A stretch of 64,000 nt of DNA, taken from positions 14,518-78,517 of the forward strand of contig QOPC01000002.1 in assembly GCA_003331545.1 (NCBI GenBank). The letters are read 5' to 3'. The notes beneath the pieces were generated by a model that saw only the letters and a program-made list of their open reading frames with translations, had not been told where the DNA came from and made no database searches. Source of the stretch: SAR86 cluster bacterium. Its GTDB lineage: Bacteria > Pseudomonadota > Gammaproteobacteria > Magnimaribacterales > D2472. Shown here in pieces: positions 1-64,000 of this stretch; within the stretch, counting starts at the first letter, position 1, and every line of letters begins with the position of its first letter. The position numbers and the translations under genes are program-made.

Positions 1-317
1 ATGTATATCAATTGATCAGGAGAATATCTTGGATTAAGTGTATGCAAGATTGCTCCCATACCAGATACTGCAAAATACGTTTCAAAGTGCCTGCTATTAT
101 TCCAAGCAATGGTCGCAACTCTATCATGAATCTTTACTCCAAGCTTTGTAAGAGCATTTGCAAGTCTTTTTGAACGCTTAATTGATGCTCCGTATGTGGT
201 CGAATTTATTGATCCATCAAGCTCTCTTGAAATAAGCTGTCCGTCAACATTATATTTTTCTGCATGTAAAATTGCTTGTGGGATTGTCAAACCCCAGTTC
301 ATCATATTGCCTTTCAT
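1..317 (-). CDS. AMP-dependent acyl-CoA synthetase/ligase, N-terminal fragment (gene runs off the left edge)
   Basis: Hand translation of the minus strand from the ATG at 317..315 gives MKGNMMNWGLTIPQAILHAEKYNVDGQLISRELDGS...ATIAWNNSRHFETYFAVSGMGAILHTLNPRYSPDQLIY, with no stop down to position 1. The HTLNPR block is typical of the N-terminal part of fatty-acid CoA ligases. It is absent from the ORF track because it is truncated. Confidence 0.75.
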   Translation of the reverse strand, partial: MKGNMMNWGLTIPQAILHAEKYNVDGQLISRELDGSINSTTYGASIKRSKRLANALTKLGVKIHDRVATIAWNNSRHFETYFAVSGMGAILHTLNPRYSPDQLIY

Positions 318-503
318 TAAAATATCCTCTTTTTCATTTAACTAATATTCTAAATCTTCTTTGGAACAATAGAAATATGATTTTAAATTGTTCTGCTCAA
401 AGGCAGAAAGAATTCTTAATCGATCTGGTGAACTGAGCAGTTAATTGCTTGAGAAAATATCATAATAGCAAATCTATAAATTATTCATGTTGAAATTTAA
501 ATT

Positions 504-1328
504 TTATAATTTTTCTGCATGAGTATAACGATCTAAGCCCTGCAGATCTTGTTCAGAAAGAATATTTTTAAAACCATTTTCCTTAAGAATTTTTGAAACC
601 TCATAAGCTTGAGAGCAGCCATGTTCAAAAATAATTTTTCCTCCTGATTTTAAACGTGAGATTGCCTGGACCGCAATTTCATGAAAGCTTTCTAATCCAT
701 TTTTTGTTATTAGTGCGATTATGGGCTCATGTTTTAAATCCTTAAGATGTTGATCATTCGGTTTTAAATATGGAGGATTTGAAATAATTAAATCAAGAGA
801 CTCTCTTTGTATACAAGAAATCCAGTGAGATTTTACTAATAATATATTTCTTACATCATGGGAATTAACGTTAAGATTAGCTACATCTAAAGCGTCATTT
901 GAAATATCTGTAGCAATAATCTTGAGGTTAGGATTTTCTAACGCAAGTGAAATAGAAATGCAGCCTGATCCAGTTCCAAGCTCTGCAATAAGCGAGTTTT
1001 TTTTTAGTTGCAAATCTAGAGCCCAATCAACAATGAATTCTGTTTCAGGTCGAGGAATCAAAACTCTTGAATCAATATAGAATTTATTTCCATAGAACAC
1101 TGACTCATTCAAAATATAATCTATGGGTAACCCTTCAAGGTAGGATGAAAAAAACATTTCTATTTTTAAACTTTGCTCTTTTGAAAGCCTAAGGTTATCC
1201 TCCAAAGCAATAACGGTATCGCTGATTCCAAGAGATTTTAAAAAGTAGCCTAGGTCTCGAATTATGTATTTATGTTTGCTTGCATTCGACTTGGCATGCA
1301 AAAAGAATGATTTTAGTTCTTGATTCAA
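504..1328 (-). CDS. prmC: Release-factor glutamine N5-methyltransferase
   Basis: 274 aa. SAM-binding GTGSGCISISLA and catalytic NPPY (IISNPPYL) motifs. Directly abuts the prfA stop (1329), as in the conserved hemA-prfA-prmC operon. Confidence 0.93.
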   Translation of the reverse strand: MNQELKSFFLHAKSNASKHKYIIRDLGYFLKSLGISDTVIALEDNLRLSKEQSLKIEMFFSSYLEGLPIDYILNESVFYGNKFYIDSRVLIPRPETEFIVDWALDLQLKKNSLIAELGTGSGCISISLALENPNLKIIATDISNDALDVANLNVNSHDVRNILLVKSHWISCIQRESLDLIISNPPYLKPNDQHLKDLKHEPIIALITKNGLESFHEIAVQAISRLKSGGKIIFEHGCSQAYEVSKILKENGFKNILSEQDLQGLDRYTHAEKL

Positions 1329-2420
1329 TTATGAAGATTCTTCCAGATTCGATAGCTGAGCTAATTGATTCTCTGTAATCAAAGCTTGGCAGATGGAGAT
1401 CATATCTCCGTCCATAACTTGATCTAGATTATGCTGAGTTAACTTGATCCTATGATCAGTTATGCGTCCTTGGGGAAAATTATAAGTTCTAATTTTTTCG
1501 CTTCTATCGCCGGTACCAACAAGAATTTTTCTTTCGCTAGCAATAGTATTTTGCTGCTCATCTATTTCGTTCTGCTTTAATTTTGCAGCCAACAATGCCA
1601 TAGCTTTTGCTTTATTCTTATGCTGGGATCTATCATCCTGACATTCGACAACAACTCCAGAAGGAATATGAGTTAATCGAACAGCAGAATCAGTTTTATT
1701 AACGTGCTGTCCTCCCGCACCAGATGCTCTATAAGTATCAACTCTTAACTCGCTTTTATCTATTTCTATATCTTGCACCTCATCAACTTCAGGAAGAATT
1801 GCCACTGTAACTGTTGAAGTGTGGATTCTCCCTTGAGACTCAGTCTCTGGAACACGCTGTACCCTATGCACACCCGACTCAAATTTAAGGAATTTAAATA
1901 CACCTTGACCGTTTATTTTAACCACAACCTCCTTCAACCCACTGGGCTCTGATTGTTTTATATTTACAATCTCTAATTTCCAGCCTTGTCGCTCAGATAA
2001 TCGGGAATACATCCTAAATAAATCAGCAGCAAATATCGCGGCCTCATCACCTCCTGCGCCTGCTCTTATTTCTAAATATGCCGCTCCATCATCAGCATGA
2101 TCTTTAGGTAAAAGCATAAATTTAAGGCTTTTTTCAAGCTCTAAAATTTTATCTTGATTTGTAGCAACTTCAATTTTTGCAAGCTCTACTAGCTCCAGGT
2201 CTCCTGAATCCAACAGTTCTTTTGCTCCTAGTAATTCTGATTCAGTATCTTGAAGCAATTTAAATAAATCAACGATGGGTGATATCTCAGCATGCTCTTT
2301 ATTTAGTTGTGTAAAGTTAGCCATATCATTTGTGGCACCTTCTTTTGCGAGAGCTTCATAAATTTCATTAGATCTAGACCTTAAACTCTCTAGTTTATTA
2401 ATGATAGAAACTTCAAGCAC
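1329..2420 (-). CDS. prfA: Peptide chain release factor 1
   Basis: 363 aa. GGQ motif (RASGAGGQHVNKTDSAVRLTH) and RF1-type P-x-T anticodon-like tripeptide (VQRVPETESQGRIHTS). Confidence 0.97.
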   Translation of the reverse strand: MLEVSIINKLESLRSRSNEIYEALAKEGATNDMANFTQLNKEHAEISPIVDLFKLLQDTESELLGAKELLDSGDLELVELAKIEVATNQDKILELEKSLKFMLLPKDHADDGAAYLEIRAGAGGDEAAIFAADLFRMYSRLSERQGWKLEIVNIKQSEPSGLKEVVVKINGQGVFKFLKFESGVHRVQRVPETESQGRIHTSTVTVAILPEVDEVQDIEIDKSELRVDTYRASGAGGQHVNKTDSAVRLTHIPSGVVVECQDDRSQHKNKAKAMALLAAKLKQNEIDEQQNTIASERKILVGTGDRSEKIRTYNFPQGRITDHRIKLTQHNLDQVMDGDMISICQALITENQLAQLSNLEESS

Positions 2421-3627
2421 TTCGAATTTCCTGAATCATTGAAAAAATAGCATGAGGGCTTAGAACAGCAATCTGCTTTAATTGATCAGCTGAAGCTACA
2501 TCTATTTTTTTTAAGTATTTGTATGGATGATCTGAACTCATGAGTGCTAACAAATCTTTTTCACTCATAACTTCGCAAATATTTTTAAGAACCTCATATG
2601 CCTCATTGCGATTTTCTTTTTTTATCTTATCTTGGCTTAAAGCTTTGACTCTCTCTTGAATAAGTATCTTTGCTCTTTTGGCCTCAATAGATCGTTCTTC
2701 TAGATTCTCTTGGGTAACATGCTCAATGTCCTCTATTGTAAAAAGATATGCATATTCTAGATCTCTTACTTGATCTTCTATATTTCTGGGCACTCCTAAA
2801 TCTATAAGCAGCATAGGTTTATTTTTTCTTTCTTTCATGGCATTTTCTATCAAGCCTTTGCCAATAATAGGTAAAGGTGAATTTACAGATGTGACTAAGA
2901 TATCAGTTGATTGAATAAGCGATCCAAGCCTTGATAGATTATTTGTAACAAGGCTCAGCGATTCATTGATCTGCAAGAATTTTTTGGATCTATTTACAGC
3001 ATGAATATTCTTAATTCCATTTTCGTAAAAATTGTGGATGACGCTCATTGCCATCTCACCAGCTCCAACTATAGTTAATTTTTGTTGAGCAGGATCCTCG
3101 AAAATTTCTTGAACAATTTTCAACGAAAGACCTGACATGGACAAAGGATTGAAACCAATTTTAGTTTCTGTTCTAACTGCTTTTGCTATGGATATTATTT
3201 CGTCTGTTAAACGTCGCAGCTTTCCGTTTAGAGTCTTCAACTTAATAAATGTTTGAGTAGCTTTCTTGAATTGCCCCAAAATTTCTTGCTCTCCTAAAAC
3301 CTGAGAATCTAGGCCGCTAGCAACACAACACATATGTTCAATGGCTCTATCGCCCCCAAGAAAATACAAACCCTCTTTTACTGAATCATCGCAACCTAAA
3401 AAATCAAAAGTTTTTTGTGCTATTGAAATGGCTGTTCCTGAGTGACCATAAAAATATATCTCGGTCCTATTACAAGTTGAAAGAGCAAAAAAGGATTCAA
3501 CGAGTTCTTCAAACTCATCTTTAAAAAAAATTTTAAAGTCATCTTTATTTGAGTCATTTATAATAAAGAGCTCTCTTTCAGATAACTTTGAAGTTTTATG
3601 ATTTATGCCAAATAACTGTAACTCCAT
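2413..3627 (-). CDS. hemA: Glutamyl-tRNA reductase
   Basis: 404 aa. Family N-terminus LFGINHKTS, active-site Cys context LSTCNRTEIY, and NADPH Rossmann motif IVGAGEMA. Overlaps prfA by 8 nt. Confidence 0.95.
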   Translation of the reverse strand: MELQLFGINHKTSKLSERELFIINDSNKDDFKIFFKDEFEELVESFFALSTCNRTEIYFYGHSGTAISIAQKTFDFLGCDDSVKEGLYFLGGDRAIEHMCCVASGLDSQVLGEQEILGQFKKATQTFIKLKTLNGKLRRLTDEIISIAKAVRTETKIGFNPLSMSGLSLKIVQEIFEDPAQQKLTIVGAGEMAMSVIHNFYENGIKNIHAVNRSKKFLQINESLSLVTNNLSRLGSLIQSTDILVTSVNSPLPIIGKGLIENAMKERKNKPMLLIDLGVPRNIEDQVRDLEYAYLFTIEDIEHVTQENLEERSIEAKRAKILIQERVKALSQDKIKKENRNEAYEVLKNICEVMSEKDLLALMSSDHPYKYLKKIDVASADQLKQIAVLSPHAIFSMIQEIRSA

Positions 3628-4096
3628 AATAAAATTTAATTTAGTTTTTTTTGTGATATTTTTAACTTCATGCTCATCATTATCTCCATCAACTTTTTCA
3701 GAAAAAAAGTATGTTGGTAAACTCTCCCTCTCACAAAATAATAAAGTATCTAACTTTACAGTAAGAATAGTAGTGTTTTATGAAGACCTTATTATACAGG
3801 TTAGCAAGCCTTTTTTAGGTAATCTAATAAAGATAAAATTTAATCCCTATGAAGGATTTTCTTCTTATTCAGAGACAATTAATTTGGATTTATCTGTATT
3901 TAAAAATGCAAATAAGAAAGAATATGCTAATTTTTTTTATTCTTGTTTTGATATCTTGAGCCCTTCTCAAAATTTATTTATCTTAGATAAAAATGATTTT
4001 CAGCTAAGATGTGAATTTGAGGAAGTTGATGTTTTTTCTTTTAGTTTTAAAGCTTTTAATGATTTAACCATAAATGGAGCCTTGAAACGTGAATAG
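3605..4096 (+). CDS. lolB: Outer-membrane lipoprotein, LolB-like (assigned mainly by position)
   Basis: 163 aa. Lipoprotein signal peptide with lipobox FLTSC. Sits in the conserved slot divergent from hemA and directly upstream of ispE. Sequence similarity to LolB could not be verified by eye. The start is uncertain (see finding). Confidence 0.6.
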   Translation: MPNNCNSIIKFNLVFFVIFLTSCSSLSPSTFSEKKYVGKLSLSQNNKVSNFTVRIVVFYEDLIIQVSKPFLGNLIKIKFNPYEGFSSYSETINLDLSVFKNANKKEYANFFYSCFDILSPSQNLFILDKNDFQLRCEFEEVDVFSFSFKAFNDLTINGALKRE

Positions 4097-4103
4097 CATA
4101 GCA

Positions 4104-4919
4104 ATGAAATGTCCAGCTAAATTGAACCTTAATCTATCAATCTTAAGCAAAAGGATCGATGGAATGCATGAAATAAATACTCAATTTCAACTTATTAATT
4201 TATTTGACGATATGCTTATCAAAAAAACGTCAAATAAAAATATTAATGTAAAAACAAATGCTAGTCTTTCAATAGATGGCAAAAAGAACATAGTTTTTAA
4301 AGCTATTGAAGCACTTTCAGAATATACAGGAAAAGAAATATCTTGTGATGTAAATATTGAAAAAAACATTCCAATTGGCGGGGGTTTAGGAGGGGGAAGT
4401 TCAAATGCTGCAGCTGCATTAATTGGAACCAATGTTTTATTTCAACTTGGTCTATCATGCGAAAACCTAAGAGAGATTGGTGTGAAACTTGGAGCCGATG
4501 TACCTTTCTTTATTTATGGAAAAAATGCACATGCAACTGGCATAGGTGACCAATTCCTTGAAGAAAAATCTATAAATAAAAAAAAATACCTTTTGTTATT
4601 TCCTCTGGTTGAAAGCTCAACTCAAGAATTATTTAGAGAATGGGATAAATTAAGCAGGCATGATCAAGAAATGATAGGTGAAAATGAAGAGAATTCTTTT
4701 TTACCTTTATTTCTTGATAAATATAAAGAGGTAAATATAGTTTTTAATGATCTTGTCAAAATGAACAATCCCAGATTATCTGGAACTGGTTCAACAATAT
4801 TTTATGAATACAGCGATAATGATGATATTAGAAAAACTTTAAAAAAAATTCCTAGTAAATGGAGACACTCTTTTTGCGAACCTTTACAATGTTCACCATT
4901 ATTAACTTACTTAACATAA
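4104..4919 (+). CDS. ispE: 4-diphosphocytidyl-2-C-methyl-D-erythritol kinase
   Basis: GHMP-kinase motif PIGGGLGGGSSNAAA and family N-terminus MKCPAKLNLNL. I prefer the ATG at 4104. The track ORF begins at a GTG at 4089, which would overlap the lolB end. Confidence 0.92.
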   Translation: MKCPAKLNLNLSILSKRIDGMHEINTQFQLINLFDDMLIKKTSNKNINVKTNASLSIDGKKNIVFKAIEALSEYTGKEISCDVNIEKNIPIGGGLGGGSSNAAAALIGTNVLFQLGLSCENLREIGVKLGADVPFFIYGKNAHATGIGDQFLEEKSINKKKYLLLFPLVESSTQELFREWDKLSRHDQEMIGENEENSFLPLFLDKYKEVNIVFNDLVKMNNPRLSGTGSTIFYEYSDNDDIRKTLKKIPSKWRHSFCEPLQCSPLLTYLT

Positions 4920-4994
4920 TGGGGTGTAGCCAAGCGGTAAGGCAACGGGTTTTGATCCCGTCATGCGCTGGTTCGAATCCAGCCACCCCAGCCA
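4920..4994 (+). tRNA. tRNA-Gln (anticodon UUG), CCA encoded
   Basis: TGGGGTGTAGCCAAGCGGTAAGGCA...GGTTCGAATCC...CACCCCAGCCA. Acceptor stem TGGGGTG/CACCCCA. Anticodon loop TTTTGAT flanked by ACGGG/CCCGT. Same ispE-tRNA(Gln)-prs position as in pseudomonads. Confidence 0.93.
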
Positions 4995-5006
4995 ACAATA
5001 AGAAAA

Positions 5007-5966
5007 ATGATTAATAAACAAACAGTTGGTATTTTTTCAGGATCAGCTTCAACTGTGCTGTCTGAAGAAATAGCTAAAATACTTGGTCTTAAATTAGGAA
5101 ACATTGATTTAGGGAAATTTTCTGATGGAGAGATTAAGGTCGAAATTCTAGAGAATGTTCGTGGCCATGAAGCTTTTATTATTCAATCAACTTCCTCTCC
5201 CTCAAATGCAAATTTAATGGAATTGATGTTGATCACTGATGCTCTTAAACGATCATCTGCCTCAAGAATTACAGCAATCCTCCCTTATTATGGGTATGCT
5301 CGTCAAGACAGAAGAGTTCGATCTGCAAGAGTGCCAATAAGTGCAAAAGTGATAGCTGATATGTTGAATTCTGTTGGCGTAGATAGAGTCTTGACCGTGG
5401 ATCTTCATTCAGAATCTATTCAAGGCTTTTTTGATATGCCTGCAGATAATGTTTATGCAACAAAAATTATGCATGATGACATCAAATCAAGAACATCAAA
5501 AGATGAAAAAATACTAGTTGTATCTCCAGACGTTGGAGGAGTCGTAAGGGCGAGAGCATTAGCAAAATTTTTAGATGAGTCTGATCTAGCAATTATTGAT
5601 AAAAGAAGAGCTTCGCCAAACGAATCTGAGGTTATGAACATTATCGGGGATGTAGAGGGAAAAAGTTGTATTGTTCCAGACGATATCATCGATACAGCCG
5701 GTACTTTATGCAACGCAGCTTCAGCTTTGAAAGATGCTGGTGCGGCAAAGGTTAAAGCATATATCACTCATCCAGTATTATCCGGTCCTGCTATTGAAAG
5801 AATCTCTGAATCGTCCATAGATGAATTAGTTGTAACCAATTCAATTTCTTTGTCCCTAGAAGCGGAAAAATGCAGTAAAATACGCGTCATTTCTCTTGCC
5901 CCCACTATTGCTGAGTGCATTAGAAGACTAAACAATGAGGAGTCGCTGAGTGCTCTGTTTTTGTAA
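5007..5966 (+). CDS. prs: Ribose-phosphate pyrophosphokinase
   Basis: 319 aa. Motifs [13 protein letters not shown] and [17 protein letters not shown], and PRPP-binding loop [11 protein letters not shown]. Confidence 0.97.
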
Positions 5967-5989
5967 TGTTAAGTAAAAAGGTGTGACTA

Positions 5990-6694
5990 ATGTCAAATGA
6001 AATTAAATTAAATGCAGATCTAAGGATTAGAACTGGGACAAATAAAACTAGGGAAATTAGAAGAGAAGATTCTATGGTCCCTGCAATTATTTATGGTAAT
6101 GAAGAAGAGTCAAAAAATATAAAATTGAAGCTAAATGAGCTTACAAAAGCATCAGAAAATGAACTTTTTTATACTCAGGTTTTAAAAATTATGCTTGAGG
6201 GTAATGAAGAAAAAGTTGTTTTAAAGGAACTGCAGAGAGAACCGGTAAAAGGTAAATTTCTTCATGCAGACTTTCAAAGAGTATCTAGAAAAACAAAACT
6301 AAAAGTTGTTGTTCCTTTTAGATTTAATGGCGAAGAGGAATGCGAGGGAGTTAAAACAGAAGGCGGTGTTTTAGCTAAAACAATTTCAGAGATAGAAATA
6401 GCTTGCTTGGCTGGTGATATACCGGAAGCTATTGAAATTGACATTACTAACTTAATGCTAAACGAAGCAATACGTTTATCAGAAATCACTCTACCAGAAG
6501 GAGCTGAAATACCAGGTTTTGATGAGGAAAATGATCAAATGATTGTCTCTGTCAATCCTCCTAGAGCTGAAGAAGAAGAACCAGAAATCTTAGCTGAAGG
6601 AGAAGAAGGTGATGTTTCTGAGGAAGAAGAGGCATCTAAAGACCAGGATGATGCTAATGATGAGACTCCTGAAGAAACAGAATCAAGTGATTAA
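5990..6694 (+). CDS. rplY: 50S ribosomal protein L25 / general stress protein Ctc (long form with acidic tail)
   Basis: 234 aa. N-terminal L25 domain (RTGTNKTREIRREDSMVPAIIYG) plus a Ctc-type C-terminal domain. Sits in the prs-rplY-pth-ychF order. Confidence 0.9.
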   Translation: MSNEIKLNADLRIRTGTNKTREIRREDSMVPAIIYGNEEESKNIKLKLNELTKASENELFYTQVLKIMLEGNEEKVVLKELQREPVKGKFLHADFQRVSRKTKLKVVVPFRFNGEEECEGVKTEGGVLAKTISEIEIACLAGDIPEAIEIDITNLMLNEAIRLSEITLPEGAEIPGFDEENDQMIVSVNPPRAEEEEPEILAEGEEGDVSEEEEASKDQDDANDETPEETESSD

Positions 6695-6708
6695 GGTTAT
6701 TAATATCT

Positions 6709-7272
6709 GTGCCTAATATTTGCATTATTGGCCTAGGCAATCCTGGTGCGCAATACAATGGGACTCGGCATAATATTGGAAAAGACTGGGTTAAGAGCAT
6801 CTCAACAGGTTCTAATCTAGAACTTCAATCAAAGAAAATAATTGAAGCTACCATTGCTGAATCTCCTGATAATAAGATTCTATGGGGATATCCTGATAAG
6901 TATGTGAATGAATCTGGTCGCTCAATTAATAAAATAGTAAAACACAAAAAATTTAACCTCGAACAAATAATTATTATTCACGATGATTTGGACCTGCCTC
7001 TTGGAAACCTAAAATTAAAGATAGGTGGAGGCCATGGGGGTCATAATGGTTTAAGAAGCATAATTGCTCATTTAGGCCAATCATTTATAAGATTGCGAGT
7101 GGGTATCGGTCATCCTGGTAATAAAGTGGATGTAACAAACTGGGTTTTAGGTAAATTTAAACCAACTGAAAAAGATTCAATGCTAGAAAGTTTTTATAAA
7201 TTTAATAATATTATTGAGCTTTTAAGCAACAATGATATTCAAAATGCTCAAATAAAACTTCATACTGAATAA
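6709..7272 (+). CDS. pth: Peptidyl-tRNA hydrolase (GTG start)
   Basis: 187 aa. Motifs IIGLGNPGAQYNGTRHNIG and GGHGGHNGLRS. Confidence 0.95.
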   Translation: MPNICIIGLGNPGAQYNGTRHNIGKDWVKSISTGSNLELQSKKIIEATIAESPDNKILWGYPDKYVNESGRSINKIVKHKKFNLEQIIIIHDDLDLPLGNLKLKIGGGHGGHNGLRSIIAHLGQSFIRLRVGIGHPGNKVDVTNWVLGKFKPTEKDSMLESFYKFNNIIELLSNNDIQNAQIKLHTE

Positions 7273-7274
7273 AG

Positions 7275-8360
7275 ATGGGTTTCAAATGTGGAATTTTAGG
7301 CTTACCTAATGTTGGAAAATCAACATTATTTAATGCGATAACCAAATCTTCTATTCCAGCAGAGAACTTTCCATTTTGCACAATTGAACCCAATCTTGGA
7401 ATAGTAAATGTTCCTGATAAAAGACTAGATAGCATTAACGATATTGTAAATTCTGAAAAAGTAATCCCAACTTCAATGAGTTTCGTTGATATTGCCGGAC
7501 TCGTAAAAGGTGCTTCACAGGGTGAAGGACTTGGAAATGCGTTCCTATCAAATATTAGAGAAATGAATGCACTACTTCACGTTGTAAGATGCTTTGATGA
7601 TGAAAATGTTGTGCATGTTGATGGTGCAATCAATCCATTAAAAGATGTTGAGACTATTAATCTGGAATTAATTTTTTCAGACCTTGAGGTACTTGAAAAA
7701 AGAGATCAAAAATTAGAAAAATTAATAAGGTCCGGAGATAAAGAGGCAACAAAGCAGAAAGATATAATTCAGACCTTAAAGGGACTTATGGAAAGTGGAA
7801 ATTTACCAAGGCTTGATAATTTTCAACCTGAAGAAATAAAATTCATTGAGAGCATGAATTTGCTTTCAACAAAACCCATGGTCTTAGTTGCAAATTTATC
7901 TGATGATGAATCAAAAAATAATATTGATGATTTAAATAATTATGCAAAGAGCAATTGCATTGATATCATTCCTGCTGTTATTAAGGTAGAGCACGAATTA
8001 GCTGCATTAGAGGAAGAAGAACAAGCAGAATATCTTGAGCTGCTTGGAATGGATGAGCCTGTATTAAACAAAATTATATTAGCAGGATATAAGTTACTAG
8101 GGCTTGAAACATTTTTTACATCTGGTCCAAAAGAATCAAGAGCTTGGACAGTTTATAAAAATTCTTTAGCTCCTCAAGCAGCAGGCGTTATCCATACTGA
8201 CTTTGAAAGGGGTTTTATTAAGGCTGAGGTTATATCTTACGAGGATTTTATAAGTAGTAACGGAGAGTCTGGAGCCAAAAAAGATGGTAAGTTAAGGCTT
8301 GAGGGGAAAGATTATTTGGTGAAGGATGGAGATGTAATTCACTTCAAATTTAACGTTTGA
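7275..8360 (+). CDS. ychF: Ribosome-binding ATPase YchF
   Basis: 361 aa. P-loop GLPNVGKSTLFNA, and YchF C-terminal domain (RAWTV...AAGVIHTDFERGFIKAEV). Confidence 0.96.
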   Translation: MGFKCGILGLPNVGKSTLFNAITKSSIPAENFPFCTIEPNLGIVNVPDKRLDSINDIVNSEKVIPTSMSFVDIAGLVKGASQGEGLGNAFLSNIREMNALLHVVRCFDDENVVHVDGAINPLKDVETINLELIFSDLEVLEKRDQKLEKLIRSGDKEATKQKDIIQTLKGLMESGNLPRLDNFQPEEIKFIESMNLLSTKPMVLVANLSDDESKNNIDDLNNYAKSNCIDIIPAVIKVEHELAALEEEEQAEYLELLGMDEPVLNKIILAGYKLLGLETFFTSGPKESRAWTVYKNSLAPQAAGVIHTDFERGFIKAEVISYEDFISSNGESGAKKDGKLRLEGKDYLVKDGDVIHFKFNV

Positions 8361-8394
8361 CTTATAATCGAAGTTCTTTATCATTTCAGCACTT

Positions 8395-8471
8395 GGCTAT
8401 GTAGCTCAGATGGTTAGAGCACAGCACTCATAACGCTGGGGTCGGTGGTTCAATTCCACCCATAGCCACCA
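8395..8471 (+). tRNA. tRNA-Met, elongator type (anticodon CAU), CCA encoded
   Basis: GGCTATGTAGCTCAGATGGTTAGAGCACAGCACTCATAACGCTGGGGTCGGTGGTTCAATTCCACCCATAGCCACCA. As recalled, it closely parallels E. coli elongator tRNA-Met (GGCUACGUAGCUCAG..GGUUAGAGCAC...CUCAUAA...) rather than the initiator or tRNA-Ile2. Confidence 0.88.
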
Positions 8472-8544
8472 CTAGTAAAAAAATCTCGGTAAATATATAT
8501 TATTTAACCAGATGAGCAATCTAGAAATTAGTGCTCTGGTTTGT

Positions 8545-8778
8545 CTAGTCTTTTCTAAGAAATATCAAAATTATTAACAAAGAAACTAAAACTAAAAGGC
8601 CATCTTCCCCAAGCATATTTAAGACATCAGTAACATTTTTATAGACATCTCCAACAAATGGAGTGTTAGGACCTAGGATAATTCCCAATAACAATGAGAC
8701 TGCTACCAGAGGCAATAATAATTTTAATAGCTTGTTAAAAAAAGCTGTAAGTTTAGTGAGAGCGTTATTAAGATTCAT
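8545..8778 (-). CDS. Small two-TM membrane protein, unknown function (paralogue B)
   Basis: 77-aa ORF in otherwise non-coding DNA. Two hydrophobic helices. Shares the motif GDV-x2-N-[IV]-T-x-[LV]-x3-L...GLLVL and the overall architecture with the adjacent 72-aa ORF. No obvious SD. Confidence 0.55.
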   Translation of the reverse strand: MNLNNALTKLTAFFNKLLKLLLPLVAVSLLLGIILGPNTPFVGDVYKNVTDVLNMLGEDGLLVLVSLLIILIFLRKD

Positions 8779-8790
8779 ATTCTTAAATAA

Positions 8791-8820
8791 GTTAGAAAGG
8801 GCCTAGTGACCCTTTCTAAC
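8791..8820 (-). terminator. Perfect 11-bp stem-loop between the two small genes (attenuator or terminator-like)
   Basis: GTTAGAAAGGG-cctagtga-CCCTTTCTAAC. On the minus strand it is followed by TTATTTAAGAAT and then the ATG of paralogue B. Confidence 0.45.
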
Positions 8821-8837
8821 AAAGATTAAGCAAGCGC

Positions 8838-9056
8838 TTATCTGTTAACTAAGCTATACAGAACTGCTAATACTAGTAGTCCTACAACACCGCTAGAAGC
8901 AAGAGATTCGACTAATGCTGTAATATTTCCAATTACATCAAGTCCCATCATATCACCGAAAGCAAGGCTTCCAACGATACCAAGTCCCAAGATTCCAACG
9001 ATAACACTAGTTAAATTACTAACTAGGTCGCTTAACATTCTAAATGCATTATCCAT
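8838..9056 (-). CDS. Small two-TM membrane protein, unknown function (paralogue A)
   Basis: 72-aa ORF with a strong SD (TAGGGGGAAATT-ATG). Two hydrophobic helices separated by the GLDVIGNITALVESL segment. Paralogous to the downstream 77-aa ORF. Confidence 0.65.
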   Translation of the reverse strand: MDNAFRMLSDLVSNLTSVIVGILGLGIVGSLAFGDMMGLDVIGNITALVESLASSGVVGLLVLAVLYSLVNR

Positions 9057-9132
9057 AATTTCCCCCTATGGTTTGCATGGTTAGTTAACCTATAAAACCA
9101 TAAAAATAAACTAGGAACAATAAATGTGTATG

Positions 9133-9166
9133 AAAAAACCAGCTAAATTTGACATTTAACGGTTTT
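9133..9166 (-). terminator. Candidate rho-independent terminator downstream of pnp
   Basis: Minus-strand RNA reads AAAACC-GUUAAAU-gucaa-AUUUAGC-u-GG-UUUUUU. That is a 9-bp AT-rich stem with one G.U pair and one bulge, followed by U6. The G.U becomes a C.A mismatch on the plus strand, favouring minus-strand function. The stem is weak. Confidence 0.35.
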
Positions 9167-9228
9167 GCATCCTATCAAAATAAATGATACTACTTATATA
9201 ATATAAGTGTTGTTTATTTAGTGATTGG

Positions 9229-11316
9229 TTATTGGTCTAAAACTTTCTTAGATAATTTCATCTTTCCACGATCAAATCCAATTAACTTGACCTTAATGAT
9301 ATCTCCCTCAGATAATACATCTGAAACGTTCTCTACCCTCTCAGAAGAAATTTCTGAAACATGAAGCAATCCATCTTTGCCTGGTAAAATATTAACGAAA
9401 GCACCAAAATCTACAATTTTTACAACCTTACCTTCATAAACTTTGTCTAGTTCTGGGTCTTCAATGATTCCTTCAATAATTTCAAGTGCTGCTTTCATAA
9501 TAGATTGTGTTTCACCAAAAATAGTAACCACACCATCGTCATTCACGTCTACAGATGCACCTGTGTCTGCTTGCATGCCCTTAATTACAGCACCACCTTT
9601 GCCAATGATTTCTTTTATTTTATCTTGATGAACAGTTATCTTTTTCATTGCGGGGGTATTATCTGATAATTCTTTTGGCGCAGAAATGACATCATTCATT
9701 TTTTCTAAAATATGCATTCTTGCATTTTTTGCTTTCTCCAATGCTGACTCCATAATTTCTGCAGTAATTCCCTGAACTTTAATATCCATCTGCAATGCCG
9801 TAACACCATCTTTGGTACCTGCAACTTTGAAGTCCATATCACCAAGATGATCTTCGTCACCAAGAATATCTGTAAGGACTGCAAAATCTTTTTCTTCTTT
9901 AATAAGTCCCATTGCAATTCCAGCAACCGGATTAGAAATAGGAACGCCGGCATCCATTAACGAAAGTGAGGTCCCGCAAACAGAAGCCATGGAGCTTGAT
10001 CCATTCGATTCTGTTATTTCTGAAACTACTCTAAGTGTGTATCCAAATTCTTCTGAATCTGGAAGAACAGCCTTAATTGCTCTTTTAGCAAGGTTGCCGT
10101 GACCAATCTCTCTTCGTTTTGGTCCAAGGGGCATCCCAATCTCGCCTACGCTATAGGCAGGGAAATTGTAATGGAGCATAAAGGGGTTTGATTGTTCGCC
10201 ATTTAAGCTTTCTATTCTTTGAGCATCTCTTGTTGAGCCAAGTGTGGCAGCTACTAAAGCTTGTGTTTCCCCTCGAGTAAACAAAGAAGAACCATGCACA
10301 CTAGGCAGGACACTTGTTTCTACAAATATAGGTCTTACAGTATCCAAATCACGGCCATCAATCCTAGGCTCGTTTGAAAGAATGCTTTTTCTTACTACAT
10401 CTTTTTCTACAGATTTAAAGGCATTCATAAGCTTGCCTCTTTCTATGTCATCCAATTCTTCATTAGCATCATTTATTTTTTCTTTGATTGCATGAATTGC
10501 TTCACCGCGATCTGCTTTGTCAGCTATCTTAAATGCTGCAGAAATTTCTTCAGTGTGGTCATTAGCAATTTTCACTTTAAAATCTGCAGTGACCTCATCT
10601 TCAGCAAACTCCCATGGAGTTGGATTGATTTTTGCTCTTAAATCAGAACAAGCTTTAATAACTTTTTGCATCTCTTGGTGTCCGAATAAAACTGAGCCTA
10701 ACATCAAGTCTTCACTGAGCTCGCTTGCTTCTGATTCAACCATCAAAACAGCATCTTCTGTGCCAGCAACTACCATATCTAACAAAGAAGTCTCAAGCTC
10801 AGTTGGTGATGGATTTAGAACGTAATTATTATCGATAAACCCTACCCTAGCTGCACCAAGAGGACCTTGGAAAGGTACTCCTGAAATTGAAAGTGCTGCA
10901 GAGGCACCAATCAAGGATGCTATATCAGGGTTAATATTTTTATCAGCAGACAAAACAGTACAAAAAATTTGAATTTCATTTTTAAAATCTTCAGGAAACA
11001 GAGGCCTAATAGGTCTGTCTATTAATCTTGATGTAAGGGTTTCCTGCTCAGTTGGTCTAGCCTCTCTTTTAAAATATCCTCCAGGAATCTTTCCTGCAGC
11101 ATAGAATTTCTCTTGGTAAAAAACAGCCAATGGAAAGAAATCTTTCCTTGGATCAGCTTCTTTTCTTGCAACCATAGTCGTCATAACAACAAGCTTGTCA
11201 ATTGTTACAATGATGCTAGATGTAGCCTGTCTTGCAATTTTTCCTGTTTCAATCTTTACAGTTTTATTTCCGTATTCAAACTCCACGGATTGAGTATTTA
11301 ATTTATTTTCTTCCAC
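9229..11316 (-). CDS. pnp: Polyribonucleotide nucleotidyltransferase (PNPase), GTG start
   Basis: 695 aa. Two RNase PH domains, a KH domain (IGKGGAVIKG) and an S1 domain (GKVVKIVDFGAFVNILPGKDGLLHVSEIS). SD AAGGA lies 6 nt before the GTG. Confidence 0.97.
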   Translation of the reverse strand: MEENKLNTQSVEFEYGNKTVKIETGKIARQATSSIIVTIDKLVVMTTMVARKEADPRKDFFPLAVFYQEKFYAAGKIPGGYFKREARPTEQETLTSRLIDRPIRPLFPEDFKNEIQIFCTVLSADKNINPDIASLIGASAALSISGVPFQGPLGAARVGFIDNNYVLNPSPTELETSLLDMVVAGTEDAVLMVESEASELSEDLMLGSVLFGHQEMQKVIKACSDLRAKINPTPWEFAEDEVTADFKVKIANDHTEEISAAFKIADKADRGEAIHAIKEKINDANEELDDIERGKLMNAFKSVEKDVVRKSILSNEPRIDGRDLDTVRPIFVETSVLPSVHGSSLFTRGETQALVAATLGSTRDAQRIESLNGEQSNPFMLHYNFPAYSVGEIGMPLGPKRREIGHGNLAKRAIKAVLPDSEEFGYTLRVVSEITESNGSSSMASVCGTSLSLMDAGVPISNPVAGIAMGLIKEEKDFAVLTDILGDEDHLGDMDFKVAGTKDGVTALQMDIKVQGITAEIMESALEKAKNARMHILEKMNDVISAPKELSDNTPAMKKITVHQDKIKEIIGKGGAVIKGMQADTGASVDVNDDGVVTIFGETQSIMKAALEIIEGIIEDPELDKVYEGKVVKIVDFGAFVNILPGKDGLLHVSEISSERVENVSDVLSEGDIIKVKLIGFDRGKMKLSKKVLDQ

Positions 11317-11328
11317 GATTTTCCTTTG

Positions 11329-11598
11329 TTATCCTCTTAATTTAAGAGATTTAATTATTTCTTGATAGCTATCTAGGTTTTTTCTTTTTAGATAAGCTAA
11401 AAGCTTTCTTCTCAAGTTAACCATACGAATAAGACCGGTTCTTGAATGATGATCTTTTTTATGAATTTTAAAATGAGATTGAAGTTTATTGATGTTCTCA
11501 GTAAGAAGCGCTATTTGAACTTCTGGTGAGCCAGTATCGGCTGCGCTGTTCTGAAACTCTTTAACAATTTGATTCTTTTCTTCTTTTAATAAAGCCAT
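11329..11598 (-). CDS. rpsO: 30S ribosomal protein S15
   Basis: 89 aa, with [34 protein letters not shown]. Confidence 0.97.
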
Positions 11599-11686
11599 GT
11601 TTTTCTCCTTGGATATGCTCCTAAAATAAACTTAAACCTTGCATATCTAAAGTTTAAGATGATGTAGCTTATTACTAATTTAGGTT

Positions 11687-12529
11687 TTAAACAAGGTATT
11701 CGTGCTTGAAGCCTTCAGCATTATTTTTTCCGATAGCAATGAACTTTTTAGATGAATCATATACTCTCAATAAATTATCATGATCTATTTTTAGCTGAAG
11801 AGTTATACCATTTATGAATGCATTGGTATCACTCTGATTCAAGGTAATAGAGTTCAAATCGTCAAATGCATTTTCAAGAGAGATAATATTATCTTCACTC
11901 ACAATATCTATTTGATTGGCATCATCAATAGAAAAATTTTGTTGGCTGGTTCTAATTAATCCCGAAAGATGGCCTCCGCATCCAAGTTGATTACCTAAAT
12001 CTCTTGCAATAGAACGAATATAGGTTCCTTTTGAACATGTTATGTTAAATGAAACTTTTGGTAGGTTCGTAGAAATATTATCTATTTTATCAATTTTTAT
12101 TTTTCTAGCCTCTTTATCTACCTTAATTCCATCTCTTGCATATTTATACATTGGCTTACCTTTGTGTTTAAGAGCAGAGTATGCAGGAGCAAATTGCAGA
12201 CTTTCTCCAAGAAATGATAATAACTTTTCACTCACCTCCTGCTCGTTACATACAACATCATGGTTAAAGATAACTTCTCCTTCTGCATCGTCAGTATCAG
12301 TCTGTTGGCCTAGGGTTACTTCTGCTTGATATGACTTTTTGCTTTGCAATAAAAGAGATGAAAATTTGGTAGCTCTATTCACTGCTAGAATTAATAGACC
12401 TCTAGCCATCGGATCTAATGTGCCTAGATGTCCAACCTTTTTAAAATTGAATTTTTTTTTTATTATCTGCACTACCCTTGAAGATGTGATTCCTGATTCT
12501 TTATCAATTAGAAGAAAGCCGTTAATCAT
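11687..12529 (-). CDS. truB: tRNA pseudouridine-55 synthase
   Basis: 280 aa. Catalytic-Asp motif GHLGTLDPMARGLL. Conserved rbfA-truB-rpsO order. Confidence 0.94.
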   Translation of the reverse strand: MINGFLLIDKESGITSSRVVQIIKKKFNFKKVGHLGTLDPMARGLLILAVNRATKFSSLLLQSKKSYQAEVTLGQQTDTDDAEGEVIFNHDVVCNEQEVSEKLLSFLGESLQFAPAYSALKHKGKPMYKYARDGIKVDKEARKIKIDKIDNISTNLPKVSFNITCSKGTYIRSIARDLGNQLGCGGHLSGLIRTSQQNFSIDDANQIDIVSEDNIISLENAFDDLNSITLNQSDTNAFINGITLQLKIDHDNLLRVYDSSKKFIAIGKNNAEGFKHEYLV

Positions 12530-12863
12530 TGAGAGATTTTAATAATGCGTCAATATTGTTATACCTCTCGAGACTTTCATCATATTTAAATATAAGTTTG
12601 GGGACTCTTCTAATTTGCATGAATTTTGAAAGTTTTGATCTGACCATTGAAGAAAATTTTTCAAGAGATTTACTATTAGGTGAATCAGAAATATCTCCGT
12701 CAATAATAGTATAAAAAACCTTGGCAACACCAAGATCAGGTGAACACTTTACATCAACTATATTAAGAAACTGATAGCGCGGATCTTTGGCTTGTGAAGA
12801 AATAATTTGGGATATTTCTTTTTTTAGAAAATCTTCAATCTTCGGTGCTCTTGTTGAGGACAT
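12522..12863 (-). CDS. rbfA: Ribosome-binding factor A
   Basis: RbfA-like core (KDPRYQFLNIVDVKCSPDLGVAKVFY...RRVPKLIFKYDES). I start it at the ATG at 12863 (MSSTRAPK...), 1 nt after the infB stop. The track ORF extends to 12899, inside infB. Confidence 0.9.
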   Translation of the reverse strand: MSSTRAPKIEDFLKKEISQIISSQAKDPRYQFLNIVDVKCSPDLGVAKVFYTIIDGDISDSPNSKSLEKFSSMVRSKLSKFMQIRRVPKLIFKYDESLERYNNIDALLKSLND

Positions 12864-12864
12864 G

Positions 12865-15165
12865 TTATGCGATGCTTTGAGCCTCTTCTTTTCTATCAAA
12901 AACTTCTACCTTGTCTCCTGGTCTTATATCTTTATAATTTTTAATACCAACACCGCACTCTGTTCCAGATTTTACCTCTCCTACGTCATCCTTAAATCTT
13001 CTTAGTGAATCAATCTCGCCTTGATGAATTACAACATCGTCCCTGAGCACTCTTACAGGCTTACTTTTTAAAATAGATCCTTCTATAACCATACATCCAG
13101 CAACTTGACCAAACTTGGGAGAATTAAAGACTTCCAGAACTTCTGCAGTTCCCACAATTTCTTCCTTGATAATCGGATCTAAAAGACCGCTTAATCTAAC
13201 CTTAGCTTCATCGATTAGTTCATAAATAATACTGTGATAAGAGAGCAAAATTTCTTCGCCTTCAATAATTTTCTTAGCAGCATTGTCTGCGCGGACATTA
13301 AATCCTAAAAGTATTGAATCTGTAGCCAAAGCTAAGTTTGCATCTGATTCAGAAATTCCTCCTACTCCTGAAGCAACTACTTTAATAGATGCATCATCGT
13401 TGCCAATATCAGATAAAGCGGCAACAATTGCTTCAGATGTTCCAGCAACGTCAGACTTTAAGATGACATTTAATATTTTTTTATCAGATTGACCCATTGA
13501 TTCAAATATATTGCCAAGGCTTTCGTCTCTTTGTTTTAATACTTTGCGATCTTTAAGCTTGCTTTCTCTAAATTCGGCAATTTCTCGAGCCTCTTTGTCA
13601 TTTTTAACAACTTGAAAAGTTTCCCCAGCATTGGGAACACCGCTTAGGCCTAGTATTTCTACAGCAAATGAAGGTTCGGCAGATTTTAATTTACTTCCAT
13701 CTGAACCAATAATGCTTTTTACTTTTCCAACAGCAGAACCAGAAACAACCATATCTCCAACTTTTAAAGTTCCATTTTGAATAAGCAATGTAGCTACGGA
13801 TCCCCTAAATTTATCTAATTCTGATTCAATGACAACTCCTTGAGCTTGTCCCTTGAAATGCGCCTTAAGCTCCAGAAGTTCAGCTTCCAGAGCAACAGCT
13901 TCAAGAAGTTTATCAACTCCATCACCCTTTAATGCAGACACAGGGACCATCTGAATATTCCCACCCCAATCTTCTGGTGTTAATTCTTTAGCAGCTAAAT
14001 CTCCTTTTATTCTCTCTAAATCTGCATCTTGCAGATCCATTTTATTAATTGCTACAACGATAGAAACACCTGCAGCTTTAGCATGATTAATAGCTTCTTC
14101 TGTTTGAGGCATTACTCCATCATTTGCAGCCACAACTAAAATTACAACATCAGTAGTATTAGCTCCTCTTGCCCGCATTGATGAGAACGCAGCGTGACCA
14201 GGAGTATCTATAAATGTAATAACAGAATCTTTGATTGGCACTTGATATGCTCCAATATGTTGAGTGATTCCTCCTGCCTCTCCGTCAACAACCTTTGTCT
14301 TCCGTATAAAGTCAAGCAAGGTTGTCTTTCCATGATCAACATGGCCCATAACTGTAATAACTGGTGCTCTTGTTTTAGGATTATCTGAATAATTTATATT
14401 ACCAATAATCTCATCTTCTACAGATGAATCATTCAATGCAATTCCATTATGGCCGAGCTCTTCAGCTACCAAGATTCCAGTCTCCTGATCTATCGAATCA
14501 TTTATTGAGGCTGCAACTCCCATACTCATAAGAACTTTTACTACCTCTCCACCTTTTATAAACATTAATTTAGCAAGTTCGCCTACCTGAATCATTTCTG
14601 GCACTTCTATATCACGCTTTATAAATTCAGCAGGTTTTGCAAATTGATGCTCAGAACCCTCGTTAAAACTAGTTTCTCTTCGGGAGTAATCCTTAGCTGC
14701 TCGAGATAACTGATCTTTAACATTAACTCTTGATTGAGGCTTTGCTTGAGTAGCAGTTTTTTGCTGTTGTGATTTCTTTTCTTGTTGTTGTTCTTGTTTT
14801 AAACGGATGGCCTCTTTAATCTGATCTTCTCTTTTCTGCTGTTGTTCTTTTAAATTTTCAGCAGCTGCCTGCCTTTTAGCCTCAATATTATCTGTCAGAC
14901 CCTCAGAAGAGCTAGGAACAGAAGAAGCGGGCTTTGAAAGTGTACCTTTTGATTTAACAGTAACTCCACTGCTTGAGGAAGATGTAACGGAAGAAGACCC
15001 AGCACTTTTTCGTTCTTTTAAAGATTTAAGTATTGCTAATTTATCTGCGGGAGTGATTTCATCTGAAGATTTGCTATGTGAAAGCCCAGCATCCTTCATC
15101 CTTTCCAAAAGAGCGTCGTCCTTAATTTTTAAGGTTTTTGCAAAATCTTTTACTGTAAGTCCCAA
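12865..15165 (-). CDS. infB: Translation initiation factor IF-2
   Basis: 766 aa. GTPase motifs GHVDHGKTTLLD, DTPGH and NKMD. Low-complexity Ser/Gln-rich N-terminal region. Confidence 0.97.
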   Translation of the reverse strand: MGLTVKDFAKTLKIKDDALLERMKDAGLSHSKSSDEITPADKLAILKSLKERKSAGSSSVTSSSSSGVTVKSKGTLSKPASSVPSSSEGLTDNIEAKRQAAAENLKEQQQKREDQIKEAIRLKQEQQQEKKSQQQKTATQAKPQSRVNVKDQLSRAAKDYSRRETSFNEGSEHQFAKPAEFIKRDIEVPEMIQVGELAKLMFIKGGEVVKVLMSMGVAASINDSIDQETGILVAEELGHNGIALNDSSVEDEIIGNINYSDNPKTRAPVITVMGHVDHGKTTLLDFIRKTKVVDGEAGGITQHIGAYQVPIKDSVITFIDTPGHAAFSSMRARGANTTDVVILVVAANDGVMPQTEEAINHAKAAGVSIVVAINKMDLQDADLERIKGDLAAKELTPEDWGGNIQMVPVSALKGDGVDKLLEAVALEAELLELKAHFKGQAQGVVIESELDKFRGSVATLLIQNGTLKVGDMVVSGSAVGKVKSIIGSDGSKLKSAEPSFAVEILGLSGVPNAGETFQVVKNDKEAREIAEFRESKLKDRKVLKQRDESLGNIFESMGQSDKKILNVILKSDVAGTSEAIVAALSDIGNDDASIKVVASGVGGISESDANLALATDSILLGFNVRADNAAKKIIEGEEILLSYHSIIYELIDEAKVRLSGLLDPIIKEEIVGTAEVLEVFNSPKFGQVAGCMVIEGSILKSKPVRVLRDDVVIHQGEIDSLRRFKDDVGEVKSGTECGVGIKNYKDIRPGDKVEVFDRKEEAQSIA

Positions 15166-15184
15166 TGCAATATCTTCCTTTTTT

Positions 15185-16648
15185 TTAATTAAACCAGCTT
15201 TCTCTAGCCTTCATTATAATCTCTGCTGCCTTCTTTTCAGTGATCTCAATAATATCTTGAAGCTCATCTACGGCCAATTCTGCAATGTCATCCTTGCTTT
15301 TAAGAGCATTAGAGACAAGAGTTTCAATTTGATCATCGCTAAAGCCTAGTTCGGTAAGTGATTCTAAATTTGATTCTTCTTGAGTAATCTCACCCATAGC
15401 TTCCATCAAAGCAGCATCTGCAGCGGCAGCTTTAATTTCTTCAGCTCTGACTTCATCAATTTCCATGGCTGATGATAACTTCCCATCTTCAGCATAAGCA
15501 ACATCATCAAAGGTTAGGAATCCACCTCTAATGAGCGCCTCAGCTTCTTTTTCGTCAATACTTAGATTGTTCATTAGCTTAGCTTGAAATTCTGCTTCCA
15601 CAACTCTCTCTTTTGCTTCAGCCTCATTGCTACTAATAATATTTAATTCCCATCCCACAAGTCTGGATGCAAGTCTAATATTTTGACCTCTTGAGCCAAT
15701 AGCAAGAGCTAAATTGTCTTCATTCACGGCAAGCTCCATTGAGCGTGAATCCTCATCCATGACAATTGATTCAACTTTTGCAGGAGCAAGAGAATTTATC
15801 ACCATTTGGGCAGGGTTATCATCATAAATAATAATATCTATTCTTTCATTTCCGAGCTCACCAGAGACTGACTGAACTCTTGAACCGCGCATTCCAACAC
15901 AGGCTCCCACAGGATCAATACGTCCATCATTTGTTTTAACCGTAATTTTTGATCTCGAACCAGCATCTCGAGCAATTCCTCTAATTTCAATAATGTCCTC
16001 ATTAATCTCAGGGACCTCAATTCTAAAGAGCTCTGTTACCATTTCTGAGCATGTTCTACTTAACATCAGCTGGGAGCCTCTTCCTTCTATTTCTTTGATC
16101 TGAAGAATGGCTCTCAACCTATCATTAATTTTATATATTTCACCTGGTAACAGCTGATCTCTTGGCAATATAGCCTCAATGTCATTTCCAATATCAACAA
16201 TAATGTTATCTCTTGTTACCCTTTTAACAGTTCCATTCATTAAGGAGTTATCTTGAGATTTAAACATTGCAACTATTGTGTCTCTCTCGGCCTCTCTGAC
16301 TTTTTGCATCATTACCTGACGAGCTGCCTGAGTTTCAATTCTTCCAAATGTAACGTTTTCTTCATCTATAGAAAAAGTATCTCCAATGGTCATTTTGGAA
16401 TCTGACTCTGTAATGTGAGTTTCTTTATGAAATTCCTCAGAATTTTCATCTTCTACAAGCCAATGTCGGTGAGTTGAGTACTCACCAGTATCTCGATCAA
16501 TAGAAACCGAGATATCCGCATCCTCATGAAAATGTCTGAGAGATGCACTTGCGATAGCAATCTCTAAAGCTCCAAATATTATCCCTTCGTCAATCCCTTT
16601 TTCATTGGAAACAGATTCAACAACCGCTAAAATTTCAATGCTTTCCAT
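15185..16648 (-). CDS. nusA: Transcription termination/antitermination factor NusA
   Basis: 487 aa. S1 and two KH regions (ACVGMRGSRVQ..., AIGSRGQNIRLAS) plus acidic C-terminal repeats. Confidence 0.96.
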   Translation of the reverse strand: MESIEILAVVESVSNEKGIDEGIIFGALEIAIASASLRHFHEDADISVSIDRDTGEYSTHRHWLVEDENSEEFHKETHITESDSKMTIGDTFSIDEENVTFGRIETQAARQVMMQKVREAERDTIVAMFKSQDNSLMNGTVKRVTRDNIIVDIGNDIEAILPRDQLLPGEIYKINDRLRAILQIKEIEGRGSQLMLSRTCSEMVTELFRIEVPEINEDIIEIRGIARDAGSRSKITVKTNDGRIDPVGACVGMRGSRVQSVSGELGNERIDIIIYDDNPAQMVINSLAPAKVESIVMDEDSRSMELAVNEDNLALAIGSRGQNIRLASRLVGWELNIISSNEAEAKERVVEAEFQAKLMNNLSIDEKEAEALIRGGFLTFDDVAYAEDGKLSSAMEIDEVRAEEIKAAAADAALMEAMGEITQEESNLESLTELGFSDDQIETLVSNALKSKDDIAELAVDELQDIIEITEKKAAEIIMKARESWFN

Positions 16649-17124
16649 TATTTATTTATCCTCATAAGTTCTTCAAAGTTTGGTTTTAAACGACAAAGAT
16701 CAAGATCCAAAAAATTTAAGCTCATCTCTTCATTATCACAGTGAAACAAGATTTCATCATTTTTCACATCAATGAGCTTTGCAACAAGAGTTTTTTTTCC
16801 ATCTTTAATTTCTCTTAACTTTAAATCAAACTCTTCTTGGAGAAATGAAGATAGTTGTTTAGCTTTAAAAAACTTTCTATCTATTCCGGGAGTAGAAACC
16901 TCTAAAACATAATCCTGATCAATGAATGCATCATTCAACGCAAGTTCATAATTAAGATCCTTGGCTACTTTTTCGCAATCATCTATTGTTGCACCAGCAA
17001 TTGCGTCAATGTAGACTCTAATGGTTGGTCTTCTTTTGCCACGCAGTAATTCAATACCCCAAAGTTCACAGCCATGACTGATTACAACTGGTTGAATTTC
17101 ATTTTCTATTTCTTCTATTCTCAT
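16648..17124 (-). CDS. rimP: Ribosome maturation factor RimP
   Basis: 158 aa with LEVSTPGIDRKFF. First gene of the rimP-nusA-infB operon, with a 1-nt overlap with nusA. Confidence 0.9.
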   Translation of the reverse strand: MRIEEIENEIQPVVISHGCELWGIELLRGKRRPTIRVYIDAIAGATIDDCEKVAKDLNYELALNDAFIDQDYVLEVSTPGIDRKFFKAKQLSSFLQEEFDLKLREIKDGKKTLVAKLIDVKNDEILFHCDNEEMSLNFLDLDLCRLKPNFEELMRINK

Positions 17125-17130
17125 ATCTCT

Positions 17131-17156
17131 AAAATAAAAATGGGGCTAATGCCCCA
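17131..17156 (-). terminator. Rho-independent terminator/attenuator between tRNA-fMet and rimP
   Basis: Minus strand reads TGGGGC-auua-GCCCCA followed by TTTTTATTTT. This is the same position as the partial terminator after metY in the E. coli metY-rimP-nusA-infB operon. Confidence 0.6.
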
Positions 17157-17173
17157 GTTCGTATCTAATTTAC

Positions 17174-17250
<77 letters not shown>

Positions 17251-17266
17251 TCGCAGAGAAATAGAG

Positions 17267-17294
17267 TGTATAGAAAGCAAGTACTGAAGGTCAA
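17267..17294 (-). promoter_or_regulatory. Candidate sigma70 promoter for tRNA-fMet/rimP operon
   Basis: Minus strand has TTGACC, a 16-nt spacer, then TATACA, about 16 nt upstream of the mature tRNA 5' end. Pattern match only. Confidence 0.3.
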
Positions 17295-17331
17295 GTCAAT
17301 TCAAATTTATTTCGGTATTAAAAAGTTATCT

Positions 17332-17340
17332 TGTTATAAT
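17332..17340 (+). promoter_or_regulatory. Candidate extended -10 promoter element for tRNA-Leu
   Basis: TGTTATAAT (TGnTATAAT) ends 10 nt before the tRNA-Leu 5' end. There is no convincing -35. Confidence 0.35.
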
Positions 17341-17350
17341 TCCTCACCCA

Positions 17351-17437
17351 GCCGAAGTGGTGGAATTGGTAGACACGCTAGCTTGAGGGGTTAGTGAGCG
17401 AAAGCTCGTGCGGGTTCAAGTCCCGCTTTCGGCACCA
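17351..17437 (+). tRNA. tRNA-Leu (anticodon GAG), class II with long variable arm, CCA encoded
   Basis: GCCGAAGTGGTGGAATTGGTAGACACGCTAGCTTGAGGGGTTAGTGAGCGAAAGCTCGTGCGGGTTCAAGTCCCGCTTTCGGCACCA. As recalled, it is near-identical in layout to E. coli leuU. Confidence 0.92.
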
Positions 17438-17449
17438 TTTTTAAAAAAT

Positions 17450-17755
17450 TTACTCTACGGGAATTTCAATAGCTTTTGTGGCCTCTTGAATCTCTTCATC
17501 TGTAAATAACACTTCAGTATTGGCATTTTTTAACAAAACAGCCTGAGCTAAGTTTAATATTAAAAAAAGTGCTGCTATAAATGCAGTTAATTTACCTAGA
17601 AAGTTTGATGGCCCAACAGCTCCAAACATAGAGTTAGACGAACCACCACCAAAAGCTGAGCCCAAATCAGAGCCCTTTCCTTGCTGTAAAATTACTAGCA
17701 CTATAAGTAAAATTGCCAGAATTATGCAGATAATTTTAATAGCTGTAATAATCAT
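17450..17755 (-). CDS. secG: Preprotein translocase subunit SecG
   Basis: 101 aa. Two TM helices flank the Gly-rich loop QQGKGSDLGSAFGGGSSNSMFG. Confidence 0.93.
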   Translation of the reverse strand: MIITAIKIICIILAILLIVLVILQQGKGSDLGSAFGGGSSNSMFGAVGPSNFLGKLTAFIAALFLILNLAQAVLLKNANTEVLFTDEEIQEATKAIEIPVE

Positions 17756-17757
17756 AA

Positions 17758-18513
17758 TTATTTAACCTTAATTTTATTGAAGACATTTGCAATTGACGCA
17801 AACTCTTTACCATCAAGTGAAGCGCCACCAATCAAAGCACCATCAATATTTTTTTGTTCAAACAATGATGCTGCATTAGTAATGCTCACACTACCTCCAT
17901 ACAAAACAGATGCTAAGTCTATTTTTGGAAACCGAGATTGTACTACATCTTTAATCATTTCATGAACTGAATTTATTTCCTCTGGGGTCGGTGTTTGACC
18001 AGAGCCAATTGCCCAGACAGGCTCATATGCAATAATCAGTGAGGTAGTCTCAATGCTGCCTTTAAGCGCCCCTAGAATTTGCTGATGTAGAATTTCGTGA
18101 GTAATATTATCTTGGTATTCTTCAGCTGATTCTCCAATGCATAATATTGGTACTAAAGAATATCTGTTAGCCTGAATTAACTTTTTTGATATGGCTTGAT
18201 TTGACTCATGAAACAAAGTTCTTCTTTCAGAATGACCAACGATAGTAAATCCGCATCCAAGGTCTTTGATCATAGAAGCAGAGATTTCACCAGTTCGCGC
18301 GCCAGAGTCTTCTTCATCAATGTTTTGAGCGCCAAGGCAAATATTATTTTTACCAAGAAGACCTCTTAAATGATCTATGTACATTGAAGGGGGAGCGATA
18401 CCTAATGAAGAAAAATCATGGCTGTTAAAATATTTAAAAAAATTAGAGATCCACTTTTGATTAAATTCTTTTGAACCGTTAAGTTTCCAATTTGCTATTA
18501 AGCGTAATGACAT
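17758..18513 (-). CDS. tpiA: Triosephosphate isomerase
   Basis: 251 aa. Motifs ANWKLNG, VGHSERR, AYEPVWAIGSG and GGASL. Confidence 0.96.
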   Translation of the reverse strand: MSLRLIANWKLNGSKEFNQKWISNFFKYFNSHDFSSLGIAPPSMYIDHLRGLLGKNNICLGAQNIDEEDSGARTGEISASMIKDLGCGFTIVGHSERRTLFHESNQAISKKLIQANRYSLVPILCIGESAEEYQDNITHEILHQQILGALKGSIETTSLIIAYEPVWAIGSGQTPTPEEINSVHEMIKDVVQSRFPKIDLASVLYGGSVSITNAASLFEQKNIDGALIGGASLDGKEFASIANVFNKIKVK

Positions 18514-18516
18514 AAG

Positions 18517-19839
18517 TTATTGCATCTTTTTGAACATGGTAGCGATATCTTTTGCATATTTTGTTGCAGTTTTTTCATCATCTGATTCAACCATGACTCT
18601 AATTTTATTTTCAGTACCAGATGGTCTTACGAGCACTCTTCCGACTGTTAAATCTGATTCGATTTCTTTTATCTTTCTTTGAATTGAAGCATCAGAGAGG
18701 ATATCTTTATTTGGAACTACAACATTAATATTGATTTGAGGCATTTTTGCGTAGTTGCGAAGAATTTCTTTAGGATCTTTTTCTAAAATCAATAGTGAGG
18801 ATATAACTTTTAAAGCAGCGATAGTTCCATCTCCAGTGCTGACTAAATCTCTGCAAATAATATGACCTGATGGTTCTCCACCAAGCATCCAGCCTTCTTT
18901 TTGAAGCACTTGACTCACATATTTATCACCAACATCAGCTCTTTTAAATTTATATCCTAATTTTTTAACACCTTCTTCAAAGCCAAGGTTTGTCATAAGG
19001 GTTCCGACAATACCAGACCATGGACCTGTTCTATTGGGGTTAGCGTAAGCAAGGATGTACATTATGTCGTCACCATCTAATATATTTCCTTTTTTATCGA
19101 TTAAAACGACTCTATCCCCATCTCCGTCCAATGCAATTCCAAAATCTGCTCTTTGCCTTATGACTTCCTCTTTGATCATTTCAGGATGCGTAGATCCACA
19201 TTCACGATTAATATTATATCCATCAGGGTCAGTTCCTATTGAAATCACTTCTGCACCAAGTTCTCTCAGCACTGAAGGGCTGACCTTGTAGCATGCACCG
19301 TTAGCACAATCTAATACTATTCTTAGTGATTCAAAAGAAACATCTGGTGGAACAGTTGACTTGCAGAATTCAATATATCTGTCTCCAGATTCGTCGAACC
19401 TTCTTGCTTTTCCTAGGTCTGCTGTTGGAACTGGTTTCAACTCACCTTCAAGCAATTTTTCAATTCTTTTTTCTACCTCTTTTGAAATCTTCTCTCCAGT
19501 GCCTGCAAATAACTTAATTCCATTATCTTGATAGTCATTATGAGAAGCGCTTATCACCAGTCCAAATTGATTTCTTAAAGATCTTGTAAGATAAGCTACA
19601 CCTGGAGTTGGTAATGGGCCAAGCAATCTTACATTTACACCAGAAGCTATAAATCCAGCCTGAAGTGCTGATTCAAGCATATATCCTGAGACTCTCGTAT
19701 CTTTTCCAATCAATACAGTGTCCCAGCCCATATCCTTAAGAACAATTCCTGCAGCGTGGCCAATTCTTAGACATACTTCAGGAGTGATTTCAGATTCAAC
19801 GGGGCCACGAATTCCATCCGTCCCAAATTTAATGCTCAT
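18517..19839 (-). CDS. glmM: Phosphoglucosamine mutase
   Basis: 440 aa. N-terminal FGTDGIRG, active-site Ser loop SASHNDYQDNGIK, and metal loop DGDGDR. Confidence 0.96.
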   Translation of the reverse strand: MSIKFGTDGIRGPVESEITPEVCLRIGHAAGIVLKDMGWDTVLIGKDTRVSGYMLESALQAGFIASGVNVRLLGPLPTPGVAYLTRSLRNQFGLVISASHNDYQDNGIKLFAGTGEKISKEVEKRIEKLLEGELKPVPTADLGKARRFDESGDRYIEFCKSTVPPDVSFESLRIVLDCANGACYKVSPSVLRELGAEVISIGTDPDGYNINRECGSTHPEMIKEEVIRQRADFGIALDGDGDRVVLIDKKGNILDGDDIMYILAYANPNRTGPWSGIVGTLMTNLGFEEGVKKLGYKFKRADVGDKYVSQVLQKEGWMLGGEPSGHIICRDLVSTGDGTIAALKVISSLLILEKDPKEILRNYAKMPQININVVVPNKDILSDASIQRKIKEIESDLTVGRVLVRPSGTENKIRVMVESDDEKTATKYAKDIATMFKKMQ

Positions 19840-19848
19840 GGAGAAAGA

Positions 19849-21762
19849 TTATAACTCTTCTGCAGGGCCTTTAATGGAAGTTTTTTTAGATGTTTTCTTT
19901 TTAGGGGTTTTGGGCTCATCCCAGTCTTTGGGAGCTCTTGGTTTTGCTCCAGCCATAATGTCATCTATTTGATCTGAATCAATTGTTTCATATGTCAGAA
20001 GTGAATCAGCCATAGTGTGTAATTTATCAAGATTATCATTTAGTAACTTAGTAGCTTTTTTATAATTTACATCAATAATCTTTCTAACTTCAGTGTCTAT
20101 GCTATTAGATGTCTCGCCCCCAATTCCCTTAGGAGCCATTGATGCAGACCTTCCTAAGAAGGGACTAGAGTCATCTTCACCATACTTAAGAGGGCCTAAA
20201 TCAGATAATCCCCACTTTGTAACCATGTTTGTTGCTATTCCAGTTGCAACTTCGATGTCATTCGATGCTCCTGTGGTGATACCGTCTTTACCATTAATGA
20301 TTTCTTCAGCAATTCTGCCGCCAAAAAGAGTTGCTATTCTGCTATGAAGATAAGTTTTACTCTGCATATATCTATCTTCTTCAGGTAAAAACATCGTTAC
20401 TCCAAGAGCTCTTCCTCTTGGGATAATAGTAACTTTATAAACTGGATCATGTTCGGGCGTTAAACGTCCTACAATTGCATGTCCTGCTTCATGATAAGCA
20501 GTAATTCTCTTTTGCTCATCTGTCATAATCATTGATTTACGTTCTGGGCCCATCATAATTTTATCTTTGGCAAGATCTAAATGACTTTGCTCAACTTTTT
20601 TATCACCATATCTGGCAGCGAATAATGCAGCCTCATTGATAAGGTTTGCCAGATCGGCTCCAGAAAATCCTGGAGTACCTCTTGCAATAACCGATGCATC
20701 TACATCCTTTGAAAGTGGAATCTTTCTCATATGAACTTTAAGGATTTGCTCTCTTCCTCTAATGTCTGGAAGATCAACCACCACTTGCCTATCAAATCGG
20801 CCAGGTCTGAGGAGCGCAGGATCAAGAACATCAGGTCTGTTGGTTGCAGCAACAACAATAACTCCATCATTTCCATCAAAACCATCCATCTCAACAAGTA
20901 ACTGATTTAATGTTTGCTCTCTTTCATCATGACCACCGCCCATGCCTGCACCTCTATGACGACCAACAGCATCTATCTCATCAATAAACACAATGCATGG
21001 AGAATTTTTTTGTGCTTGCTCAAACATATCTCTGACTCTTGACGCACCAACACCAACAAACATTTCAACAAAATCTGACCCTGATATTGAGAAGAAGGGA
21101 ACTTTAGCCTCACCTGCAATGGCTCTAGCTAAAAGAGTTTTACCAGTGCCTGGAGGGCCAACCATCAAAACTCCTCTAGGGATTTTTCCACCAAGTTTTT
21201 GAAATTTAGTTGGATCTCTTAAAAAATCTACGAGCTCTTGAACATCTTGTTTAGCTTCTTCACATCCAGCAACATCGTCAAAAGTAGTAGTAACTTTGCC
21301 GCCTTCCATAAGTTTTGCTTTACTCTTACCAAAGGCCATTGGACCTCCTCTACCAGACATGCCGCCTTGCATCTGGCGCATGAAAAAGAAGAATATTCCA
21401 AGAAGTAATAAAATTGGAAAAGCACCGACTAGAAGTTGGGACCAAATTGATGGTTGTTCAACGCTCTCAAAAACTGTAACGACTCCAAGTTCCTCTATTG
21501 CATTATCAACAGATTCATCTCTTTTATATATGGGATGACGTGTTTCAACTCTTGTACCATCAAGGCGCTCACCAAAAATAGTCATTTGGTCACCCTTATA
21601 AATAACCTTGGCCATACGATCGGATAAAACTTCTTGTTTAAATTGACTGTAAGAAATCATTTCTCTTTTAGAAGAAGATCCGTTTTCAACGTTGTTGAAG
21701 ATAAAGATAAGAGCCGAGCCTAACAAAACCCAAACTAAAGCATTTTTAAAAACTGAATTCAT
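19849..21762 (-). CDS. ftsH: ATP-dependent zinc metalloprotease FtsH
   Basis: 637 aa. Two N-terminal TM helices, Walker [12 protein letters not shown] region, and zinc motif HEAGHA. Confidence 0.98.
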
Positions 21763-22331
21763 AATGGCTTTTCTCCAAATAAATAAATCTCACCTGATTT
21801 GCTTTTTGATGCAGCAGGCTTGTAAGTTTGAACTAAATGAAAGCACTTTTCCATTTCTGTTCTAAATCTTTTTAACAAACTATTTTGAAACGTTTTGATG
21901 ATAAAGGAACCATTATATCTATTTAGGTAAATAGACGCCGTTCTTAGGGTCTCAATATTAAGGTCGAATATCTTCTCTTCATCAACCGCTCTTATACCTG
22001 ATAAATTTGGGGCTAAATCTGAAATAACAAGGTCAAATCTTAATTTTAAAGAATAAATTTCAGGAATTTTGTGAATATTAATAAGGTCTTCTTGAAAAAA
22101 AAATACATCCTTCACTGGATCCATCGGCAAAAGATCGATTGCATAAACGCTAGCTGCAGGAGCCATAGCTTTTATTAACTCAGACCATCCTCCAGGCGCT
22201 GATCCTATATCAAGCACAAGACTATCACTATGAAGACTATTGGTTTTTTTTAAAATTTCCTCTAATTTAAAAACTGCACGGGAACGAAATCCTAGTTTTT
22301 TAGCTCTAAGTGCCCACGAATCAGCATGCAT
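21759..22331 (-). CDS. rlmE: 23S rRNA (uridine2552-2'-O)-methyltransferase
   Basis: 190 aa. [11 protein letters not shown] and SAM-binding [10 protein letters not shown]. 4-nt overlap with ftsH. The N-terminus looks short, so the true start may be an upstream non-ATG codon. Confidence 0.9.
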
Positions 22332-22336
22332 ATTTA

Positions 22337-22813
22337 TTAAAGATGCTGAACCTTTTCAATTTCAAAATCGATAGCTCCAGATGGAGTTGTAATTGAAACC
22401 TCATCGCCAACATTTTTTCCTATTAAACCCTGAGCTATTGGTGTTTGAATCGAGATCAATCCAGCTTCAGGATCAGACTCTAAATTACCTACAATCTTAT
22501 AAGTTATAGATTTATTATTTGCAATATCAAATAAATCTATCGTTGCTCCAAAAACAACTCTTCCAGTTTCAGGTATATCTTTTACATCAATAACCTGAGC
22601 GTTTCCAAGAGCATGTTCAATCTCTTGAATCTTGGCTTCAATGAATCCCTGTTGTTCTTTTGCAGCATGATACTCAGCATTTTCTTTTAAATCTCCATGA
22701 GCTCTAGCGTCTGCAATGGCCTGCGAAATATCAGGCCTATCCTTTGTTTTTAATTGACGCAGCTTTTCTACGAGATCTTTTTCTCCTGCTTTTGTTATCG
22801 GAATTTTTTCCAT
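22337..22813 (-). CDS. greA: Transcription elongation factor GreA
   Basis: 158 aa with [20 protein letters not shown] in the coiled-coil and a GreA C-terminal domain. Confidence 0.95.
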
Positions 22814-22839
22814 AAAGAAATTATATCAAATGAAATAAA

Positions 22840-25800
22840 TTAGTTTATTTCTTGCAAGGAATGATAGATCCAGTGCTTAGAATTTTTGTTCATTGCTTCC
22901 AAAATTGCAAAAGCTCCAAAAATTGTAGTGATGCAAAATAATTTATTTTGTAAAGCAGTTCTTCTAATAGACGCAGAATCTTCAATAGATTGTCGTCCCT
23001 CAGTAGTGTTGATTAATAAGTTGACCTTATTATTTAATAATTCATCTACTATGTGAGGTCTTCCTTCGTTGACTTTATTAATAAATGAAGACTTGTATCC
23101 AAGTTTATTAATTGCTTCAGCGGTTCCTTTGGTAGAAATTAACTCAAAGCCTTGATCTATAAGCAAAGGTATTAAATCTGGAAGGTATTTTTTATCTGAT
23201 TCTTTAACACTCACAAAGGCTAACCCAGAATCAGGAACAATTTTATTGGCAGCTTTTTGAGCTTTTGCATATGCTTCTCCAAAACTCAAGCCAATTCCCA
23301 TTACCTCTCCAGTAGATTTCATTTCTGGGCCAAGAATAGGATCGACAGCCGGAAACTTATCAAAAGGTAAGACAGCTTCCTTCACAAAAAAATAATTTTT
23401 TGGTAAAGCATTAGAAAAAGAAGTTTCTTGCAGGGACTTACCCACCATAGTTTTGGTAGCCAACTTTACCAAGGACTGGCCCAAGCATTTAGATATAAAC
23501 GGAACAGTTCTCGAGGCTCTAGGATTTACTTCTATAATAAAAACAGTCATATCTTGAACAGCAAATTGAATATTCATTAATCCAACAACATTGAGCTCAG
23601 CAGCAATTTTTTTTGCCTGTTTTTCTATTTCTTCAAGCACTTGTTTTGAAAGACTATATGGCGGCAAAGAACACGCTGAGTCACCAGAATGAATTCCTGC
23701 TTGCTCAATATGTTGTAAAATACCTCCAATCTGAATCTCACTTCCATCGGAAATTACATCAACATCAACCTCAATAGCATCTGTTAAATATCCATCTAAT
23801 AAAATTGGTTTTTTGTCTGAAACCTCAACGGCTTCTTTTAAGTATTTCTCTAGCTCTGTCTTCGTATGAACAAGCTCCATAGCTCTTCCACCTAAAACAT
23901 ATGAGGGTCTTACTACAATTGGAAATCCAATGTCATCTGAAACTTTAATTGCTTCTTCAAGGTTTTTAACAGTACTGTTAGGAGGCTGTTTAAGGTTTAA
24001 TTGATTCGCAAGAGATTGAAATCTCTCTCTATCCTCTGATCTATCTATGGCATCAACATCAGTTCCAAGAATCTTTACATTGTTTGATAAGAGAGTCTCT
24101 GAAAGCTTAAGCGGTGTTTGTCCTCCAAATTGGATTATGACTCCCTCAGGCTGTTCTAAATCAATAATATCTAATACTTTTTCTTCTGTTATTGGCTCAA
24201 AATACAATCTATCAGATGTATCATAATCAGTTGAAACTGTTTCAGGATTGCAATTAATCATAATTGATTCAAAGCCCTCTTCTTGAAGAGCAAAGGATGC
24301 ATGAACACAACAATAATCAAATTCTATACCTTGACCAATCCTGTTTGGACCGCTCCCTAGAACAACAACTTTTTTATTTTTAGTGGGACGAGATTCACAT
24401 TCACCTTCGTAGGCTGAATACATGTAAGCTGTTTCAGTTGCAAATTCCGCTGCACAAGTGTCTACCCTCTTAAAAGAAGGCATAACTCCAAGTTTTTTCC
24501 TTGCCTTTCTTACATCAATAGCATTTGATCTTGTGAGATCAGCAATTCTTTGATCAGCAAATCCTTTTTGTTTAAGATTTAACATTTTGCTGAAGTCTAT
24601 ATCCTGGAGATGCATATCTTGCAGAATATTTTCTTCATTAACTAAATCTATTATTTGGTGTAAATACCAAAAGTCCATTCCAGTCAATTGATTGATTTCC
24701 TCAGCACTCCAACCCAGCCTTATTGCATCAGCCACATAAAGAATTCTTTTGCAACCAGGAAATGTAAGCTGGTAACGCAAAGCTTCATTTTGATTCATCG
24801 TATGATCTAGAATGCTTTCAAAGCCATGCATGTCCTCTTCTAGGCTTTGAAGAGCTTTTTGCAGGGATTCCTGAAACGTTCTTCCGATTCCCATTACTTC
24901 TCCGACAGATTTCATTTGAGTGGTGAGTCGATCATCTGCTTGAGGGAATTTCTCAAAAGCAAATTTAGGAATTTTAGTAACGATATAATCAATTGAAGGC
25001 TCAAAAGAAGCTGGAGTTAAACCATTGGTTATATCATTTTGAAGTTCATCTAGACTAAACCCAACGGATAAAAGGGCAGCAACCTTTGCAATCGGAAAAC
25101 CTGTTGCTTTTGAGGCTAAGGCTGAAGAGCGACTTACTCTTGGATTCATCTCAATTACAACCACTCTTCCAGTTTCTGGGCAAATCCCAAATTGAACATT
25201 GCTTCCACCAGTTTCAACTCCAATTTCTCTTAAGATCCTGAAAGATTGGTCTCGCAGCACTTGGTATTCTTTATCAGTAAGTGTCTGAGCAGGGGCAATT
25301 GTGATTGAGTCTCCAGTGTGAACGCCCATTGGATCAAGATTTTCTATTGAGCAAATTATGATGCAATTATCATTTTTGTCGCGTACTACTTCTAGTTCAT
25401 ATTCTTTCCAACCAAGCAAAGATTCATCAATTAGCAACTCAGTTGTTGGAGACAAATCCAGGCCCTTTTCACATATCTCTTTGAATTCTTGAATATTGTA
25501 GGCAACACCTCCACCAGAGCCACCCAATGTAAAAGAAGGACGAATAATGCATGGAAAACCAAGTTTCTCTTGAACAATCAGAGCTTCCTCCATTGAGTGA
25601 GCTATGCCAGATCTTGGAGTTTCTATTCCAATCCCTTTCATGGTTTTATCAAATAACTCTCTGTCTTCAGCTTTATCAATTGCTTCTCTTGAAGCCCCAA
25701 TTAATTCAACATTGTATTTTTTTAAAATACCTTTTTTTGCTAAGGTAAGAGCTGTATTAAGTCCAGTCTGACCCCCCATTGTCGGAAGCAATGCATCAGG

Positions 25801-26046
25801 GCGTTCTTTTTCTATAATTTTTTCAACTGATTCCCAGTGAATGGGCTCTACATAAGTAGCATCAGCCAACAAAGGATCGGTCATAATTGTGGCTGGGTTA
25901 GAGTTGACCAAAATAACTCTGTAGCCCTCTGATTTTAGAGCTTTGCAAGCTTGAGCGCCAGAATAGTCAAATTCACAAGCTTGACCTATTATTATTGGAC
26001 CAGCCCCAATAATGAGTACGGATTGAATATCAGTTCTTTTTGGCAT
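22840..26046 (-). CDS. carB: Carbamoyl-phosphate synthase large subunit
   Basis: 1068 aa. Duplicated ATP-grasp halves ([19 protein letters not shown] and [17 protein letters not shown]) and an MGS-like C-terminal domain. Confidence 0.98.
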
Positions 26047-27154
26047 AATCCTCGATCATTGTATTAAATTTAATAAAAAGCTCTTCTAGCTCGTGAGGTC
26101 CTGGACTGGCTTCTGGATGACCCTGAAAACTAAATGCAGGTTTATCTTTAAAGGCTATGCCTTGAAGGCTCTGATCAAAAAGTGAGACATGTGTTGGAAT
26201 AATATTATTGGGAAGGCTAGCTAATTCAACTGCAAAACCATGATTTTGACTTGTGATATATACAGTTTTAGAGGCTAAATCTTGCACAGGATGATTAGCA
26301 CCATGATGACCAAATTTCATCTTAAAAGTTTTGCATCCACCAGAAAGAGCTAGTAATTGATGGCCTAAACAAATTCCAAAAACTGGCATTTCAATTTCTA
26401 GAAGCTGCTGAATTAATTTTATCGCATAGTCACAAGGCTCAGGATCACCAGGACCATTAGATAAAAATACACCGTCAGGACTTAATTTTATTAACTCCTC
26501 AAAACTTATTTGAGCATTGACAACTTCTACTTTTCCAACATGCTTTCTTAGCAGTCTTAAAATATTTTTTTTGACTCCGTAATCAATTGCAACAATAAGT
26601 TTTTCATCTTTTACATCTTGATAATTTGGCCATGTGCCTTCTTCCCATGAAAAAGAATTTTTTGTTGAAACCTCTTTTGCAAGATCGAGGCCTTCTAAAC
26701 CACTGAATTGATTTAGAGCATCATTTGCTTCGGATAGCGATTCTTTTCCTCCAGGAGCAATGCATGCCTTAAGTGATCCATGCTCTCTTAGTTTTGCAGT
26801 AAGTGCTCTGGTATCAATATTTGAAATTCCTATTGTATTTTTTGATAGCAGAAAACTCTCCAGTGATTGATTTGCTCGCCAGTTACTATAATTTTTGGGA
26901 AGATCTTTAATAACAATTGCAGAAGCAAAAATATTATCAGACTCATTATCCTCATTATTTATGCCAGTATTACCGATATGGGGATGGGTAAAAGCAATAA
27001 TTTGTTTAGCATAGGATGGATCAGTAATAATTTCTTGATAACCTGACATTGAGGTATTAAAAACTATCTCGCCAACAGATTGTTGTTTTGATCCAAAGCC
27101 GATGCCCTCCATGACAGATCCGTCTTCAAGAACTAGAATCGCTGGAAACAGCAT
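26030..27154 (-). CDS. carA: Carbamoyl-phosphate synthase small (glutaminase) subunit
   Basis: 374 aa. Class I amidotransferase nucleophile GICLGHQLL and the HxxE region ([12 protein letters not shown]). 17-nt overlap with carB. Confidence 0.97.
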
Positions 27155-27295
27155 TATTTATTCACCTCAAAAAAGGTAAAAAAGAGAACAGATAATTGCG
27201 GAAATTGGGTTTTTAATGAGCTAAAATTGTGCGCTGGCATTAAAAGGGTACTTTATATTGATAAGCCCTCAACGTCTATAAAATTAGAAAAAAAA

Positions 27296-28066
27296 ATGAA
27301 GATAAATTTAAAAAATAAGGATCAGGTTGCGCAAATGAGAATTGCTGGGCAATTAGCAGCTGAGGTATTAGAAATGATTACTCCATTTGTTATCCCAGGC
27401 GTCAGCACAGAAGAGCTTGATCAGAGATGTCATGACTTCATTGTAAACGAGCAAAATGCAATTCCAGCAAACGTTGGTTACAGTGGCTACAAGAAAACTA
27501 TTTGCTCAAGTGTTAATCAAGTAATTTGTCATGGCATTCCCTCTGAAAAAAAAATACTCAAAGATGGAGATATTCTTAATATAGATGTCACGGTAATTAG
27601 AGATGGATGGCATGGAGATACATCTAAAATGTTCATGATTGGGAAAACACAGCCTCATAATGAAAGACTTGTAAAAGTTACTCAAGAGTGCTTGTATAAA
27701 GCAATTGATGTAGTTAAACCTGGTGCTCATTTAGGTGATATAGGAGCAGCGATTCAAGAACATGCGCAAAAAAATCATTACTCAGTTGTAGAAGATTATT
27801 GCGGTCATGGAATTGGACAGGTATATCATGAAGATCCTCAAATCCTGCATTATGGCAAAGCTGGTAGGGGTTTAGAAATTCAAGAAGGAATGTGTTTCAC
27901 TATTGAGCCAATGATAAATCAAGGCTCAAAATATACGAAAATTCTCAGCGACGGCTGGACTGTCGAAACAAAAGATGGAAGAAATTCAGCTCAGTGGGAG
28001 CATACCCTCGCAGTAACTGCGTCAGGCGTGGAAGTTCTTACCAAGCGAAATGAAGAATTGTTTTGA
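27296..28066 (+). CDS. map: Type I methionine aminopeptidase
   Basis: Metal ligands in context: ILNIDVTV, DGWHGDTS, GHGIG, FTIEP and WEHT. I start at the ATG at 27296 (MKINLKNKDQVAQMR...). The 23-codon upstream extension in the track ORF has no family counterpart. Confidence 0.93.
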   Translation: MKINLKNKDQVAQMRIAGQLAAEVLEMITPFVIPGVSTEELDQRCHDFIVNEQNAIPANVGYSGYKKTICSSVNQVICHGIPSEKKILKDGDILNIDVTVIRDGWHGDTSKMFMIGKTQPHNERLVKVTQECLYKAIDVVKPGAHLGDIGAAIQEHAQKNHYSVVEDYCGHGIGQVYHEDPQILHYGKAGRGLEIQEGMCFTIEPMINQGSKYTKILSDGWTVETKDGRNSAQWEHTLAVTASGVEVLTKRNEELF

Positions 28067-30582
28067 TAGAAACATTAACAAAAAATAATCTTAAGTTTAA
28101 GCAAAACTTCCAAGAGATATTTCATAAGCCTGAATTAGTTCAAACTTATCTTATAAAGAGATCAAATGCATTTGATAAAATAATTATCAAAGAGTTTCTT
28201 CGCAGAGAGCTTGAAACTGATTTTGCAATAGTGGCTCTTGGTGGCTATGGACGAAAAGAGTTATTCCCCTCCTCCGATATTGATTTATCTATCATCAAAT
28301 TAAATTCCAAAACAAAGAAGATTGAGGAATTAAAAGACTTTATTGGATGGCTTTGGACGTTAAAGGTAAAGATTGGACATTCTGTGCGAACCATTAAAGA
28401 TATTGAAAAAATTATAAAAACTGATCTAAAAGAATTTACTTCACATCTTTCCTGCAGAATCATATATTGCAAAAAAGATAGTCTCAATGGCTTAAATAAA
28501 GATTTAAAAAGAATATTGGATAAATGGAATAAATCTAAATTCTTTAAGTCCAAGAGATTAGAACAAAATAAAAGAATGCAATCCTTTGATTCAACCGAAT
28601 TTAATCTTGAGCCAGATCTAAAAGAGTCGCCGGGATGTTTAAGAGATTATCAAACTGCTTTATGGATTTTAGAACACTGCTTTGCAATAAAGAAATTGCA
28701 AGATTGTGAAAAAATAGGTTTGTTCTCTAAGCAAGAAATTGCCAGTGTTAATAAATCCTATGCTCATATCAAAGCCTTAAGATTTATGCTTAATATTCTT
28801 AGCAATTCAAATCGCATCGGTTTTGAAAGTCAGCTTTTGTTAGCAAAAAAATCTAGGCTTAGATCTTCTAAAAAATCATCCGCTGTAGAGAAATTTATGC
28901 GAATTTTTTTTCTACATGCATCTAACCTATCTGATTTTAATGAATTTGTTTTTCAGGCATATGAAGATCAGCACTATCTCCTTAAAAGGCCCTTTGGCAA
29001 AGATTATTATATTTTTAAAGACCGCTTAGGGATTGCAGAAAACATAGATCTAGCTAAAAGACCCGAATTAATCTTATCTAGTTTTATTGAGGTAGGAAAA
29101 CATAAAAAAATTAATGGTTTAGATTTTCAATCTATCAAAAAGATAAAAAGGTCTCTATCAAATATTGATTCTAAATATTTTTTACTGCCGAAAGCTGGAT
29201 CTCAATTTCTTGAAATACTTAAATCAACCACTAATCTATCAACCATACTCAAAAAACTAAAACAATTGGGTTTGATGAGACTGCTTATCCCTGAATTTGG
29301 AGAAATTGAAGGTCAAATGCAGTTTGATATGTTCCACATATACACTGTCGATGAGCATACTTTTAAAGTGGTAAGAAATATGAGGCAGATGCAAATAGGT
29401 CAAGTTGATCCATCTTTGCATATTGAGCATGAACTTATCAATAAATTACCAAAAATTGAACTTTTGTATCTTGCAGGAATATTTCATGACCTTGGAAAAG
29501 GTAAAGGCGGAGATCATTCAGAAATAGGGGTAAAAATTATTGAGAAATTTTGTAAAAGGTTAAATTTTTCAATCCATGACACCGAGCTATTATGTTGGCT
29601 GGTTAAAAACCATTTAGTCATGTCATCTATTTCTCAAAAAACAGATGTGCATGATCCTGAAACAATTCTCAATTTCACAAAAAACGTTAATAGTTTGGAA
29701 AAACTTAATTATATTTACATGTTAACTATCAATGACATTCGAGGCACAAATCCAAACTTATGGAACTCATGGAAGCATGATTTATTAAAACAGCTTTTTA
29801 TGTCTTCTAGAAAAGAATTAAATCTTGAGGAAACACAATTTAATAAATCGATTATAGAAGAGCGAAGATCAGCATCTGCAAATACTATTGCCTCTGAAGA
29901 TCGTAATTTATTAGATGAAGTATGGGATCAATTGCCGGACGCTTATTTTTCTAAGTATCAACTTGAGCAACTCTCTTATCAAGCCAAGCTGATAGTATTA
30001 GCTAAAAGACAAACTGCAGTTTTTGTTCGTAGTAGAAAAAATTTAATTGAGATTTTTATTTTTACACCCAATCAATCTGGATTGTTTTTAAAAACAGTTC
30101 GAGGCTTTGAAAAACTATCACTGGAAACCATTGATTCTGATATTCATACAACAAATAACGGTCAATTTGCATTGAATACTTTTATTTGCAAGCATAAAAT
30201 CCTTGGCGGTAATCTAATTCAAAGAGACTTTCAAAATATAGAGCAAAAAATTATTCGTGAGATTTCATCTGGCGAATTTACAAAAGCTATTAAAGTTAAA
30301 TCTAAAAATAAAAAATTGTTTAAATATCCAACCAGAGTTCATATATCTTCAACCACCAAAAAAGATGCAAGCCTAGTTACTTTGGAAACTCTGGATCAAC
30401 CAAATCTGCTTTCAAAAGTTGCAAACATATTTTTAAATCAAGGCATTAGCATTGACTCAGCGAGAATCACAACTCTTGGTGAAAAAGTTGAGGATAATTT
30501 TAAAGTGATTGATGAAAGAACCAAATCTTGCATTAGTCTGAAGAAGACTAATCAGCTGAAAAATAAATTAAAGAGTCTATAA
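28063..30582 (+). CDS. glnD: Bifunctional [protein-PII] uridylyltransferase/uridylyl-removing enzyme (TTG start overlapping the map stop)
   Basis: 839 aa. Nucleotidyltransferase motif GGYGRKELFPSSDIDL, HD domain (FHDLGKGKGGDHSEIG) and two C-terminal ACT-like regions. Conserved map-glnD-dapD order. Confidence 0.92.
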   Translation: MIETLTKNNLKFKQNFQEIFHKPELVQTYLIKRSNAFDKIIIKEFLRRELETDFAIVALGGYGRKELFPSSDIDLSIIKLNSKTKKIEELKDFIGWLWTLKVKIGHSVRTIKDIEKIIKTDLKEFTSHLSCRIIYCKKDSLNGLNKDLKRILDKWNKSKFFKSKRLEQNKRMQSFDSTEFNLEPDLKESPGCLRDYQTALWILEHCFAIKKLQDCEKIGLFSKQEIASVNKSYAHIKALRFMLNILSNSNRIGFESQLLLAKKSRLRSSKKSSAVEKFMRIFFLHASNLSDFNEFVFQAYEDQHYLLKRPFGKDYYIFKDRLGIAENIDLAKRPELILSSFIEVGKHKKINGLDFQSIKKIKRSLSNIDSKYFLLPKAGSQFLEILKSTTNLSTILKKLKQLGLMRLLIPEFGEIEGQMQFDMFHIYTVDEHTFKVVRNMRQMQIGQVDPSLHIEHELINKLPKIELLYLAGIFHDLGKGKGGDHSEIGVKIIEKFCKRLNFSIHDTELLCWLVKNHLVMSSISQKTDVHDPETILNFTKNVNSLEKLNYIYMLTINDIRGTNPNLWNSWKHDLLKQLFMSSRKELNLEETQFNKSIIEERRSASANTIASEDRNLLDEVWDQLPDAYFSKYQLEQLSYQAKLIVLAKRQTAVFVRSRKNLIEIFIFTPNQSGLFLKTVRGFEKLSLETIDSDIHTTNNGQFALNTFICKHKILGGNLIQRDFQNIEQKIIREISSGEFTKAIKVKSKNKKLFKYPTRVHISSTTKKDASLVTLETLDQPNLLSKVANIFLNQGISIDSARITTLGEKVEDNFKVIDERTKSCISLKKTNQLKNKLKSL

Positions 30583-30619
30583 AATTACAATATAGATAAA
30601 GACTGAATATAATAAGCTC

Positions 30620-31627
30620 ATGAATAATCTTCCATTAATTGGTCTTGGCATAGCAACCAAAAGTGAATCAGGTCAAACCTTGGATACTTTTTTTCCATTA
30701 ATAGTATTTAAGGGTGGTGAGGAGAAATATGATCAGTGCTTTGATGATTGGAATGCTTTAATGAGTGAGGATGTGATTGAAGTTAAAGACCCTCTTTTAC
30801 TTAATCTGCAGGATGATGATTTGAGCGATTCAATAGATCATCTCAATGATAATCAAGCTCTTATTCTATGTAGAATCTCTGATAATAAATCTATTGAGAA
30901 CACTGAGGAGGCCTATTTAAAATTGCACTTAATTTCATACAAATATTTTGTGCCCAATTCACTCAATCTTGAAAACCTTTTCGGTCATCTTGTAAATGTT
31001 GCCTGGACCAATCAGGGGCCGATTGAGCTTGAGGGGATTGAAAAAAAAATATTATCTGCAAAGAAAAAAAATCAGCTTCTTGAAATCAATTCTATTGATA
31101 AATTTCCTTGTTTGACAGATTACATCATTCCACCGGGCGTGCGTATTGCAGATTCAAGCAGGGTCAGATTGGGGGCTTACCTTTCTGAAGGAACAACAGT
31201 CATGCACGAAGGGTTTGTTAACTTTAATGCTGGCACCTTGGGTCCTGCGATGATTGAAGGTAGAATCTCTGCGGGTGTTGTGGTTGGTAAAAACTCAGAC
31301 TTAGGCGGTGGCTGCAGTACTATGGGAACTCTTTCAGGTGGAAATAATATCAAGATATCTGTGGGTGAAAATTGCCTGCTTGGTGCAAATTCAGGTTTAG
31401 GAATTCCAATCGGCGATAACTGCATAGTTGAAGCAGGTCTATATGTAACAGGAGGCTCAAAAGTAACTAAATATAATGCGCAAAATGAACCTGAATTAGT
31501 TATAAAGGCATCAGAACTTGCAGGACAAGACAACCTACTTTTTATAAGAAACTCGCAAAATGGAGCTATCGAAGCAAAGGTTAATCCTAAATCCATTGAA
31601 TTAAATGAATCACTCCATAAAAATTAG
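30620..31627 (+). CDS. dapD: 2,3,4,5-tetrahydropyridine-2,6-dicarboxylate N-succinyltransferase (long, Pseudomonas-type)
   Basis: 335 aa. The left-handed beta-helix region VMHEGFVNFNAGTLGPAMIEGRISAGVVVGKNSDLGGGCSTMGTLSGG closely matches the Pseudomonas-type DapD I recall. Confidence 0.92.
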   Translation: MNNLPLIGLGIATKSESGQTLDTFFPLIVFKGGEEKYDQCFDDWNALMSEDVIEVKDPLLLNLQDDDLSDSIDHLNDNQALILCRISDNKSIENTEEAYLKLHLISYKYFVPNSLNLENLFGHLVNVAWTNQGPIELEGIEKKILSAKKKNQLLEINSIDKFPCLTDYIIPPGVRIADSSRVRLGAYLSEGTTVMHEGFVNFNAGTLGPAMIEGRISAGVVVGKNSDLGGGCSTMGTLSGGNNIKISVGENCLLGANSGLGIPIGDNCIVEAGLYVTGGSKVTKYNAQNEPELVIKASELAGQDNLLFIRNSQNGAIEAKVNPKSIELNESLHKN

Positions 31628-31632
31628 AATTT

Positions 31633-32769
31633 ATGTCTGCTATAGAACTAGCTCAATCGCTAATTAAAATAAAATCAATTTCTCCCAAAGATGAAGGTTG
31701 TTTTGATCTAGTCGAGGCTGAGCTTGCTCCATTGGGTTTTGAGACTAAACGAATACCTGAACTAAATTGTGAAACATTATTAGCTAAATTTGGTAATTCA
31801 GGAAAAGTATTTTGCTTCTTAGGACACACAGATATAGTCCCTTCAGGACCAGAGGATGAATGGACTTCGCCCCCTTTTGAGGCAAATATTATTAATGCAG
31901 AGCTTATTGGAAGAGGTGCTGCTGACATGAAAGGCAGCGTAGCAGTATTTATTCAATCCGTTAAAAAATTCTTAACTGCTAATCCAAATCCTAGTTTTCA
32001 GATTTGGGTCATGCTTACTAGCAATGAGGAAGGCGAGCCAGAAGACGGTAAAATAAATACTTTAATTGATTCATTGACTAGTCAAAATGAATTTATTGAT
32101 TATTGTTTAGTTGGTGAGGCCAGCTCATCTGAAAGTGTTGGAGATGTTTTAAGGGTTGGAAGAAGAGGATCTTTAAGTGGAAATCTTCGGTTAATTGGTA
32201 AACAAGGTCATGTAGCATATCCTCAAAAAGTTCTTAGTCCTATTTTAGAAGCGGGACCAATCATTAATGAACTTAATCAAATTATATGGGACGCAGGGAA
32301 CGAATTCTTTGATCCAACTTCTTTTCAAATTTCCAATATCGAAGCTGGCACAGGAGCTACAAATGTTGTACCAGGAAGCCTTAAAATGCTTTTTAACTTT
32401 AGATTTTCTCCTGAATCAACTGAAGAATCTCTTAGAAAAAGGTTTGTTGAAGTCTTAGAAAAATCTAAATGTGAATTTGAGATTGAGTGGACATTAAACG
32501 CACAGCCATATTTGACAACAAAAACTGAATTTTTATCGATTATCCAAGCTGCATTGAAAAAAGTTAACGGCAAGGTGGCTGAAGTTAATAATGGGGGTGG
32601 GACATCTGATGGCAGATGGATTTCTCCCACCGGCTCAGAAGTTATTGAGCTTGGGCCAAGAAATAAAACCATACACCAAATTGATGAAAAGATATCTTTA
32701 GATGACCTAAAGCAGCTTCAAGAAATCTATCACCAAATACTCGTTGAAACTAACTACAAAGCCAGTTAG
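31633..32769 (+). CDS. dapE: Succinyl-diaminopimelate desuccinylase
   Basis: 378 aa. M20 peptidase motifs (GHTDIVP, GRGAADMKG, NEEG). Confidence 0.92.
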   Translation: MSAIELAQSLIKIKSISPKDEGCFDLVEAELAPLGFETKRIPELNCETLLAKFGNSGKVFCFLGHTDIVPSGPEDEWTSPPFEANIINAELIGRGAADMKGSVAVFIQSVKKFLTANPNPSFQIWVMLTSNEEGEPEDGKINTLIDSLTSQNEFIDYCLVGEASSSESVGDVLRVGRRGSLSGNLRLIGKQGHVAYPQKVLSPILEAGPIINELNQIIWDAGNEFFDPTSFQISNIEAGTGATNVVPGSLKMLFNFRFSPESTEESLRKRFVEVLEKSKCEFEIEWTLNAQPYLTTKTEFLSIIQAALKKVNGKVAEVNNGGGTSDGRWISPTGSEVIELGPRNKTIHQIDEKISLDDLKQLQEIYHQILVETNYKAS

Positions 32770-32775
32770 TCAAAT

Positions 32776-34242
32776 TTAATCTTTTGCGGTTTTTATAACA
32801 AAAGATAAACCAATCAACGCTGCAGCTATTATCAAATAGTACTGAATCATAAATTCAAAGATTGGTGAAATTGTCTCCAATCCTCCATCGAGAGCCTCCC
32901 CTCCTAGCAATCCTGCCAGCACTCCACCTATTGCACTTGCTAAGAACCATAGACCAAACATTTGCCCCATGTAACGCTTTGGACCATATCGAGAAAAAGC
33001 TGATAAGCCTATTGGTGATAAAGCTAATTCGCCCCACGTTTGGAATAAGTAAGTAAGCAACAACCATTGCATGCCAACGGGAGAGGATTCAATAGCAATA
33101 TTGACTGCTATGATCATTATAAAAAAGCTCAGTGCCATAAATAAAAGTCCAATAGCAAATTTGAATGGCAATGATGGATCTAGGTTCATCCTTGCTAGTT
33201 GAGCCCAAATACCTGCAAAAATAGGAGCGAACAGAACAACAATCACTGGATTTGCAAATTGAAGCCAGCCAACTGGAATCACATAACCGGCTACAGATAA
33301 ATCTGTATAGTCTCTTGCAAAAATATTTAATGAGCCAGCAGATTGATCAAAACCAGACCAAAAAGCAGCAGCTCCAATAAACAGCAAGAATAATAGAATT
33401 AAATTTTTTCTTTCCGCTGCATTAAGTCCAGCAAAGAGAAATAAGTAAATAAAATACAAGCCAGCAATAATAGTGAGAAAATATGCAAATTGTTCAGCAA
33501 AGAATCTTGGATCTATAACAAAGAAACCCAACAACCCTGCTCCAATTACTAAAAACATTCCTACAAGAGAAACCTTCAGGTAATTTGTATACTTTAATCG
33601 TTTTTCATCAGGCATTTCGTTTGGATGCATTCCAGCGTCACCAAGTAAATGTCGATGCTTAATATATTGGATAACTCCAAAAGTCATTCCGATGCCAGCA
33701 GCACCAAAGCCCCAATGCCAACCAATCTTTTCACCCAAATAAGAACAAATTAGAAATCCCAATGTTGATCCAATATTAATGGACATATAAAAAATCGTAT
33801 AGCCTGAATCCCTTTTATCATCTTGACCCTCATAAAGTTGGCCAACAATTGTAGAGATATTTCCTTTAAGCAGGCCAGTACCGAGCACTACAAAAATTAG
33901 TCCTAAGAAAAAAGTCTGTTCAATAGGAATTGCTAAAGTAAAATGTCCCAGCGCAATGATTAAAGCCCCTATCAGAACTGCTTTTTGGTGGCCCAATATA
34001 TTATCGGCTATCCAGCCTCCGGGAACGACCATGAAATAAACCATCCCAGAATAAATTCCATAAATTGCTTGAGCTTCAACTTGCGACCAGCCTAGTCCTG
34101 GATTAAAACCAGTTACAGCTCCTGTCATATATAAAACCAATAAAGCTCGCATCCCATAATAGGACATACGCTCCCACATTTCAGTCAAGAAGAGTGTTCT
34201 TAATCCAATTGGGTGCCCAAAAAAAGTATTACTTGTATTCAT
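32776..34242 (-). CDS. POT/PTR2-family di-/tripeptide:proton symporter
   Basis: 488 aa, about 14 TM helices. The N-terminal signature FGHPIGLRTLFLTEMWERMSYYGMRALLVLY matches the ExxERFxYYG motif. Confidence 0.9.
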   Translation of the reverse strand: MNTSNTFFGHPIGLRTLFLTEMWERMSYYGMRALLVLYMTGAVTGFNPGLGWSQVEAQAIYGIYSGMVYFMVVPGGWIADNILGHQKAVLIGALIIALGHFTLAIPIEQTFFLGLIFVVLGTGLLKGNISTIVGQLYEGQDDKRDSGYTIFYMSINIGSTLGFLICSYLGEKIGWHWGFGAAGIGMTFGVIQYIKHRHLLGDAGMHPNEMPDEKRLKYTNYLKVSLVGMFLVIGAGLLGFFVIDPRFFAEQFAYFLTIIAGLYFIYLFLFAGLNAAERKNLILLFLLFIGAAAFWSGFDQSAGSLNIFARDYTDLSVAGYVIPVGWLQFANPVIVVLFAPIFAGIWAQLARMNLDPSLPFKFAIGLLFMALSFFIMIIAVNIAIESSPVGMQWLLLTYLFQTWGELALSPIGLSAFSRYGPKRYMGQMFGLWFLASAIGGVLAGLLGGEALDGGLETISPIFEFMIQYYLIIAAALIGLSFVIKTAKD

Positions 34243-34280
34243 ATTATTTGAGTTATGATCTGAGTAGTTACTATATCAGA

Positions 34281-34703
34281 ATGATGAAAAAAACACTGTA
34301 CGTTGGACCTTTTCTAAGAATCATAGCTTTTGTCTATGATTTTTTTTTATTGCTCGGAGTATGGTTTTTAGTAGGGTCTATTGCACTATGGCTTAATAAC
34401 GGAACGATTTTAAATCCAGTTATTGGAATTGCATTGGTGTTAATTAGCGGCTGGGCATTTTTTGCATATTTTTGGACGAAAAGTGGGCAAACTCTTGGCA
34501 TGCAAGTTTGGAAATTTAAAATTGTTAATTCAGATTCCAATAAAGACCAAATTACGCTGGGTCAAACAATGCTTAGATATTTAGTTAATTGCGGAATATT
34601 TGCTCTTTTTGGGATGCCTCTATTTTTAATCTATGCAGACTCTAGGAAACAGGCAGTTAATGATATTCTCTCAAAAACACATCTAGAAAAAATAAATAGT
34701 TGA
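34281..34703 (+). CDS. RDD-family membrane protein
   Basis: Started at the ATG at 34281 (MMKKTLYVGPFLRIIAFVYDFFLLLG...). It has the R..A...D signature and 3 TM helices. The track ORF start at 34194 overlaps the divergent transporter gene and encodes low-complexity Tyr/Ser-rich sequence. Confidence 0.7.
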   Translation: MMKKTLYVGPFLRIIAFVYDFFLLLGVWFLVGSIALWLNNGTILNPVIGIALVLISGWAFFAYFWTKSGQTLGMQVWKFKIVNSDSNKDQITLGQTMLRYLVNCGIFALFGMPLFLIYADSRKQAVNDILSKTHLEKINS

Positions 34704-34714
34704 CATTTCCAAAG

Positions 34715-35725
34715 CTAAATCCTTTTAAACTTGCAACTCCCAATACAAATCAAAATAATAATCGGCAAAAGATGTGCAATTAAAACTGGCCACTGATATG
34801 TCATAAAGGAGGCCACGCTCAGGTCTTTAAGCAAGTCATAAATTAGGCCAAGTGAAATGCCTATAATTATCTGTCGACCTACTCCCACTGAACGCAAGTT
34901 TTCAAACATCAAGCTACCTGCTAAAAAGATTATTGCGATAATCGATAATGGCAACAACATTCTTTTGTAGATCAATGAGTTAATTCTCCAAGTATCATCT
35001 AAAGATTTATAAGATCCTTTTAGGCTCAATAAAGATGCTAGAGAAAATGTTTCCAGCTTACTGTCGGAGACCAAAAATGATACGGGAAAATGAAAAGTTT
35101 TTTGACCGGATGAATTAGAGAGCTTGAGCTCGCCATTATTTAGCTTGCCCTCATTATAATTTGAAGAGGAAATGATCTTTTGCTGCTCGTTGAATTCTAT
35201 AATCTGAATTGATTTTGCGTCTAAATTATTCAATCTCTCAAGACCAATTAATTTCTTTTTTGAAATTGCCCATTGAAATACTTCCTCAGATTGCTCCGAT
35301 TGGTTCAGAGCTTGAGATTTTTTTGATAAATCTAAAAATATGGCCTCATCAATAATAATTAAAAAAAATGAGAGCACGATTGGGCCAATGCCAGATATTA
35401 GTACTATTTTTATTGGTGAAAAGCCTACAGATCGCAAAAAAATTAGATTGCCTTGCTGATTAAATATTGTAAGAGCAATCAAAGTACCTATGAGCGTGGA
35501 ACTCTCGAGGTATTGCATCCCTTTGTGAGGCTGTTCAAGCAAAACAGATTTTAAAATTACATAAAAATCCATGTCCTCATTTATATTTTCAAGCTCCAAT
35601 ACAAGAGTTACTGAAAAATCAAGGAACACCATTACAATCCAAACCAAGGTTGAAATTAGAAAACTTCTTCGGATGAGGTGTTGGGAGTATGTATTAAAAA
35701 TATTAGCAATCACGAGCTTAGCCAT
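34715..35725 (-). CDS. lptG: LPS export ABC transporter permease LptG
   Basis: 336 aa. YjgP/YjgQ-type topology (TM cluster, periplasmic beta-jellyroll region, TM cluster). Follows lptF with a 16-nt overlap. Confidence 0.85.
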   Translation of the reverse strand: MAKLVIANIFNTYSQHLIRRSFLISTLVWIVMVFLDFSVTLVLELENINEDMDFYVILKSVLLEQPHKGMQYLESSTLIGTLIALTIFNQQGNLIFLRSVGFSPIKIVLISGIGPIVLSFFLIIIDEAIFLDLSKKSQALNQSEQSEEVFQWAISKKKLIGLERLNNLDAKSIQIIEFNEQQKIISSSNYNEGKLNNGELKLSNSSGQKTFHFPVSFLVSDSKLETFSLASLLSLKGSYKSLDDTWRINSLIYKRMLLPLSIIAIIFLAGSLMFENLRSVGVGRQIIIGISLGLIYDLLKDLSVASFMTYQWPVLIAHLLPIIILICIGSCKFKRI

Positions 35726-36837
35726 GCTGAGAGTATAAATATTAGAAAAATAATTAGAATTATTCTTATTCTTGAGTAAGAAAATAAGCGATTTAAAGAG
35801 ACTCTTCCGTCAAGCCAAAAAAGAACAATGCCAAAAAATAAAAACACTCCATGTACCGGCCAAAGCAAATAATAAAAAATATCCCAGTTGGATGAATAGC
35901 TTTCTCTGAATGCAACTAGAGCACTTAAATAAAAAATGTAGATTAAAACTCCTGTAACCAAATTGCCTTCCCTACCAGATCTTGGATTTTCTTTGCCAAA
36001 AACAAAACTAAGAAGCATCAATGCTAATAGCATAAGTGGAATGCTTGCATTCCACTGATTCTGAATAAAATTAGACTGCTCTTTGTAATCAAGTAACTTA
36101 GAGAGCGTAAATGATTGATTATTGTCTTGCCCAACCTCTATTGCATGCTTCAATTCTTTGAAAGATGCGTCTATTTTGTTAGGGCTATTCAAGTTTGGAT
36201 AGACATAGCCATTCTTAAAATTAAGCATCATTTGACTGCCTTCTTTAAAGATTTCGAGCAAGTCTGCTCTTACAAGAGATAGGGAGAGATCTTGTTGGAC
36301 AAAAAATGTAACTTCAGTCATCTTATTGCCATCAAATGAATCAAAGTAAAGGTAGGTCTCAGCATTATCAAGATTTACCAATGTCTTCGGTTTCAGCATG
36401 GACAGCTGATCTTCGTAGGATTGTTCTGCTATCAAACTTTTAGAAAGTGCTTTTCCATATGGCGCCAAATACACACTTATTAAAAAACAAACTGTAAGGC
36501 TAATTAAAAAAAATGGGGTAATGAGCTTCATGATTTTCAAACGAGAAACTCCAGCAGAAAAATATGCATATATTCCGTTAGAGTTGTAAAGTTCTGAAAT
36601 AACAAGAAGCATGCTTAAAAAAAATGCAAAAGGTATTAACAATGCCAAGAAATCAGGCAGTCGAAGAAAAATAACACTAAAAATAATATTTGGATTGATG
36701 CTACCATTTGCAGCTTGCTCAAAATATCCCACTAATCTAGAAGAAAAAATTAGCGCAGTTAAAATAAATAAAATGGCAAAAAAACCTTTAAAAAATTGAG
36801 AATTTAAATGAATTGCAAGAATATTCTTTTTATACAT
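35710..36837 (-). CDS. lptF: LPS export ABC transporter permease LptF
   Basis: 375 aa. YjgP/YjgQ family topology. Divergent from pepA, as in E. coli and Pseudomonas. Confidence 0.85.
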   Translation of the reverse strand: MYKKNILAIHLNSQFFKGFFAILFILTALIFSSRLVGYFEQAANGSINPNIIFSVIFLRLPDFLALLIPFAFFLSMLLVISELYNSNGIYAYFSAGVSRLKIMKLITPFFLISLTVCFLISVYLAPYGKALSKSLIAEQSYEDQLSMLKPKTLVNLDNAETYLYFDSFDGNKMTEVTFFVQQDLSLSLVRADLLEIFKEGSQMMLNFKNGYVYPNLNSPNKIDASFKELKHAIEVGQDNNQSFTLSKLLDYKEQSNFIQNQWNASIPLMLLALMLLSFVFGKENPRSGREGNLVTGVLIYIFYLSALVAFRESYSSNWDIFYYLLWPVHGVFLFFGIVLFWLDGRVSLNRLFSYSRIRIILIIFLIFILSAWLSS

Positions 36838-36903
36838 GCCTTTAAGTATCTTGATGCATTACAATAAATATCTTATCAGTAATTTTTATCAGGAGTATGG
36901 TTT

Positions 36904-38418
36904 ATGGCTTACAAAGTCTTATCGAGTCTAACAGCAAACAATGTTAATTCTGCAGATCTATTAAAAGTTAAAACAGATCTGTTGATTATTGCCGTTAATA
37001 AAAAAACATCGGCAGCCGCTGAACTAAAAGGCCTGCAAGCAAACGCCCAATCGTTGGTTAAAGAATCAATCAAAGAAATTAATAGTGGGTCTAGAAAATC
37101 TATTTTTCTCCCTGCCCCAGCTAAAGTTTCTGCTAAAAATATTCTGCTGATTAAAGAACCAGATCCCAAAGCAGCCAGCTTTTTAGTACTTCGTTATTAC
37201 GAAGAGATCATGGGCTTGGTCAAATCAGCCAAGGCAAAGGATTTTGCATATCTCATGAGCTCAACTACTTCAAAGGATTTTGATTTGGCGTGGGCTGCTG
37301 AAGTAGCAGCTAGAACATTTGAGTCTACAGCCTACACTTTCAATGCAACAAAAAATAAAACTGCTAAACCTATAATAGTTAAAAAGGGAGCCCTGTTATT
37401 TGCTGGCTTAACTCCGGCAAAACTAAGATCAGTTAAAGCTTCGGTAAAACTAGGTCATGCTGTTGGTGAAGGAATGAATGCTACAAAACACCTGGGTGAT
37501 TTACCTGCAAACCATTGCACACCAAGAATAATTGAGCGTAAAACAAAAGCCCTTAAAAAAGATTTTCCAGCTCTAAAAATTTCTAGTCTCAATGAGAAGG
37601 ATATGGAGAGATTGAAAATGGGATCTTATTTATCAGTTGGCAAAGGGAGTGATGAGCCATCCAGGATGATGACAATTGAATACAAGGGTGGTGCAAAAGA
37701 TAAGCAGCCTATCGTGTTAGTAGGCAAAGGAATTACATTTGATACTGGTGGTATCTCAATTAAGCCAAGCCCTGCTATGGATGAGATGAAATGGGACATG
37801 TGCGGAGCTGCATCCGTATTTGGCATTATGCAAACACTGGCTAGACTGAAAGCTAAAGTGAATGTTGTAGGCTTGTTGGTTTGTGCAGAAAATATGCCCT
37901 CTGCACGCGCCACTAAACCTGGTGATGTTGTTACTTCCATGTCAGGCCAAACCATCGAAATTTTGAACACAGACGCTGAGGGTAGATTAGTGCTATGTGA
38001 TGCGTTGACTTACTCAAAGAAGTTCAAGCCTAGTCATGTAATCGATATGGCTACTTTAACTGGAGCTGTAGTTGTTGCGCTTGGTAGTCCTGCTACTGGA
38101 GTGATGGCCAATAACCAACCTCTGGCTGATAAAATTTTAGCAGCTGGAGAAAAATCTGGGGACAGAGCCTGGCAATTGCCTCTTTGGGACGAATATGCGC
38201 ATTGTACAAAAACAAATTTTGCAGACCTTGCAAATATTGGTGGTGGTAGAGAAGCTGGAACTATCCATGCTGCCTCATTTCTATCTAATTTTACAAAAGA
38301 TTTTAAATGGGCTCATATGGATATTGCAGCAAGTGCCTGGAATGGTGGCGCTAAAAAAGGTGGCACCGGCAGACCAGTTCCATTGTTAGCTGAATTAATT
38401 TTAAATGGAAATTTATAA
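36904..38418 (+). CDS. pepA: Leucyl aminopeptidase (M17)
   Basis: 504 aa. VGKGITFDTGGISIKP and the M17 signature NTDAEGRLVLCDAL. SD AGGAG lies upstream. Confidence 0.96.
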   Translation: MAYKVLSSLTANNVNSADLLKVKTDLLIIAVNKKTSAAAELKGLQANAQSLVKESIKEINSGSRKSIFLPAPAKVSAKNILLIKEPDPKAASFLVLRYYEEIMGLVKSAKAKDFAYLMSSTTSKDFDLAWAAEVAARTFESTAYTFNATKNKTAKPIIVKKGALLFAGLTPAKLRSVKASVKLGHAVGEGMNATKHLGDLPANHCTPRIIERKTKALKKDFPALKISSLNEKDMERLKMGSYLSVGKGSDEPSRMMTIEYKGGAKDKQPIVLVGKGITFDTGGISIKPSPAMDEMKWDMCGAASVFGIMQTLARLKAKVNVVGLLVCAENMPSARATKPGDVVTSMSGQTIEILNTDAEGRLVLCDALTYSKKFKPSHVIDMATLTGAVVVALGSPATGVMANNQPLADKILAAGEKSGDRAWQLPLWDEYAHCTKTNFADLANIGGGREAGTIHAASFLSNFTKDFKWAHMDIAASAWNGGAKKGGTGRPVPLLAELILNGNL

Positions 38419-38441
38419 GACTTTTCAAATCTGCATAGTGA

Positions 38442-41234
38442 ATGGATAAGAAGCCATATGATCCATCTGAAATAGAGAAAAAACTCTATCAAGAATGGGA
38501 GGAATCTGGTTTATTTAAACCCGATGACAGTCCAGATACATACTCTCTAGCTATACCTCCTCCAAATGTCACTGGCACCCTTCACATGGGCCATGGGTTT
38601 CAGAGCGCAATCATGGATTGTTTAATTCGATATCATCGGATGTCTGGTAAGAATACTTTGTGGCAAGTTGGAACTGATCATGCGGGTATCGCAACTGAGA
38701 TGGTTGTTGAGCGTCGTTTAAACGCTGAAGGCAAAACAAAAGAATCTCTTGGCAGACAAGCGTTTGAACAAAAAGTTTGGGATTGGAAGAAATATTCTGG
38801 TAATAAAATTACCGCCCAGCTAAGACGCTTGGGATCAAGTCTTGATTGGAGTTCTGAAAGATTTACATTAGATGATGATTACCAGAATGCTGTTATTAGT
38901 GCATTTATACAATTATTTGATGAGGGCCTCATTTATCAGGGCAAGCGACTGGTAAATTGGGATCCTGTTCTTGAAACATCTTTATCAGATTTAGAAGTTA
39001 TTAATAAAGATCAGGTAATTAAAATCTGGGAAATAAAATATCAACTCGAGGATTCAGGAGAATTTGTTACTGTTGCAACTACAAGACCTGAAACTCTTCT
39101 AGGAGATATGGCTTTGGCAGTTAATCCTAATGATCAAAGATTTATTCATCTTATTGGAAAGAATGCATCCATACCCTTATGCAACAGAATGATACCGATA
39201 GTTGCAGATGATTACGTAGATCCAGAGTTTGGAACAGGAGTTGTTAAGATTACTCCTGGGCATGACTTTAACGATTATGAGTTAGGTAAAAGACATGGTC
39301 TTCATATGGATAAGAATTCGCTTTGTCATGTAGGCGATGAGGATGCATTTGCACCTATATCAATACTTAATAAAAAAGTCGAGATCGTTGGCATAGCACC
39401 CAAAAAATTCCATGGAATGGATAGGTTTGATGCTCGTAAATTACTTTTAGAGGATTTGCAAAAAGAAAAACTTTTAATCTCTGAGGATAAATACGAGAGC
39501 AATCTGCCCTATGGAGATAGATCTGATCAAATTCTTGAACCGCTCCTCACAGATCAATGGTACGTGGATGCAAAAACCCTTGCGAAGCCTGCCATTGAGG
39601 CTGTGAAATCTAAAGAAATACAATTTGTGCCTAATAATTGGGAAAAAACTTATTTTCAATGGATGGATAACATCCAAGATTGGTGCATCAGCAGACAACT
39701 ATGGTGGGGGCACAGAATTCCAATTTGGTATGATGAGTCTAATCAACCTTATGCAGGGTTTTCTGAAAAAGACGTTAGGGAAAAGAATGATTTGCAAGGT
39801 AGCCTGCGTCAAGAAGAAGATGTTTTAGATACTTGGTTTTCGTCTAGTTTATGGACATTCGCTACCATGGGATGGCCGGATAAAAACGAGAAATTAAATC
39901 TCTTTCACCCGACAACCACTCTTGTAACAGGTTTTGACATTATCTTTTTTTGGGTTGCAAGAATGATTATGATGACCAAGCACTTAATGAAGGAGATTCC
40001 ATTCAATGAAGTCTATATTACCGGTCTTATAAAAGATGAAAATGGTCAAAAAATGTCCAAGTCAAAAGGAAACATTATTGATCCAATCGATCTAATTGAC
40101 GGGATTTCATTAGATGATCTGCTTCTTAAAAGAACAGAGGGACTGATGCAGCCTCAACTAAAAGACAAGATTATTAAACAAACAAGAAAACAATTCCCAG
40201 ATGGCATAGAAAGTTATGGCACTGATGCATTGAGATACACTTATTACTCTTTAGCCTCTCCTGGTCGAGATATTAACTTTGATATTGGAAGAATTAAAGG
40301 TTACAGAAACTTTTGTAATAAACTTTGGAATGCCTTTCGGTTTATCGAAATGCAAGCAATAAATCATGATTATCAAACTCAAGATAATACTTCTGACCTC
40401 CTTTCCGAGTGGATGGGAGCAAAATTAAAACAAACTTCAGATAGTTGCCAAGCACACATTAAAAATTATAGATTTGATCTTGCTTCAGCTGAAATATATG
40501 AATTAGTCTGGTCAAATTTCTGCGATTGGTATTTAGAATTTAACAAAGTGGCTATCCAAAAATCTGAAAATAAAACTCAAATCAATGAATTGATATCAAA
40601 TTTAATAGTAAATTTCTCTAATATTTTAGAGTTGCTGCATCCATTCATGCCGTTTATCACAGAAGAACTTTCAACTAAGTTAGCTTTATTATGCAAAAAG
40701 GAAAAGTCTGAATTTTTACTGCAATCAGGTTTTACAGATATTGGCTCAATAAATGAAAAATCAATGCATCAGTTAAATTATATTATTGATATTGTTACTG
40801 CGATTAGGGTAATTAGAGCAGAAAACCCCGGCATTAAAAACGAGGTCCTGCATCTTATAATTTCAACCGATATGAGTGCTGAAATGCAATCGTTAGTAGC
40901 AGAGCAAGAAAACATAATTTCAGGCATAGCAAGACTTGATGGGATTGAATTTGGTAATGAAGCACCAACTGAATCAATCGAAAAAACATTGGACGGATAC
41001 AAAATTATCATTCCATTAGAAGGTTTAATTAATCCTGAGGAGGAGCGTATTAGACTTCAAAAAGAACTCTCGAAATTAGAAAATGAGATAAAAAGAATAA
41101 GCTCTAAACTTGATAATGAGCAATTTATTGCTAAAGCGCCGGCTGAGGTAATTCAAAAGGAAAAAGAGAAAATTGAAGATGCTAAAAATAAGAAAAAAAT
41201 GTTAGAAAAGAGCATTCTCAATCTTGAGATTTAG
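38442..41234 (+). CDS. valS: Valine--tRNA ligase
   Basis: 930 aa. HIGH-type PPNVTGTLHMGH, KMSKS (QKMSKSKGN), and a C-terminal coiled coil. Confidence 0.98.
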   Translation: MDKKPYDPSEIEKKLYQEWEESGLFKPDDSPDTYSLAIPPPNVTGTLHMGHGFQSAIMDCLIRYHRMSGKNTLWQVGTDHAGIATEMVVERRLNAEGKTKESLGRQAFEQKVWDWKKYSGNKITAQLRRLGSSLDWSSERFTLDDDYQNAVISAFIQLFDEGLIYQGKRLVNWDPVLETSLSDLEVINKDQVIKIWEIKYQLEDSGEFVTVATTRPETLLGDMALAVNPNDQRFIHLIGKNASIPLCNRMIPIVADDYVDPEFGTGVVKITPGHDFNDYELGKRHGLHMDKNSLCHVGDEDAFAPISILNKKVEIVGIAPKKFHGMDRFDARKLLLEDLQKEKLLISEDKYESNLPYGDRSDQILEPLLTDQWYVDAKTLAKPAIEAVKSKEIQFVPNNWEKTYFQWMDNIQDWCISRQLWWGHRIPIWYDESNQPYAGFSEKDVREKNDLQGSLRQEEDVLDTWFSSSLWTFATMGWPDKNEKLNLFHPTTTLVTGFDIIFFWVARMIMMTKHLMKEIPFNEVYITGLIKDENGQKMSKSKGNIIDPIDLIDGISLDDLLLKRTEGLMQPQLKDKIIKQTRKQFPDGIESYGTDALRYTYYSLASPGRDINFDIGRIKGYRNFCNKLWNAFRFIEMQAINHDYQTQDNTSDLLSEWMGAKLKQTSDSCQAHIKNYRFDLASAEIYELVWSNFCDWYLEFNKVAIQKSENKTQINELISNLIVNFSNILELLHPFMPFITEELSTKLALLCKKEKSEFLLQSGFTDIGSINEKSMHQLNYIIDIVTAIRVIRAENPGIKNEVLHLIISTDMSAEMQSLVAEQENIISGIARLDGIEFGNEAPTESIEKTLDGYKIIIPLEGLINPEEERIRLQKELSKLENEIKRISSKLDNEQFIAKAPAEVIQKEKEKIEDAKNKKKMLEKSILNLEI

Positions 41235-42192
41235 TTTCTTGGCTTAAAAAATTTATAATAGGCAATGCGACCTTTGAGGGGTTTGCATAAGCTATGTCAT
41301 GTTTACCCTGATCAATTACCTCTAAGCTTGCATGAGGTAAACTCTGCATTAGTTTTTTGCTGCCAACAAAAGGAACTACTCCGTCATCAGTTCCCCATAT
41401 AGCTATTGTGGGAATTTTTTGCCTACCAAGATCTTCAAACATTTCCATGGCATCAAACAAATCAAAGTTTCGAACAGTAGATAACAATGCTTCGATAAAC
41501 CCCCTGTATTCCATCTGTATACTAAATTTTGTGACGAAATTTGATCCTGAAAAATCTACCCTACCATCAATATTTGTAGATTCATTTTGCACTTCATTTA
41601 AATAAAGACTTTTACCAAATAATTGCCAAAACCAATCTGCAGCAATTGGCATTACTGCCAGTCCATCAATTGAATTCTCTTTCATAAAACCAGCTGGCGC
41701 AATCAAAGAGATGCTTTTTACTGAGTGAGGATATTGCAAAGAAAAGTAGCCCACGACTGGTCCGCCCATAGAGTATCCAACGAGGTTTATTGGTTGAGAA
41801 ATATCGAGGTGATCAAGCAGCCCTTTTAAGGACTCTACATATAAATTTTGATCATATGTTACTGAAGGACGCTCAGAAAAACCTCTGCCAAAGTGATCGT
41901 AAACAAGAAGAGTGTATCCTGCGTTTGTAAAAAATTCTTTCATCTCGTCCCAGACAAAATGAGGAGTTGAGAACCCATGAACCAAAACAATAATTTCATC
42001 ATTAGAAGCTTCTTCATCAGGGTAATGCCATCGATAAAATAAGTTTCCCATTTCCAAGGGAGCCCATGCACCTTCAGAAGGAATATCATCTTGCATTAAT
42101 GTCTTTAAGCTATTTATTTTTATGAAGTAAGGTATGCCCAAAACTAAAATAAAAATTAATATTCCTATAATTATTTTCTTAGCAAACTTCAT
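41218..42192 (-). CDS. Membrane-anchored alpha/beta-fold hydrolase
   Basis: 324 aa. N-terminal TM helix (IIIGILIFILVLGIPYFI), oxyanion HGFSTP, nucleophile elbow GYSMGG, and C-terminal GKHD (His). The 3' end overlaps valS by 17 nt, convergently. Confidence 0.8.
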   Translation of the reverse strand: MKFAKKIIIGILIFILVLGIPYFIKINSLKTLMQDDIPSEGAWAPLEMGNLFYRWHYPDEEASNDEIIVLVHGFSTPHFVWDEMKEFFTNAGYTLLVYDHFGRGFSERPSVTYDQNLYVESLKGLLDHLDISQPINLVGYSMGGPVVGYFSLQYPHSVKSISLIAPAGFMKENSIDGLAVMPIAADWFWQLFGKSLYLNEVQNESTNIDGRVDFSGSNFVTKFSIQMEYRGFIEALLSTVRNFDLFDAMEMFEDLGRQKIPTIAIWGTDDGVVPFVGSKKLMQSLPHASLEVIDQGKHDIAYANPSKVALPIINFLSQETKSQD

Positions 42193-42236
42193 AATGCAAA
42201 TAAAAAAGCTTCTTAAAAATATCCATTAAGATAAAA

Positions 42237-43061
42237 CTAGCTTGCTGTATGTTTTTTAAAAGTATCTCCAGTAATTTTTAGCACTCTTGCTCTGGATAAA
42301 ATTCTTGGTAAAAATGCAAACTTTGAGTTTCCTTTTCCAGGAACAACGTAATGCTTGTTTTGCAAAAAAGCTTCTAAAGTTTCTTTGGAAACTCTATCGC
42401 AAGAGTCGCCGACATGACCTTCATCTTTCATTTTACTAATTCTTTTTTTTAATCTTTCAGATGACTTTTCAGATGCGATGTTTCTAAAATTTGAGTCTGT
42501 TGCTCCAGGACAAGAGGCCATGATCCGAATGTTTCTATCTGCGTATTCATAGCGAAGTGCCTCAGAGAACATCAGAACATAAGCTTTAGTAGATGAATAA
42601 ACACTTGCATATGGAACAGGCAAAAATGATGCTGATGAGCCAATATTGATGACTCCGCCCTCTCCTTTATTAGCCATTGCCGGCATAAATAAATGACATA
42701 GATCTGTAAGAGATGTAATATTTAATTGAATCATGTCCGCATAATCGTCTTTGGTAAAATCTTCAAATTTGCCCCATCTTCCGTAACCAGCATTATTTAT
42801 TAAAAGATCAACACTCAGATCAGCTTCTGCAATCTGATAATGTAATTTCTTAGCTGAACCTGGTTGAGCCAAATCTTCGGGATACACATAAGCTTTTCCA
42901 CCTTTTGCTTTAATTTGACTTGCTAAGACTTCTAATTGACTAAGAGATCGTGCAGTTAAAATTACTTCAGCACCACGATCAGCCAAATCATAAGCCATAG
43001 CTTTACCGATTCCACTTGATGCACCAGTAATAAGTGCAATCTTATTTTCATATGTATTCAT
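42237..43061 (-). CDS. Short-chain dehydrogenase/reductase (classical SDR)
   Basis: 274 aa. TGASSGIGKA, NNAG, and the catalytic YSSTK (YxxxK). Confidence 0.88.
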   Translation of the reverse strand: MNTYENKIALITGASSGIGKAMAYDLADRGAEVILTARSLSQLEVLASQIKAKGGKAYVYPEDLAQPGSAKKLHYQIAEADLSVDLLINNAGYGRWGKFEDFTKDDYADMIQLNITSLTDLCHLFMPAMANKGEGGVINIGSSASFLPVPYASVYSSTKAYVLMFSEALRYEYADRNIRIMASCPGATDSNFRNIASEKSSERLKKRISKMKDEGHVGDSCDRVSKETLEAFLQNKHYVVPGKGNSKFAFLPRILSRARVLKITGDTFKKHTAS

Positions 43062-43091
43062 GAGAAATCTCCATTTAAAAGCTTTTTGAAT

Positions 43092-45065
43092 CTATTTAAA
43101 CCATATAGGCGAGGACCAGACCCTTTCTTGGATTGTAGCAGGTATGTCCGATCTGGGTTTTTGACCATTTCTCACTGAATCCCACGTAGACCATCTACAA
43201 ACTGGATTCTCAAGAACTCTAGAATAATAAAATGCGCCTTGATTTTTTATAAACTCAGGATCTTGCCAAAAAACTTTCATTTCTCTCGCTCCAGAATCTG
43301 CACTAATCGAGCAATTACTTAAATCAACCCAAGCGTTATTATCGGGACAACGGTAAGTCTCAGGATCAACGCTCAGCCCGTCAGAACAAGCTATATCAAA
43401 AACCTTTTCTTTATGCTCTCCATCCTCTAACCACCCTTTGATAATTTGGGTTCTTTGCAATGGAGCTCCAACAGGATCAGCAATTGCCCATACTAAAAAT
43501 GTTGGATTTTTATTTGCTGAAATATTTAATGTTCCCCCCATTGGGATGCTGCTTCTATATGCATCTTGGATCAGTGAAAGATCATCTAATTTTGAATTCT
43601 CTAAATCATAACCAGCAAAAAATCTTACCTTCATTCTAGGGCCGCTGGTTGCAAATGTTTCCTTACGTTTAAGGGCATCATAGATAGCCTCACGAGTATT
43701 TTCTTCTGCCCAAACTCCAGCAAGACCAGAGGCAGCAAATTGAATCAGTCTGTCACTAGCAGAAAAATAGGTTTTTCCATCTACCTCCTTCAACATATTT
43801 GGCCTCAAAACTTTTAAGAAAGTTCCATAAAATCTGTTAAAGGGAATGGAGCCTCTTAGCTCAGCTGTGCCATCTAAAAGACCAACTTTAGAAAAGAAGA
43901 ATTCTTCACTATCTGAAGGTCCGCCAACATGAGAATCGCTTGATCCTATTAAACCAAATTTAAACGGATTGGTTAGACCTCTTTCAGCAAGGGTGAGACC
44001 TCTAAGATATGCATCTCTTACATAGCCTCCCTTTAAATTGCTTACAAGCTTTTCCGCCTCCACTCCAGTTTTAGCCTCAAAAGCTGCCCACTCATCATTT
44101 TTAGAAATCAGCGGATGAGTTTCTGATGTGCCTTTTACCTGGGTAATTTCAACTAATGGCTCATTAAGAGAGCGATTTTTAGCATACTCTTCATCAATCG
44201 GCCCACCGTTATAATCATTAAGAGAAAATGAAGCTCCCCCGGAATAATTTGTATTGTGCGGAATAGCTAGACTCTCAACTCCATTTGATCTTAATTTATT
44301 CATCCAATTCCATAATTCTTCAGGATCTTGGCTGTCATTTCTGGTGAAGAGTTGAGCAGGCAGGTTTTTTGTATCCTTAAATATGACATTACGATGCAAA
44401 TAATTATTGTAAAGATCTAAGCTGGGCGTATATTCATATGCAGCAAAACTGGTAAAACTACCAGGGACGTAAGCATCATCTGCTGCTTTAATGGTTTTCT
44501 GCCAGACCGTTCTGCCAACCTCTAATATCAAAGATCCATCAATACTGCCATCTGCAAGCCCTTCTCTAACATTTTCACCAAAGGGTCTAAATAGACCATT
44601 TCTTTTAATAAGAGAAAAAAATCCGGTGCCTCCTGACTCATTGAGATTATGCAGAGGCTTAGTAAATTCATACTTTGAAAACTCAGAAGTCGTATCCGCA
44701 GCCTCCTTCATCAATCCCATAAAGATGCCATGATCTGTTACTGCATAGAAATCTAAAGGTTTACTTAACTGAATCAGGTACCCGCTTGGATGCTGTATTG
44801 CATGACCTTGAGCATACTTGTATGCATCAGCAGGAGTGCTAATTGTGCCAAAAGTATAAGCATCAAATGAATTTTCTGTATGAACATGCAAATCACCAAA
44901 ATATGCATTTTTGTCTGGATTGGGAAGTGGTCTAGGTTGAGGTTGTACCTCTATTAAAGGTTTATCGTGCAAAGATACTGCAAGATTTTTTGAGTTATTC
45001 ACATCGGTGCATGATGCGATAATTAACATCAAGACTAATAACAAAATATTATTCATCTTCATCAC
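43092..45065 (-). CDS. Exported lipoprotein, DUF3604-type (PHP-like putative metallohydrolase), paralogue 1
   Basis: 657 aa. Lipobox LIIASC. A His/Asp ladder: GDLHVHTENSFDAY, DFYAVTDHG, YLHRNVIF, IPHNTN, QVKGTSETHP, GLIGSSDSH. A 4-Cys C-terminal module ends in SSPIWF. The layout matches what I recall for DUF3604. Needs HMM confirmation. Confidence 0.7.
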   Translation of the reverse strand: MMKMNNILLLVLMLIIASCTDVNNSKNLAVSLHDKPLIEVQPQPRPLPNPDKNAYFGDLHVHTENSFDAYTFGTISTPADAYKYAQGHAIQHPSGYLIQLSKPLDFYAVTDHGIFMGLMKEAADTTSEFSKYEFTKPLHNLNESGGTGFFSLIKRNGLFRPFGENVREGLADGSIDGSLILEVGRTVWQKTIKAADDAYVPGSFTSFAAYEYTPSLDLYNNYLHRNVIFKDTKNLPAQLFTRNDSQDPEELWNWMNKLRSNGVESLAIPHNTNYSGGASFSLNDYNGGPIDEEYAKNRSLNEPLVEITQVKGTSETHPLISKNDEWAAFEAKTGVEAEKLVSNLKGGYVRDAYLRGLTLAERGLTNPFKFGLIGSSDSHVGGPSDSEEFFFSKVGLLDGTAELRGSIPFNRFYGTFLKVLRPNMLKEVDGKTYFSASDRLIQFAASGLAGVWAEENTREAIYDALKRKETFATSGPRMKVRFFAGYDLENSKLDDLSLIQDAYRSSIPMGGTLNISANKNPTFLVWAIADPVGAPLQRTQIIKGWLEDGEHKEKVFDIACSDGLSVDPETYRCPDNNAWVDLSNCSISADSGAREMKVFWQDPEFIKNQGAFYYSRVLENPVCRWSTWDSVRNGQKPRSDIPATIQERVWSSPIWFK

Positions 45066-46411
45066 TCATTGCCTAAACGTTTAAATATTTCTTCTTTTAT
45101 GAGCCACATTCTATCCTGTCCCCAAACGTAAAAAGGATTGCCTCCATCTTGGTCAGTAATCTTAAAACTTGGCACTCCCCAACAATTTCCAGCATACATA
45201 TCTTCAACATTATCATTAAGAATTTTTTTCCAATGCTTGGTATTTAAATCTTTCTTAACTATCTGCCAATCAAGTCCAAGATCACCTATCAAGTTTTCTA
45301 AAAAAACTTCATCGCCAATATTAATTCCATCCTGAAATGATGCTTTTAATAATGCCTCTATGTATTCAAAACCTTTGCCTGCCTCATCGATAACCGGAAA
45401 CAATGAATAGGATTTTCTGGCCGGCTTTCCAATTGGTGAAAAAATAGACTGCATTTCATGGCCATGCCTTCTTCCCTCTCTAGCAGCATCTGAAATGATA
45501 TATTTTGCTTTAAAAGTTGGAATAGTCATCATGCGCATAAGCATTGGCAATACTGGTTTTGTAATAAGGTTTACTGGGTAATCCTCACGAATTTGTCTAA
45601 CCCTTTTAGTGCTTACAAAAGTATATGGGCTATTCAAAGAAGGATAGTAATATAAATTTATCTTAGTATCTGAAGTTAATTGATCTGGGGCTTGTAACTC
45701 TAAAGGGCAAATTTTTTGGCATTCTTTAGACTTTTTTGCACCTAAATCAGAAAGTCGTTCCTCTAAATGAGGTAAGCGATCTACACCCCAGTAAAGTTCC
45801 TTTTCATAATAAAATGCAGATCCAAAATAGTAACCTTTTGCATCTCTTATCTCATTTCCCTGAATTAATTTCTCCCTAACCTGTTTCTTGGTTGAGAAAA
45901 AAGATGATGACAACTCATCAAGAGCATCAGCATCATCTTCCCACAAAGCAGCACTAACCGAGCTCGCAATCTTGGCAAAATCTTCTTCCTTTACTGATGA
46001 AAGGATTGAATTGGCTTTATCTATCAATTTTTTTTCAGGATACTCCTGAGCATTAAAATTTACACCATAAAAAGGTGCTATGCGTTGCACATCTCGCAAA
46101 CAATAAATATTGTATAGAGAGGGTTCATGGATCGCGTCAAGGTTCTCTTCTCCAACAAGAATTGGTTTTAGAATAATATCAAAAGAGGATTGGAATTTTG
46201 CAATGCATTGAACCGTTAGGTGTGAATATGGATCATCAACTTTGTGGAAATACAAAACCTCATGGGGTCTCTGCTCTTTTTGTCTTAAGGTTTCAGAATT
46301 GACTCGAATATCACTGAAAATTTTATAATTAGAAAATGAGTTCATAACCTTATTTCTTGCTTTGGCGCTTATCGTTCGCCTTGTCATAAAATTTCTAAAA
46401 GCTTGAATCAT
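45062..46411 (-). CDS. Tandem DsbA-like / 2-hydroxychromene-2-carboxylate isomerase-family protein (two thioredoxin-fold domains, no CxxC)
   Basis: 449 aa. Two repeats of the family N-terminal strand-loop with S/D-P-Y replacing CxxC (LYFHKVDDPYSHL and LYYYPSLNSPYTFV). C-terminal GNCWGVPSFKI resembles the family GVPTF motif. No signal peptide. ATGA overlap with the downstream gene. Confidence 0.62.
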   Translation of the reverse strand: MIQAFRNFMTRRTISAKARNKVMNSFSNYKIFSDIRVNSETLRQKEQRPHEVLYFHKVDDPYSHLTVQCIAKFQSSFDIILKPILVGEENLDAIHEPSLYNIYCLRDVQRIAPFYGVNFNAQEYPEKKLIDKANSILSSVKEEDFAKIASSVSAALWEDDADALDELSSSFFSTKKQVREKLIQGNEIRDAKGYYFGSAFYYEKELYWGVDRLPHLEERLSDLGAKKSKECQKICPLELQAPDQLTSDTKINLYYYPSLNSPYTFVSTKRVRQIREDYPVNLITKPVLPMLMRMMTIPTFKAKYIISDAAREGRRHGHEMQSIFSPIGKPARKSYSLFPVIDEAGKGFEYIEALLKASFQDGINIGDEVFLENLIGDLGLDWQIVKKDLNTKHWKKILNDNVEDMYAGNCWGVPSFKITDQDGGNPFYVWGQDRMWLIKEEIFKRLGNE

Positions 46412-46468
46412 TTTAAAATTTAGTTTTGCCCTTTTTCAGCATAGTATATGCAAAGTTTCATTTGTAGT

Positions 46469-46487
46469 CTTACTTAAATAAAGTAAG
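46469..46487. promoter_or_regulatory. Inverted repeat (candidate operator) in the divergent control region
   Basis: CTTACTT-aaata-AAGTAAG, with 7-bp perfect arms, lies 34 nt upstream of the 46522 start codon. A second short palindrome, GCATA-gta-TATGC, is at 46439..46451. Confidence 0.3.
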
Positions 46488-46521
46488 TTAAAATAGACTG
46501 AAACATTTAAAGGGCGGGAAA

Positions 46522-48603
46522 ATGAAACTTAGCAAATCTACAATTGGATTGATTGTTGTAACAATAATCTTTTATCTTTATGCAACTAACTCTCTAAGCA
46601 TTTTTCAAAGTGATTCAGCTTTGGAGGTTGTAGACTTTTCGATAGATAGACAAACAGAAACAAATATTGTGTCCTCTAAACCTGATCGGGTTCCTCTTTA
46701 TGGTGACTTGCATGTCCACACAAAATATTCTTTTGATGCATATATTTTTGGTGTGACTGCAACTCCATATGATGCATATAGATATGCGACTGGTGAGACC
46801 ATTAAGCATCCCTTAGGATTTGATATGAAATTAAAAGAACCTTTAGATTTTTATGCAGTTACTGATCATGGTTTTTATATGGGAATGATAGAAAACTATG
46901 CAGACACTTCATCAGAGATGTCTAAAAATGAATGGACCAAACCAATGCATAACCTTAATAGGCCTGAAAATGTAACGGTTGAATCTCTTGGTGCAAGAGC
47001 TGATCTATTTAGCTCTGTGTTAACACAAGCTATTATAAAACCTTACCCTTGGTGGCATCCAAATTATATTGGTGCGTGGTTAACTAATAATATTCAGTTA
47101 GCTCTTCAATCATTTGATTATGACGTGCACAAATCCGCTTGGGCAGACGTTGCAAATGCGGCCGAGGAATTCAATGATCCAGGGAAATTTACCACATTTA
47201 TTGGCTATGAATTCACAACTTCAACAGATGTGGAAGGTGGTAATTTACATAGAAATGTTATTTTTAATTCCTCGAATGCTCCAATCAGACCCTGGACCAG
47301 AATCGATTCAATAAACCCAGAAGATCTTTGGACATGGATGGATGGGTTAAGAGATAAAGGCGTTGATTCGTTAGCTATGCCTCACAATAGCAATGGTTCT
47401 AATGGTCAAATGTTTGAAGTAGAAACCTTTAGAGGCAATCCAACCAGCATAGAGTATGCTGAAAAGCGAATGAGAAATGAGCCAGTTGTTGAAGTAACGC
47501 AAGTTAAAGGTACATCTGACACACATCCACTCCTTTCCCCAGATGACGAATGGGCAGATTTTGAAATCATGGATAAAAGAGTTGGTAGCAGGCCACCAAC
47601 ATACAGCATGCCTCAAGGAGGCTATGTTAGGGATGCATATTTAAGAGGTTTAACTTTAGATTGGGAAGGTCGAGGAAATCCTTATAAATTCGGGCTGATT
47701 GGCTCAAGCGATACACATACTGGTGCTGGAGGTTTTGATGAAGACAATTATTGGTCTAAGGCTGGAGTGCTAGATGGGACTGATATGGGAAGAGGAAGTG
47801 TGCCATTAACACAAGATCGAATCGATCAACTTAATGAATATGCTGATCTCTATGATCAACCCATAAGCATTAAAGAAATTGATGGAAGAACTTATGCAGA
47901 TGTTGGATTTGATCAATGGAGTGCATCAGGGTTAGCTGTAGCTTGGGCAGAAGAGAATACTCGAGATTCCATTTTTCAAGCCTTTAAAAGAAAAGAAACA
48001 TTTGCAACAACTGGAACTAGAATGGCTGTAAGGTTCTTTGCTGGTTTTGATATGGATTCAATAGATTTAAATTCTGAAGATATGGTAAGTAATGCCTATG
48101 AAAAAGGCGTTACTATGGGCGCCGACCTATTTAGCCAAAATAATCAAACACCACAGTTTTTAGTATGGGCTCAGCGCGATAAATTAGGGGCTCCCCTTCA
48201 AAGAGTGCAAATAATTAAAGGCTGGGTTGAGAATGCATCAGGAACTCCAAAAGAAAAAGTTTATGATGTGGCGTGTTCAGATGGTCTGTCAGTAGATCCC
48301 TTGACTAATCGTTGTCCTGATAATGGTGCTCGAGTAAATATTAGTGATTGTTCTATTTCTAATGATGTTGGAGCTGGAGAGTTAAAAACTACTTGGACAG
48401 ATCCTGATTTTGATCCAACTGTGAAGGCTTTTTATTATGTACGAGTTTTAGAGAATCCAAGTTGTAGATGGTCTACATGGGATGCACTTAAGGCTGGAGT
48501 TTCACCAAGGCCTGATCTTCATAAGACAATTCAAGAACGTGCATGGTCCTCTCCTATCTGGTATATACCAGAGTCGAGTGAACTAAATATAATTCCGTTA
48601 TAA
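46522..48603 (+). CDS. Exported DUF3604-type (PHP-like putative metallohydrolase), paralogue 2
   Basis: 693 aa. N-terminal hydrophobic signal/anchor (IGLIVVTIIFYLYA). It has the same motif ladder as paralogue 1 (GDLHVHTKYSFDAY, DFYAVTDHG, NLHRNVIF, MPHNSN, QVKGTSDTHP, GLIGSSDTH) and the same 4-Cys C-terminal module. By eye it is roughly half identical to paralogue 1 over the alignable blocks. Confidence 0.7.
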   Translation: MKLSKSTIGLIVVTIIFYLYATNSLSIFQSDSALEVVDFSIDRQTETNIVSSKPDRVPLYGDLHVHTKYSFDAYIFGVTATPYDAYRYATGETIKHPLGFDMKLKEPLDFYAVTDHGFYMGMIENYADTSSEMSKNEWTKPMHNLNRPENVTVESLGARADLFSSVLTQAIIKPYPWWHPNYIGAWLTNNIQLALQSFDYDVHKSAWADVANAAEEFNDPGKFTTFIGYEFTTSTDVEGGNLHRNVIFNSSNAPIRPWTRIDSINPEDLWTWMDGLRDKGVDSLAMPHNSNGSNGQMFEVETFRGNPTSIEYAEKRMRNEPVVEVTQVKGTSDTHPLLSPDDEWADFEIMDKRVGSRPPTYSMPQGGYVRDAYLRGLTLDWEGRGNPYKFGLIGSSDTHTGAGGFDEDNYWSKAGVLDGTDMGRGSVPLTQDRIDQLNEYADLYDQPISIKEIDGRTYADVGFDQWSASGLAVAWAEENTRDSIFQAFKRKETFATTGTRMAVRFFAGFDMDSIDLNSEDMVSNAYEKGVTMGADLFSQNNQTPQFLVWAQRDKLGAPLQRVQIIKGWVENASGTPKEKVYDVACSDGLSVDPLTNRCPDNGARVNISDCSISNDVGAGELKTTWTDPDFDPTVKAFYYVRVLENPSCRWSTWDALKAGVSPRPDLHKTIQERAWSSPIWYIPESSELNIIPL

Positions 48604-48619
48604 ATTTTAGGAAACTGAG

Positions 48620-49423
48620 GTGAATCTTAGAATAGTTGTATTTTTTGCAATTGGACTATTAATTTTTTTCCTTGATATTGCATTCAATTCCGAGCAAAAC
48701 TCAAAAGACATTTATCTTTCAGACCAAGAGTTATCTAGCCTTCTTACAGCATGGCAATCACAAGTTGGTAGGCCTCCAAGCGATGAAGAAATAGCAAATA
48801 TCATTAACAACTTTGTTCAAGAAGAGATTCTATATAGAGAAGCATTACTCTTAGATTTAGATCAAGAAGATCGAATAATTAAAAGAAGATTGGCGCAAAA
48901 AATTACTTTCTTAAAACAAGAAACAATTCCAGATGATCCATCGCAAGAAGAATTAGAAAAATTTTTTGAGCAAAATAAAAAAAACTACTATGTTCCAGCA
49001 ACATACTCTTTCTCTCATCACTATTTTTCTAAAGAATCTAATGCCAAAGAAAGGGCTGTGAAGGCTTTTAATGATTACCAAGCCAATCAAGCTGAATTAA
49101 CAGGCGATCCCTTTTTTCTAGGAAAAAATTTTTATCAAAGTAGCTCAAATGACATAAAGAAAAATTTCGGTGAGTTATTCTTTGTAGCTATTAAAAACCT
49201 TACTTTAAATGAGTGGTCTGGACCTCATGAATCTGCTTTTGGACAGCACATCATTAAATTGAAAGAAGTTAAAACTGGATTTTACCCTTCTCTAGAACAA
49301 GTGCTGTTAAAAGTTCAACAAGATTATCTTTCGCAGTCTCAAGATAAAGCAGTTGCTGAATATATCAATGAAATCAGATCTCAATACAGAGTAATAATTA
49401 ATCCAAATTATAAGTTCAAATGA
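48620..49423 (+). CDS. Membrane-anchored PpiC/Rotamase-type peptidyl-prolyl isomerase-like protein (GTG start)
   Basis: 267 aa. N-terminal TM helix. GDPFFLG and the parvulin-like WSGPHESAFGQHIIKLKEV block. Confidence 0.62.
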   Translation: MNLRIVVFFAIGLLIFFLDIAFNSEQNSKDIYLSDQELSSLLTAWQSQVGRPPSDEEIANIINNFVQEEILYREALLLDLDQEDRIIKRRLAQKITFLKQETIPDDPSQEELEKFFEQNKKNYYVPATYSFSHHYFSKESNAKERAVKAFNDYQANQAELTGDPFFLGKNFYQSSSNDIKKNFGELFFVAIKNLTLNEWSGPHESAFGQHIIKLKEVKTGFYPSLEQVLLKVQQDYLSQSQDKAVAEYINEIRSQYRVIINPNYKFK

Positions 49424-50373
49424 CTTATAAGCTTGCTAAAACATTAGTAATACTATTTTGTTCAACTGTACTTTTCTCTCATGAATTTAATCCAGCTCAC
49501 TTAGTCATAAATGAGCTAAATGAAAATGAATACCAAGTTAGTTGGATGTACCCTATTAAAAATATTGGTGCTAGAGCAGAAGTTTTTTTTCCTGAGAGTT
49601 GCGATAGAAAGAGCCAATTACCAAGTCAGAAGGGAAAATATCTAGTTGAAAAAATATTGTTAAATTGTGAAAGCTCCCTAAAAGGTCAAATGATTTCAGT
49701 CAATAATCTGAGTGTGCTCACAGATGCATTGATAACGATAACTCACTCTAATGGCGAGGTGTTTGAAGGGTTGATGAACCTCAAGAGATCATCGATAGAG
49801 ATTCCATTAAAAGAGCAAGTCTACCCCATTGGATACTTCACGTTAGGTATTGATCATTTATTAAGTGGCAATGACCACATTCTCTTCATCCTAGGATTAC
49901 TTTTTTTGATTTCTGGATTTTTTAATGCAGTTAAAACAATTACAGCTTTCACTCTTGCTCACAGTATTACCTTGGGCTTATCAGTGTTTGAGTTAGTTTC
50001 ACTGCCTCAAGCTACCGTCGAAGCTATTATCGCACTTACTATCATTTTTCTTGCATTAGAGGTAAGTGAAAATAAAAAATATAAGGCTACGCCCTGGCTC
50101 ATTGCATTTGGCTTTGGATTGCTGCATGGACTAGGCTTTGCTAATGCCCTAACGGGAATTGGTATTGGGAATGAGCAGCTATTACTTTCTTTGCTGTTCT
50201 TTAATTTGGGTATTGAAGCTGGTCAGCTTATGTTAGTTCCAATATTTGGATCAGTAATCTGGCTGGCTCATAAATTTAACTTCTATAAGCAATCTGCTAC
50301 CCTCACCTCATTGATTTTAGGTGGCATGGGTTTTTTCTGGCTTATCGATAGAGTTACTGGAATCTTGGGGTAA
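49420..50373 (+). CDS. HupE/UreJ-family membrane protein (HupE_UreJ_2-like) with N-terminal periplasmic extension
   Basis: 317 aa. Signal peptide, then HEFNPAH. The C-terminal half has 5-6 TM helices with the GIDHLLSGNDHILFILGLL signature. ATGA overlap with the upstream gene. Confidence 0.68.
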   Translation: MTYKLAKTLVILFCSTVLFSHEFNPAHLVINELNENEYQVSWMYPIKNIGARAEVFFPESCDRKSQLPSQKGKYLVEKILLNCESSLKGQMISVNNLSVLTDALITITHSNGEVFEGLMNLKRSSIEIPLKEQVYPIGYFTLGIDHLLSGNDHILFILGLLFLISGFFNAVKTITAFTLAHSITLGLSVFELVSLPQATVEAIIALTIIFLALEVSENKKYKATPWLIAFGFGLLHGLGFANALTGIGIGNEQLLLSLLFFNLGIEAGQLMLVPIFGSVIWLAHKFNFYKQSATLTSLILGGMGFFWLIDRVTGILG

Positions 50374-50389
50374 AAACTAAACTGTATAA

Positions 50390-51358
50390 TTAGAAATTAC
50401 CTAATCTCTTTCCAATAATTGCATCCGCTTCGTTCATGATCCCGTCGATTAACTCTTGTACTGTTGGAATATCGTTGACTAATCCAGCAACCATTCCACA
50501 AGACCAAGCCCCAACTTCCATTGTGCCCTCATGCATGATTTTTGGATAAACACCGGCAACCTCATCAGCAATATCTTGAAAAGTTAGCTGATCTCCTAAT
50601 GCAGCTTCTTTTTCCATAAGGCGTTCTACGGCTTCATTATTTAATACTCTTTCAGTATTTCTCAGAGAACGCATAATTAATCTGGTATCTAATTCAGATG
50701 CATTCACGATTGAATCCTTAACATTTTGATGAACAGGAGCTTCTTGAGTAGCTATAAATCTAGTGCCCATATTCATGCCCTCTGCTCCAAGAGCCATGGC
50801 TGCAACTAAACTTCTCGCATCAGCCATTCCACCAGAGGCAACAAATGGGATTTCAAGTTCATCAGCAGCTCTTGGTAGAAGAATAAAATTAGGAATGTCA
50901 TCTTCTCCAGGATGCCCGCCACACTCAAAACCATCTACTGAAACTGCATCACAACCAATTGATTGAGCTTTTAAAGAATGTCTTACTGAGGTGCATTTAT
51001 GAATCACCTTGATACCAGCTTCTTTAAGAGCTGGTAAATACTCAGCAGGGTTTCTACCAGCTGTTTCAACAATTGGAACATCTCCACCAATAATTACATC
51101 TACCAATCCTGGATAATCTGGAGGGGTTAAGGAAGGTAAAAAAGTGAGATTCACGGCAAAGGGTTTATCGGTCATCTCCTTGCAACGAGCTATCTCATTG
51201 GCAAGCTTTTCAGGGGTTCCTTGCGTTAAACCAGTAATTGTTCCAAGCCCGCCTGCATTTGATACTGCTGCAGCCAGCTCAGCAAAGCCAACATGATGCA
51301 TCCCGCCCTGAATAATGGGGTGCTTAATACCAAATAATTCTGTAATTTTAGTTTTCAT
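50390..51358 (-). CDS. NAD(P)H-dependent flavin oxidoreductase, nitronate monooxygenase/FabK-like (NMO family)
   Basis: 322 aa. Motifs KHPIIQGGMHHVGFAELAAAVSNAGGLG and GAEGMNMGTRF. Confidence 0.85.
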   Translation of the reverse strand: MKTKITELFGIKHPIIQGGMHHVGFAELAAAVSNAGGLGTITGLTQGTPEKLANEIARCKEMTDKPFAVNLTFLPSLTPPDYPGLVDVIIGGDVPIVETAGRNPAEYLPALKEAGIKVIHKCTSVRHSLKAQSIGCDAVSVDGFECGGHPGEDDIPNFILLPRAADELEIPFVASGGMADARSLVAAMALGAEGMNMGTRFIATQEAPVHQNVKDSIVNASELDTRLIMRSLRNTERVLNNEAVERLMEKEAALGDQLTFQDIADEVAGVYPKIMHEGTMEVGAWSCGMVAGLVNDIPTVQELIDGIMNEADAIIGKRLGNF

Positions 51359-51370
51359 AGTCTCTCCTCT

Positions 51371-52159
51371 TTATTTCATGTCTACAGGGGTTAAAAAATC
51401 TTCATATTGTTTTTGCAGCCTTTGCATTCCTGAAATCCATCGATCTCTGTCGTTACCTTTTCTTGCAACATATTCAGCCACTTCTGTATGCGGAAGTACT
51501 AAAAATTTTTCTTCTGCAATACATCTTAAAACTTCTTGCGCAACCACATCTGGTTCCATCATCCCATCAACTCCCGCAACACCTGGACCCTGAGCGGTCA
51601 TTGCAGTTCTCACTGCTTGAGGACATAAACATGAAACACCTATACCCTTTTCACCATAGGTAATTTTAATCCATTCAGCAAAACTTACTGCAGCTGCTTT
51701 AGTGACTGAATAGCCTGCTGCGCCTAACTGAGTTAAAAGGCCAGCTGCAGAAGATGTATTTACCAAATAGCCTTCTCCCCTTTCGATCATTTGAGGGAGG
51801 ACATGCTTGGCTGCAAAGATATGAGATTGGACATTCACATCCCAAATATTTTGCCAATCAGATGCATTTACTTCAAAAAATCCTGGCACACCTCCAATAC
51901 CAGCATTTGAGCAATAAATGTCTATTCCTCCAGCATGCTCATCTGACTTTTCAATAATGTTAATAGTATCTTCCTCACTACCGACATTAGCTTTAATTGC
52001 AATCCCATTAACTGAATCAGCTGTTTCTTGCGCTCCATCTAAATTAATATCCACGGCTACTATGGATTGAGCTTTAGCCTCATGAAAAGCTTCACAAAGA
52101 GCTTTTCCAATTCCACTAGCTGCACCAGTAACAACAATCCTTTTATTTTTTACATCCAT
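51371..52159 (-). CDS. Short-chain dehydrogenase/reductase
   Basis: 262 aa. TGAASGIGKA, NAG, and YSVTK (YxxxK). TAATG overlap with the upstream gene. Confidence 0.88.
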   Translation of the reverse strand: MDVKNKRIVVTGAASGIGKALCEAFHEAKAQSIVAVDINLDGAQETADSVNGIAIKANVGSEEDTINIIEKSDEHAGGIDIYCSNAGIGGVPGFFEVNASDWQNIWDVNVQSHIFAAKHVLPQMIERGEGYLVNTSSAAGLLTQLGAAGYSVTKAAAVSFAEWIKITYGEKGIGVSCLCPQAVRTAMTAQGPGVAGVDGMMEPDVVAQEVLRCIAEEKFLVLPHTEVAEYVARKGNDRDRWISGMQRLQKQYEDFLTPVDMK

Positions 52160-53211
52160 TAATTTATCTCAGTGATTATTATTTCATCTGAGTCTAATGG
52201 CAAAACAGCCATAGTTCCATCATTTGCTGAAGTCCAATCTGTTCTAATTTCATTTACGCCTCTATAAAACATTCTCTCCATGACGCCGATTCTCGGCGCA
52301 GGAGTTAAATGATAGAAAATTAAATGGTCAACATTTGCTAAATTAGCTGCCTTGGCAGCATCAATTGGAGTTGTATGATAACTCTCTATATCATTCAATA
52401 TTTTTAAAAGACCTTTATTAGAAGACAAAGCTTCTTTCATTATTTCCAATTGATGATTCGCCTGTGCCTCATGAAATAGTACATCTGCATCTTGAGCATT
52501 TTTTATTAAGTTTTCACTATAAGATGTGTCTCCGCTAATAACTATCGACCTGCCTCCATACTCAAAGCGATAGCCTAGGGCAGGCTCAATTGGCTCATGT
52601 GTTACCTGAAAGGCTGTTACTATTAAACCGTTTTCATTAATGATTACTGAACTATTTAAATCAATAGTATGTGGGGTAAAACCAGCAATATTTATCGGAG
52701 CAATTTCATCTCCATGATGCTCATTTCTAAACTGATAATCTAACTTATAGGCATCTTCAAACCCATTAATTACTGACTCAACACCATTTGGGCCATAAAC
52801 ATCCATGGGTTTTGTTCGAGTGGAGTTAATCCATGTCATTAAATGCAAATCTGCAAGATCTGATATGTGATCAGAGTGAAGATGTGTTAACAAAGTAGCT
52901 CGAATTTTATTAGCATCAACTCTCCAATTATTCAGGTTTGCTGCACTGCCATCACCAATATCAACTACGTAATAATTACCGCCCGCATTAACTAGAATAC
53001 ATGTTTGTGCTCTTCCAGGAGATGGAATTGGAGATCGAGAGCCACAAACTAAAGCTGATAAAGAATCGTCATTAAGGTCTGCTGTGCTCGCCAATAAATT
53101 TTGAGCAACTACAGACATCAATCGGTCTTGAAAACTTGGTAATCTGATGAGAATAGAGATTAAGACAATAATGATTACAACGATTAAAAAAATGTACTTT
53201 ATTGTTTTCAT
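52159..53211 (-). CDS. Membrane-anchored MBL-fold metallohydrolase (RNase Z/beta-lactamase-like)
   Basis: HxHxDH motif (THLHSDHISD) with later His/Asp ligands. N-terminal TM helix. I start it at the ATG at 53211 (MKTIKYIF...), 4 nt after the upstream stop. The track ORF extends to 53247. Confidence 0.82.
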   Translation of the reverse strand: MKTIKYIFLIVVIIIVLISILIRLPSFQDRLMSVVAQNLLASTADLNDDSLSALVCGSRSPIPSPGRAQTCILVNAGGNYYVVDIGDGSAANLNNWRVDANKIRATLLTHLHSDHISDLADLHLMTWINSTRTKPMDVYGPNGVESVINGFEDAYKLDYQFRNEHHGDEIAPINIAGFTPHTIDLNSSVIINENGLIVTAFQVTHEPIEPALGYRFEYGGRSIVISGDTSYSENLIKNAQDADVLFHEAQANHQLEIMKEALSSNKGLLKILNDIESYHTTPIDAAKAANLANVDHLIFYHLTPAPRIGVMERMFYRGVNEIRTDWTSANDGTMAVLPLDSDEIIITEIN

Positions 53212-53215
53212 AATT

Positions 53216-53608
53216 TTATGGCTCTTTTGAAATTCTCGATCCAGCAAAGATTAAAAACAATCCCACACTTATTTCAACAACAATCGCTGGCAAAACAAAT
53301 GGAGCTCCGTATATGGCAGTTGAAAGAGTTCTGAATAATGCTGCTACCAATAACAGCATTGATGGAGCATAAAACCAATGACGAGTTTGTGAAAGGGCTC
53401 CAATTAGTGTCATAGCGCCTACAGTTATGAAGAAACTTCCCATATCCCCAATTTGAGTGCTCAGCCCAACTCCCTCTAATAAGGGCATGCCCAATTGCGC
53501 TGCAATATTTGCAGGAGCAATAATCCACTGAAGTCCATTTATTAAAAATAAGGTCCCTAAAAGACCTGCGACCACTCTTAAGGTATTTTTCATTTTTTCT
53601 CCTTTCAA
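53216..53608 (-). CDS. Four-TM membrane protein, unknown function (possibly DUF4345-like)
   Basis: 130 aa with four hydrophobic helices. The family assignment is tentative and from memory of the size and topology only. Abuts the upstream gene with 0 nt spacing. Confidence 0.5.
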   Translation of the reverse strand: MKGEKMKNTLRVVAGLLGTLFLINGLQWIIAPANIAAQLGMPLLEGVGLSTQIGDMGSFFITVGAMTLIGALSQTRHWFYAPSMLLLVAALFRTLSTAIYGAPFVLPAIVVEISVGLFLIFAGSRISKEP

Positions 53609-54712
53609 CTATTTTATAAGATTAACAATAATGCCTTCATTTGGATTAATTTTTCCATCAACCATTTCTTCATAAGTGCTGATAAAATTTTCTAAACCAT
53701 GAATCTCTTTCACTTGCATCCAATTTTTACTTTGAAGTGCTCTAGAAGTCATGAACGAATTTGTTTTTTGCGCATAACCATCATGCCCCCAGTCCCCAAT
53801 TCGCTTTTGGATGTGAGCTGGCGCAAAAAAGAATTCAGTTCTATCTCTGAGCATTGCTTGGCCTAAAGCATCTTCTGCAGTGGTCTCGTTATCCCAATGA
53901 GTCATGCCCACAGTGAGGCACTTAAGCATGTTATCACCCAGCTCCCCATGGAGAGTTCCAAGAATTTCTCGATTACCAGCCATATCAACCATCACAGAAC
54001 CCATTAAATAATCTACATTACTAAGCTCATCGTAAGAGATAACTTCATCATAACAGCCAAGGTTTTCCACAAACTTTAAGTTTGATGAAGATGTAAGTCC
54101 AACTATTTTTGGTGTATTTTCAGTATCAGCTAAACCTTGAGCCAGACCAATGGCAGTTTTACTCGAAGCGCTAACTATAATTACTTGGGATGCTCCAAGG
54201 TATGAATCTTCGGCCAAAGAGTCGCATAAACAAAATGCTGTAATATGGAGTGGGAATAAAAGAGCTCTGACTGCATCCATGGATGGATCGTAATTTTGAT
54301 CTCCATTTAGCCTCACATAATTATTGTAAACCGGCGGGAGTTCTTTACGGTGTTCTTTGCCATCACTGAAACTTTGATCTGAGACTTTAATCGGACTTAA
54401 AGTTAATGAGTCAGAAGCTGGAAAATAGCCAAAGAGTCTTTCTCCGACATTCAAACCCTCAATATTTGAGTGGGTAATTTCAGCAAACCCCCACATAGGT
54501 ATGCAGCCCCATTCATTGTCTGCATTATTTTTAGCTGGAAAAAATTTCCAATAACCAATCGTATCTCCCGCGACGCCATAAGTGACGTTATTAGCTGTAA
54601 ATGCAAAGCTTTCAATCTTGACTGCAATCTCATCATCATGAATAGAAACTGAATCAGTATCTACAATTCTTGAATGAGTTAAATCAGATTTTAAAGTTTG
54701 AAATTGACTCAT
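53609..54712 (-). CDS. DUF2855-like protein (MDR/alcohol-dehydrogenase-like fold, unknown function)
   Basis: 367 aa. The N-terminal IAVKIESFAFTANNVTYGVAGDTIGYWKFFP block matches the pattern I recall for DUF2855. There is a Rossmann-like VIIVSASSKTAIGLA. Needs HMM confirmation. Confidence 0.55.
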   Translation of the reverse strand: MSQFQTLKSDLTHSRIVDTDSVSIHDDEIAVKIESFAFTANNVTYGVAGDTIGYWKFFPAKNNADNEWGCIPMWGFAEITHSNIEGLNVGERLFGYFPASDSLTLSPIKVSDQSFSDGKEHRKELPPVYNNYVRLNGDQNYDPSMDAVRALLFPLHITAFCLCDSLAEDSYLGASQVIIVSASSKTAIGLAQGLADTENTPKIVGLTSSSNLKFVENLGCYDEVISYDELSNVDYLMGSVMVDMAGNREILGTLHGELGDNMLKCLTVGMTHWDNETTAEDALGQAMLRDRTEFFFAPAHIQKRIGDWGHDGYAQKTNSFMTSRALQSKNWMQVKEIHGLENFISTYEEMVDGKINPNEGIIVNLIK

Positions 54713-54726
54713 AATATTTTCCTAAA

Positions 54727-55194
54727 TTATTTTTTTTGTATCAGCGAAAGAATAAAAAGAATTATCAAAACAAGAGTTACATAAGGAGCTCCAACTGCTC
54801 CAGGAGTAGCATCAACAGTATAAATTCCTTGAATAACTATGTCTTCTCTAATTAGAGGGTATCCAAATGTTCTAAAGCTCCACTCAAATAACCAAAATAA
54901 ATACATTAATGGAATGAGTGCTCTGTATCGAAAAATTACAACCCAGCAAACCAAACAAAATATTAACTGCACAAAACCCCAAAGAGAAAAAAATCTATAG
55001 ATCAGCAGCATAGGATCGGGATCACCTTCGATAGTTAAAAAATTTCCAATTTCATGAAATCCATATTTCTCAAAAAGCATATGAACGATTGACCGCCATG
55101 TCATTAGAAGTGTGAATAAAATAAATCCCCAAAAAGCAATCTTTTGGCCATTAAAATTATTATCAGCCACGGAAGGGAAAATTTTATTGAGCAC
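54727..55194 (-). CDS. Four-TM membrane protein, unknown function (GTG start)
   Basis: 155 aa, Trp/Phe-rich helices. GTG overlaps the upstream TAG by 1 nt, with SD GAAGGAG 9 nt upstream. Confidence 0.55.
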   Translation of the reverse strand: MLNKIFPSVADNNFNGQKIAFWGFILFTLLMTWRSIVHMLFEKYGFHEIGNFLTIEGDPDPMLLIYRFFSLWGFVQLIFCLVCWVVIFRYRALIPLMYLFWLFEWSFRTFGYPLIREDIVIQGIYTVDATPGAVGAPYVTLVLIILFILSLIQKK

Positions 55195-55607
55195 TAAATA
55201 GCTCCTTCTTTTGTTTCTATATTTAATTGCCCAAGAAGTCCTGCAGATCTATGTTTCTCACTCTCTTGATAATCTGAGCTCAGCATCATTTCAAGCATGG
55301 CTTTTCTACTTGGATATCTGGCGATTGCAACGGTATCCCAAAGATCTTCTACTTCACCAAGCATAAGTCGATTTACTTGACCACCAAAAATTAGCTCTCC
55401 ACCAACTTTTTTAAGATGCTCTTGGACTTCCATTGCATAAATTGCATATGCCTCTTCACCAGACAGCTCAGTATCTCTGCCATCTTCGTATTCAGCTTTT
55501 TCTTTAAATTTAAGAAGATTAACCATTGAAATTGGTGAATCAATATCACCCTCAAGAAACTCATTCATTTGAGTTTGATTAGGTGTGACCATGTTTTTAA
55601 CTTCCAT
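55194..55607 (-). CDS. DUF1330-like protein (dimeric alpha/beta-barrel type, unknown function)
   Basis: 137 aa. MVNLLKFK...VAIARYPSRKAMLEMMLSSDYQESEKHRSAGL resembles the DUF1330 pattern (..YPS.eA...fy.SpEYq). Confidence 0.5.
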   Translation of the reverse strand: MEVKNMVTPNQTQMNEFLEGDIDSPISMVNLLKFKEKAEYEDGRDTELSGEEAYAIYAMEVQEHLKKVGGELIFGGQVNRLMLGEVEDLWDTVAIARYPSRKAMLEMMLSSDYQESEKHRSAGLLGQLNIETKEGAI

Positions 55608-55609
55608 CT

Positions 55610-56224
55610 TTACTCACCCAAAGTAATTGCTTTCTGAAAAGCAGGTCTCGCATTTATTCTTGCAACATAATCTTTAATGTTTTGCATCTCGTCATTTATA
55701 CACCCCAATCTATTAGCCATGAAACATGAGTGTCCAAGCATAAGATCTGCACCTGAGAAATCTCCAATTAGGTAATCTTTATCAGCAAGATTCTCATTCA
55801 CTGGAGCTAAAGATTTTGTGAGTAAGTTTTTTGCTTGATTTAAAACAGTCTCATCTCTTCGATCTGGTGGCAATAAAATAGTCTGCACAACTATTTGATT
55901 CATTGGAGGCATGACCATTCCTTCACAGTAGTGATACCACTGAAGATACAAAGGAAATTCAGGATTATCTGAACCTGGCTTTAGCCCTCCATTTTTATGT
56001 CTCTCTAGAACATAATCGATGATGGCACCAGATTCAAAAATTGAAATATCTCCATCTTCTAAGACAGGCACTCTTCCAAGTGCATGCCTTGATCTGTGCT
56101 CAGGAGATTTAAGGCCCTCCTTAGTAAAGGGCATAATATTTACTTCATATTCCAACCCCAACTCCTCCAAAAGCCAAACTATTCGACCCGCCCTTGTACC
56201 AGCAACAAAATGAACTTTTAACAT
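55610..56224 (-). CDS. Glutathione S-transferase
   Basis: 204 aa. Thioredoxin-like N-domain with LGRVPVLEDGDISIFESGAIIDYV (cis-Pro and ES glutathione-binding elements), and a helical C-domain. Confidence 0.85.
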   Translation of the reverse strand: MLKVHFVAGTRAGRIVWLLEELGLEYEVNIMPFTKEGLKSPEHRSRHALGRVPVLEDGDISIFESGAIIDYVLERHKNGGLKPGSDNPEFPLYLQWYHYCEGMVMPPMNQIVVQTILLPPDRRDETVLNQAKNLLTKSLAPVNENLADKDYLIGDFSGADLMLGHSCFMANRLGCINDEMQNIKDYVARINARPAFQKAITLGE

Positions 56225-56237
56225 TATTTTTACCTCT

Positions 56238-56921
56238 CTATTTTTTTACCATTTTTTGAGCATTCTTTGTGAACTCTTTCATTTTTTTATCATCATCTAA
56301 AAGGCTTTCAATCTTTACAGGAACTGCTATACCTGCAACCATTCCTGGCTGTTCGTACATTGCTTTTATCCATCGATCAAGGTGATCCAATCCCTCAACT
56401 GAAATTCCTGACCATTTGTGAGTCCTGACCCAACACCAATTGGCAATATCAGCTATTGAATAATCGGTTGCAAGCCATTCTTGATTAGCTAAATGGGTAT
56501 CAAGTACTTCAAACAGTCTTCTGCCTTCATTTTGGTACCGATCAATGGCCGGTTGAATTTTTTCTGGAAAGTACCGAAAAAATACATTTGCTTGACCCAT
56601 CATGGGTCCTACTCCACCCATCTGAAACATCAACCATTCTAAAACTTTTGCTTTTTCATTAAGATCCCTTGGCATAAGCTTGCCAGTCTTTTCTGCGAGA
56701 TAAATCATGATGGCCCCTGATTCAAAAATAGCAAGATTGCTCGAATCCCTGTCCACAATTGCAGGAATTCTCCCATTAGGACTAACTGCAAGAAAATCAG
56801 GTTCCTTTTGCTCATTCTTTGATAAATTAATAATGTGGGTTTCATAATCTAAGTCCATAGCTTCTAGAACGCACGAAACTTTATGGCCGTTGGGGGTCGG
56901 GGCTGTATAAAAATCAATCAT
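56238..56921 (-). CDS. Nu-class, YfcG-like glutathione S-transferase/disulfide reductase
   Basis: [27 protein letters not shown]...[11 protein letters not shown]...[18 protein letters not shown] parallels E. coli YfcG ([15 protein letters not shown]...). ATG at 56921 with a perfect SD AAGGAG 5 nt upstream. The track GTG start at 56927 is less likely. Confidence 0.85.
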
Positions 56922-56923
56922 TG

Positions 56924-58009
56924 TCACTCCTTTATAAAAGATATAAGAATATCAGAAAGTTGTTCTGCTCGTGTCCATTGATAAAAATGGCCTCCTCCAA
57001 TATGAGGAGCACTTTTAGCATTAGGAGCCATTTCAAGAACATCTTTCTCAATACCATTAGTGACAGGGTCATCGCCTGCAAACACTGCTAAGAATGGCTT
57101 GGTTGAGGTCTTAAAAAACTCTCTTGCTTCTTTTTGTGCATTCAACGATGCATCTGGAAGAATTGGCACATGGCTGGGCATAGCTCGAGGACCCATTTTG
57201 AAGGATGGATCTGGAAAAGGTGCTTCATAAGCTTTAACTAGATCAGAAGTAAATGGTGAAATTTTTGCTAAGCCTAAGTTTTCAAAAATATATTGTCCCA
57301 TCAAAGAAACTCTAGATCTTTTTTCCATCATGATCGAGCTGATGAATCCAATTGGTAAATTTTTAGTATCCCAGCAAAATTTTTGCCAATACATAAATTT
57401 TAGTGCTGGATGAAAAGAGGAAGATGAGTCTTTTGAAAGATTGTTTCCATCCATTTCCATCACCTCTTTTTGCATACTCATTGGAGTAAGCTTCAAATCA
57501 CTTGCTCTGAAATCTTTTACTTGCTCAATAACTTCTTGAGGAACATCTGGATTATATGGCAACCCAGTATTGCCCATTGATATCTTATTAAATCTAAAAG
57601 GATCATGAGAGATCATCCTGAGGCCTATAAGTCCTCCCCAATCCTGACCAAAAAAAGTTAAATTTGAAAAATTATTTTCTTTTAGCCATGCACTCATCCA
57701 ATCAACTTGATTTTGATAGGTGTAGTCATCTCGAGCCGCCGGTTTATCCGATTTGCCATACCCTGGTAAGTCTGGTGCTATTACCCTTATACCCGCTTTT
57801 ACAAGATATGGAATCATTCTTGCATAAAGATAACTCCAGACCGGTTGGCCATGCATGGCTAATAGGATTGGTCCGTCCTTTGGCCCTTCGTCAATATGAT
57901 GAATTCTAAGATCTGTTCCGTCGTAAGTTTTAATGATTGTGTAACGGGGCTCAAAGGGATACTCCTCTAAACTGCTAAACCTTTCATCGGGTGTTCTTAA
58001 AATTTTCAT
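56924..58009 (-). CDS. Haloalkane dehalogenase-like alpha/beta hydrolase (HLD-I/DhlA-like) with enlarged cap domain
   Basis: From the ATG at 58009 (ATGA overlap with the upstream stop): [33 protein letters not shown], nucleophile context [14 protein letters not shown], acid candidate AGDDP, and His in GGGHFYQW. All are collinear with DhlA as I recall it, but the protein is about 50 aa longer in the cap. Confidence 0.8.
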
Positions 58010-59046
58010 TTCTCGATGATCATTTCTCCACAACCCGTTTTAATTAAGAATTCTTTAATTTGCTTTTGATCGCTTTCATTCAATTTTTGAAACTCATTAT
58101 TGATCCATTTCAAACACTTTGCCTGATATGGGAAACTTTTTTGTTCCCATTTAGCCCCATCAATTTCAGCTGTCCAAGTTTTCTCTTCTTGATTAATAGC
58201 ACGTGAATTTGCTAATAAGGCAGGTAAATATACTTTACCAACTTCTTGGAAAAGACTTAATAAATTTTGTTCCGCATCTTTAAAATTTATCCAGTCACTT
58301 TCGTTTGGCTTTAAACCGCTTAAATCCTCCATTAGATCCTGCCAAGCAACAACTCGAGGTGATATCTCATGCGCTAAAGCTCTTGAGGTTGGATCAAAGC
58401 CAATTAATGCCGATAGTTGACCAAATAAAGCGAAGTCTGCAGATGATGGGCGGTTGCCAAATAAAAATGGATGCTTAGACAAGCAATGGTCAAGTTGCCC
58501 AAGAAATCTTTTGTAGCTTGCTTCGATAATAGGAGCTGTTAACTCGTTAGAACCAACAACCCCTAAACGACTTATCTGTAAATCTGAAATATGCTTTTTG
58601 AAGGCTGCATGACTATCATCATCAAGAGAAATGCCATGTAACAAGGGCAATATGGTTCCAGCTTTCTCTATGTCATCTTTAAAGTACCATCTGTAATGAA
58701 ACATATATTTCGTGACCCACTCATCACCAAAGTCCTCAAGTACATAATTTAAAAACGCCAACTTTGGATCTGATGGAATAACGCTCCTAGGAGAAAATTC
58801 AATTTCTAAATGACGAATAATTGGAGTTGAATCAGTAACTGCTTTGTGTTTACCATCAACTTCAAAAATCATCACAGGCAGCAATACTGGTTTAGGCTCT
58901 TCCACCCCAAACCTTCCAATAAGATCTCTAGGATCGCCCCATTCAATCACATAGGGGATTCTTCGATATCGCATTAATGAGATCATTTTTCTTGTATAAG
59001 GAGAGGCAGGAACACCACCAATTGGAATGGGATTAAGGCTTTTCAT
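58006..59046 (-). CDS. Atypical long GST-fold protein
   Basis: About 346 aa from the ATG at 59046 (MKSLNPIPIGG...), 2 nt after the upstream stop. Thioredoxin-like N-domain (VPASPYTRKMISLMRYRRIPY...AVTDSTPIIRHLE) and a helical C-domain (SSADFALFGQLSAL). Confidence 0.55.
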   Translation of the reverse strand: MKSLNPIPIGGVPASPYTRKMISLMRYRRIPYVIEWGDPRDLIGRFGVEEPKPVLLPVMIFEVDGKHKAVTDSTPIIRHLEIEFSPRSVIPSDPKLAFLNYVLEDFGDEWVTKYMFHYRWYFKDDIEKAGTILPLLHGISLDDDSHAAFKKHISDLQISRLGVVGSNELTAPIIEASYKRFLGQLDHCLSKHPFLFGNRPSSADFALFGQLSALIGFDPTSRALAHEISPRVVAWQDLMEDLSGLKPNESDWINFKDAEQNLLSLFQEVGKVYLPALLANSRAINQEEKTWTAEIDGAKWEQKSFPYQAKCLKWINNEFQKLNESDQKQIKEFLIKTGCGEMIIEK

Positions 59047-59048
59047 TC

Positions 59049-59972
59049 CTAGAATTTCTGGGCAGACAATTTTTGACATGTCTCATTAAACTCAAAGATT
59101 GTTTCTTCAATAATTTGTGAAACTGACTTTACTTGATCTATTAAGCCTGCGGATTGTCCAGTGAGGGCTGGAGCTGCATTCATATCTCCACCAAAATAAA
59201 GATCTTGAATTCGACCCATTTCAGACATTTCCATGATGCCAGACTCATAAATTTTTCTGGTAAATTCTGTTTTTAGAGCTCTAATACAAGGTTTTGATTT
59301 TTTATTTAAAATCCAAGTACCTTGCTCATCTGATTCAATAATAGAATTTTTAAAATTATTATGAACTGGGCTTTCCTTTGAAGAAACAAATCTTGTTCCC
59401 ATCTGAATTCCCTCAGCTCCCGCTGCAAATGCTGCAGCCATTCCAACGCCATCAACAATTCCGCCTGCAGCAATTATTGGAAGATCGGTATGCTTTCTTA
59501 TTGCTTGAATTAATACAATCAATCCAACTTCCTCTGGACTTTTAAATCCTCCACCCTCTGTACCTTCAATAACTAAACCGTCAACACCAGCATCAGCAGC
59601 TTTAATTGCTCCAGCAACGCTCGGTACGGCATGAAAGACCTTAATACCTGCATTTTTAAGAATGTGAATGTATTTCCCAGGATCACCAGCAGAGGTTGTA
59701 ACAAATTTTATGCCTTGCTCTAACACTAACTCGATCATGCTTTCATCCCTAAGAAACATTAGAGGTAAATTTACGCCAAAAGGTTTGTCCGTCAGTTTAG
59801 CCATTGCAAGAATCTCTGCTTTGCAATTTTCAGTCTCACCAGATGAAGTCTCAATTACGCCGAATCCTCCTGCATTTGAAACAGCGGAAGCAAGTTGACT
59901 TCTTGCAATCCACCCCATAGGCGCTTGAATAATCGGATACTTAACTTCCAATATTTTAGCCACTCTATTCAT
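59049..59972 (-). CDS. NAD(P)H-dependent flavin oxidoreductase, NMO/FabK-like (second copy)
   Basis: KYPIIQAPMGWIARSQLASAVSNAGGFG and GAEGIQMGTRF. Start taken at the ATG at 59972 (MNRVAKIL...), 1 nt after the upstream stop. The track ORF extends to 60023. Confidence 0.85.
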   Translation of the reverse strand: MNRVAKILEVKYPIIQAPMGWIARSQLASAVSNAGGFGVIETSSGETENCKAEILAMAKLTDKPFGVNLPLMFLRDESMIELVLEQGIKFVTTSAGDPGKYIHILKNAGIKVFHAVPSVAGAIKAADAGVDGLVIEGTEGGGFKSPEEVGLIVLIQAIRKHTDLPIIAAGGIVDGVGMAAAFAAGAEGIQMGTRFVSSKESPVHNNFKNSIIESDEQGTWILNKKSKPCIRALKTEFTRKIYESGIMEMSEMGRIQDLYFGGDMNAAPALTGQSAGLIDQVKSVSQIIEETIFEFNETCQKLSAQKF

Positions 59973-59973
59973 A

Positions 59974-61143
59974 TTAATCTTCGATTTTAAATGTGAGTCC
60001 GGCACTTGCTTGTAGTCTTGCAATTAACTTCTCGCCCATTGCCGGAGCAGGTGTATAAATGCCTCCAGGAAGTTCAGGACACTCTTTCACTAAGCAGATT
60101 GCACTCTCAGCAATCATTTTAGAGGTCGAGCCATATCCCGGATCCATATCGCCAGAAACAGCAGCATGAATGCTTGAACCATCAGCTAAGTCTGCACAGA
60201 ATAAAACGTCATAATTTCCATTCTCTCTAGATTCTTTTGAAGGGCCTTCACCAGGTGCCGGTGCATCAGCCAAGGGATTAATGCTGCCAACATATTCTGC
60301 TGCTGCTTTCCCTTCTTCGCCTGGACCTTGAATCCACATTTCGTTATAACAAAAATCTTCTCCATACATGTGATTCATTAATGCATTAGACCTATGAACA
60401 TTTTTTGTATTGATTGGTGCCATAAAAAAAGGGGCAACCCAAGTCTCTAGTTTTTCATCAAACACAGCTTTGGAATCTGGGGCTTGTTCAGGTCCTGTGA
60501 AACCATTAGATAAAGCAAACGGATTTGCCAATACTGCAAATAATTCAGGCTTTTGTTTCAATGAAGCCATGGTTGCACCCAGAGAGGCTGCTGTTCCACC
60601 TGAAAATTCTCCATTCATTGCTCTGACTCTGCCTCTAATATTGGAAGCAGGAATGCCATGCTGAGCTATTACTTCTTTTTGTAAAAAGTAAACACCCAAA
60701 TCAAAAGGTATGCTATCAAAACCACAAGAAAAAACGATTCTTGCCCCACTATCCTTTGCCTCCTCAGCATACTCGTTAATCATTTCGTGCATCCAGCCAG
60801 GCTCTCCGCATAGATCAACATAATCTGTTCCATTGGCAACACAGTGCTTAACAATATTAGGTCCATACAATTGGTATGGGCCGACAGTTGTTAGCACGCA
60901 TTGTGCTTGTTGCACCATCTGCTTGATGCTCTCTTCATCATCGCTATCCACGGTAAGCAAAGGAATATCTGGAGAAACACCTAAGGCATCTCTGACCGCA
61001 ATTAATTTTTCATGACTTCTTCCTGCCATAGCCCAAGATATACTTTGATCACTGCCATATTGATTTAACATATATTCCACAACTAACTTTCCAGTAAAGC
61101 CTGTTGCGCCATAAACCACCACATCAAAATTCTTATCACTCAT
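59974..61143 (-). CDS. Saccharopine dehydrogenase-like oxidoreductase (SCCPDH / trans-acting enoyl reductase family)
   Basis: 389 aa. N-terminal Rossmann motif FDVVVYGATGFTGKLVVEYM and a family-typical layout (TTVGPYQLYG...CGFDSIPFDLG). Confidence 0.8.
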   Translation of the reverse strand: MSDKNFDVVVYGATGFTGKLVVEYMLNQYGSDQSISWAMAGRSHEKLIAVRDALGVSPDIPLLTVDSDDEESIKQMVQQAQCVLTTVGPYQLYGPNIVKHCVANGTDYVDLCGEPGWMHEMINEYAEEAKDSGARIVFSCGFDSIPFDLGVYFLQKEVIAQHGIPASNIRGRVRAMNGEFSGGTAASLGATMASLKQKPELFAVLANPFALSNGFTGPEQAPDSKAVFDEKLETWVAPFFMAPINTKNVHRSNALMNHMYGEDFCYNEMWIQGPGEEGKAAAEYVGSINPLADAPAPGEGPSKESRENGNYDVLFCADLADGSSIHAAVSGDMDPGYGSTSKMIAESAICLVKECPELPGGIYTPAPAMGEKLIARLQASAGLTFKIED

Positions 61144-61169
61144 AAGATTCTCCTTTCAAAATTATTTTA

Positions 61170-62978
61170 TTAATATCCGGCTTGTTCAGAATTTATAGTT
61201 TGCAGCCAGTCACTATCTAGAACTTCGTAATTACTAGAATTAGGTTTCATGCAAAAGATCATGTCGCTGACTTTATCAATATCGAATGCTTCACTCCTAA
61301 GATCATTCTTTTTTAACTTAAAAGTTCCGGTGGTATCCATTTCTTGAATAATTCTAATAAATAAGGGGCGAGCATACTTTGGCAGAGATGTTTCTACGTA
61401 ATTAGAAAAAGCTTGCCAATCAAATTGTTCTGCATCATCTAGACTGAATGCAGCCATTCCAGCTCTTCCTTCGCAGCCGGGAATCTTCACCCCATAAACA
61501 TTTGACATATTGACATCCTTAAAACCATTTAATATTTCACCAACCTCGTTTGTTGAAACATTTTCAGATTTCCACCTAAATGTATCACCCACTCTGTCCA
61601 CAAATTGATAATGAATTTTTCCTAATGCATAACCTACATCAACAGTTTTAATTAAATCACCGGTATTAAACCAAGCATCGCCCTCTTCAAAAACATCTCT
61701 TACAATTTTCTTTTCGGTTGCCTGCGCATCTGTATAGCCATTGAATACTGCATTGGGGCCAATTCTTACAATTAACAAACCAGGATCATGATTAATAATC
61801 TTTTTACAAAAACCATCATCTCCTTTCAAAATTATATCTTCAGCTACGTCATATTCTATTAAAGCAACATCTGCATTAGTCATGCCAATGGTTTTATTTT
61901 TATTTAAAAGATTCATAAAAAGTGCATTGCCCTCACTTGCACCATAAATCTCAACAATCCTATTTACCCCAAATCTGTCTTTAAATGTATCCCAGACATC
62001 TGGTCTGAGACCATTGCCAACCATTACTTTCAAAGGATTATCTAACTCAGCTGGGGATGGTTCATGATTAGCGAGATATCTGCAGAGCTCTCCTATGTAT
62101 ACAAGCGCAGTTGTATTGTATTCCTGCACTTCCTCCCAAAATGACGAAGCTGAGAATTTCCTTTTAATGAATGTTGATGCGCCAGCCTGAATAACGGCAC
62201 ATAGTCCCAACATTAGACCTGTGGAATGATAAAGAGGAAGACTATTGTGCATGCAGTCAGTCTCATTGATTCGATATCCAGCCATTTTAATATTTATGGA
62301 GGCTGCCATAAGCTTTTGATTTGGACAGATCGCTGCCTTTGGAACTCCTGTGGTACCAGAAGTAAAAATATAGCAAGCCACATCTTTAGCTTTTACAGAG
62401 TTCGTTTCATCTAAATCTTGATCATCAGTAAAATCAATTTGCGCTTTCAGATCAATGGCCCAATCTGGTAATGAATAATTTGGAGTATCCTCAACCCAGA
62501 GAAAATCCTCCTGTTTTACAACATTTATCTGATCTAAAACATCCTCCAAGGGAGCTGAGCGCTCTGCACCAAAAATACATTTAATGGAATCAGAGGAATT
62601 TATACAATGAACTAAAGGATCACCAGTTAAGCTGGTATTAATTAAAACAGCTATTGCTCCAATCTTATTGAGAGCGAGCAAAGAAATAACAAAATCAGGA
62701 CGATTTTCCATAAATAAAATCACTCTATCGCCATGCTTTACACCTGATCCAGCAAGATATCTTGCAAGACTATTAGCTGATTTGTTTGTTTGATCATAGG
62801 TCCAAGTTCCTTCCTCAAAATACAAAAAAGGTCTGTCAGAAAACTTTGTTGTGGTTTGTTGAAAGGAATGAGCCAAGGAAGCATTATCTTCAGGATCAGG
62901 AAACTTATATCGAAGAACTGGAATTAAATACCTTAGCTCCCCAATAACTCTAAAAAACTCTTTGATTTGATTAAACAA
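61170..62978 (-). CDS. FATP/very-long-chain-type acyl-CoA synthetase (TTG start)
   Basis: 602 aa. AMP-binding motif YIFTSGTTGVPKAA, TGDL, and the FATP signature DRVGDTFRWKSENVSTNEV. SD GGGGGAAAG lies just upstream of the TTG. Confidence 0.88.
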   Translation of the reverse strand: MFNQIKEFFRVIGELRYLIPVLRYKFPDPEDNASLAHSFQQTTTKFSDRPFLYFEEGTWTYDQTNKSANSLARYLAGSGVKHGDRVILFMENRPDFVISLLALNKIGAIAVLINTSLTGDPLVHCINSSDSIKCIFGAERSAPLEDVLDQINVVKQEDFLWVEDTPNYSLPDWAIDLKAQIDFTDDQDLDETNSVKAKDVACYIFTSGTTGVPKAAICPNQKLMAASINIKMAGYRINETDCMHNSLPLYHSTGLMLGLCAVIQAGASTFIKRKFSASSFWEEVQEYNTTALVYIGELCRYLANHEPSPAELDNPLKVMVGNGLRPDVWDTFKDRFGVNRIVEIYGASEGNALFMNLLNKNKTIGMTNADVALIEYDVAEDIILKGDDGFCKKIINHDPGLLIVRIGPNAVFNGYTDAQATEKKIVRDVFEEGDAWFNTGDLIKTVDVGYALGKIHYQFVDRVGDTFRWKSENVSTNEVGEILNGFKDVNMSNVYGVKIPGCEGRAGMAAFSLDDAEQFDWQAFSNYVETSLPKYARPLFIRIIQEMDTTGTFKLKKNDLRSEAFDIDKVSDMIFCMKPNSSNYEVLDSDWLQTINSEQAGY

Positions 62979-63072
62979 TTTCTTTCCCCCAAAAAAATTT
63001 GTCAGATTTTATACTAAGAAAAAATCATCAATGAATTCTACCAAAAATCCTAATAAACTTGGAAATAATGTA

Positions 63073-64000
63073 TTAATTCACTTGAGCTATTGAACCAGTC
63101 TCTAATCCTAAAGCATTAGCTACTTTAGTCGAAATTAGAAGATTCTTTTTTTCTTTATCAAATGCATAATTTTCTTTCACAACTGCAAAAGCATTCATCA
63201 AAGGATTTGCAATAAAGCCAAAATGATCAAAAGTTATATTACGTCTGACTTCTACAGGAAATAATCTTGCAGATTTTACAAGTGGTATATCTTTGATTTT
63301 TGTCTCTAAGCAAGGGCCGCCATCTAAGACATCTATCAAGCCATTTGGACGAAAATTTTGTTTAGTTAGCAAAGAATATGCCGGCATGGCATTAGGATGA
63401 GGCTTACCAATAACTCTCTGCAACTTTTTAGGCATGTGCTCTATGATGAAAGGAAACTTAGGGATAGATTCCATTACAAAATGATTATCAATATAGCTAA
63501 TTTCATCTACTTTAAAAAAATCTAAATTAAAGAAAGTTTTACTAAATAAATTCCAAAAATAAGATTCATCTTTAAGATTTTTAAAACCTCTTATCTCAAC
63601 AAAAGCAGTGGGATCAAATCTACATAGGTGGGCTGACATAAAAATAAATCTAGAGAATGAAAGCAGTGAGCCACTGCCTTTCCCCCTATAAGCTGGTTTA
63701 ATAAATAAAGTCCCTAATTCGGAATAAGGTTTCTTACGCAAATGAAGTAAGAGAACTTCAAGATCTTTAGTAAATTTTAATGATTTTGATTGAAGCTTTG
63801 AAAGAGATTTTTTGAAAAAAATTGAGGGTTTTTTTTGAGACACAGAAGTATAGATTGCAGAAAGTCCAACTATGCGACCATTATCTTCTAGCACAAATAA
63901 ATAACTATCTTGATTAGGTTTTTTTGTTTTTTTATTACGGGATCTTTCTGACCATTTAATCCTTTCTTTTATTTCTTTTGTTGTTTTGGGCATAGTCGTC
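63073..64000 (-). CDS. astA: Arginine/ornithine N-succinyltransferase, C-terminal ~310 aa (gene runs off the right edge)
   Basis: SYLFVLEDNGRIVGLSAIY, SELGTLFIKPAYRGKGSGSLLSFSRFIFM and DVLDGGPCLE are collinear with E. coli AstA as recalled. The reading frame stays open upstream of the ATG at 63993 to the window edge, and the family N-terminus is missing. Confidence 0.8.
   Translation of the reverse strand, partial: TTMPKTTKEIKERIKWSERSRNKKTKKPNQDSYLFVLEDNGRIVGLSAIYTSVSQKKPSIFFKKSLSKLQSKSLKFTKDLEVLLLHLRKKPYSELGTLFIKPAYRGKGSGSLLSFSRFIFMSAHLCRFDPTAFVEIRGFKNLKDESYFWNLFSKTFFNLDFFKVDEISYIDNHFVMESIPKFPFIIEHMPKKLQRVIGKPHPNAMPAYSLLTKQNFRPNGLIDVLDGGPCLETKIKDIPLVKSARLFPVEVRRNITFDHFGFIANPLMNAFAVVKENYAFDKEKKNLLISTKVANALGLETGSIAQVN

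Follow-up and report, generated by a model that had tools for sequence, protein, structure and literature searches.

We have found that a gene for an exported protein of the DUF3604 family forms, with genes for a PpiC-like (parvulin) protein and a HupE_UreJ_2 membrane protein, a conserved unit of three genes (46522-50373) in a SAR86-type bacterium, and that this triad recurs in other phyla. With moderate confidence we read it as an exported PHP-type metallohydrolase accompanied by a dedicated pair of helpers that folds the DUF3604 enzyme and delivers its metal. A description of the DUF3604-PpiC-HupE triad was not found in the searchable literature.

The triad belongs to a cluster of seven ORFs in two divergent units, at 41218-50373 of the window (the whole stretch of DNA analysed, 64,000 nt):

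41218-42192, minus strand: alpha/beta hydrolase, membrane-anchored (324 aa; Pfam PF00561)
42237-43061, minus strand: SDR, cytoplasmic (274 aa; PF00106)
43092-45065, minus strand: DUF3604 lipoprotein, second paralogue (657 aa; PF12228)
45062-46411, minus strand: DSBA-fold protein, cytoplasmic, two-domain (449 aa; PF01323)
46412-46521: intergenic region (110 bp) from which the two operons diverge
46522-48603, plus strand: DUF3604 protein, triad gene 1 (693 aa; PF12228)
48620-49423, plus strand: PpiC/Rotamase_2 foldase, triad gene 2 (267 aa; PF13145), 16 nt after DUF3604
49420-50373, plus strand: HupE_UreJ_2 membrane protein, triad gene 3 (317 aa; PF13795)

The initial annotation of this DNA had the coordinates and strands of all seven ORFs right; the 30-, 44- and 16-nt gaps that it gave matched exactly, as did its 110-bp divergent intergenic region, and every family it predicted was recovered by Pfam search. 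It had described ATGA overlaps at two junctions. The one between the PpiC and HupE genes is present in the sequence, while the DSBA/DUF3604 junction reads ...GAG TGA TG..., that is, a GTGA 4-nt overlap with a GTG start or a 1-nt overlap with the next ATG; the DSBA-fold gene is translationally coupled to the DUF3604 lipoprotein gene. One N-terminal hydrophobic segment was detected in each of the plus-strand DUF3604 protein, the PpiC-like protein and the alpha/beta hydrolase. The intergenic region contains a 7-bp perfect inverted repeat (CTTACTT-N5-AAGTAAG, 46469-46487) that is not kept in loci L001, L005 or L006, where the only common element is TAAAAT-like. Promoter-like matches in this region showed no excess over the shuffled expectation, and a search for a shared regulatory site upstream across the compared loci found none.

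The evidence for the triad comes from a neighbourhood sample of 80 DUF3604 loci, one per species. In 33 of them the DUF3604 gene has at its side a PpiC-like gene and a HupE_UreJ_2 gene that are adjacent to each other; these loci belong to Gamma- and Alphaproteobacteria, Acidimicrobiia, Thermoanaerobaculia and Flavobacterium, and so represent at least four phyla. The order of the genes differs among loci (DUF-ppic-hupE, ppic-hupE-DUF or divergent) with linkage kept, and the ppic and hupE genes overlap by 4 nt in most triad loci. Reverse look-ups starting from HupE-like proteins returned the triad in six cases out of six, with differing flanks. In several loci one helper pair is located near two to five DUF3604 copies (e.g. 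L010, L013, L022 and L084, the last with five). Given the Pfam E-values, and 33 linked loci where a gene that occurs once or twice in a genome would be expected to give fewer than one, chance is excluded. The co-occurrence that the initial annotation had proposed to check is strong and crosses phyla, and its idea of an enzyme plus maturation factors has withstood the tests of families, fold and co-occurrence. A point against our explanation is that the remaining 47 loci have no PpiC/HupE pair within 10 kb.

Both DUF3604 proteins match the Pfam family (E 3.5e-218 for the minus-strand copy, 9.8e-224 for the plus-strand copy), share 51% identity across 637 residues (BLASTP) and contain, in the order originally reported, all six motifs quoted for them. 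In the plus-strand protein a hydrophobic N-terminal segment (aa 3-21), an export signal or an anchor, precedes a PHP-like barrel (~aa 55-520); the C-terminal part (~aa 530-683) is a beta-sandwich that contains four Cys. The minus-strand protein has a lipobox (LIIAS/C, Cys19) and is a predicted lipoprotein. Among ~200 full-length homologues, 69 N-termini have a lipobox, 113 are otherwise hydrophobic, 13 have an RR-like motif and five have nothing of the kind, so that the family is predicted to be mostly exported. Across 80 homologues, nine His/Asp/Glu residues do not vary: H64, H66, D72, H116, E230, H243, H288, D397 and H399. The four Cys of the beta-sandwich are all present in 68 of the 80 sequences and all absent in 12; such a covarying quartet would fit an oxidising compartment. 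In agreement with the earlier remark that DUF3604 has no assigned function, no biochemical characterisation of the family was found in the literature.

The plus-strand DUF3604 protein is best read, from its AF2 model (pLDDT 87.9, pTM 0.90), as a PHP-like (beta-alpha)7 barrel with a predicted multinuclear, His/Asp/Glu-rich metal site and a disulfide-bonded C-terminal beta-sandwich. The best Foldseek match, and the sole significant one in the PDB, is the PHP-like chain 3e38_B (E 1e-4, probability 1.0), with a TM of 0.47 on the target and 11% identity. Together with the nine invariant residues this match supports the PHP-like fold first proposed from motifs. The matched protein, BVU_3505 of Bacteroides vulgatus, likewise combines a PHP-like barrel with a beta-sandwich, and the alignment covers both domains; however, at 343 aa it is half as long, and as an uncharacterised structural genomics entry it transfers no function. 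The Pfam PHP model did not match the DUF3604 protein, PDB sequence and profile searches gave no match, and the hhalign motif match bearing on the assignment had a low probability (14.7%). That the assignment leans on one Foldseek match of modest TM and on this hhalign match is a further point against our explanation.

PHP phosphoesterases such as E. coli YcdX resemble DUF3604 in the HxH ending strand 1, in the S-x-(H/D)-A-Y turn that follows and in the nine-residue His/Asp/Glu ladder along successive strands; DUF3604 motif I aligns with H7/H9/H15 of YcdX. In both systems a helper gene adjoins the enzyme gene: ycdX adjoins ycdY, annotated in RefSeq as a chaperone, and YcdY reportedly aids YcdX. 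Unlike YcdX, DUF3604 is exported rather than cytoplasmic and has ~650 aa, with large insertions and the extra beta-sandwich, and it has a parvulin together with a membrane metal protein as helpers instead of a TorD-like chaperone. The carbaryl hydrolases CehA/McbA are exported PHP-like metallohydrolases that cleave a carbamate (non-phosphate) ester, so the PHP-like fold is not limited to phosphoesters. Membership of the CehA/McbA family itself (NCBIfam NF038032) was rejected, as one paralogue only gave a hit, at E 0.0027 and 17 bits against a cut-off of 80.

The second triad protein (Rotamase_2, PF13145, E 3.2e-12) is anchored by a TM segment at aa 3-21. It further has a helical region like that of chaperones, and its parvulin domain occupies aa 107-228 (window 48938-49303); a core FG..F...W.GP..S..G.H is conserved across 35 homologues. 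Its profile matches include Cbf2/PEB4 (3rfw, 8e-10) as well as HP0175, SurA and PrsA (8e-10 to 3e-5), and by sequence it appears to resemble the periplasmic PEB4/SurA/PrsA chaperones. The same pairing of chaperone region and parvulin domain is found in C. jejuni PEB4/Cbf2, H. pylori HP0175, SurA, PrsA and PpiD; an N-terminal anchor is likewise found in PpiD (membrane) and PrsA (lipid). PEB4, HP0175, SurA, PrsA and PpiD are general foldases; the parvulin in the window differs from them in being linked genetically to a single enzyme family, and its gene is predicted to be translationally coupled to that of a metal-binding-type membrane protein.

That membrane protein matches HupE_UreJ_2 (PF13795) with E 3.1e-42 and PF04955 weakly (E 1.2e-5). 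A signal peptide (aa 1-20) leaves His21 as the mature N-terminus. This residue heads a beta-sandwich on the periplasmic side (aa 21 to ~130, window 49480-49810), and the membrane domain, at aa 136-316, is helical. The mature start H-[EKL]-x-[RNA]-P, mostly H-E-x-R/N-P, was found in 31 of the 32 HupE-like homologues examined at DUF3604 loci, and no variation was seen among 65 sequences at H21, E22, P25, W42, H146, D152, H153, H181, H236 and E266. The N-terminal-His domain had been overlooked in the initial annotation; it has no Pfam family. The AF2 model (pLDDT 90) gave Foldseek matches to ZrgA (8ezw/8f1b, E 2e-4) and RbAng-1a (9gce, probability 0.99), ZrgA being the better match, with a TM to 9gce of only 0.38. 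We take the N-terminus to be, according to the model, a His carried by a beta-sandwich of ZrgA/Ang-1-like type, and for this class of domain Cu/Ni binding has been shown: in the Ang-1 domain, a relative, Cu2+ (Kd 74 nM) and Ni2+ (220 nM) are bound via His1 (PMC12537917, Nat Commun 2025). The Ang-1/Ang-2 'anglerase'-HupE/UreJ-2 proteins (PMC12537917; PDB 9GCE) have the same signal peptide, N-terminal His, beta-sandwich and PF13795 domain, but their N-terminal domain has ~175 aa against ~115 aa here, and no sequence or profile match to 9GCE was obtained. In the published Ang-1/Ang-2 neighbourhood counts Rotamase_2 occurs only three times, and DUF3604 is absent from the text of the supplement (PMC12537917). 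The smaller domain, the missing 9GCE match and the different neighbourhood indicate a separate subfamily with another genomic partner.

We mostly infer the steps of the mechanism. Sec would export DUF3604 unfolded, the second copy following the lipoprotein pathway; the anchored parvulin would hold and fold it at the membrane; the HupE_UreJ_2 protein would capture or conduct a divalent metal and hand it to the PHP site; and the mature enzyme or enzymes would hydrolyse, in the periplasm, a substrate of ester type. The same helper pair probably serves the second paralogue. A metal role for the HupE-like partner is suggested by its invariant His1, its ZrgA/Ang-1-like fold and the conserved His/Asp/Glu of its membrane domain. 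HupE/UreJ genes are located in hydrogenase and urease operons, and these Ni/Co permeases are, as in the triad, encoded beside the metalloenzyme presumably supplied; they belong to a Pfam family other than PF13795. Against our explanation, the usual view of HupE/UreJ proteins is that they import into the cytoplasm, which is of no obvious help to a periplasmic enzyme; since the client in the triad is periplasmic, such import would not supply DUF3604 directly.

We consider it unlikely that the triad serves mainly metal acquisition, with HupE_UreJ_2 importing a metal into the cytoplasm and DUF3604 assisting, e.g. by hydrolysing an organic metal-chelating ligand or metallophore in the periplasm and so freeing the ion. 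In its favour, HupE/UreJ and Ang-1/Ang-2 proteins have been interpreted as uptake systems (PMC12537917), and the HupE-like N-terminal domain is similar to ZrgA, a zinc-binding protein under Zur control; of the 80 DUF3604 loci, 11 have TonB-dependent receptors within 6 kb, and in L085 a FUR-family gene is found at a distance of ~7 kb. Against it, the presence of two to five DUF3604 paralogues per helper pair looks like catabolic substrate diversification and not like one release step, the upstream regions have no Zur- or Fur-type operator in common, many DUF3604 genes stand alone and the dedicated foldase is left unexplained. It is improbable that the HupE_UreJ_2 protein transports the DUF3604 product or a non-metal solute, with the parvulin as a general chaperone, in an enzyme-plus-transporter unit. 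Hydrolase-plus-permease operons are common, and the HupE_UreJ_2 family is without a transport assay, PMC12537917 having covered the soluble domain only; still, the invariant His1, the conserved His/Asp/Glu in the membrane helices and metal binding by the related domain suggest that the ligand is a metal ion. Adjacency by chance, from packing in a compact genome, for which one may cite the density of SAR86 genomes and promoter and terminator scans without informative signal, is effectively refuted for the triad by its retained linkage across phyla and by the reverse look-ups, and as an account of the cluster it is highly improbable; for the alpha/beta hydrolase and the SDR it is plausible.

It is unlikely that all seven genes make one catabolic pathway, in which periplasmic DUF3604 cleaves a lipid-derived or aromatic ester and the hydrolase, the SDR and a DSBA-fold isomerase/GST-like protein process the products. 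SDR-DUF3604-DSBA is kept, tightly spaced, in SAR86 relatives, the DSBA-to-DUF3604 coupling occurs in L037 too, in the alphaproteobacterial L034 and L045 the distance between a DSBA-like gene and the triad is 4-8 kb, and the surroundings are rich in GST, SDR, sulfatase and MBL-fold genes. Yet even in 89%-identical relatives an epimerase replaces the hydrolase and a GST gene is inserted, so the seven-gene unit of the initial annotation is not supported, and tight spacing is normal in streamlined SAR86 genomes. A DSBA-like gene is near DUF3604 in only five of the 80 species loci, plus close SAR86 relatives, a lineage-restricted linkage. The 'DsbA-like' label held as to family (PF01323, 5.7e-13, C-terminal half only, aa 256-442; the two halves align in register with 21% identity, E 0.012) and failed as to function: a periplasmic DsbA-type disulfide catalyst was rejected for the 45062-46411 protein, which has no CxxC (DPYS and SPYT motifs instead) and no signal peptide or hydrophobic N-terminus. 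It appears to be a cytoplasmic two-domain DSBA fold of the HCCA-isomerase/kappa-GST type, not a DsbA oxidase. The SDR (adh_short, E 1.5e-50) adjoins the DUF3604 lipoprotein paralogue in L001-L004, and 15 of the 80 loci have an SDR gene within 6 kb of DUF3604, versus 33 with the PpiC/HupE pair; the SDR is a SAR86 neighbour, not a conserved partner. The alpha/beta hydrolase (Abhydrolase_1, E 1.4e-26; NCBIfam matches all far under cut-offs) has homologues in only ~8 of the 80 loci and is a variable neighbour, probably outside the system. Neither is commoner near DUF3604 than other catabolic genes. That the DSBA-fold protein, the SDR and the alpha/beta hydrolase are neighbours specific to the lineage, located in the cytoplasm or the membrane, and do not belong to the conserved module is the only point of the mechanism resting directly on comparative data. 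The triad itself, recurring in several phyla, may show how enzymes that are exported unfolded obtain their metal.

The cluster comprises seven ORFs, whose coordinates and strands were all borne out.

41218–42192, minus strand, membrane-anchored alpha/beta hydrolase
42237–43061, minus strand, SDR
43092–45065, minus strand, DUF3604 lipoprotein
45062–46411, minus strand, DSBA-like protein
46522–48603, plus strand, second DUF3604 protein
48620–49423, plus strand, PpiC-like protein
49420–50373, plus strand, HupE-like protein

The three plus-strand genes are referred to as the triad, and the adjacent PpiC-like and HupE-like genes as the pair. Spacing was as given in the initial annotation: gaps of 30 nt (DUF3604 to SDR), 44 nt (SDR to hydrolase) and 16 nt (DUF3604 to PpiC-like gene), an ATGA overlap at the PpiC/HupE junction and a divergent intergenic region of 110 bp. 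The DSBA/DUF3604 junction, described there as ATGA too, reads GAG-TGA-TG, i.e. a GTGA overlap, or an overlap of 1 nt with the next ATG as start. Every predicted Pfam family was recovered in the seven proteins, all of which fall in catalogued families. In the NCBIfam scan none of the seven received a specific name, with the SDR and the alpha/beta hydrolase below every equivalog cut-off. The G+C content is ~35%, and the nearest database proteins are named Gammaproteobacteria bacterium and SAR86 cluster bacterium.

Pfam matches of the seven window proteins
DUF3604 (PF12228), two paralogues: 744.6 and 726.3 bits (cut-off 20.4), profile positions 1–591 covered; E ~1e-224 and ~1e-218, respectively
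HupE_UreJ_2 (PF13795): 144.3 bits (cut-off 24.5), aa 139–283, E 3.1e-42
Rotamase_2 (PF13145): 47.7 bits (cut-off 27), E 3.2e-12
DSBA (PF01323): 49.5 bits, E 5.7e-13, C-terminal half only
SDR, adh_short (PF00106): 171.9 bits, E 1.5e-50
Alpha/beta hydrolase, Abhydrolase_1 (PF00561): 94.1 bits, E 1.4e-26

On the hydrolase side the cluster is bordered by a 930-aa ORF (38442–41234, plus strand), a valyl-tRNA synthetase by its sequence motifs, which converges with the hydrolase gene so that the 3′ ends share 17 nt. Past the HupE-like gene a minus-strand run (50390–54712) encodes a nitronate monooxygenase-like (NMO) protein, an SDR, an MBL-fold hydrolase with an N-terminal TM segment, a 130-aa membrane protein without family and a DUF2855 protein. 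This run is kept in SAR86 relatives, where it is followed by a sulfatase gene, DUF1330 genes and several GST genes.

To survey the neighbourhood we searched 1.84 billion cluster representatives, among which DUF3604 matched 8,421 clusters (50% identity) at E ≤ 0.001 and, at E ≤ 1e-30, 1,053, and built a 30-sequence DUF3604 alignment from the result. With this alignment, eighty DUF3604 loci were retrieved from a one-genome-per-species collection (a few genomes gave more than one locus), and partners were called by searching all their six-frame ORFs with iterated HMMs of the seven window proteins. An adjacent pair was found in 33 of the 80 loci, or in 25 of the 59 that have at least 3 kb on both sides; it lies within 300 bp of the DUF3604 gene in 24. 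The PpiC-like gene is upstream of the HupE-like gene in 32 of the 33 (in the remaining locus, L059, the two are split around DUF3604), usually with a 4-nt overlap. Carriers include SAR86, other Pseudomonadales, Hyphomonas, sphingomonads, Rhizobium, Ensifer, Pseudomonas sp. GM48 and the PS1 clade, and further an Acidimicrobiaceae MAG, a Thermoanaerobaculia MAG and a Flavobacterium. The position of the pair relative to DUF3604 differs (downstream, upstream or divergent) and the linkage is retained. In several loci one pair has between two and five copies of DUF3604 nearby, in tandem or a few kb apart; in Flavobacterium sp. NORP82 (L084, 210–17346) five tandem paralogues are accompanied by a single pair ~3.5 kb beyond.

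A reverse look-up from six HupE-like proteins on long contigs found DUF3604, Rotamase_2 and HupE_UreJ_2 genes in a row in all six. Since four share a similar context (TrkH, ELFV dehydrogenase, Usp), these are not six independent cases; flanking genes vary among lineages. The expected enrichment of both helper genes near DUF3604 was thus found, and it crosses phyla. The seven-gene unit fared differently, with the DSBA-like gene in 5 and hydrolase homologues in ~8 of the 80 loci, versus 33 for the pair. Therefore we take the conserved unit to be the triad with extra DUF3604 paralogues rather than the seven-gene divergon.

All-against-all clustering of the genes within 6 kb of DUF3604 gave the following families.

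Neighbour families within 6 kb of DUF3604 (loci out of 80)
SDR: 15
TonB-dependent receptors: 11
FMO-like: 9
Enoyl-CoA hydratase: 9
Acyl-CoA dehydrogenase: 8
Sulfatase: 8

Close SAR86 relatives, whose plus-strand DUF3604 protein is 89% identical to that of the window, keep SDR, DUF3604 and DSBA genes on one strand and DUF3604, Rotamase_2 and HupE_UreJ_2 genes on the other. In the four such loci (L001–L004) an extra GST gene (9032–9874) separates the DSBA-like gene from the divergent intergenic region, and a gene for an NAD-dependent epimerase (3855–4835) takes the place of the hydrolase gene, so there is gene turnover at the cluster edges inside this lineage. Both the SDR gene and the epimerase gene are fragmented in L002 and L004.

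In locus L007 the PpiC-like gene is present, no HupE-like ORF was detected, and a tRNA-like sequence (GGAGAGGTGGCCGAGTGGTCGAAGGCGC..., ~9900–10000) lies directly upstream of the DUF3604 gene. In L088 a sulfatase gene (PF00884, 6981–8405) shares 4 nt with the end of the HupE_UreJ_2 gene, adding a fourth exported hydrolase to the triad. On a gammaproteobacterial contig (L086, 1–4980) the triad comes right after the cytochrome c maturation operon (ccmC–ccmH), another periplasmic cofactor-insertion system.

The two DUF3604 proteins of the window are 51% identical. Both contain, in the same order, the six motifs on which the initial proposal of a PHP-like metal site was based, and both have export signals: a lipobox in the minus-strand protein and one N-terminal hydrophobic segment in the plus-strand one. 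Among ~200 full-length homologues, a lipobox is present in 69 and another hydrophobic N-terminus in 113; a further 13 show an RR-type motif, and five have none of these; judged by such N-terminal signals, the family is overwhelmingly exported. An AlphaFold2 model computed from an 80-sequence alignment (pLDDT 87.9, pTM 0.90) gave a single significant Foldseek match in the PDB, 3e38 (BVU_3505; E 1e-4, probability 1.0, TM 0.47, rmsd 13.6), titled ‘two-domain protein containing predicted PHP-like metal-dependent phosphoesterase’. Both domains are covered by the alignment; the C-terminal 150 residues have a weak likeness to Ig-like beta-sandwiches. Nine residues invariant in 80 homologues (H64, H66, D72, H116, E230, H243, H288, D397 and H399) are candidate ligands and lie in the model on or just after successive strands, as PHP ligands do. 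In hhalign against YcdX, a PHP enzyme of E. coli, GDLHVHTxxSxDAY falls over VDLHMHTVASTHAYS with H64/H66/D72 matched to H7/H9/H15, at a probability of only 14.7% and over motif I alone. Pfam gave no family except DUF3604 at E ≤ 10, and neither a single-sequence phmmer search nor a 30-sequence profile found anything meaningful among PDB chains. A sub-threshold match to CehA/McbA was rejected as a basis for membership. The reading of DUF3604 as a PHP-like multinuclear metallohydrolase, in which ‘phosphoesterase’ is not implied, is well supported but not proven, because the modelled fold and the ligand candidates speak for it and a sequence-level PHP match was not found.

Four Cys residues of the C-terminal domain are all present in 68 of the 80 homologues and all absent in 12, which is consistent with a pair of disulfides in an oxidising compartment. 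A full-text literature search for DUF3604, PF12228 or IPR022028 gave only one incidental mention, in a transposon table: CT_425 (CTL0684) of Chlamydia trachomatis, 622 aa long and annotated as DUF3604, tolerated an insertion at its last codon (PMC11925237). The family therefore reaches obligate intracellular bacteria.

The DSBA-like protein had been described as a tandem DsbA-like protein. ‘Tandem’ is plausible since its halves align in register (21% identity, E 0.012), and only the second half passes the Pfam threshold. A periplasmic disulfide enzyme it is not: the protein has the DSBA fold (PF01323), no hydrophobic N-terminus and no CxxC, with DPYS and SPYT at the active-site positions, and is cytoplasmic by its sequence. 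We therefore place it with PF01323 proteins of the HCCA-isomerase/kappa-GST kind rather than with periplasmic disulfide helpers. For want of a signal peptide and CxxC it was also rejected as the oxidant of the four DUF3604 Cys. The SDR has no N-terminal hydrophobic segment; the alpha/beta hydrolase has one.

The PpiC-like protein has a membrane anchor at its N-terminus (one hydrophobic segment), followed by a helical region that is conserved and by a parvulin core, in which the homologues carry the signature G-P-x-x-S-x-x-G-x-H. H210 is invariant and His at 133/134 partly conserved. In a profile search it hits Cbf2/PEB4 (8e-10), HP0175, SurA and PrsA, which are periplasmic chaperones; the protein belongs to the parvulin/Rotamase_2 family and is a predicted PPIase.

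In the HupE-like protein a signal peptide ends just before a His (...VLFS|HEFNPAH), as it does before H-E-x-(R/N)-P in 31 of 32 homologues examined at DUF3604 loci, so the mature protein would start with His. The sole homologue without this His1 motif (L014, 1318–2289) has an apparent mature N-terminus ADDIQP.... Invariant in 65 sequences are H21, E22, P25 and W42, and in the membrane domain H146, D152, H153, H181, H236 and E266. The model (pLDDT 90) has a beta-sandwich at residues 26–127 followed by a helical membrane domain. Its best Foldseek match in the PDB is the zinc-binding ZrgA of Vibrio cholerae (8ezw/8f1b; E 2e-4, TM 0.60); rank 4 is 9GCE, the structure of RbAng-1a (‘anglerase’ domain), with probability 0.99 but E 0.047 and TM 0.38. 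ZrgA is also the nearest structure to RbAng-1a itself (PMC12537917). The Ang-1 domain in 9GCE comes from a HupE/UreJ-2 protein and has Cu bound. It is of a class described in 2025, whose N-terminal His, a ‘mono-histidine brace’, binds Cu2+ with Kd 74 nM and Ni2+ with 220 nM; in the proposal of that paper, the domain catches metal and passes it on to the permease (PMC12537917).

The window protein shares with the Ang-1-HupE/UreJ-2 proteins a signal peptide, a mature N-terminal His and a PF13795 domain. Still, its N-terminal domain is ~60 residues shorter (~115 versus ~175 aa) and has no Pfam family, and 9GCE was not found from its sequence by phmmer or a 21-sequence profile at E ≤ 1. In the accessible part of the Ang-1 paper the neighbourhood table has Rotamase_2 only three times, and DUF3604 is absent from the accessible text on Ang-1 neighbourhoods (PMC12537917). 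Because of the shorter domain, the missing sequence match and the different genomic neighbours, we read the HupE-like protein as a separate subfamily with the same architecture.

Promoter and terminator scans gave results at or below shuffled expectation. The divergent control region has a perfect 7-bp inverted repeat, CTTACTT-N5-AAGTAAG (46469–46487), not conserved in three other loci (L001, L005 and L006); in its place L001 has, upstream of DUF3604, three GTGTCA(T/A) direct repeats spaced 12–14 bp. Inspection by eye of the regions upstream of 30 triad operons showed no common Zur, Fur or Pho-type box.

The families, export signals, fold resemblance, conserved ligands and cross-phylum linkage are shown by the data; in the maturation scheme that we favour, the physical interactions, the metal, the direction of its flow and the chemistry are all putative. 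DUF3604 would be exported unfolded and folded by the anchored parvulin, the His1 domain/HupE_UreJ_2 protein would supply metal for the PHP site, and the mature enzymes would hydrolyse an ester-type substrate in the periplasm. We give this scheme as a whole somewhat better than even chances. In a stronger version, the parvulin would be bound at the membrane to the His1-beta-sandwich/HupE_UreJ_2 protein, and this complex would be dedicated to folding and metallating PHP-type hydrolases exported by Sec, one pair being able to service several DUF3604 paralogues. This version is tentative, and we would not put it at even odds.

The main difficulty of the maturation scheme lies in the presumed role of HupE/UreJ proteins as importers: metal brought into the cytoplasm would be of no direct service to a periplasmic client. 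An alternative is a metal-uptake system in which DUF3604 would free metal from an organic ligand; import by the HupE-like protein would suit it, the triad operons show no shared Zur or Fur box, and we regard it as unlikely. Slightly less likely again is that the seven genes form a full catabolic pathway: SDR, DUF3604 and DSBA genes do stay together in SAR86 relatives, but the DSBA-like and hydrolase genes accompany DUF3604 much more rarely than the pair does. That HupE_UreJ_2 transports the product of the exported hydrolase seems improbable, set beside its invariant His1, the conserved His/Asp/Glu of its membrane domain and the metal binding of the related Ang-1 domain. Chance adjacency, plausible for the alpha/beta hydrolase and SDR genes, has a very slight probability and is already contradicted for the triad.

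The observation of the initial annotation is thus confirmed and its interpretation, an enzyme-plus-maturation module, supported in part. Metalloenzyme genes beside accessory metal or folding genes have a precedent in urease and hydrogenase with HupE/UreJ. Another is E. coli ycdX, which adjoins ycdY, annotated as a chaperone. The triad, its breadth and an exported PHP-like client family appear to be undescribed. The folding-and-metallation complex, if it exists, would represent a so far undescribed class of maturation system for extracytoplasmic metalloenzymes, and would solve the problem of how an enzyme folding in the periplasm receives the correct metal. The ‘anglerase’-HupE/UreJ-2 architecture gains a candidate client enzyme, one that the accessible part of the 2025 paper does not identify (PMC12537917). 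DUF3604 is a large family without assigned function, abundant in marine heterotrophs such as SAR86; the triad offers an experimental entry to what this putative periplasmic hydrolase degrades in ocean dissolved organic matter, and to how enzymes exported unfolded may gain the right metal outside the cytoplasm.

Follow-up and report, generated by a model that had tools for sequence, protein, structure and literature searches.

Described systems closest to the SAR86 locus

The lin genes for γ-hexachlorocyclohexane degradation in Sphingobium code for a haloalkane dehalogenase (LinB, HLD), an SDR (LinC) and a glutathione transferase (LinD). The gene island of a SAR86 cluster bacterium described here is similar in combining a hydrolytic haloalkane dehalogenase homologue with an SDR and glutathione transferases (GSTs), with class-level likeness to LinC and LinD. 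Its dehalogenase homologue, g05, is an HLD-I (DhlA/DpcA-like) while LinB is an HLD-II, and the island has no equivalents of LinA or LinE. The SAR86 core is old and its genes lie together, in contrast to the lin genes, which are scattered and came together recently. With DhlA, which Xanthobacter autotrophicus uses to degrade 1,2-dichloroethane, and with DpcA, DccA and DmrA, g05 has in common the HLD-I core and the Asp-His-Asp + Trp-Trp pentad. Unlike these enzymes, g05 and all its 57 SAR86 orthologues (353-373 aa) carry ~55-65 extra cap residues. The DhlA pathway also differs in its partners: GSTs and reductases are found around g05, with no alcohol or aldehyde dehydrogenase and no haloacid dehalogenase.

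Escherichia coli nemRA-gloA brings together a TetR-family electrophile-sensing repressor, an ene-reductase and a glutathione-dependent enzyme. Sister lineages of the SAR86 species under study would have a comparable arrangement, a divergent TetR gene and a palindromic putative operator lying beside ene-/quinone-reductases and glutathione-dependent enzymes. The analogy differs in that NMO/FabK-like, PA1024-like and DUF2855 proteins replace the OYE, GSTs replace the glyoxalase, and the stretch studied here lacks TetR. The isoprene degradation cluster, which processes an electrophilic hydrocarbon derivative, codes for the GSTs IsoI and IsoJ, the SDR IsoH and the CoA-transferase IsoG. Both loci combine GSTs with an SDR and with CoA activation, and g04 faintly matches the IsoI model, but its score is 23.5 bits (cutoff 300) and the island has neither a monooxygenase nor an IsoG-type enzyme. 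No description of the SAR86 cluster was found in the literature searched.

Organization of the gene array

The window (the whole stretch of 64,000 nucleotides analysed) comes from a species placed near SAR86E (subgroup IIIa). Its positions 50390-62978 are tiled by 14 minus-strand ORFs, and the same 14 genes were obtained from an independent gene caller in identical metagenome contigs:

61170..62978, minus strand: g01, long-chain (FATP/FadD6-type) acyl-CoA synthetase, 602 aa (PRK08279, Pfam AMP-binding)
59974..61143, minus strand: g02, Sacchrp_dh_NADP-domain protein (SCCPDH-like), 389 aa (Pfam PF03435)
59049..59972, minus strand: g03 (NMO1), FabK-like FMN enzyme, 307 aa (Pfam NMO)
58006..59079, minus strand: g04, long, divergent GST-fold protein, 346-357 aa (Pfam GST_N_3, GST_C_2/3/6)
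56924..58009, minus strand: g05, HLD-I (DhlA-type) haloalkane dehalogenase homologue with enlarged cap, 361 aa (PRK00870)
56238..56921, minus strand: g06, Nu-class (YfcG/YghU-like) GST, 227 aa (Pfam GST_N, GST_C)
55610..56224, minus strand: g07, cytosolic GST, nearest Phi-class and bacterial GSTs, 204 aa (Pfam GST_N, GST_C)
55194..55607, minus strand: g08, DUF1330 protein, 137 aa (Pfam PF07045)
54727..55194, minus strand: g09 (TM155), orphan 4-helix membrane protein, 155 aa (no family)
53609..54712, minus strand: g10, DUF2855 protein, core anchor, 367 aa (Pfam PF11017)
53216..53593, minus strand: g11 (TM125), small membrane protein, weak DUF4345, 125 aa (PF14248, synteny)
52159..53211, minus strand: g12, MBL-fold hydrolase with N-terminal TM anchor, 350 aa (Pfam Lactamase_B_2, Lactamase_B)
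51371..52159, minus strand: g13, classical SDR, 262 aa (Pfam adh_short, 140 bits)
50390..51358, minus strand: g14 (NMO2), homologue of PA1024-type FMN-dependent NADH:quinone oxidoreductase, 322 aa (PA1024 similarity)

HMM searches confirmed the family assignments that an earlier note had made from the sequence, and the layout it described is correct with refined starts. The genes are contiguous, the widest spacer being 26 nt (g01/g02, 61144-61169), with three stop/start overlaps: ATGA in g04/g05 (58009-58006), TAGTG in g08/g09 (55196-55192) and TAATG in g12/g13 (52161-52157). G01 starts at a TTG codon directly after GGGGGAAAG, and g03 starts 1 nt past the stop of g02.

The gap-free packing, presented in the earlier note as a mark of the array, is a genome-wide property. 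Coding sequence takes up ~97% of the window, the median gap between same-strand genes outside the cluster is 7 nt (25 of 34 gaps are ≤26 nt), and a second same-strand run of 18 genes spans positions 8545-27154. Packing within the array is only a little tighter than this (Fisher p=0.04; Mann-Whitney p=0.025), and promoter- or terminator-like sites show neither enrichment nor depletion. With coding this dense throughout the window, close spacing says little about the array.

A conserved core around the DUF2855 gene

The locus was compared with ~80 related SAR86 genomes, from which 28 dereplicated, fully flanked loci (lineages) were counted. Core partners scored within 10 kb of DUF2855 were the HLD, the long GST, the two other GSTs and DUF1330. 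At least three of these five are retained in 26 of the 28 lineages, through 23 architectures. Flanking genes differ between core loci and the layout is inverted or divergent in L060, L065, L067 and L083; the cultured HIMB1674 corresponds to L069. These data support that part of the gene set, the core around DUF2855, is linked by selection. Conservation thus concerns the set of core partners and not the uninterrupted 14-gene order, which is limited to one species group. The array is a patchwork of an old SAR86-wide core and a fatty-acid-activating pair joined to it in this species. The core is not obligatory, since the HLD is absent from the otherwise complete clusters L020 and L025-L029 and DUF2855 stands alone in two of the 28 lineages.

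The steadiest partner of DUF2855 is DUF1330 (25/28 lineages), present as a tandem duplicate in many; g08 matches PF07045 at 29.6 bits (cutoff 23). The HLD gene is found in 21 lineages. G05 scores 304 bits against NCBIfam PRK00870 (cutoff 265), and its residues 1-153 align with DpcA (6f9o), DccA (5esr) and DmrA (4mj3) at 196-197 bits, the additional residues lying in the cap region. The pentad D123, W124, W208, D314 and H341 is invariant in the 57 orthologues. The long GST also occurs in 21 lineages, at varying positions within the cluster, and the sole PDB sequence match of g04 is weak (4kf9, E=1e-3). The YfcG-like GST (18/28) gives PRK13972 and PRK11752 hits of 180 and 162 bits, each under its own cutoff, and the top PDB match of the third GST, g07 (20/28), reaches 87 bits. 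Genome comparison has found GST copy numbers to be unusually high in SAR86 (PMC11582366). G03 matches Pfam NMO at 194 bits and the FabK model TIGR03151 at 267 bits, under the 453 cutoff; its nearest solved structures are FabK enzymes (224 bits).

G10 matches PF11017 at 334 bits and has no PDB match by sequence. Its AF2 model (pLDDT 82) superposes, by Foldseek, on PA1648, PTGR1/LTB4 12-hydroxydehydrogenase, plant alkenal double-bond reductases and CurA, with E down to 1.8e-13 and TM of 0.6-0.7. DUF2855 thus models as a member of the MDR superfamily, resembling PTGR/alkenal double-bond reductases. Identity to PTGR1, the plant reductases and CurA is only 10-17%, however, and an invariant SASSKTAIG takes the place of the glycine-rich NAD(P)-binding motif, which makes cofactor use uncertain. 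No mention of the DUF2855 family was found in the literature searched, and we know of no activity for any member. Outside SAR86 its neighbours differ, with TetR alone in Pseudosulfitobacter and DUF2306 in Streptomyces.

The g09 gene, present in 16 of the 28 lineages, usually lies directly upstream of DUF2855 and occurs essentially only next to it. No Pfam or NCBIfam family matched g09, and its homologues amount to only 673 clusters, every one of them marine and unnamed. Residues R34, H38, E104, W105 and R108 are invariant. The AF2 model has four helices (pLDDT 66) and gave no match in a fold search.

The fatty-acid pair and the loss of a TetR regulator

Between g02 and g03 the nearest sister species carry a 33-bp palindrome and, on the opposite strand, a TetR gene that is in some cases joined by an acyl-CoA dehydrogenase gene; g03 is there the first gene of a core divergent from TetR. 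This orientation relative to the first core gene is found in both SAR86E-type and HIMB1674-type loci, whose TetR proteins are 39% identical; in HIMB1674 a bona fide PTGR-type MDR adjoins TetR. The putative operator is a perfect 16-1-16 palindrome with TTGACA in both orientations, present in one copy in each of exactly the 10 loci with SAR86E-type TetR. The regulator was lost in the species studied here: the window has neither TetR, operator palindrome, acyl-CoA dehydrogenase nor sulfatase homologue.

Fatty-acid activation was the anchor of the modified-lipid route proposed in the earlier note, in which one dedicated operon would serve a halo-, nitro- or oxo-modified long-chain fatty acid: g01 would make its CoA ester, and the downstream enzymes would dehalogenate, conjugate and reduce it. 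G01 scores 690 bits against PRK08279, above the 625 cutoff of this long-chain acyl-CoA synthetase model, and matches Pfam AMP-binding; the 14 genes are contiguous in this species, with no promoter room between g02 and g03. A synthetase fused straight to the core is found in a second architecture, L040, and acyl-CoA dehydrogenase and thiolase genes adjoin the core in other lineages. SAR86 is also known to invest heavily in beta-oxidation (PMC11582366). Against this, fatty-acid activation is peripheral to the core: only 5 of the 28 lineages have the synthetase next to it and 4 have the Sacchrp_dh protein, and the nearest sister species split the pair from the core by the convergent TetR gene and operator. 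In g02 the PF03435 match covers the N-terminal 137 aa, and no NCBIfam match nor PDB match by sequence was found. The substrates of characterised HLDs and cytosolic GSTs are, to our knowledge, free small molecules and not CoA esters, which also speaks against the route, and both NMO-family proteins, g03 and g14, score under the FabK cutoff. A dedicated operon of this kind is unlikely, and less likely than a composite island for electrophiles. The view that the region does not serve ordinary beta-oxidation is supported.

The nitro variant depended on g14. Along its entire length this protein shares 58% identity (359 bits) with Pseudomonas aeruginosa PA1024 (2gjl), an FMN-dependent NADH:quinone oxidoreductase at first misannotated as nitronate monooxygenase (PMC10033279). 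Such identity would rule out g14 as a nitronate monooxygenase and deprives the nitro-substrate idea of its basis. The genomic setting is different, g14 being partnered by an SDR gene and by the GST/HLD core. Between SAR86 loci, orthologues of g14 share 82-98% identity, far above the conservation of neighbouring genes, which may reflect an independent, housekeeping-type role. The SDR gene g13 is found in 13 lineages, mostly paired with g14.

Proposed function of the island

On the observed gene content, family and fold assignments, conservation pattern and regulator loss we build a scheme whose substrates, order of steps and co-transcription we infer. We give about an even chance to the reading that the region is a composite island, not one linear pathway, which was ancestrally under TetR control and whose glutathione- and NAD(P)H-dependent enzymes process electrophilic or halogenated organic compounds. 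The SAR86-wide core, which comprises DUF2855, DUF1330, HLD-I, the long, Nu-class and Phi-like GSTs, TM155 and the FabK-like FMN reductase, probably handles reactive or halogenated compounds. Frequent extensions are a formylglycine sulfatase (not in the window), the anchored MBL hydrolase with its DUF4345-like partner, and the SDR with the PA1024-type oxidoreductase. Inputs would be hydrophobic reactive compounds such as alkyl halides, α,β-unsaturated carbonyls or quinones, possibly freed from sulfate esters in the periplasm. The HLD would remove halogen hydrolytically, or the GSTs would conjugate the compounds to glutathione; DUF2855, NMO1 and the quinone reductase might reduce activated C=C or quinone groups with NAD(P)H/FMN, and the SDR could tailor the products. 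In the SAR86E-like branch the acyl-CoA synthetase/Sacchrp_dh pair lies upstream of the core. Deletion of the TetR gene and operator in the species of the window has left the 14 genes contiguous, probably as one transcript and possibly derepressed, which could hand carboxylate products to CoA-dependent catabolism. The electrophile/halo-organic theme of the earlier note fits the DUF2855 fold, the PA1024-type g14, the invariant HLD pentad and the PTGR-type MDR of HIMB1674, and is weakened by the clusters devoid of HLD (L020, L025-L029).

A narrower role in catabolism of sulfated and halogenated natural products (algal chlorosulfolipids, sulfated bromophenols), by periplasmic sulfatases, then HLD/GSTs, then reductases/SDR, appears improbable. 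In 15 of the 28 lineages a formylglycine-type sulfatase gene (PF00884, CxPxR motif, N-terminal anchor) lies directly after DUF2855, the HLD pentad is intact, and arylsulfatases acting on sulfolipids were proposed for SAR86 (PMC11582366). The anchored g12 (13/28 lineages, sometimes on the opposite strand) matches the MBL-type arylsulfatase 8gyg at 62 bits, but it is nearer to PNGM-1/RNase Z-like enzymes (PNGM-1, 85 bits). The MBL gene always accompanies g11, of which 10 of 11 orthologues match PF14248 over the full length, under the gathering score (best E=1e-5). The window has no sulfatase homologue, HLD and sulfatase are each absent in several lineages, and gene content is all that speaks for the idea.

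There is similarly little chance that unrelated detoxification or housekeeping genes merely lie side by side in a tightly packed, streamlined genome: the dense coding and the 18-gene run, the variable make-up of the cluster, the outstanding conservation of g14 and the other DUF2855 neighbours outside SAR86 would fit such an origin, but the same 5-8 families adjoin DUF2855 through all 23 architectures, strand inversions and changed flanks, TM155 is essentially restricted to this neighbourhood, and TetR and its operator stand at the head of the core in two SAR86 families.

Organization of the gene array

The ORF listing of the window shows segment 50390-62978 tiled by 14 minus-strand ORFs, here g01 (upstream-most) to g14. 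With start codons refined by the presence of a Shine-Dalgarno-like sequence upstream, spacers do not exceed 26 nt (g01/g02) and are mostly 0-16 nt long, and three junctions are overlaps (ATGA in g04/g05, TAATG in g12/g13 and TAGTG in g08/g09), bearing out the gap-free array and the junction types described in the earlier note. An independent gene caller returns the same 14 genes on identical metagenome contigs, and an exact-protein look-up finds them together with their flanks on many marine metagenome contigs. The family calls were all confirmed by Pfam and NCBIfam searches, in which g09 and g11 match no family at standard thresholds.

Genes of the array (all minus strand), family call by Pfam/NCBIfam search, and number of the 28 SAR86 lineages that carry the gene at most 10 kb from DUF2855
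g01 (61170-62978): long-chain acyl-CoA synthetase (PRK08279, score above cutoff); 5/28
g02: Sacchrp_dh_NADP protein; 4/28
g03 (NMO1): NMO family; 7/28
g04 (long GST): GST, 357 aa; 21/28
g05 (HLD): haloalkane dehalogenase (PRK00870, score above cutoff); 21/28
g06: YfcG/YghU-like GST; 18/28
g07 (GST7): GST; 20/28
g08: DUF1330; 25/28
g09 (TM155; 54727-55194): no family; 16/28
g10: DUF2855; reference gene of the counts
g11 (TM125): no family; 7/28
g12 (MBL): MBL hydrolase with a transmembrane segment at the N-terminus; 13/28
g13: SDR; 13/28
g14 (NMO2; 50390-51358): NMO family; 14/28
Absent from the window: formylglycine-type sulfatase; 15/28

The 14 genes are packed just slightly more closely than the genomic background (p=0.04 by Fisher test and p=0.025 by Mann-Whitney test for the cluster gaps against the rest of the window). 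The coding share of the window is ~97%, the same-strand gaps elsewhere (34 in all, median 7 nt) are ≤26 nt in 25 cases, and a second same-strand run of 18 genes occupies positions 8545-27154. The gap-free layout therefore mainly reflects genome streamlining. A consensus scan gave no promoter or terminator signal above shuffled sequence (36 promoter-like hits observed against 46.5 in shuffled sequence, and 9 terminator-like hits against 10.8). The partner families of a fad operon, namely acyl-CoA dehydrogenase, enoyl-CoA hydratase/3-hydroxyacyl-CoA dehydrogenase and thiolase, are absent from the 14 genes, in agreement with the initial view that the array does not code for ordinary beta-oxidation.

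Conservation among SAR86 genomes

A pattern scan derived from a DUF2855 alignment, run on one genome per species, found 283 genomes. The best 80 of these 283 DUF2855-bearing genomes are SAR86, with a few contigs labelled Rhodobiaceae, Marinovum or Alphaproteobacteria. The relatives found include SAR86E (AMWX01000008; 92-93% identity), a member of subgroup IIIa (PMC3569297), and the cultured Magnimaribacter mokuoloeensis HIMB1674 (CP151794). The 14 proteins were mapped by tblastn onto all 86 DUF2855 loci (numbered with an L prefix), whose ORFs were also clustered into families. Dereplication at 88% DUF2855 identity, with full flanks required, yielded 28 lineages.

At least three of the five partners of DUF2855 (HLD, long GST, YfcG-like GST, GST7 and DUF1330) are kept in 26 of the 28 lineages, which display 23 distinct architectures. 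An inverted, divergent layout, <MBL <TM155 <DUF1330 <HLD <longGST >DUF2855, is found in L060, L065, L067 and L083, while HIMB1674 has the order <thiolase <MBL <ACAD <MDR <TetR >DUF1330 >longGST >HLD >NMO1 >TM155 >DUF2855 >sulfatase >NMO2 >PepSY. Because the flanks differ between layout groups, the association has been kept through rearrangement and is not merely inherited synteny. The 14 genes run uninterrupted in this order in a single lineage only, the species group of the window itself, so the proposal of a gene set conserved in content and order as one 14-gene operon does not hold.

Several loci have additional genes. DUF1330 is present in tandem copies in L012-L019, L022, L025, L027, L028, L030-L032, L034, L056 and L076, the second copy being ~62-70% identical to g08; the window carries a single copy. 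The formylglycine-type sulfatase (550 aa, PF00884, CAPSR motif, N-terminal anchor) directly follows DUF2855 in 15 of the 28 lineages, with instances in HIMB1674 (L069, 11097-12746), L011-L014, L016, L018, L019, L027-L035 and others. A gene for a 215-aa DSBA/HCCA-isomerase-like (kappa-GST-like) protein lies directly upstream of HLD in L033, L042, L049, L050, L059, L061, L063, L064 and L082, and a convergent NAD-dependent 2-hydroxyacid/formate-dehydrogenase-like gene is positioned just past NMO2 in L033, L042, L044, L047, L049, L055 and L057. Five loci from MAGs named Rhodobiaceae, Marinovum or Alphaproteobacteria (L037, L052, L054, L056 and L083) encode a SAR86-type DUF2855 with 65-81% identity to g10, and four of them also have SAR86-type neighbouring genes; mis-binning probably explains these contigs.

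TetR regulator and its candidate operator

The closest sister species (L007-L009, L014-L019 and L023) carry a TetR gene on the opposite strand between g02 and g03; its orientation is convergent to the synthetase pair (g01 and g02) and divergent from NMO1. An acyl-CoA dehydrogenase accompanies this SAR86E-type TetR in three of those 10 loci. A perfect 16-1-16 palindrome of 33 bp, ATATCTATTGACATAA-T-TTATGTCAATAGATAT (L018 4196-4228 in SAR86E), separates TetR from NMO1: it spans the whole 28-nt spacer plus the TetR start codon and displays TTGACA in both orientations. Its core occurs once in each of exactly these 10 TetR loci and nowhere else among 88 loci. The TetR found at the head of the core in HIMB1674-type loci is 39% identical to the SAR86E-type protein, showing that the association between TetR and the core is old. 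The TetR-DUF1330 spacer of HIMB1674 has no inverted repeat; a direct repeat of the ATGTCA half-site is visible by eye.

An adjacent divergent TetR with its operator, found in the sister lineages, is lacking in the window. The SAR86E-type operator has no match there within 3 mismatches, and the 64 kb code for no homologue of TetR, of the sister acyl-CoA dehydrogenase, of the PTGR-type MDR or of the sulfatase. The stop codon of g02 is separated by 1 nt from the start of g03. The simplest reading is a clean deletion of the TetR region in the species of the window, which would have fused two units. Such a fusion would probably let transcription run through all 14 genes in this species, possibly in a constitutive manner.

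The predicted haloalkane dehalogenase g05

The g05 protein scores above the cutoff of the curated HLD model PRK00870 (NCBIfam; 304 bits, cutoff 265) and has an intact catalytic pentad. Its nearest solved structures are all HLD-I (6f9o, 5esr, 4mj3 and DhlA), and residues 1-153 match the HLD-I enzymes DpcA and DccA with 196-197 bits. Alignment to these two enzymes identifies the nucleophile D123 followed by W124 (GQDWGG), the cap W208 (FMYWQKF), the acid D314 (GDDPVT) and H341 (GGGHF), five residues that make up the Asp-His-Asp triad and the pair of halide-stabilising Trp and are invariant in 57 unique SAR86 orthologues. The protein is thus a predicted HLD-I haloalkane dehalogenase, with an atypical cap and size: it has 361 aa and its orthologues 353-373 aa, compared to ~295-310 aa for usual HLD-I, and ~55-65 residues between positions 154 and 249 are without counterpart in solved HLD-I structures. 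The length range shared by all 57 orthologues makes the extra cap segment a fixed feature of the SAR86 enzymes, which may constitute a long-cap subclass of their own whose substrate tunnel differs. HLD is missing from the otherwise complete array (synthetase through NMO2) of the close relatives L020 and L025-L029, where the YfcG-like GST directly follows the long GST. This clean absence shows that the dehalogenase is dispensable for the rest of the array.

DUF2855 and the flavoenzymes

The DUF2855 profile has no match at E≤1 among PDB sequences and fold assignment rests therefore on the AF2 model of g10 (pLDDT 82), which features a two-domain fold, GroES-like and Rossmann. Foldseek relates it to PA1648, PTGR1/LTB4 12-hydroxydehydrogenase, plant alkenal double-bond reductases and CurA (E down to 1.8e-13, TM 0.6-0.7), placing the modelled fold in the PTGR/alkenal double-bond reductase branch of the MDR superfamily. 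The strand-loop-helix that corresponds by position to the AxxGxxG NAD(P) motif has in DUF2855 the invariant S181-A-S-S-K-T-A-I-G189; with the glycine-rich motif replaced, NAD(P) is only a putative cofactor. Plasmid contexts of DUF2855 and HLD (Pseudosulfitobacter, Streptomyces and Sphingobium) have no common neighbourhood and provide no functional lead. The 501-aa DUF2855 protein P0005, encoded by a 583-kb contig, was rejected as a fusion; it has an internal duplication of ~165 residues that is probably an assembly artefact.

The flavoenzymes g03 and g14 score 267 and 260 bits, respectively, against the FabK model TIGR03151, well below its equivalog cutoff of 453 for enoyl-ACP reductase II; g14 could still serve as the housekeeping FabK. 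The nearest structures to g03 are those of FabK. Residues 2-319 of g14 align to residues 5-321 of PA1024 (2gjl) with 359 bits and 58% identity. PA1024 is an FMN-dependent NADH:quinone oxidoreductase and not a nitronate monooxygenase (PMC10033279), and g14 is a predicted homologue of this type. The likeness qualifies a remark from 2012 that SAR86 encodes 'nitropropane dioxygenases' (PMC3358033), a reading that would be corrected for at least one such protein. Across SAR86 lineages (L007-L086) identities range from 82 to 98% for g14 and only from 65 to 93% for DUF2855. Such a far stronger constraint on g14 hints that its role is separate from that of the rest of the cluster.

Transferases, MBL hydrolase and small membrane proteins

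Counting the DSBA/kappa-like gene that precedes HLD in one branch, a core codes for up to four glutathione/thioredoxin-fold transferases. The g07 protein resembles Phi-class and bacterial GSTs, while g04 has only a marginal PDB match. The nearest relative of g12 is PNGM-1, followed by a weaker match to an MBL-type arylsulfatase. TM125 is a weak DUF4345 match. Scans of TM155, extended to 12 orthologues, gave no Pfam or NCBIfam family; it is an orphan whose small family comprises 673 clusters, every one of them marine and unnamed. Its residues R34, H38, E104, W105 and R108 are invariant and lie within predicted helices, a pattern that suggests catalysis or ligand binding by this membrane protein rather than simple anchoring. 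The low-confidence AF2 model of TM155 (pLDDT 66) gave no Foldseek match, and no support was found for the idea of a MAPEG-like protein.

Proposed function of the island

The conserved core is rich in enzyme families that attack electrophiles (a hydrolytic dehalogenase, transferases and several predicted NAD(P)H/FMN reductases acting on activated double bonds or quinones) and a TetR repressor stands at its head in SAR86E-type and HIMB1674-type loci. These two features favour, with moderate confidence, an inducible island for detoxification and assimilation of reactive hydrophobic compounds such as alkyl halides, unsaturated carbonyls and quinones, with sulfate possibly removed beforehand. The synthetase pair came late and is confined to certain lineages; it may feed acid products into CoA metabolism. 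The logic of the island is similar to that of the lin and dhl organohalide routes, of the TetR-controlled nemRA-gloA electrophile response and of the iso cluster.

It is rather doubtful that the island represents an undescribed, SAR86 order-wide pathway for natural organohalogens or for halogenated and sulfated electrophilic lipids, acting through a new long-cap HLD-I class, several GSTs, DUF2855 as a new MDR-type reductase, TM155 and a ligand-sensing TetR lost in some species. A pathway for sulfated and halogenated natural products would agree with the frequency of the sulfatase in other lineages, is unsupported in the window itself and appears quite unlikely. The dedicated modified-fatty-acid pathway put forward in the earlier note is now disfavoured as improbable: the synthetase is peripheral (5 of 28 lineages), TetR lies between the synthetase pair and the core in the nearest sister species, and g14 is assigned to the PA1024 type. 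Little credence is given to the absence of any common function among the clustered genes, which is contradicted by the retention of partners through rearrangement.

SAR86 bacteria are among the most abundant of the surface ocean and their diet is inferred mainly from genomes. If its function holds, the detoxification and assimilation island would remove reactive metabolites made by algae (organohalogens, unsaturated aldehydes, quinones and perhaps sulfate esters), a conserved sink of which we know no mention in current accounts of SAR86, and would give the first functional contexts for DUF2855, DUF1330 and the orphan membrane family. The TetR-headed core of the cultured HIMB1674 makes the idea directly testable. 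The literature searched contains no description of the SAR86 enzyme set, of the long-cap HLD-I or of the DUF2855/DUF1330/TM155 trio; it has no mention of DUF2855, lists DUF1330 only incidentally, and makes no connection between SAR86 and dehalogenases or this cluster. What the SAR86 isolate paper points out is limited to a high copy number of GSTs and an abundance of beta-oxidation genes (PMC11582366).

Genes bordering the array

An AstA (arginine N-succinyltransferase)-like gene (63073-63993) lies on the same strand, 94 nt upstream of g01; on longer contigs (L001-L006) its longest ORF has 334 aa. At the other end, positions 46522-50373 code on the plus strand for DUF3604, Rotamase_2 and HupE/UreJ proteins, convergent with the cluster. 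Positions 41218-46411, on the cluster strand, code for a 449-aa DSBA-domain protein, a second DUF3604 protein, an SDR and an alpha/beta hydrolase. Three of these, the genes for the DSBA-domain protein, the SDR and the hydrolase, come right after NMO2 on the same strand in L028, L030 and L031, an arrangement suggesting that the island may extend past position 50390.
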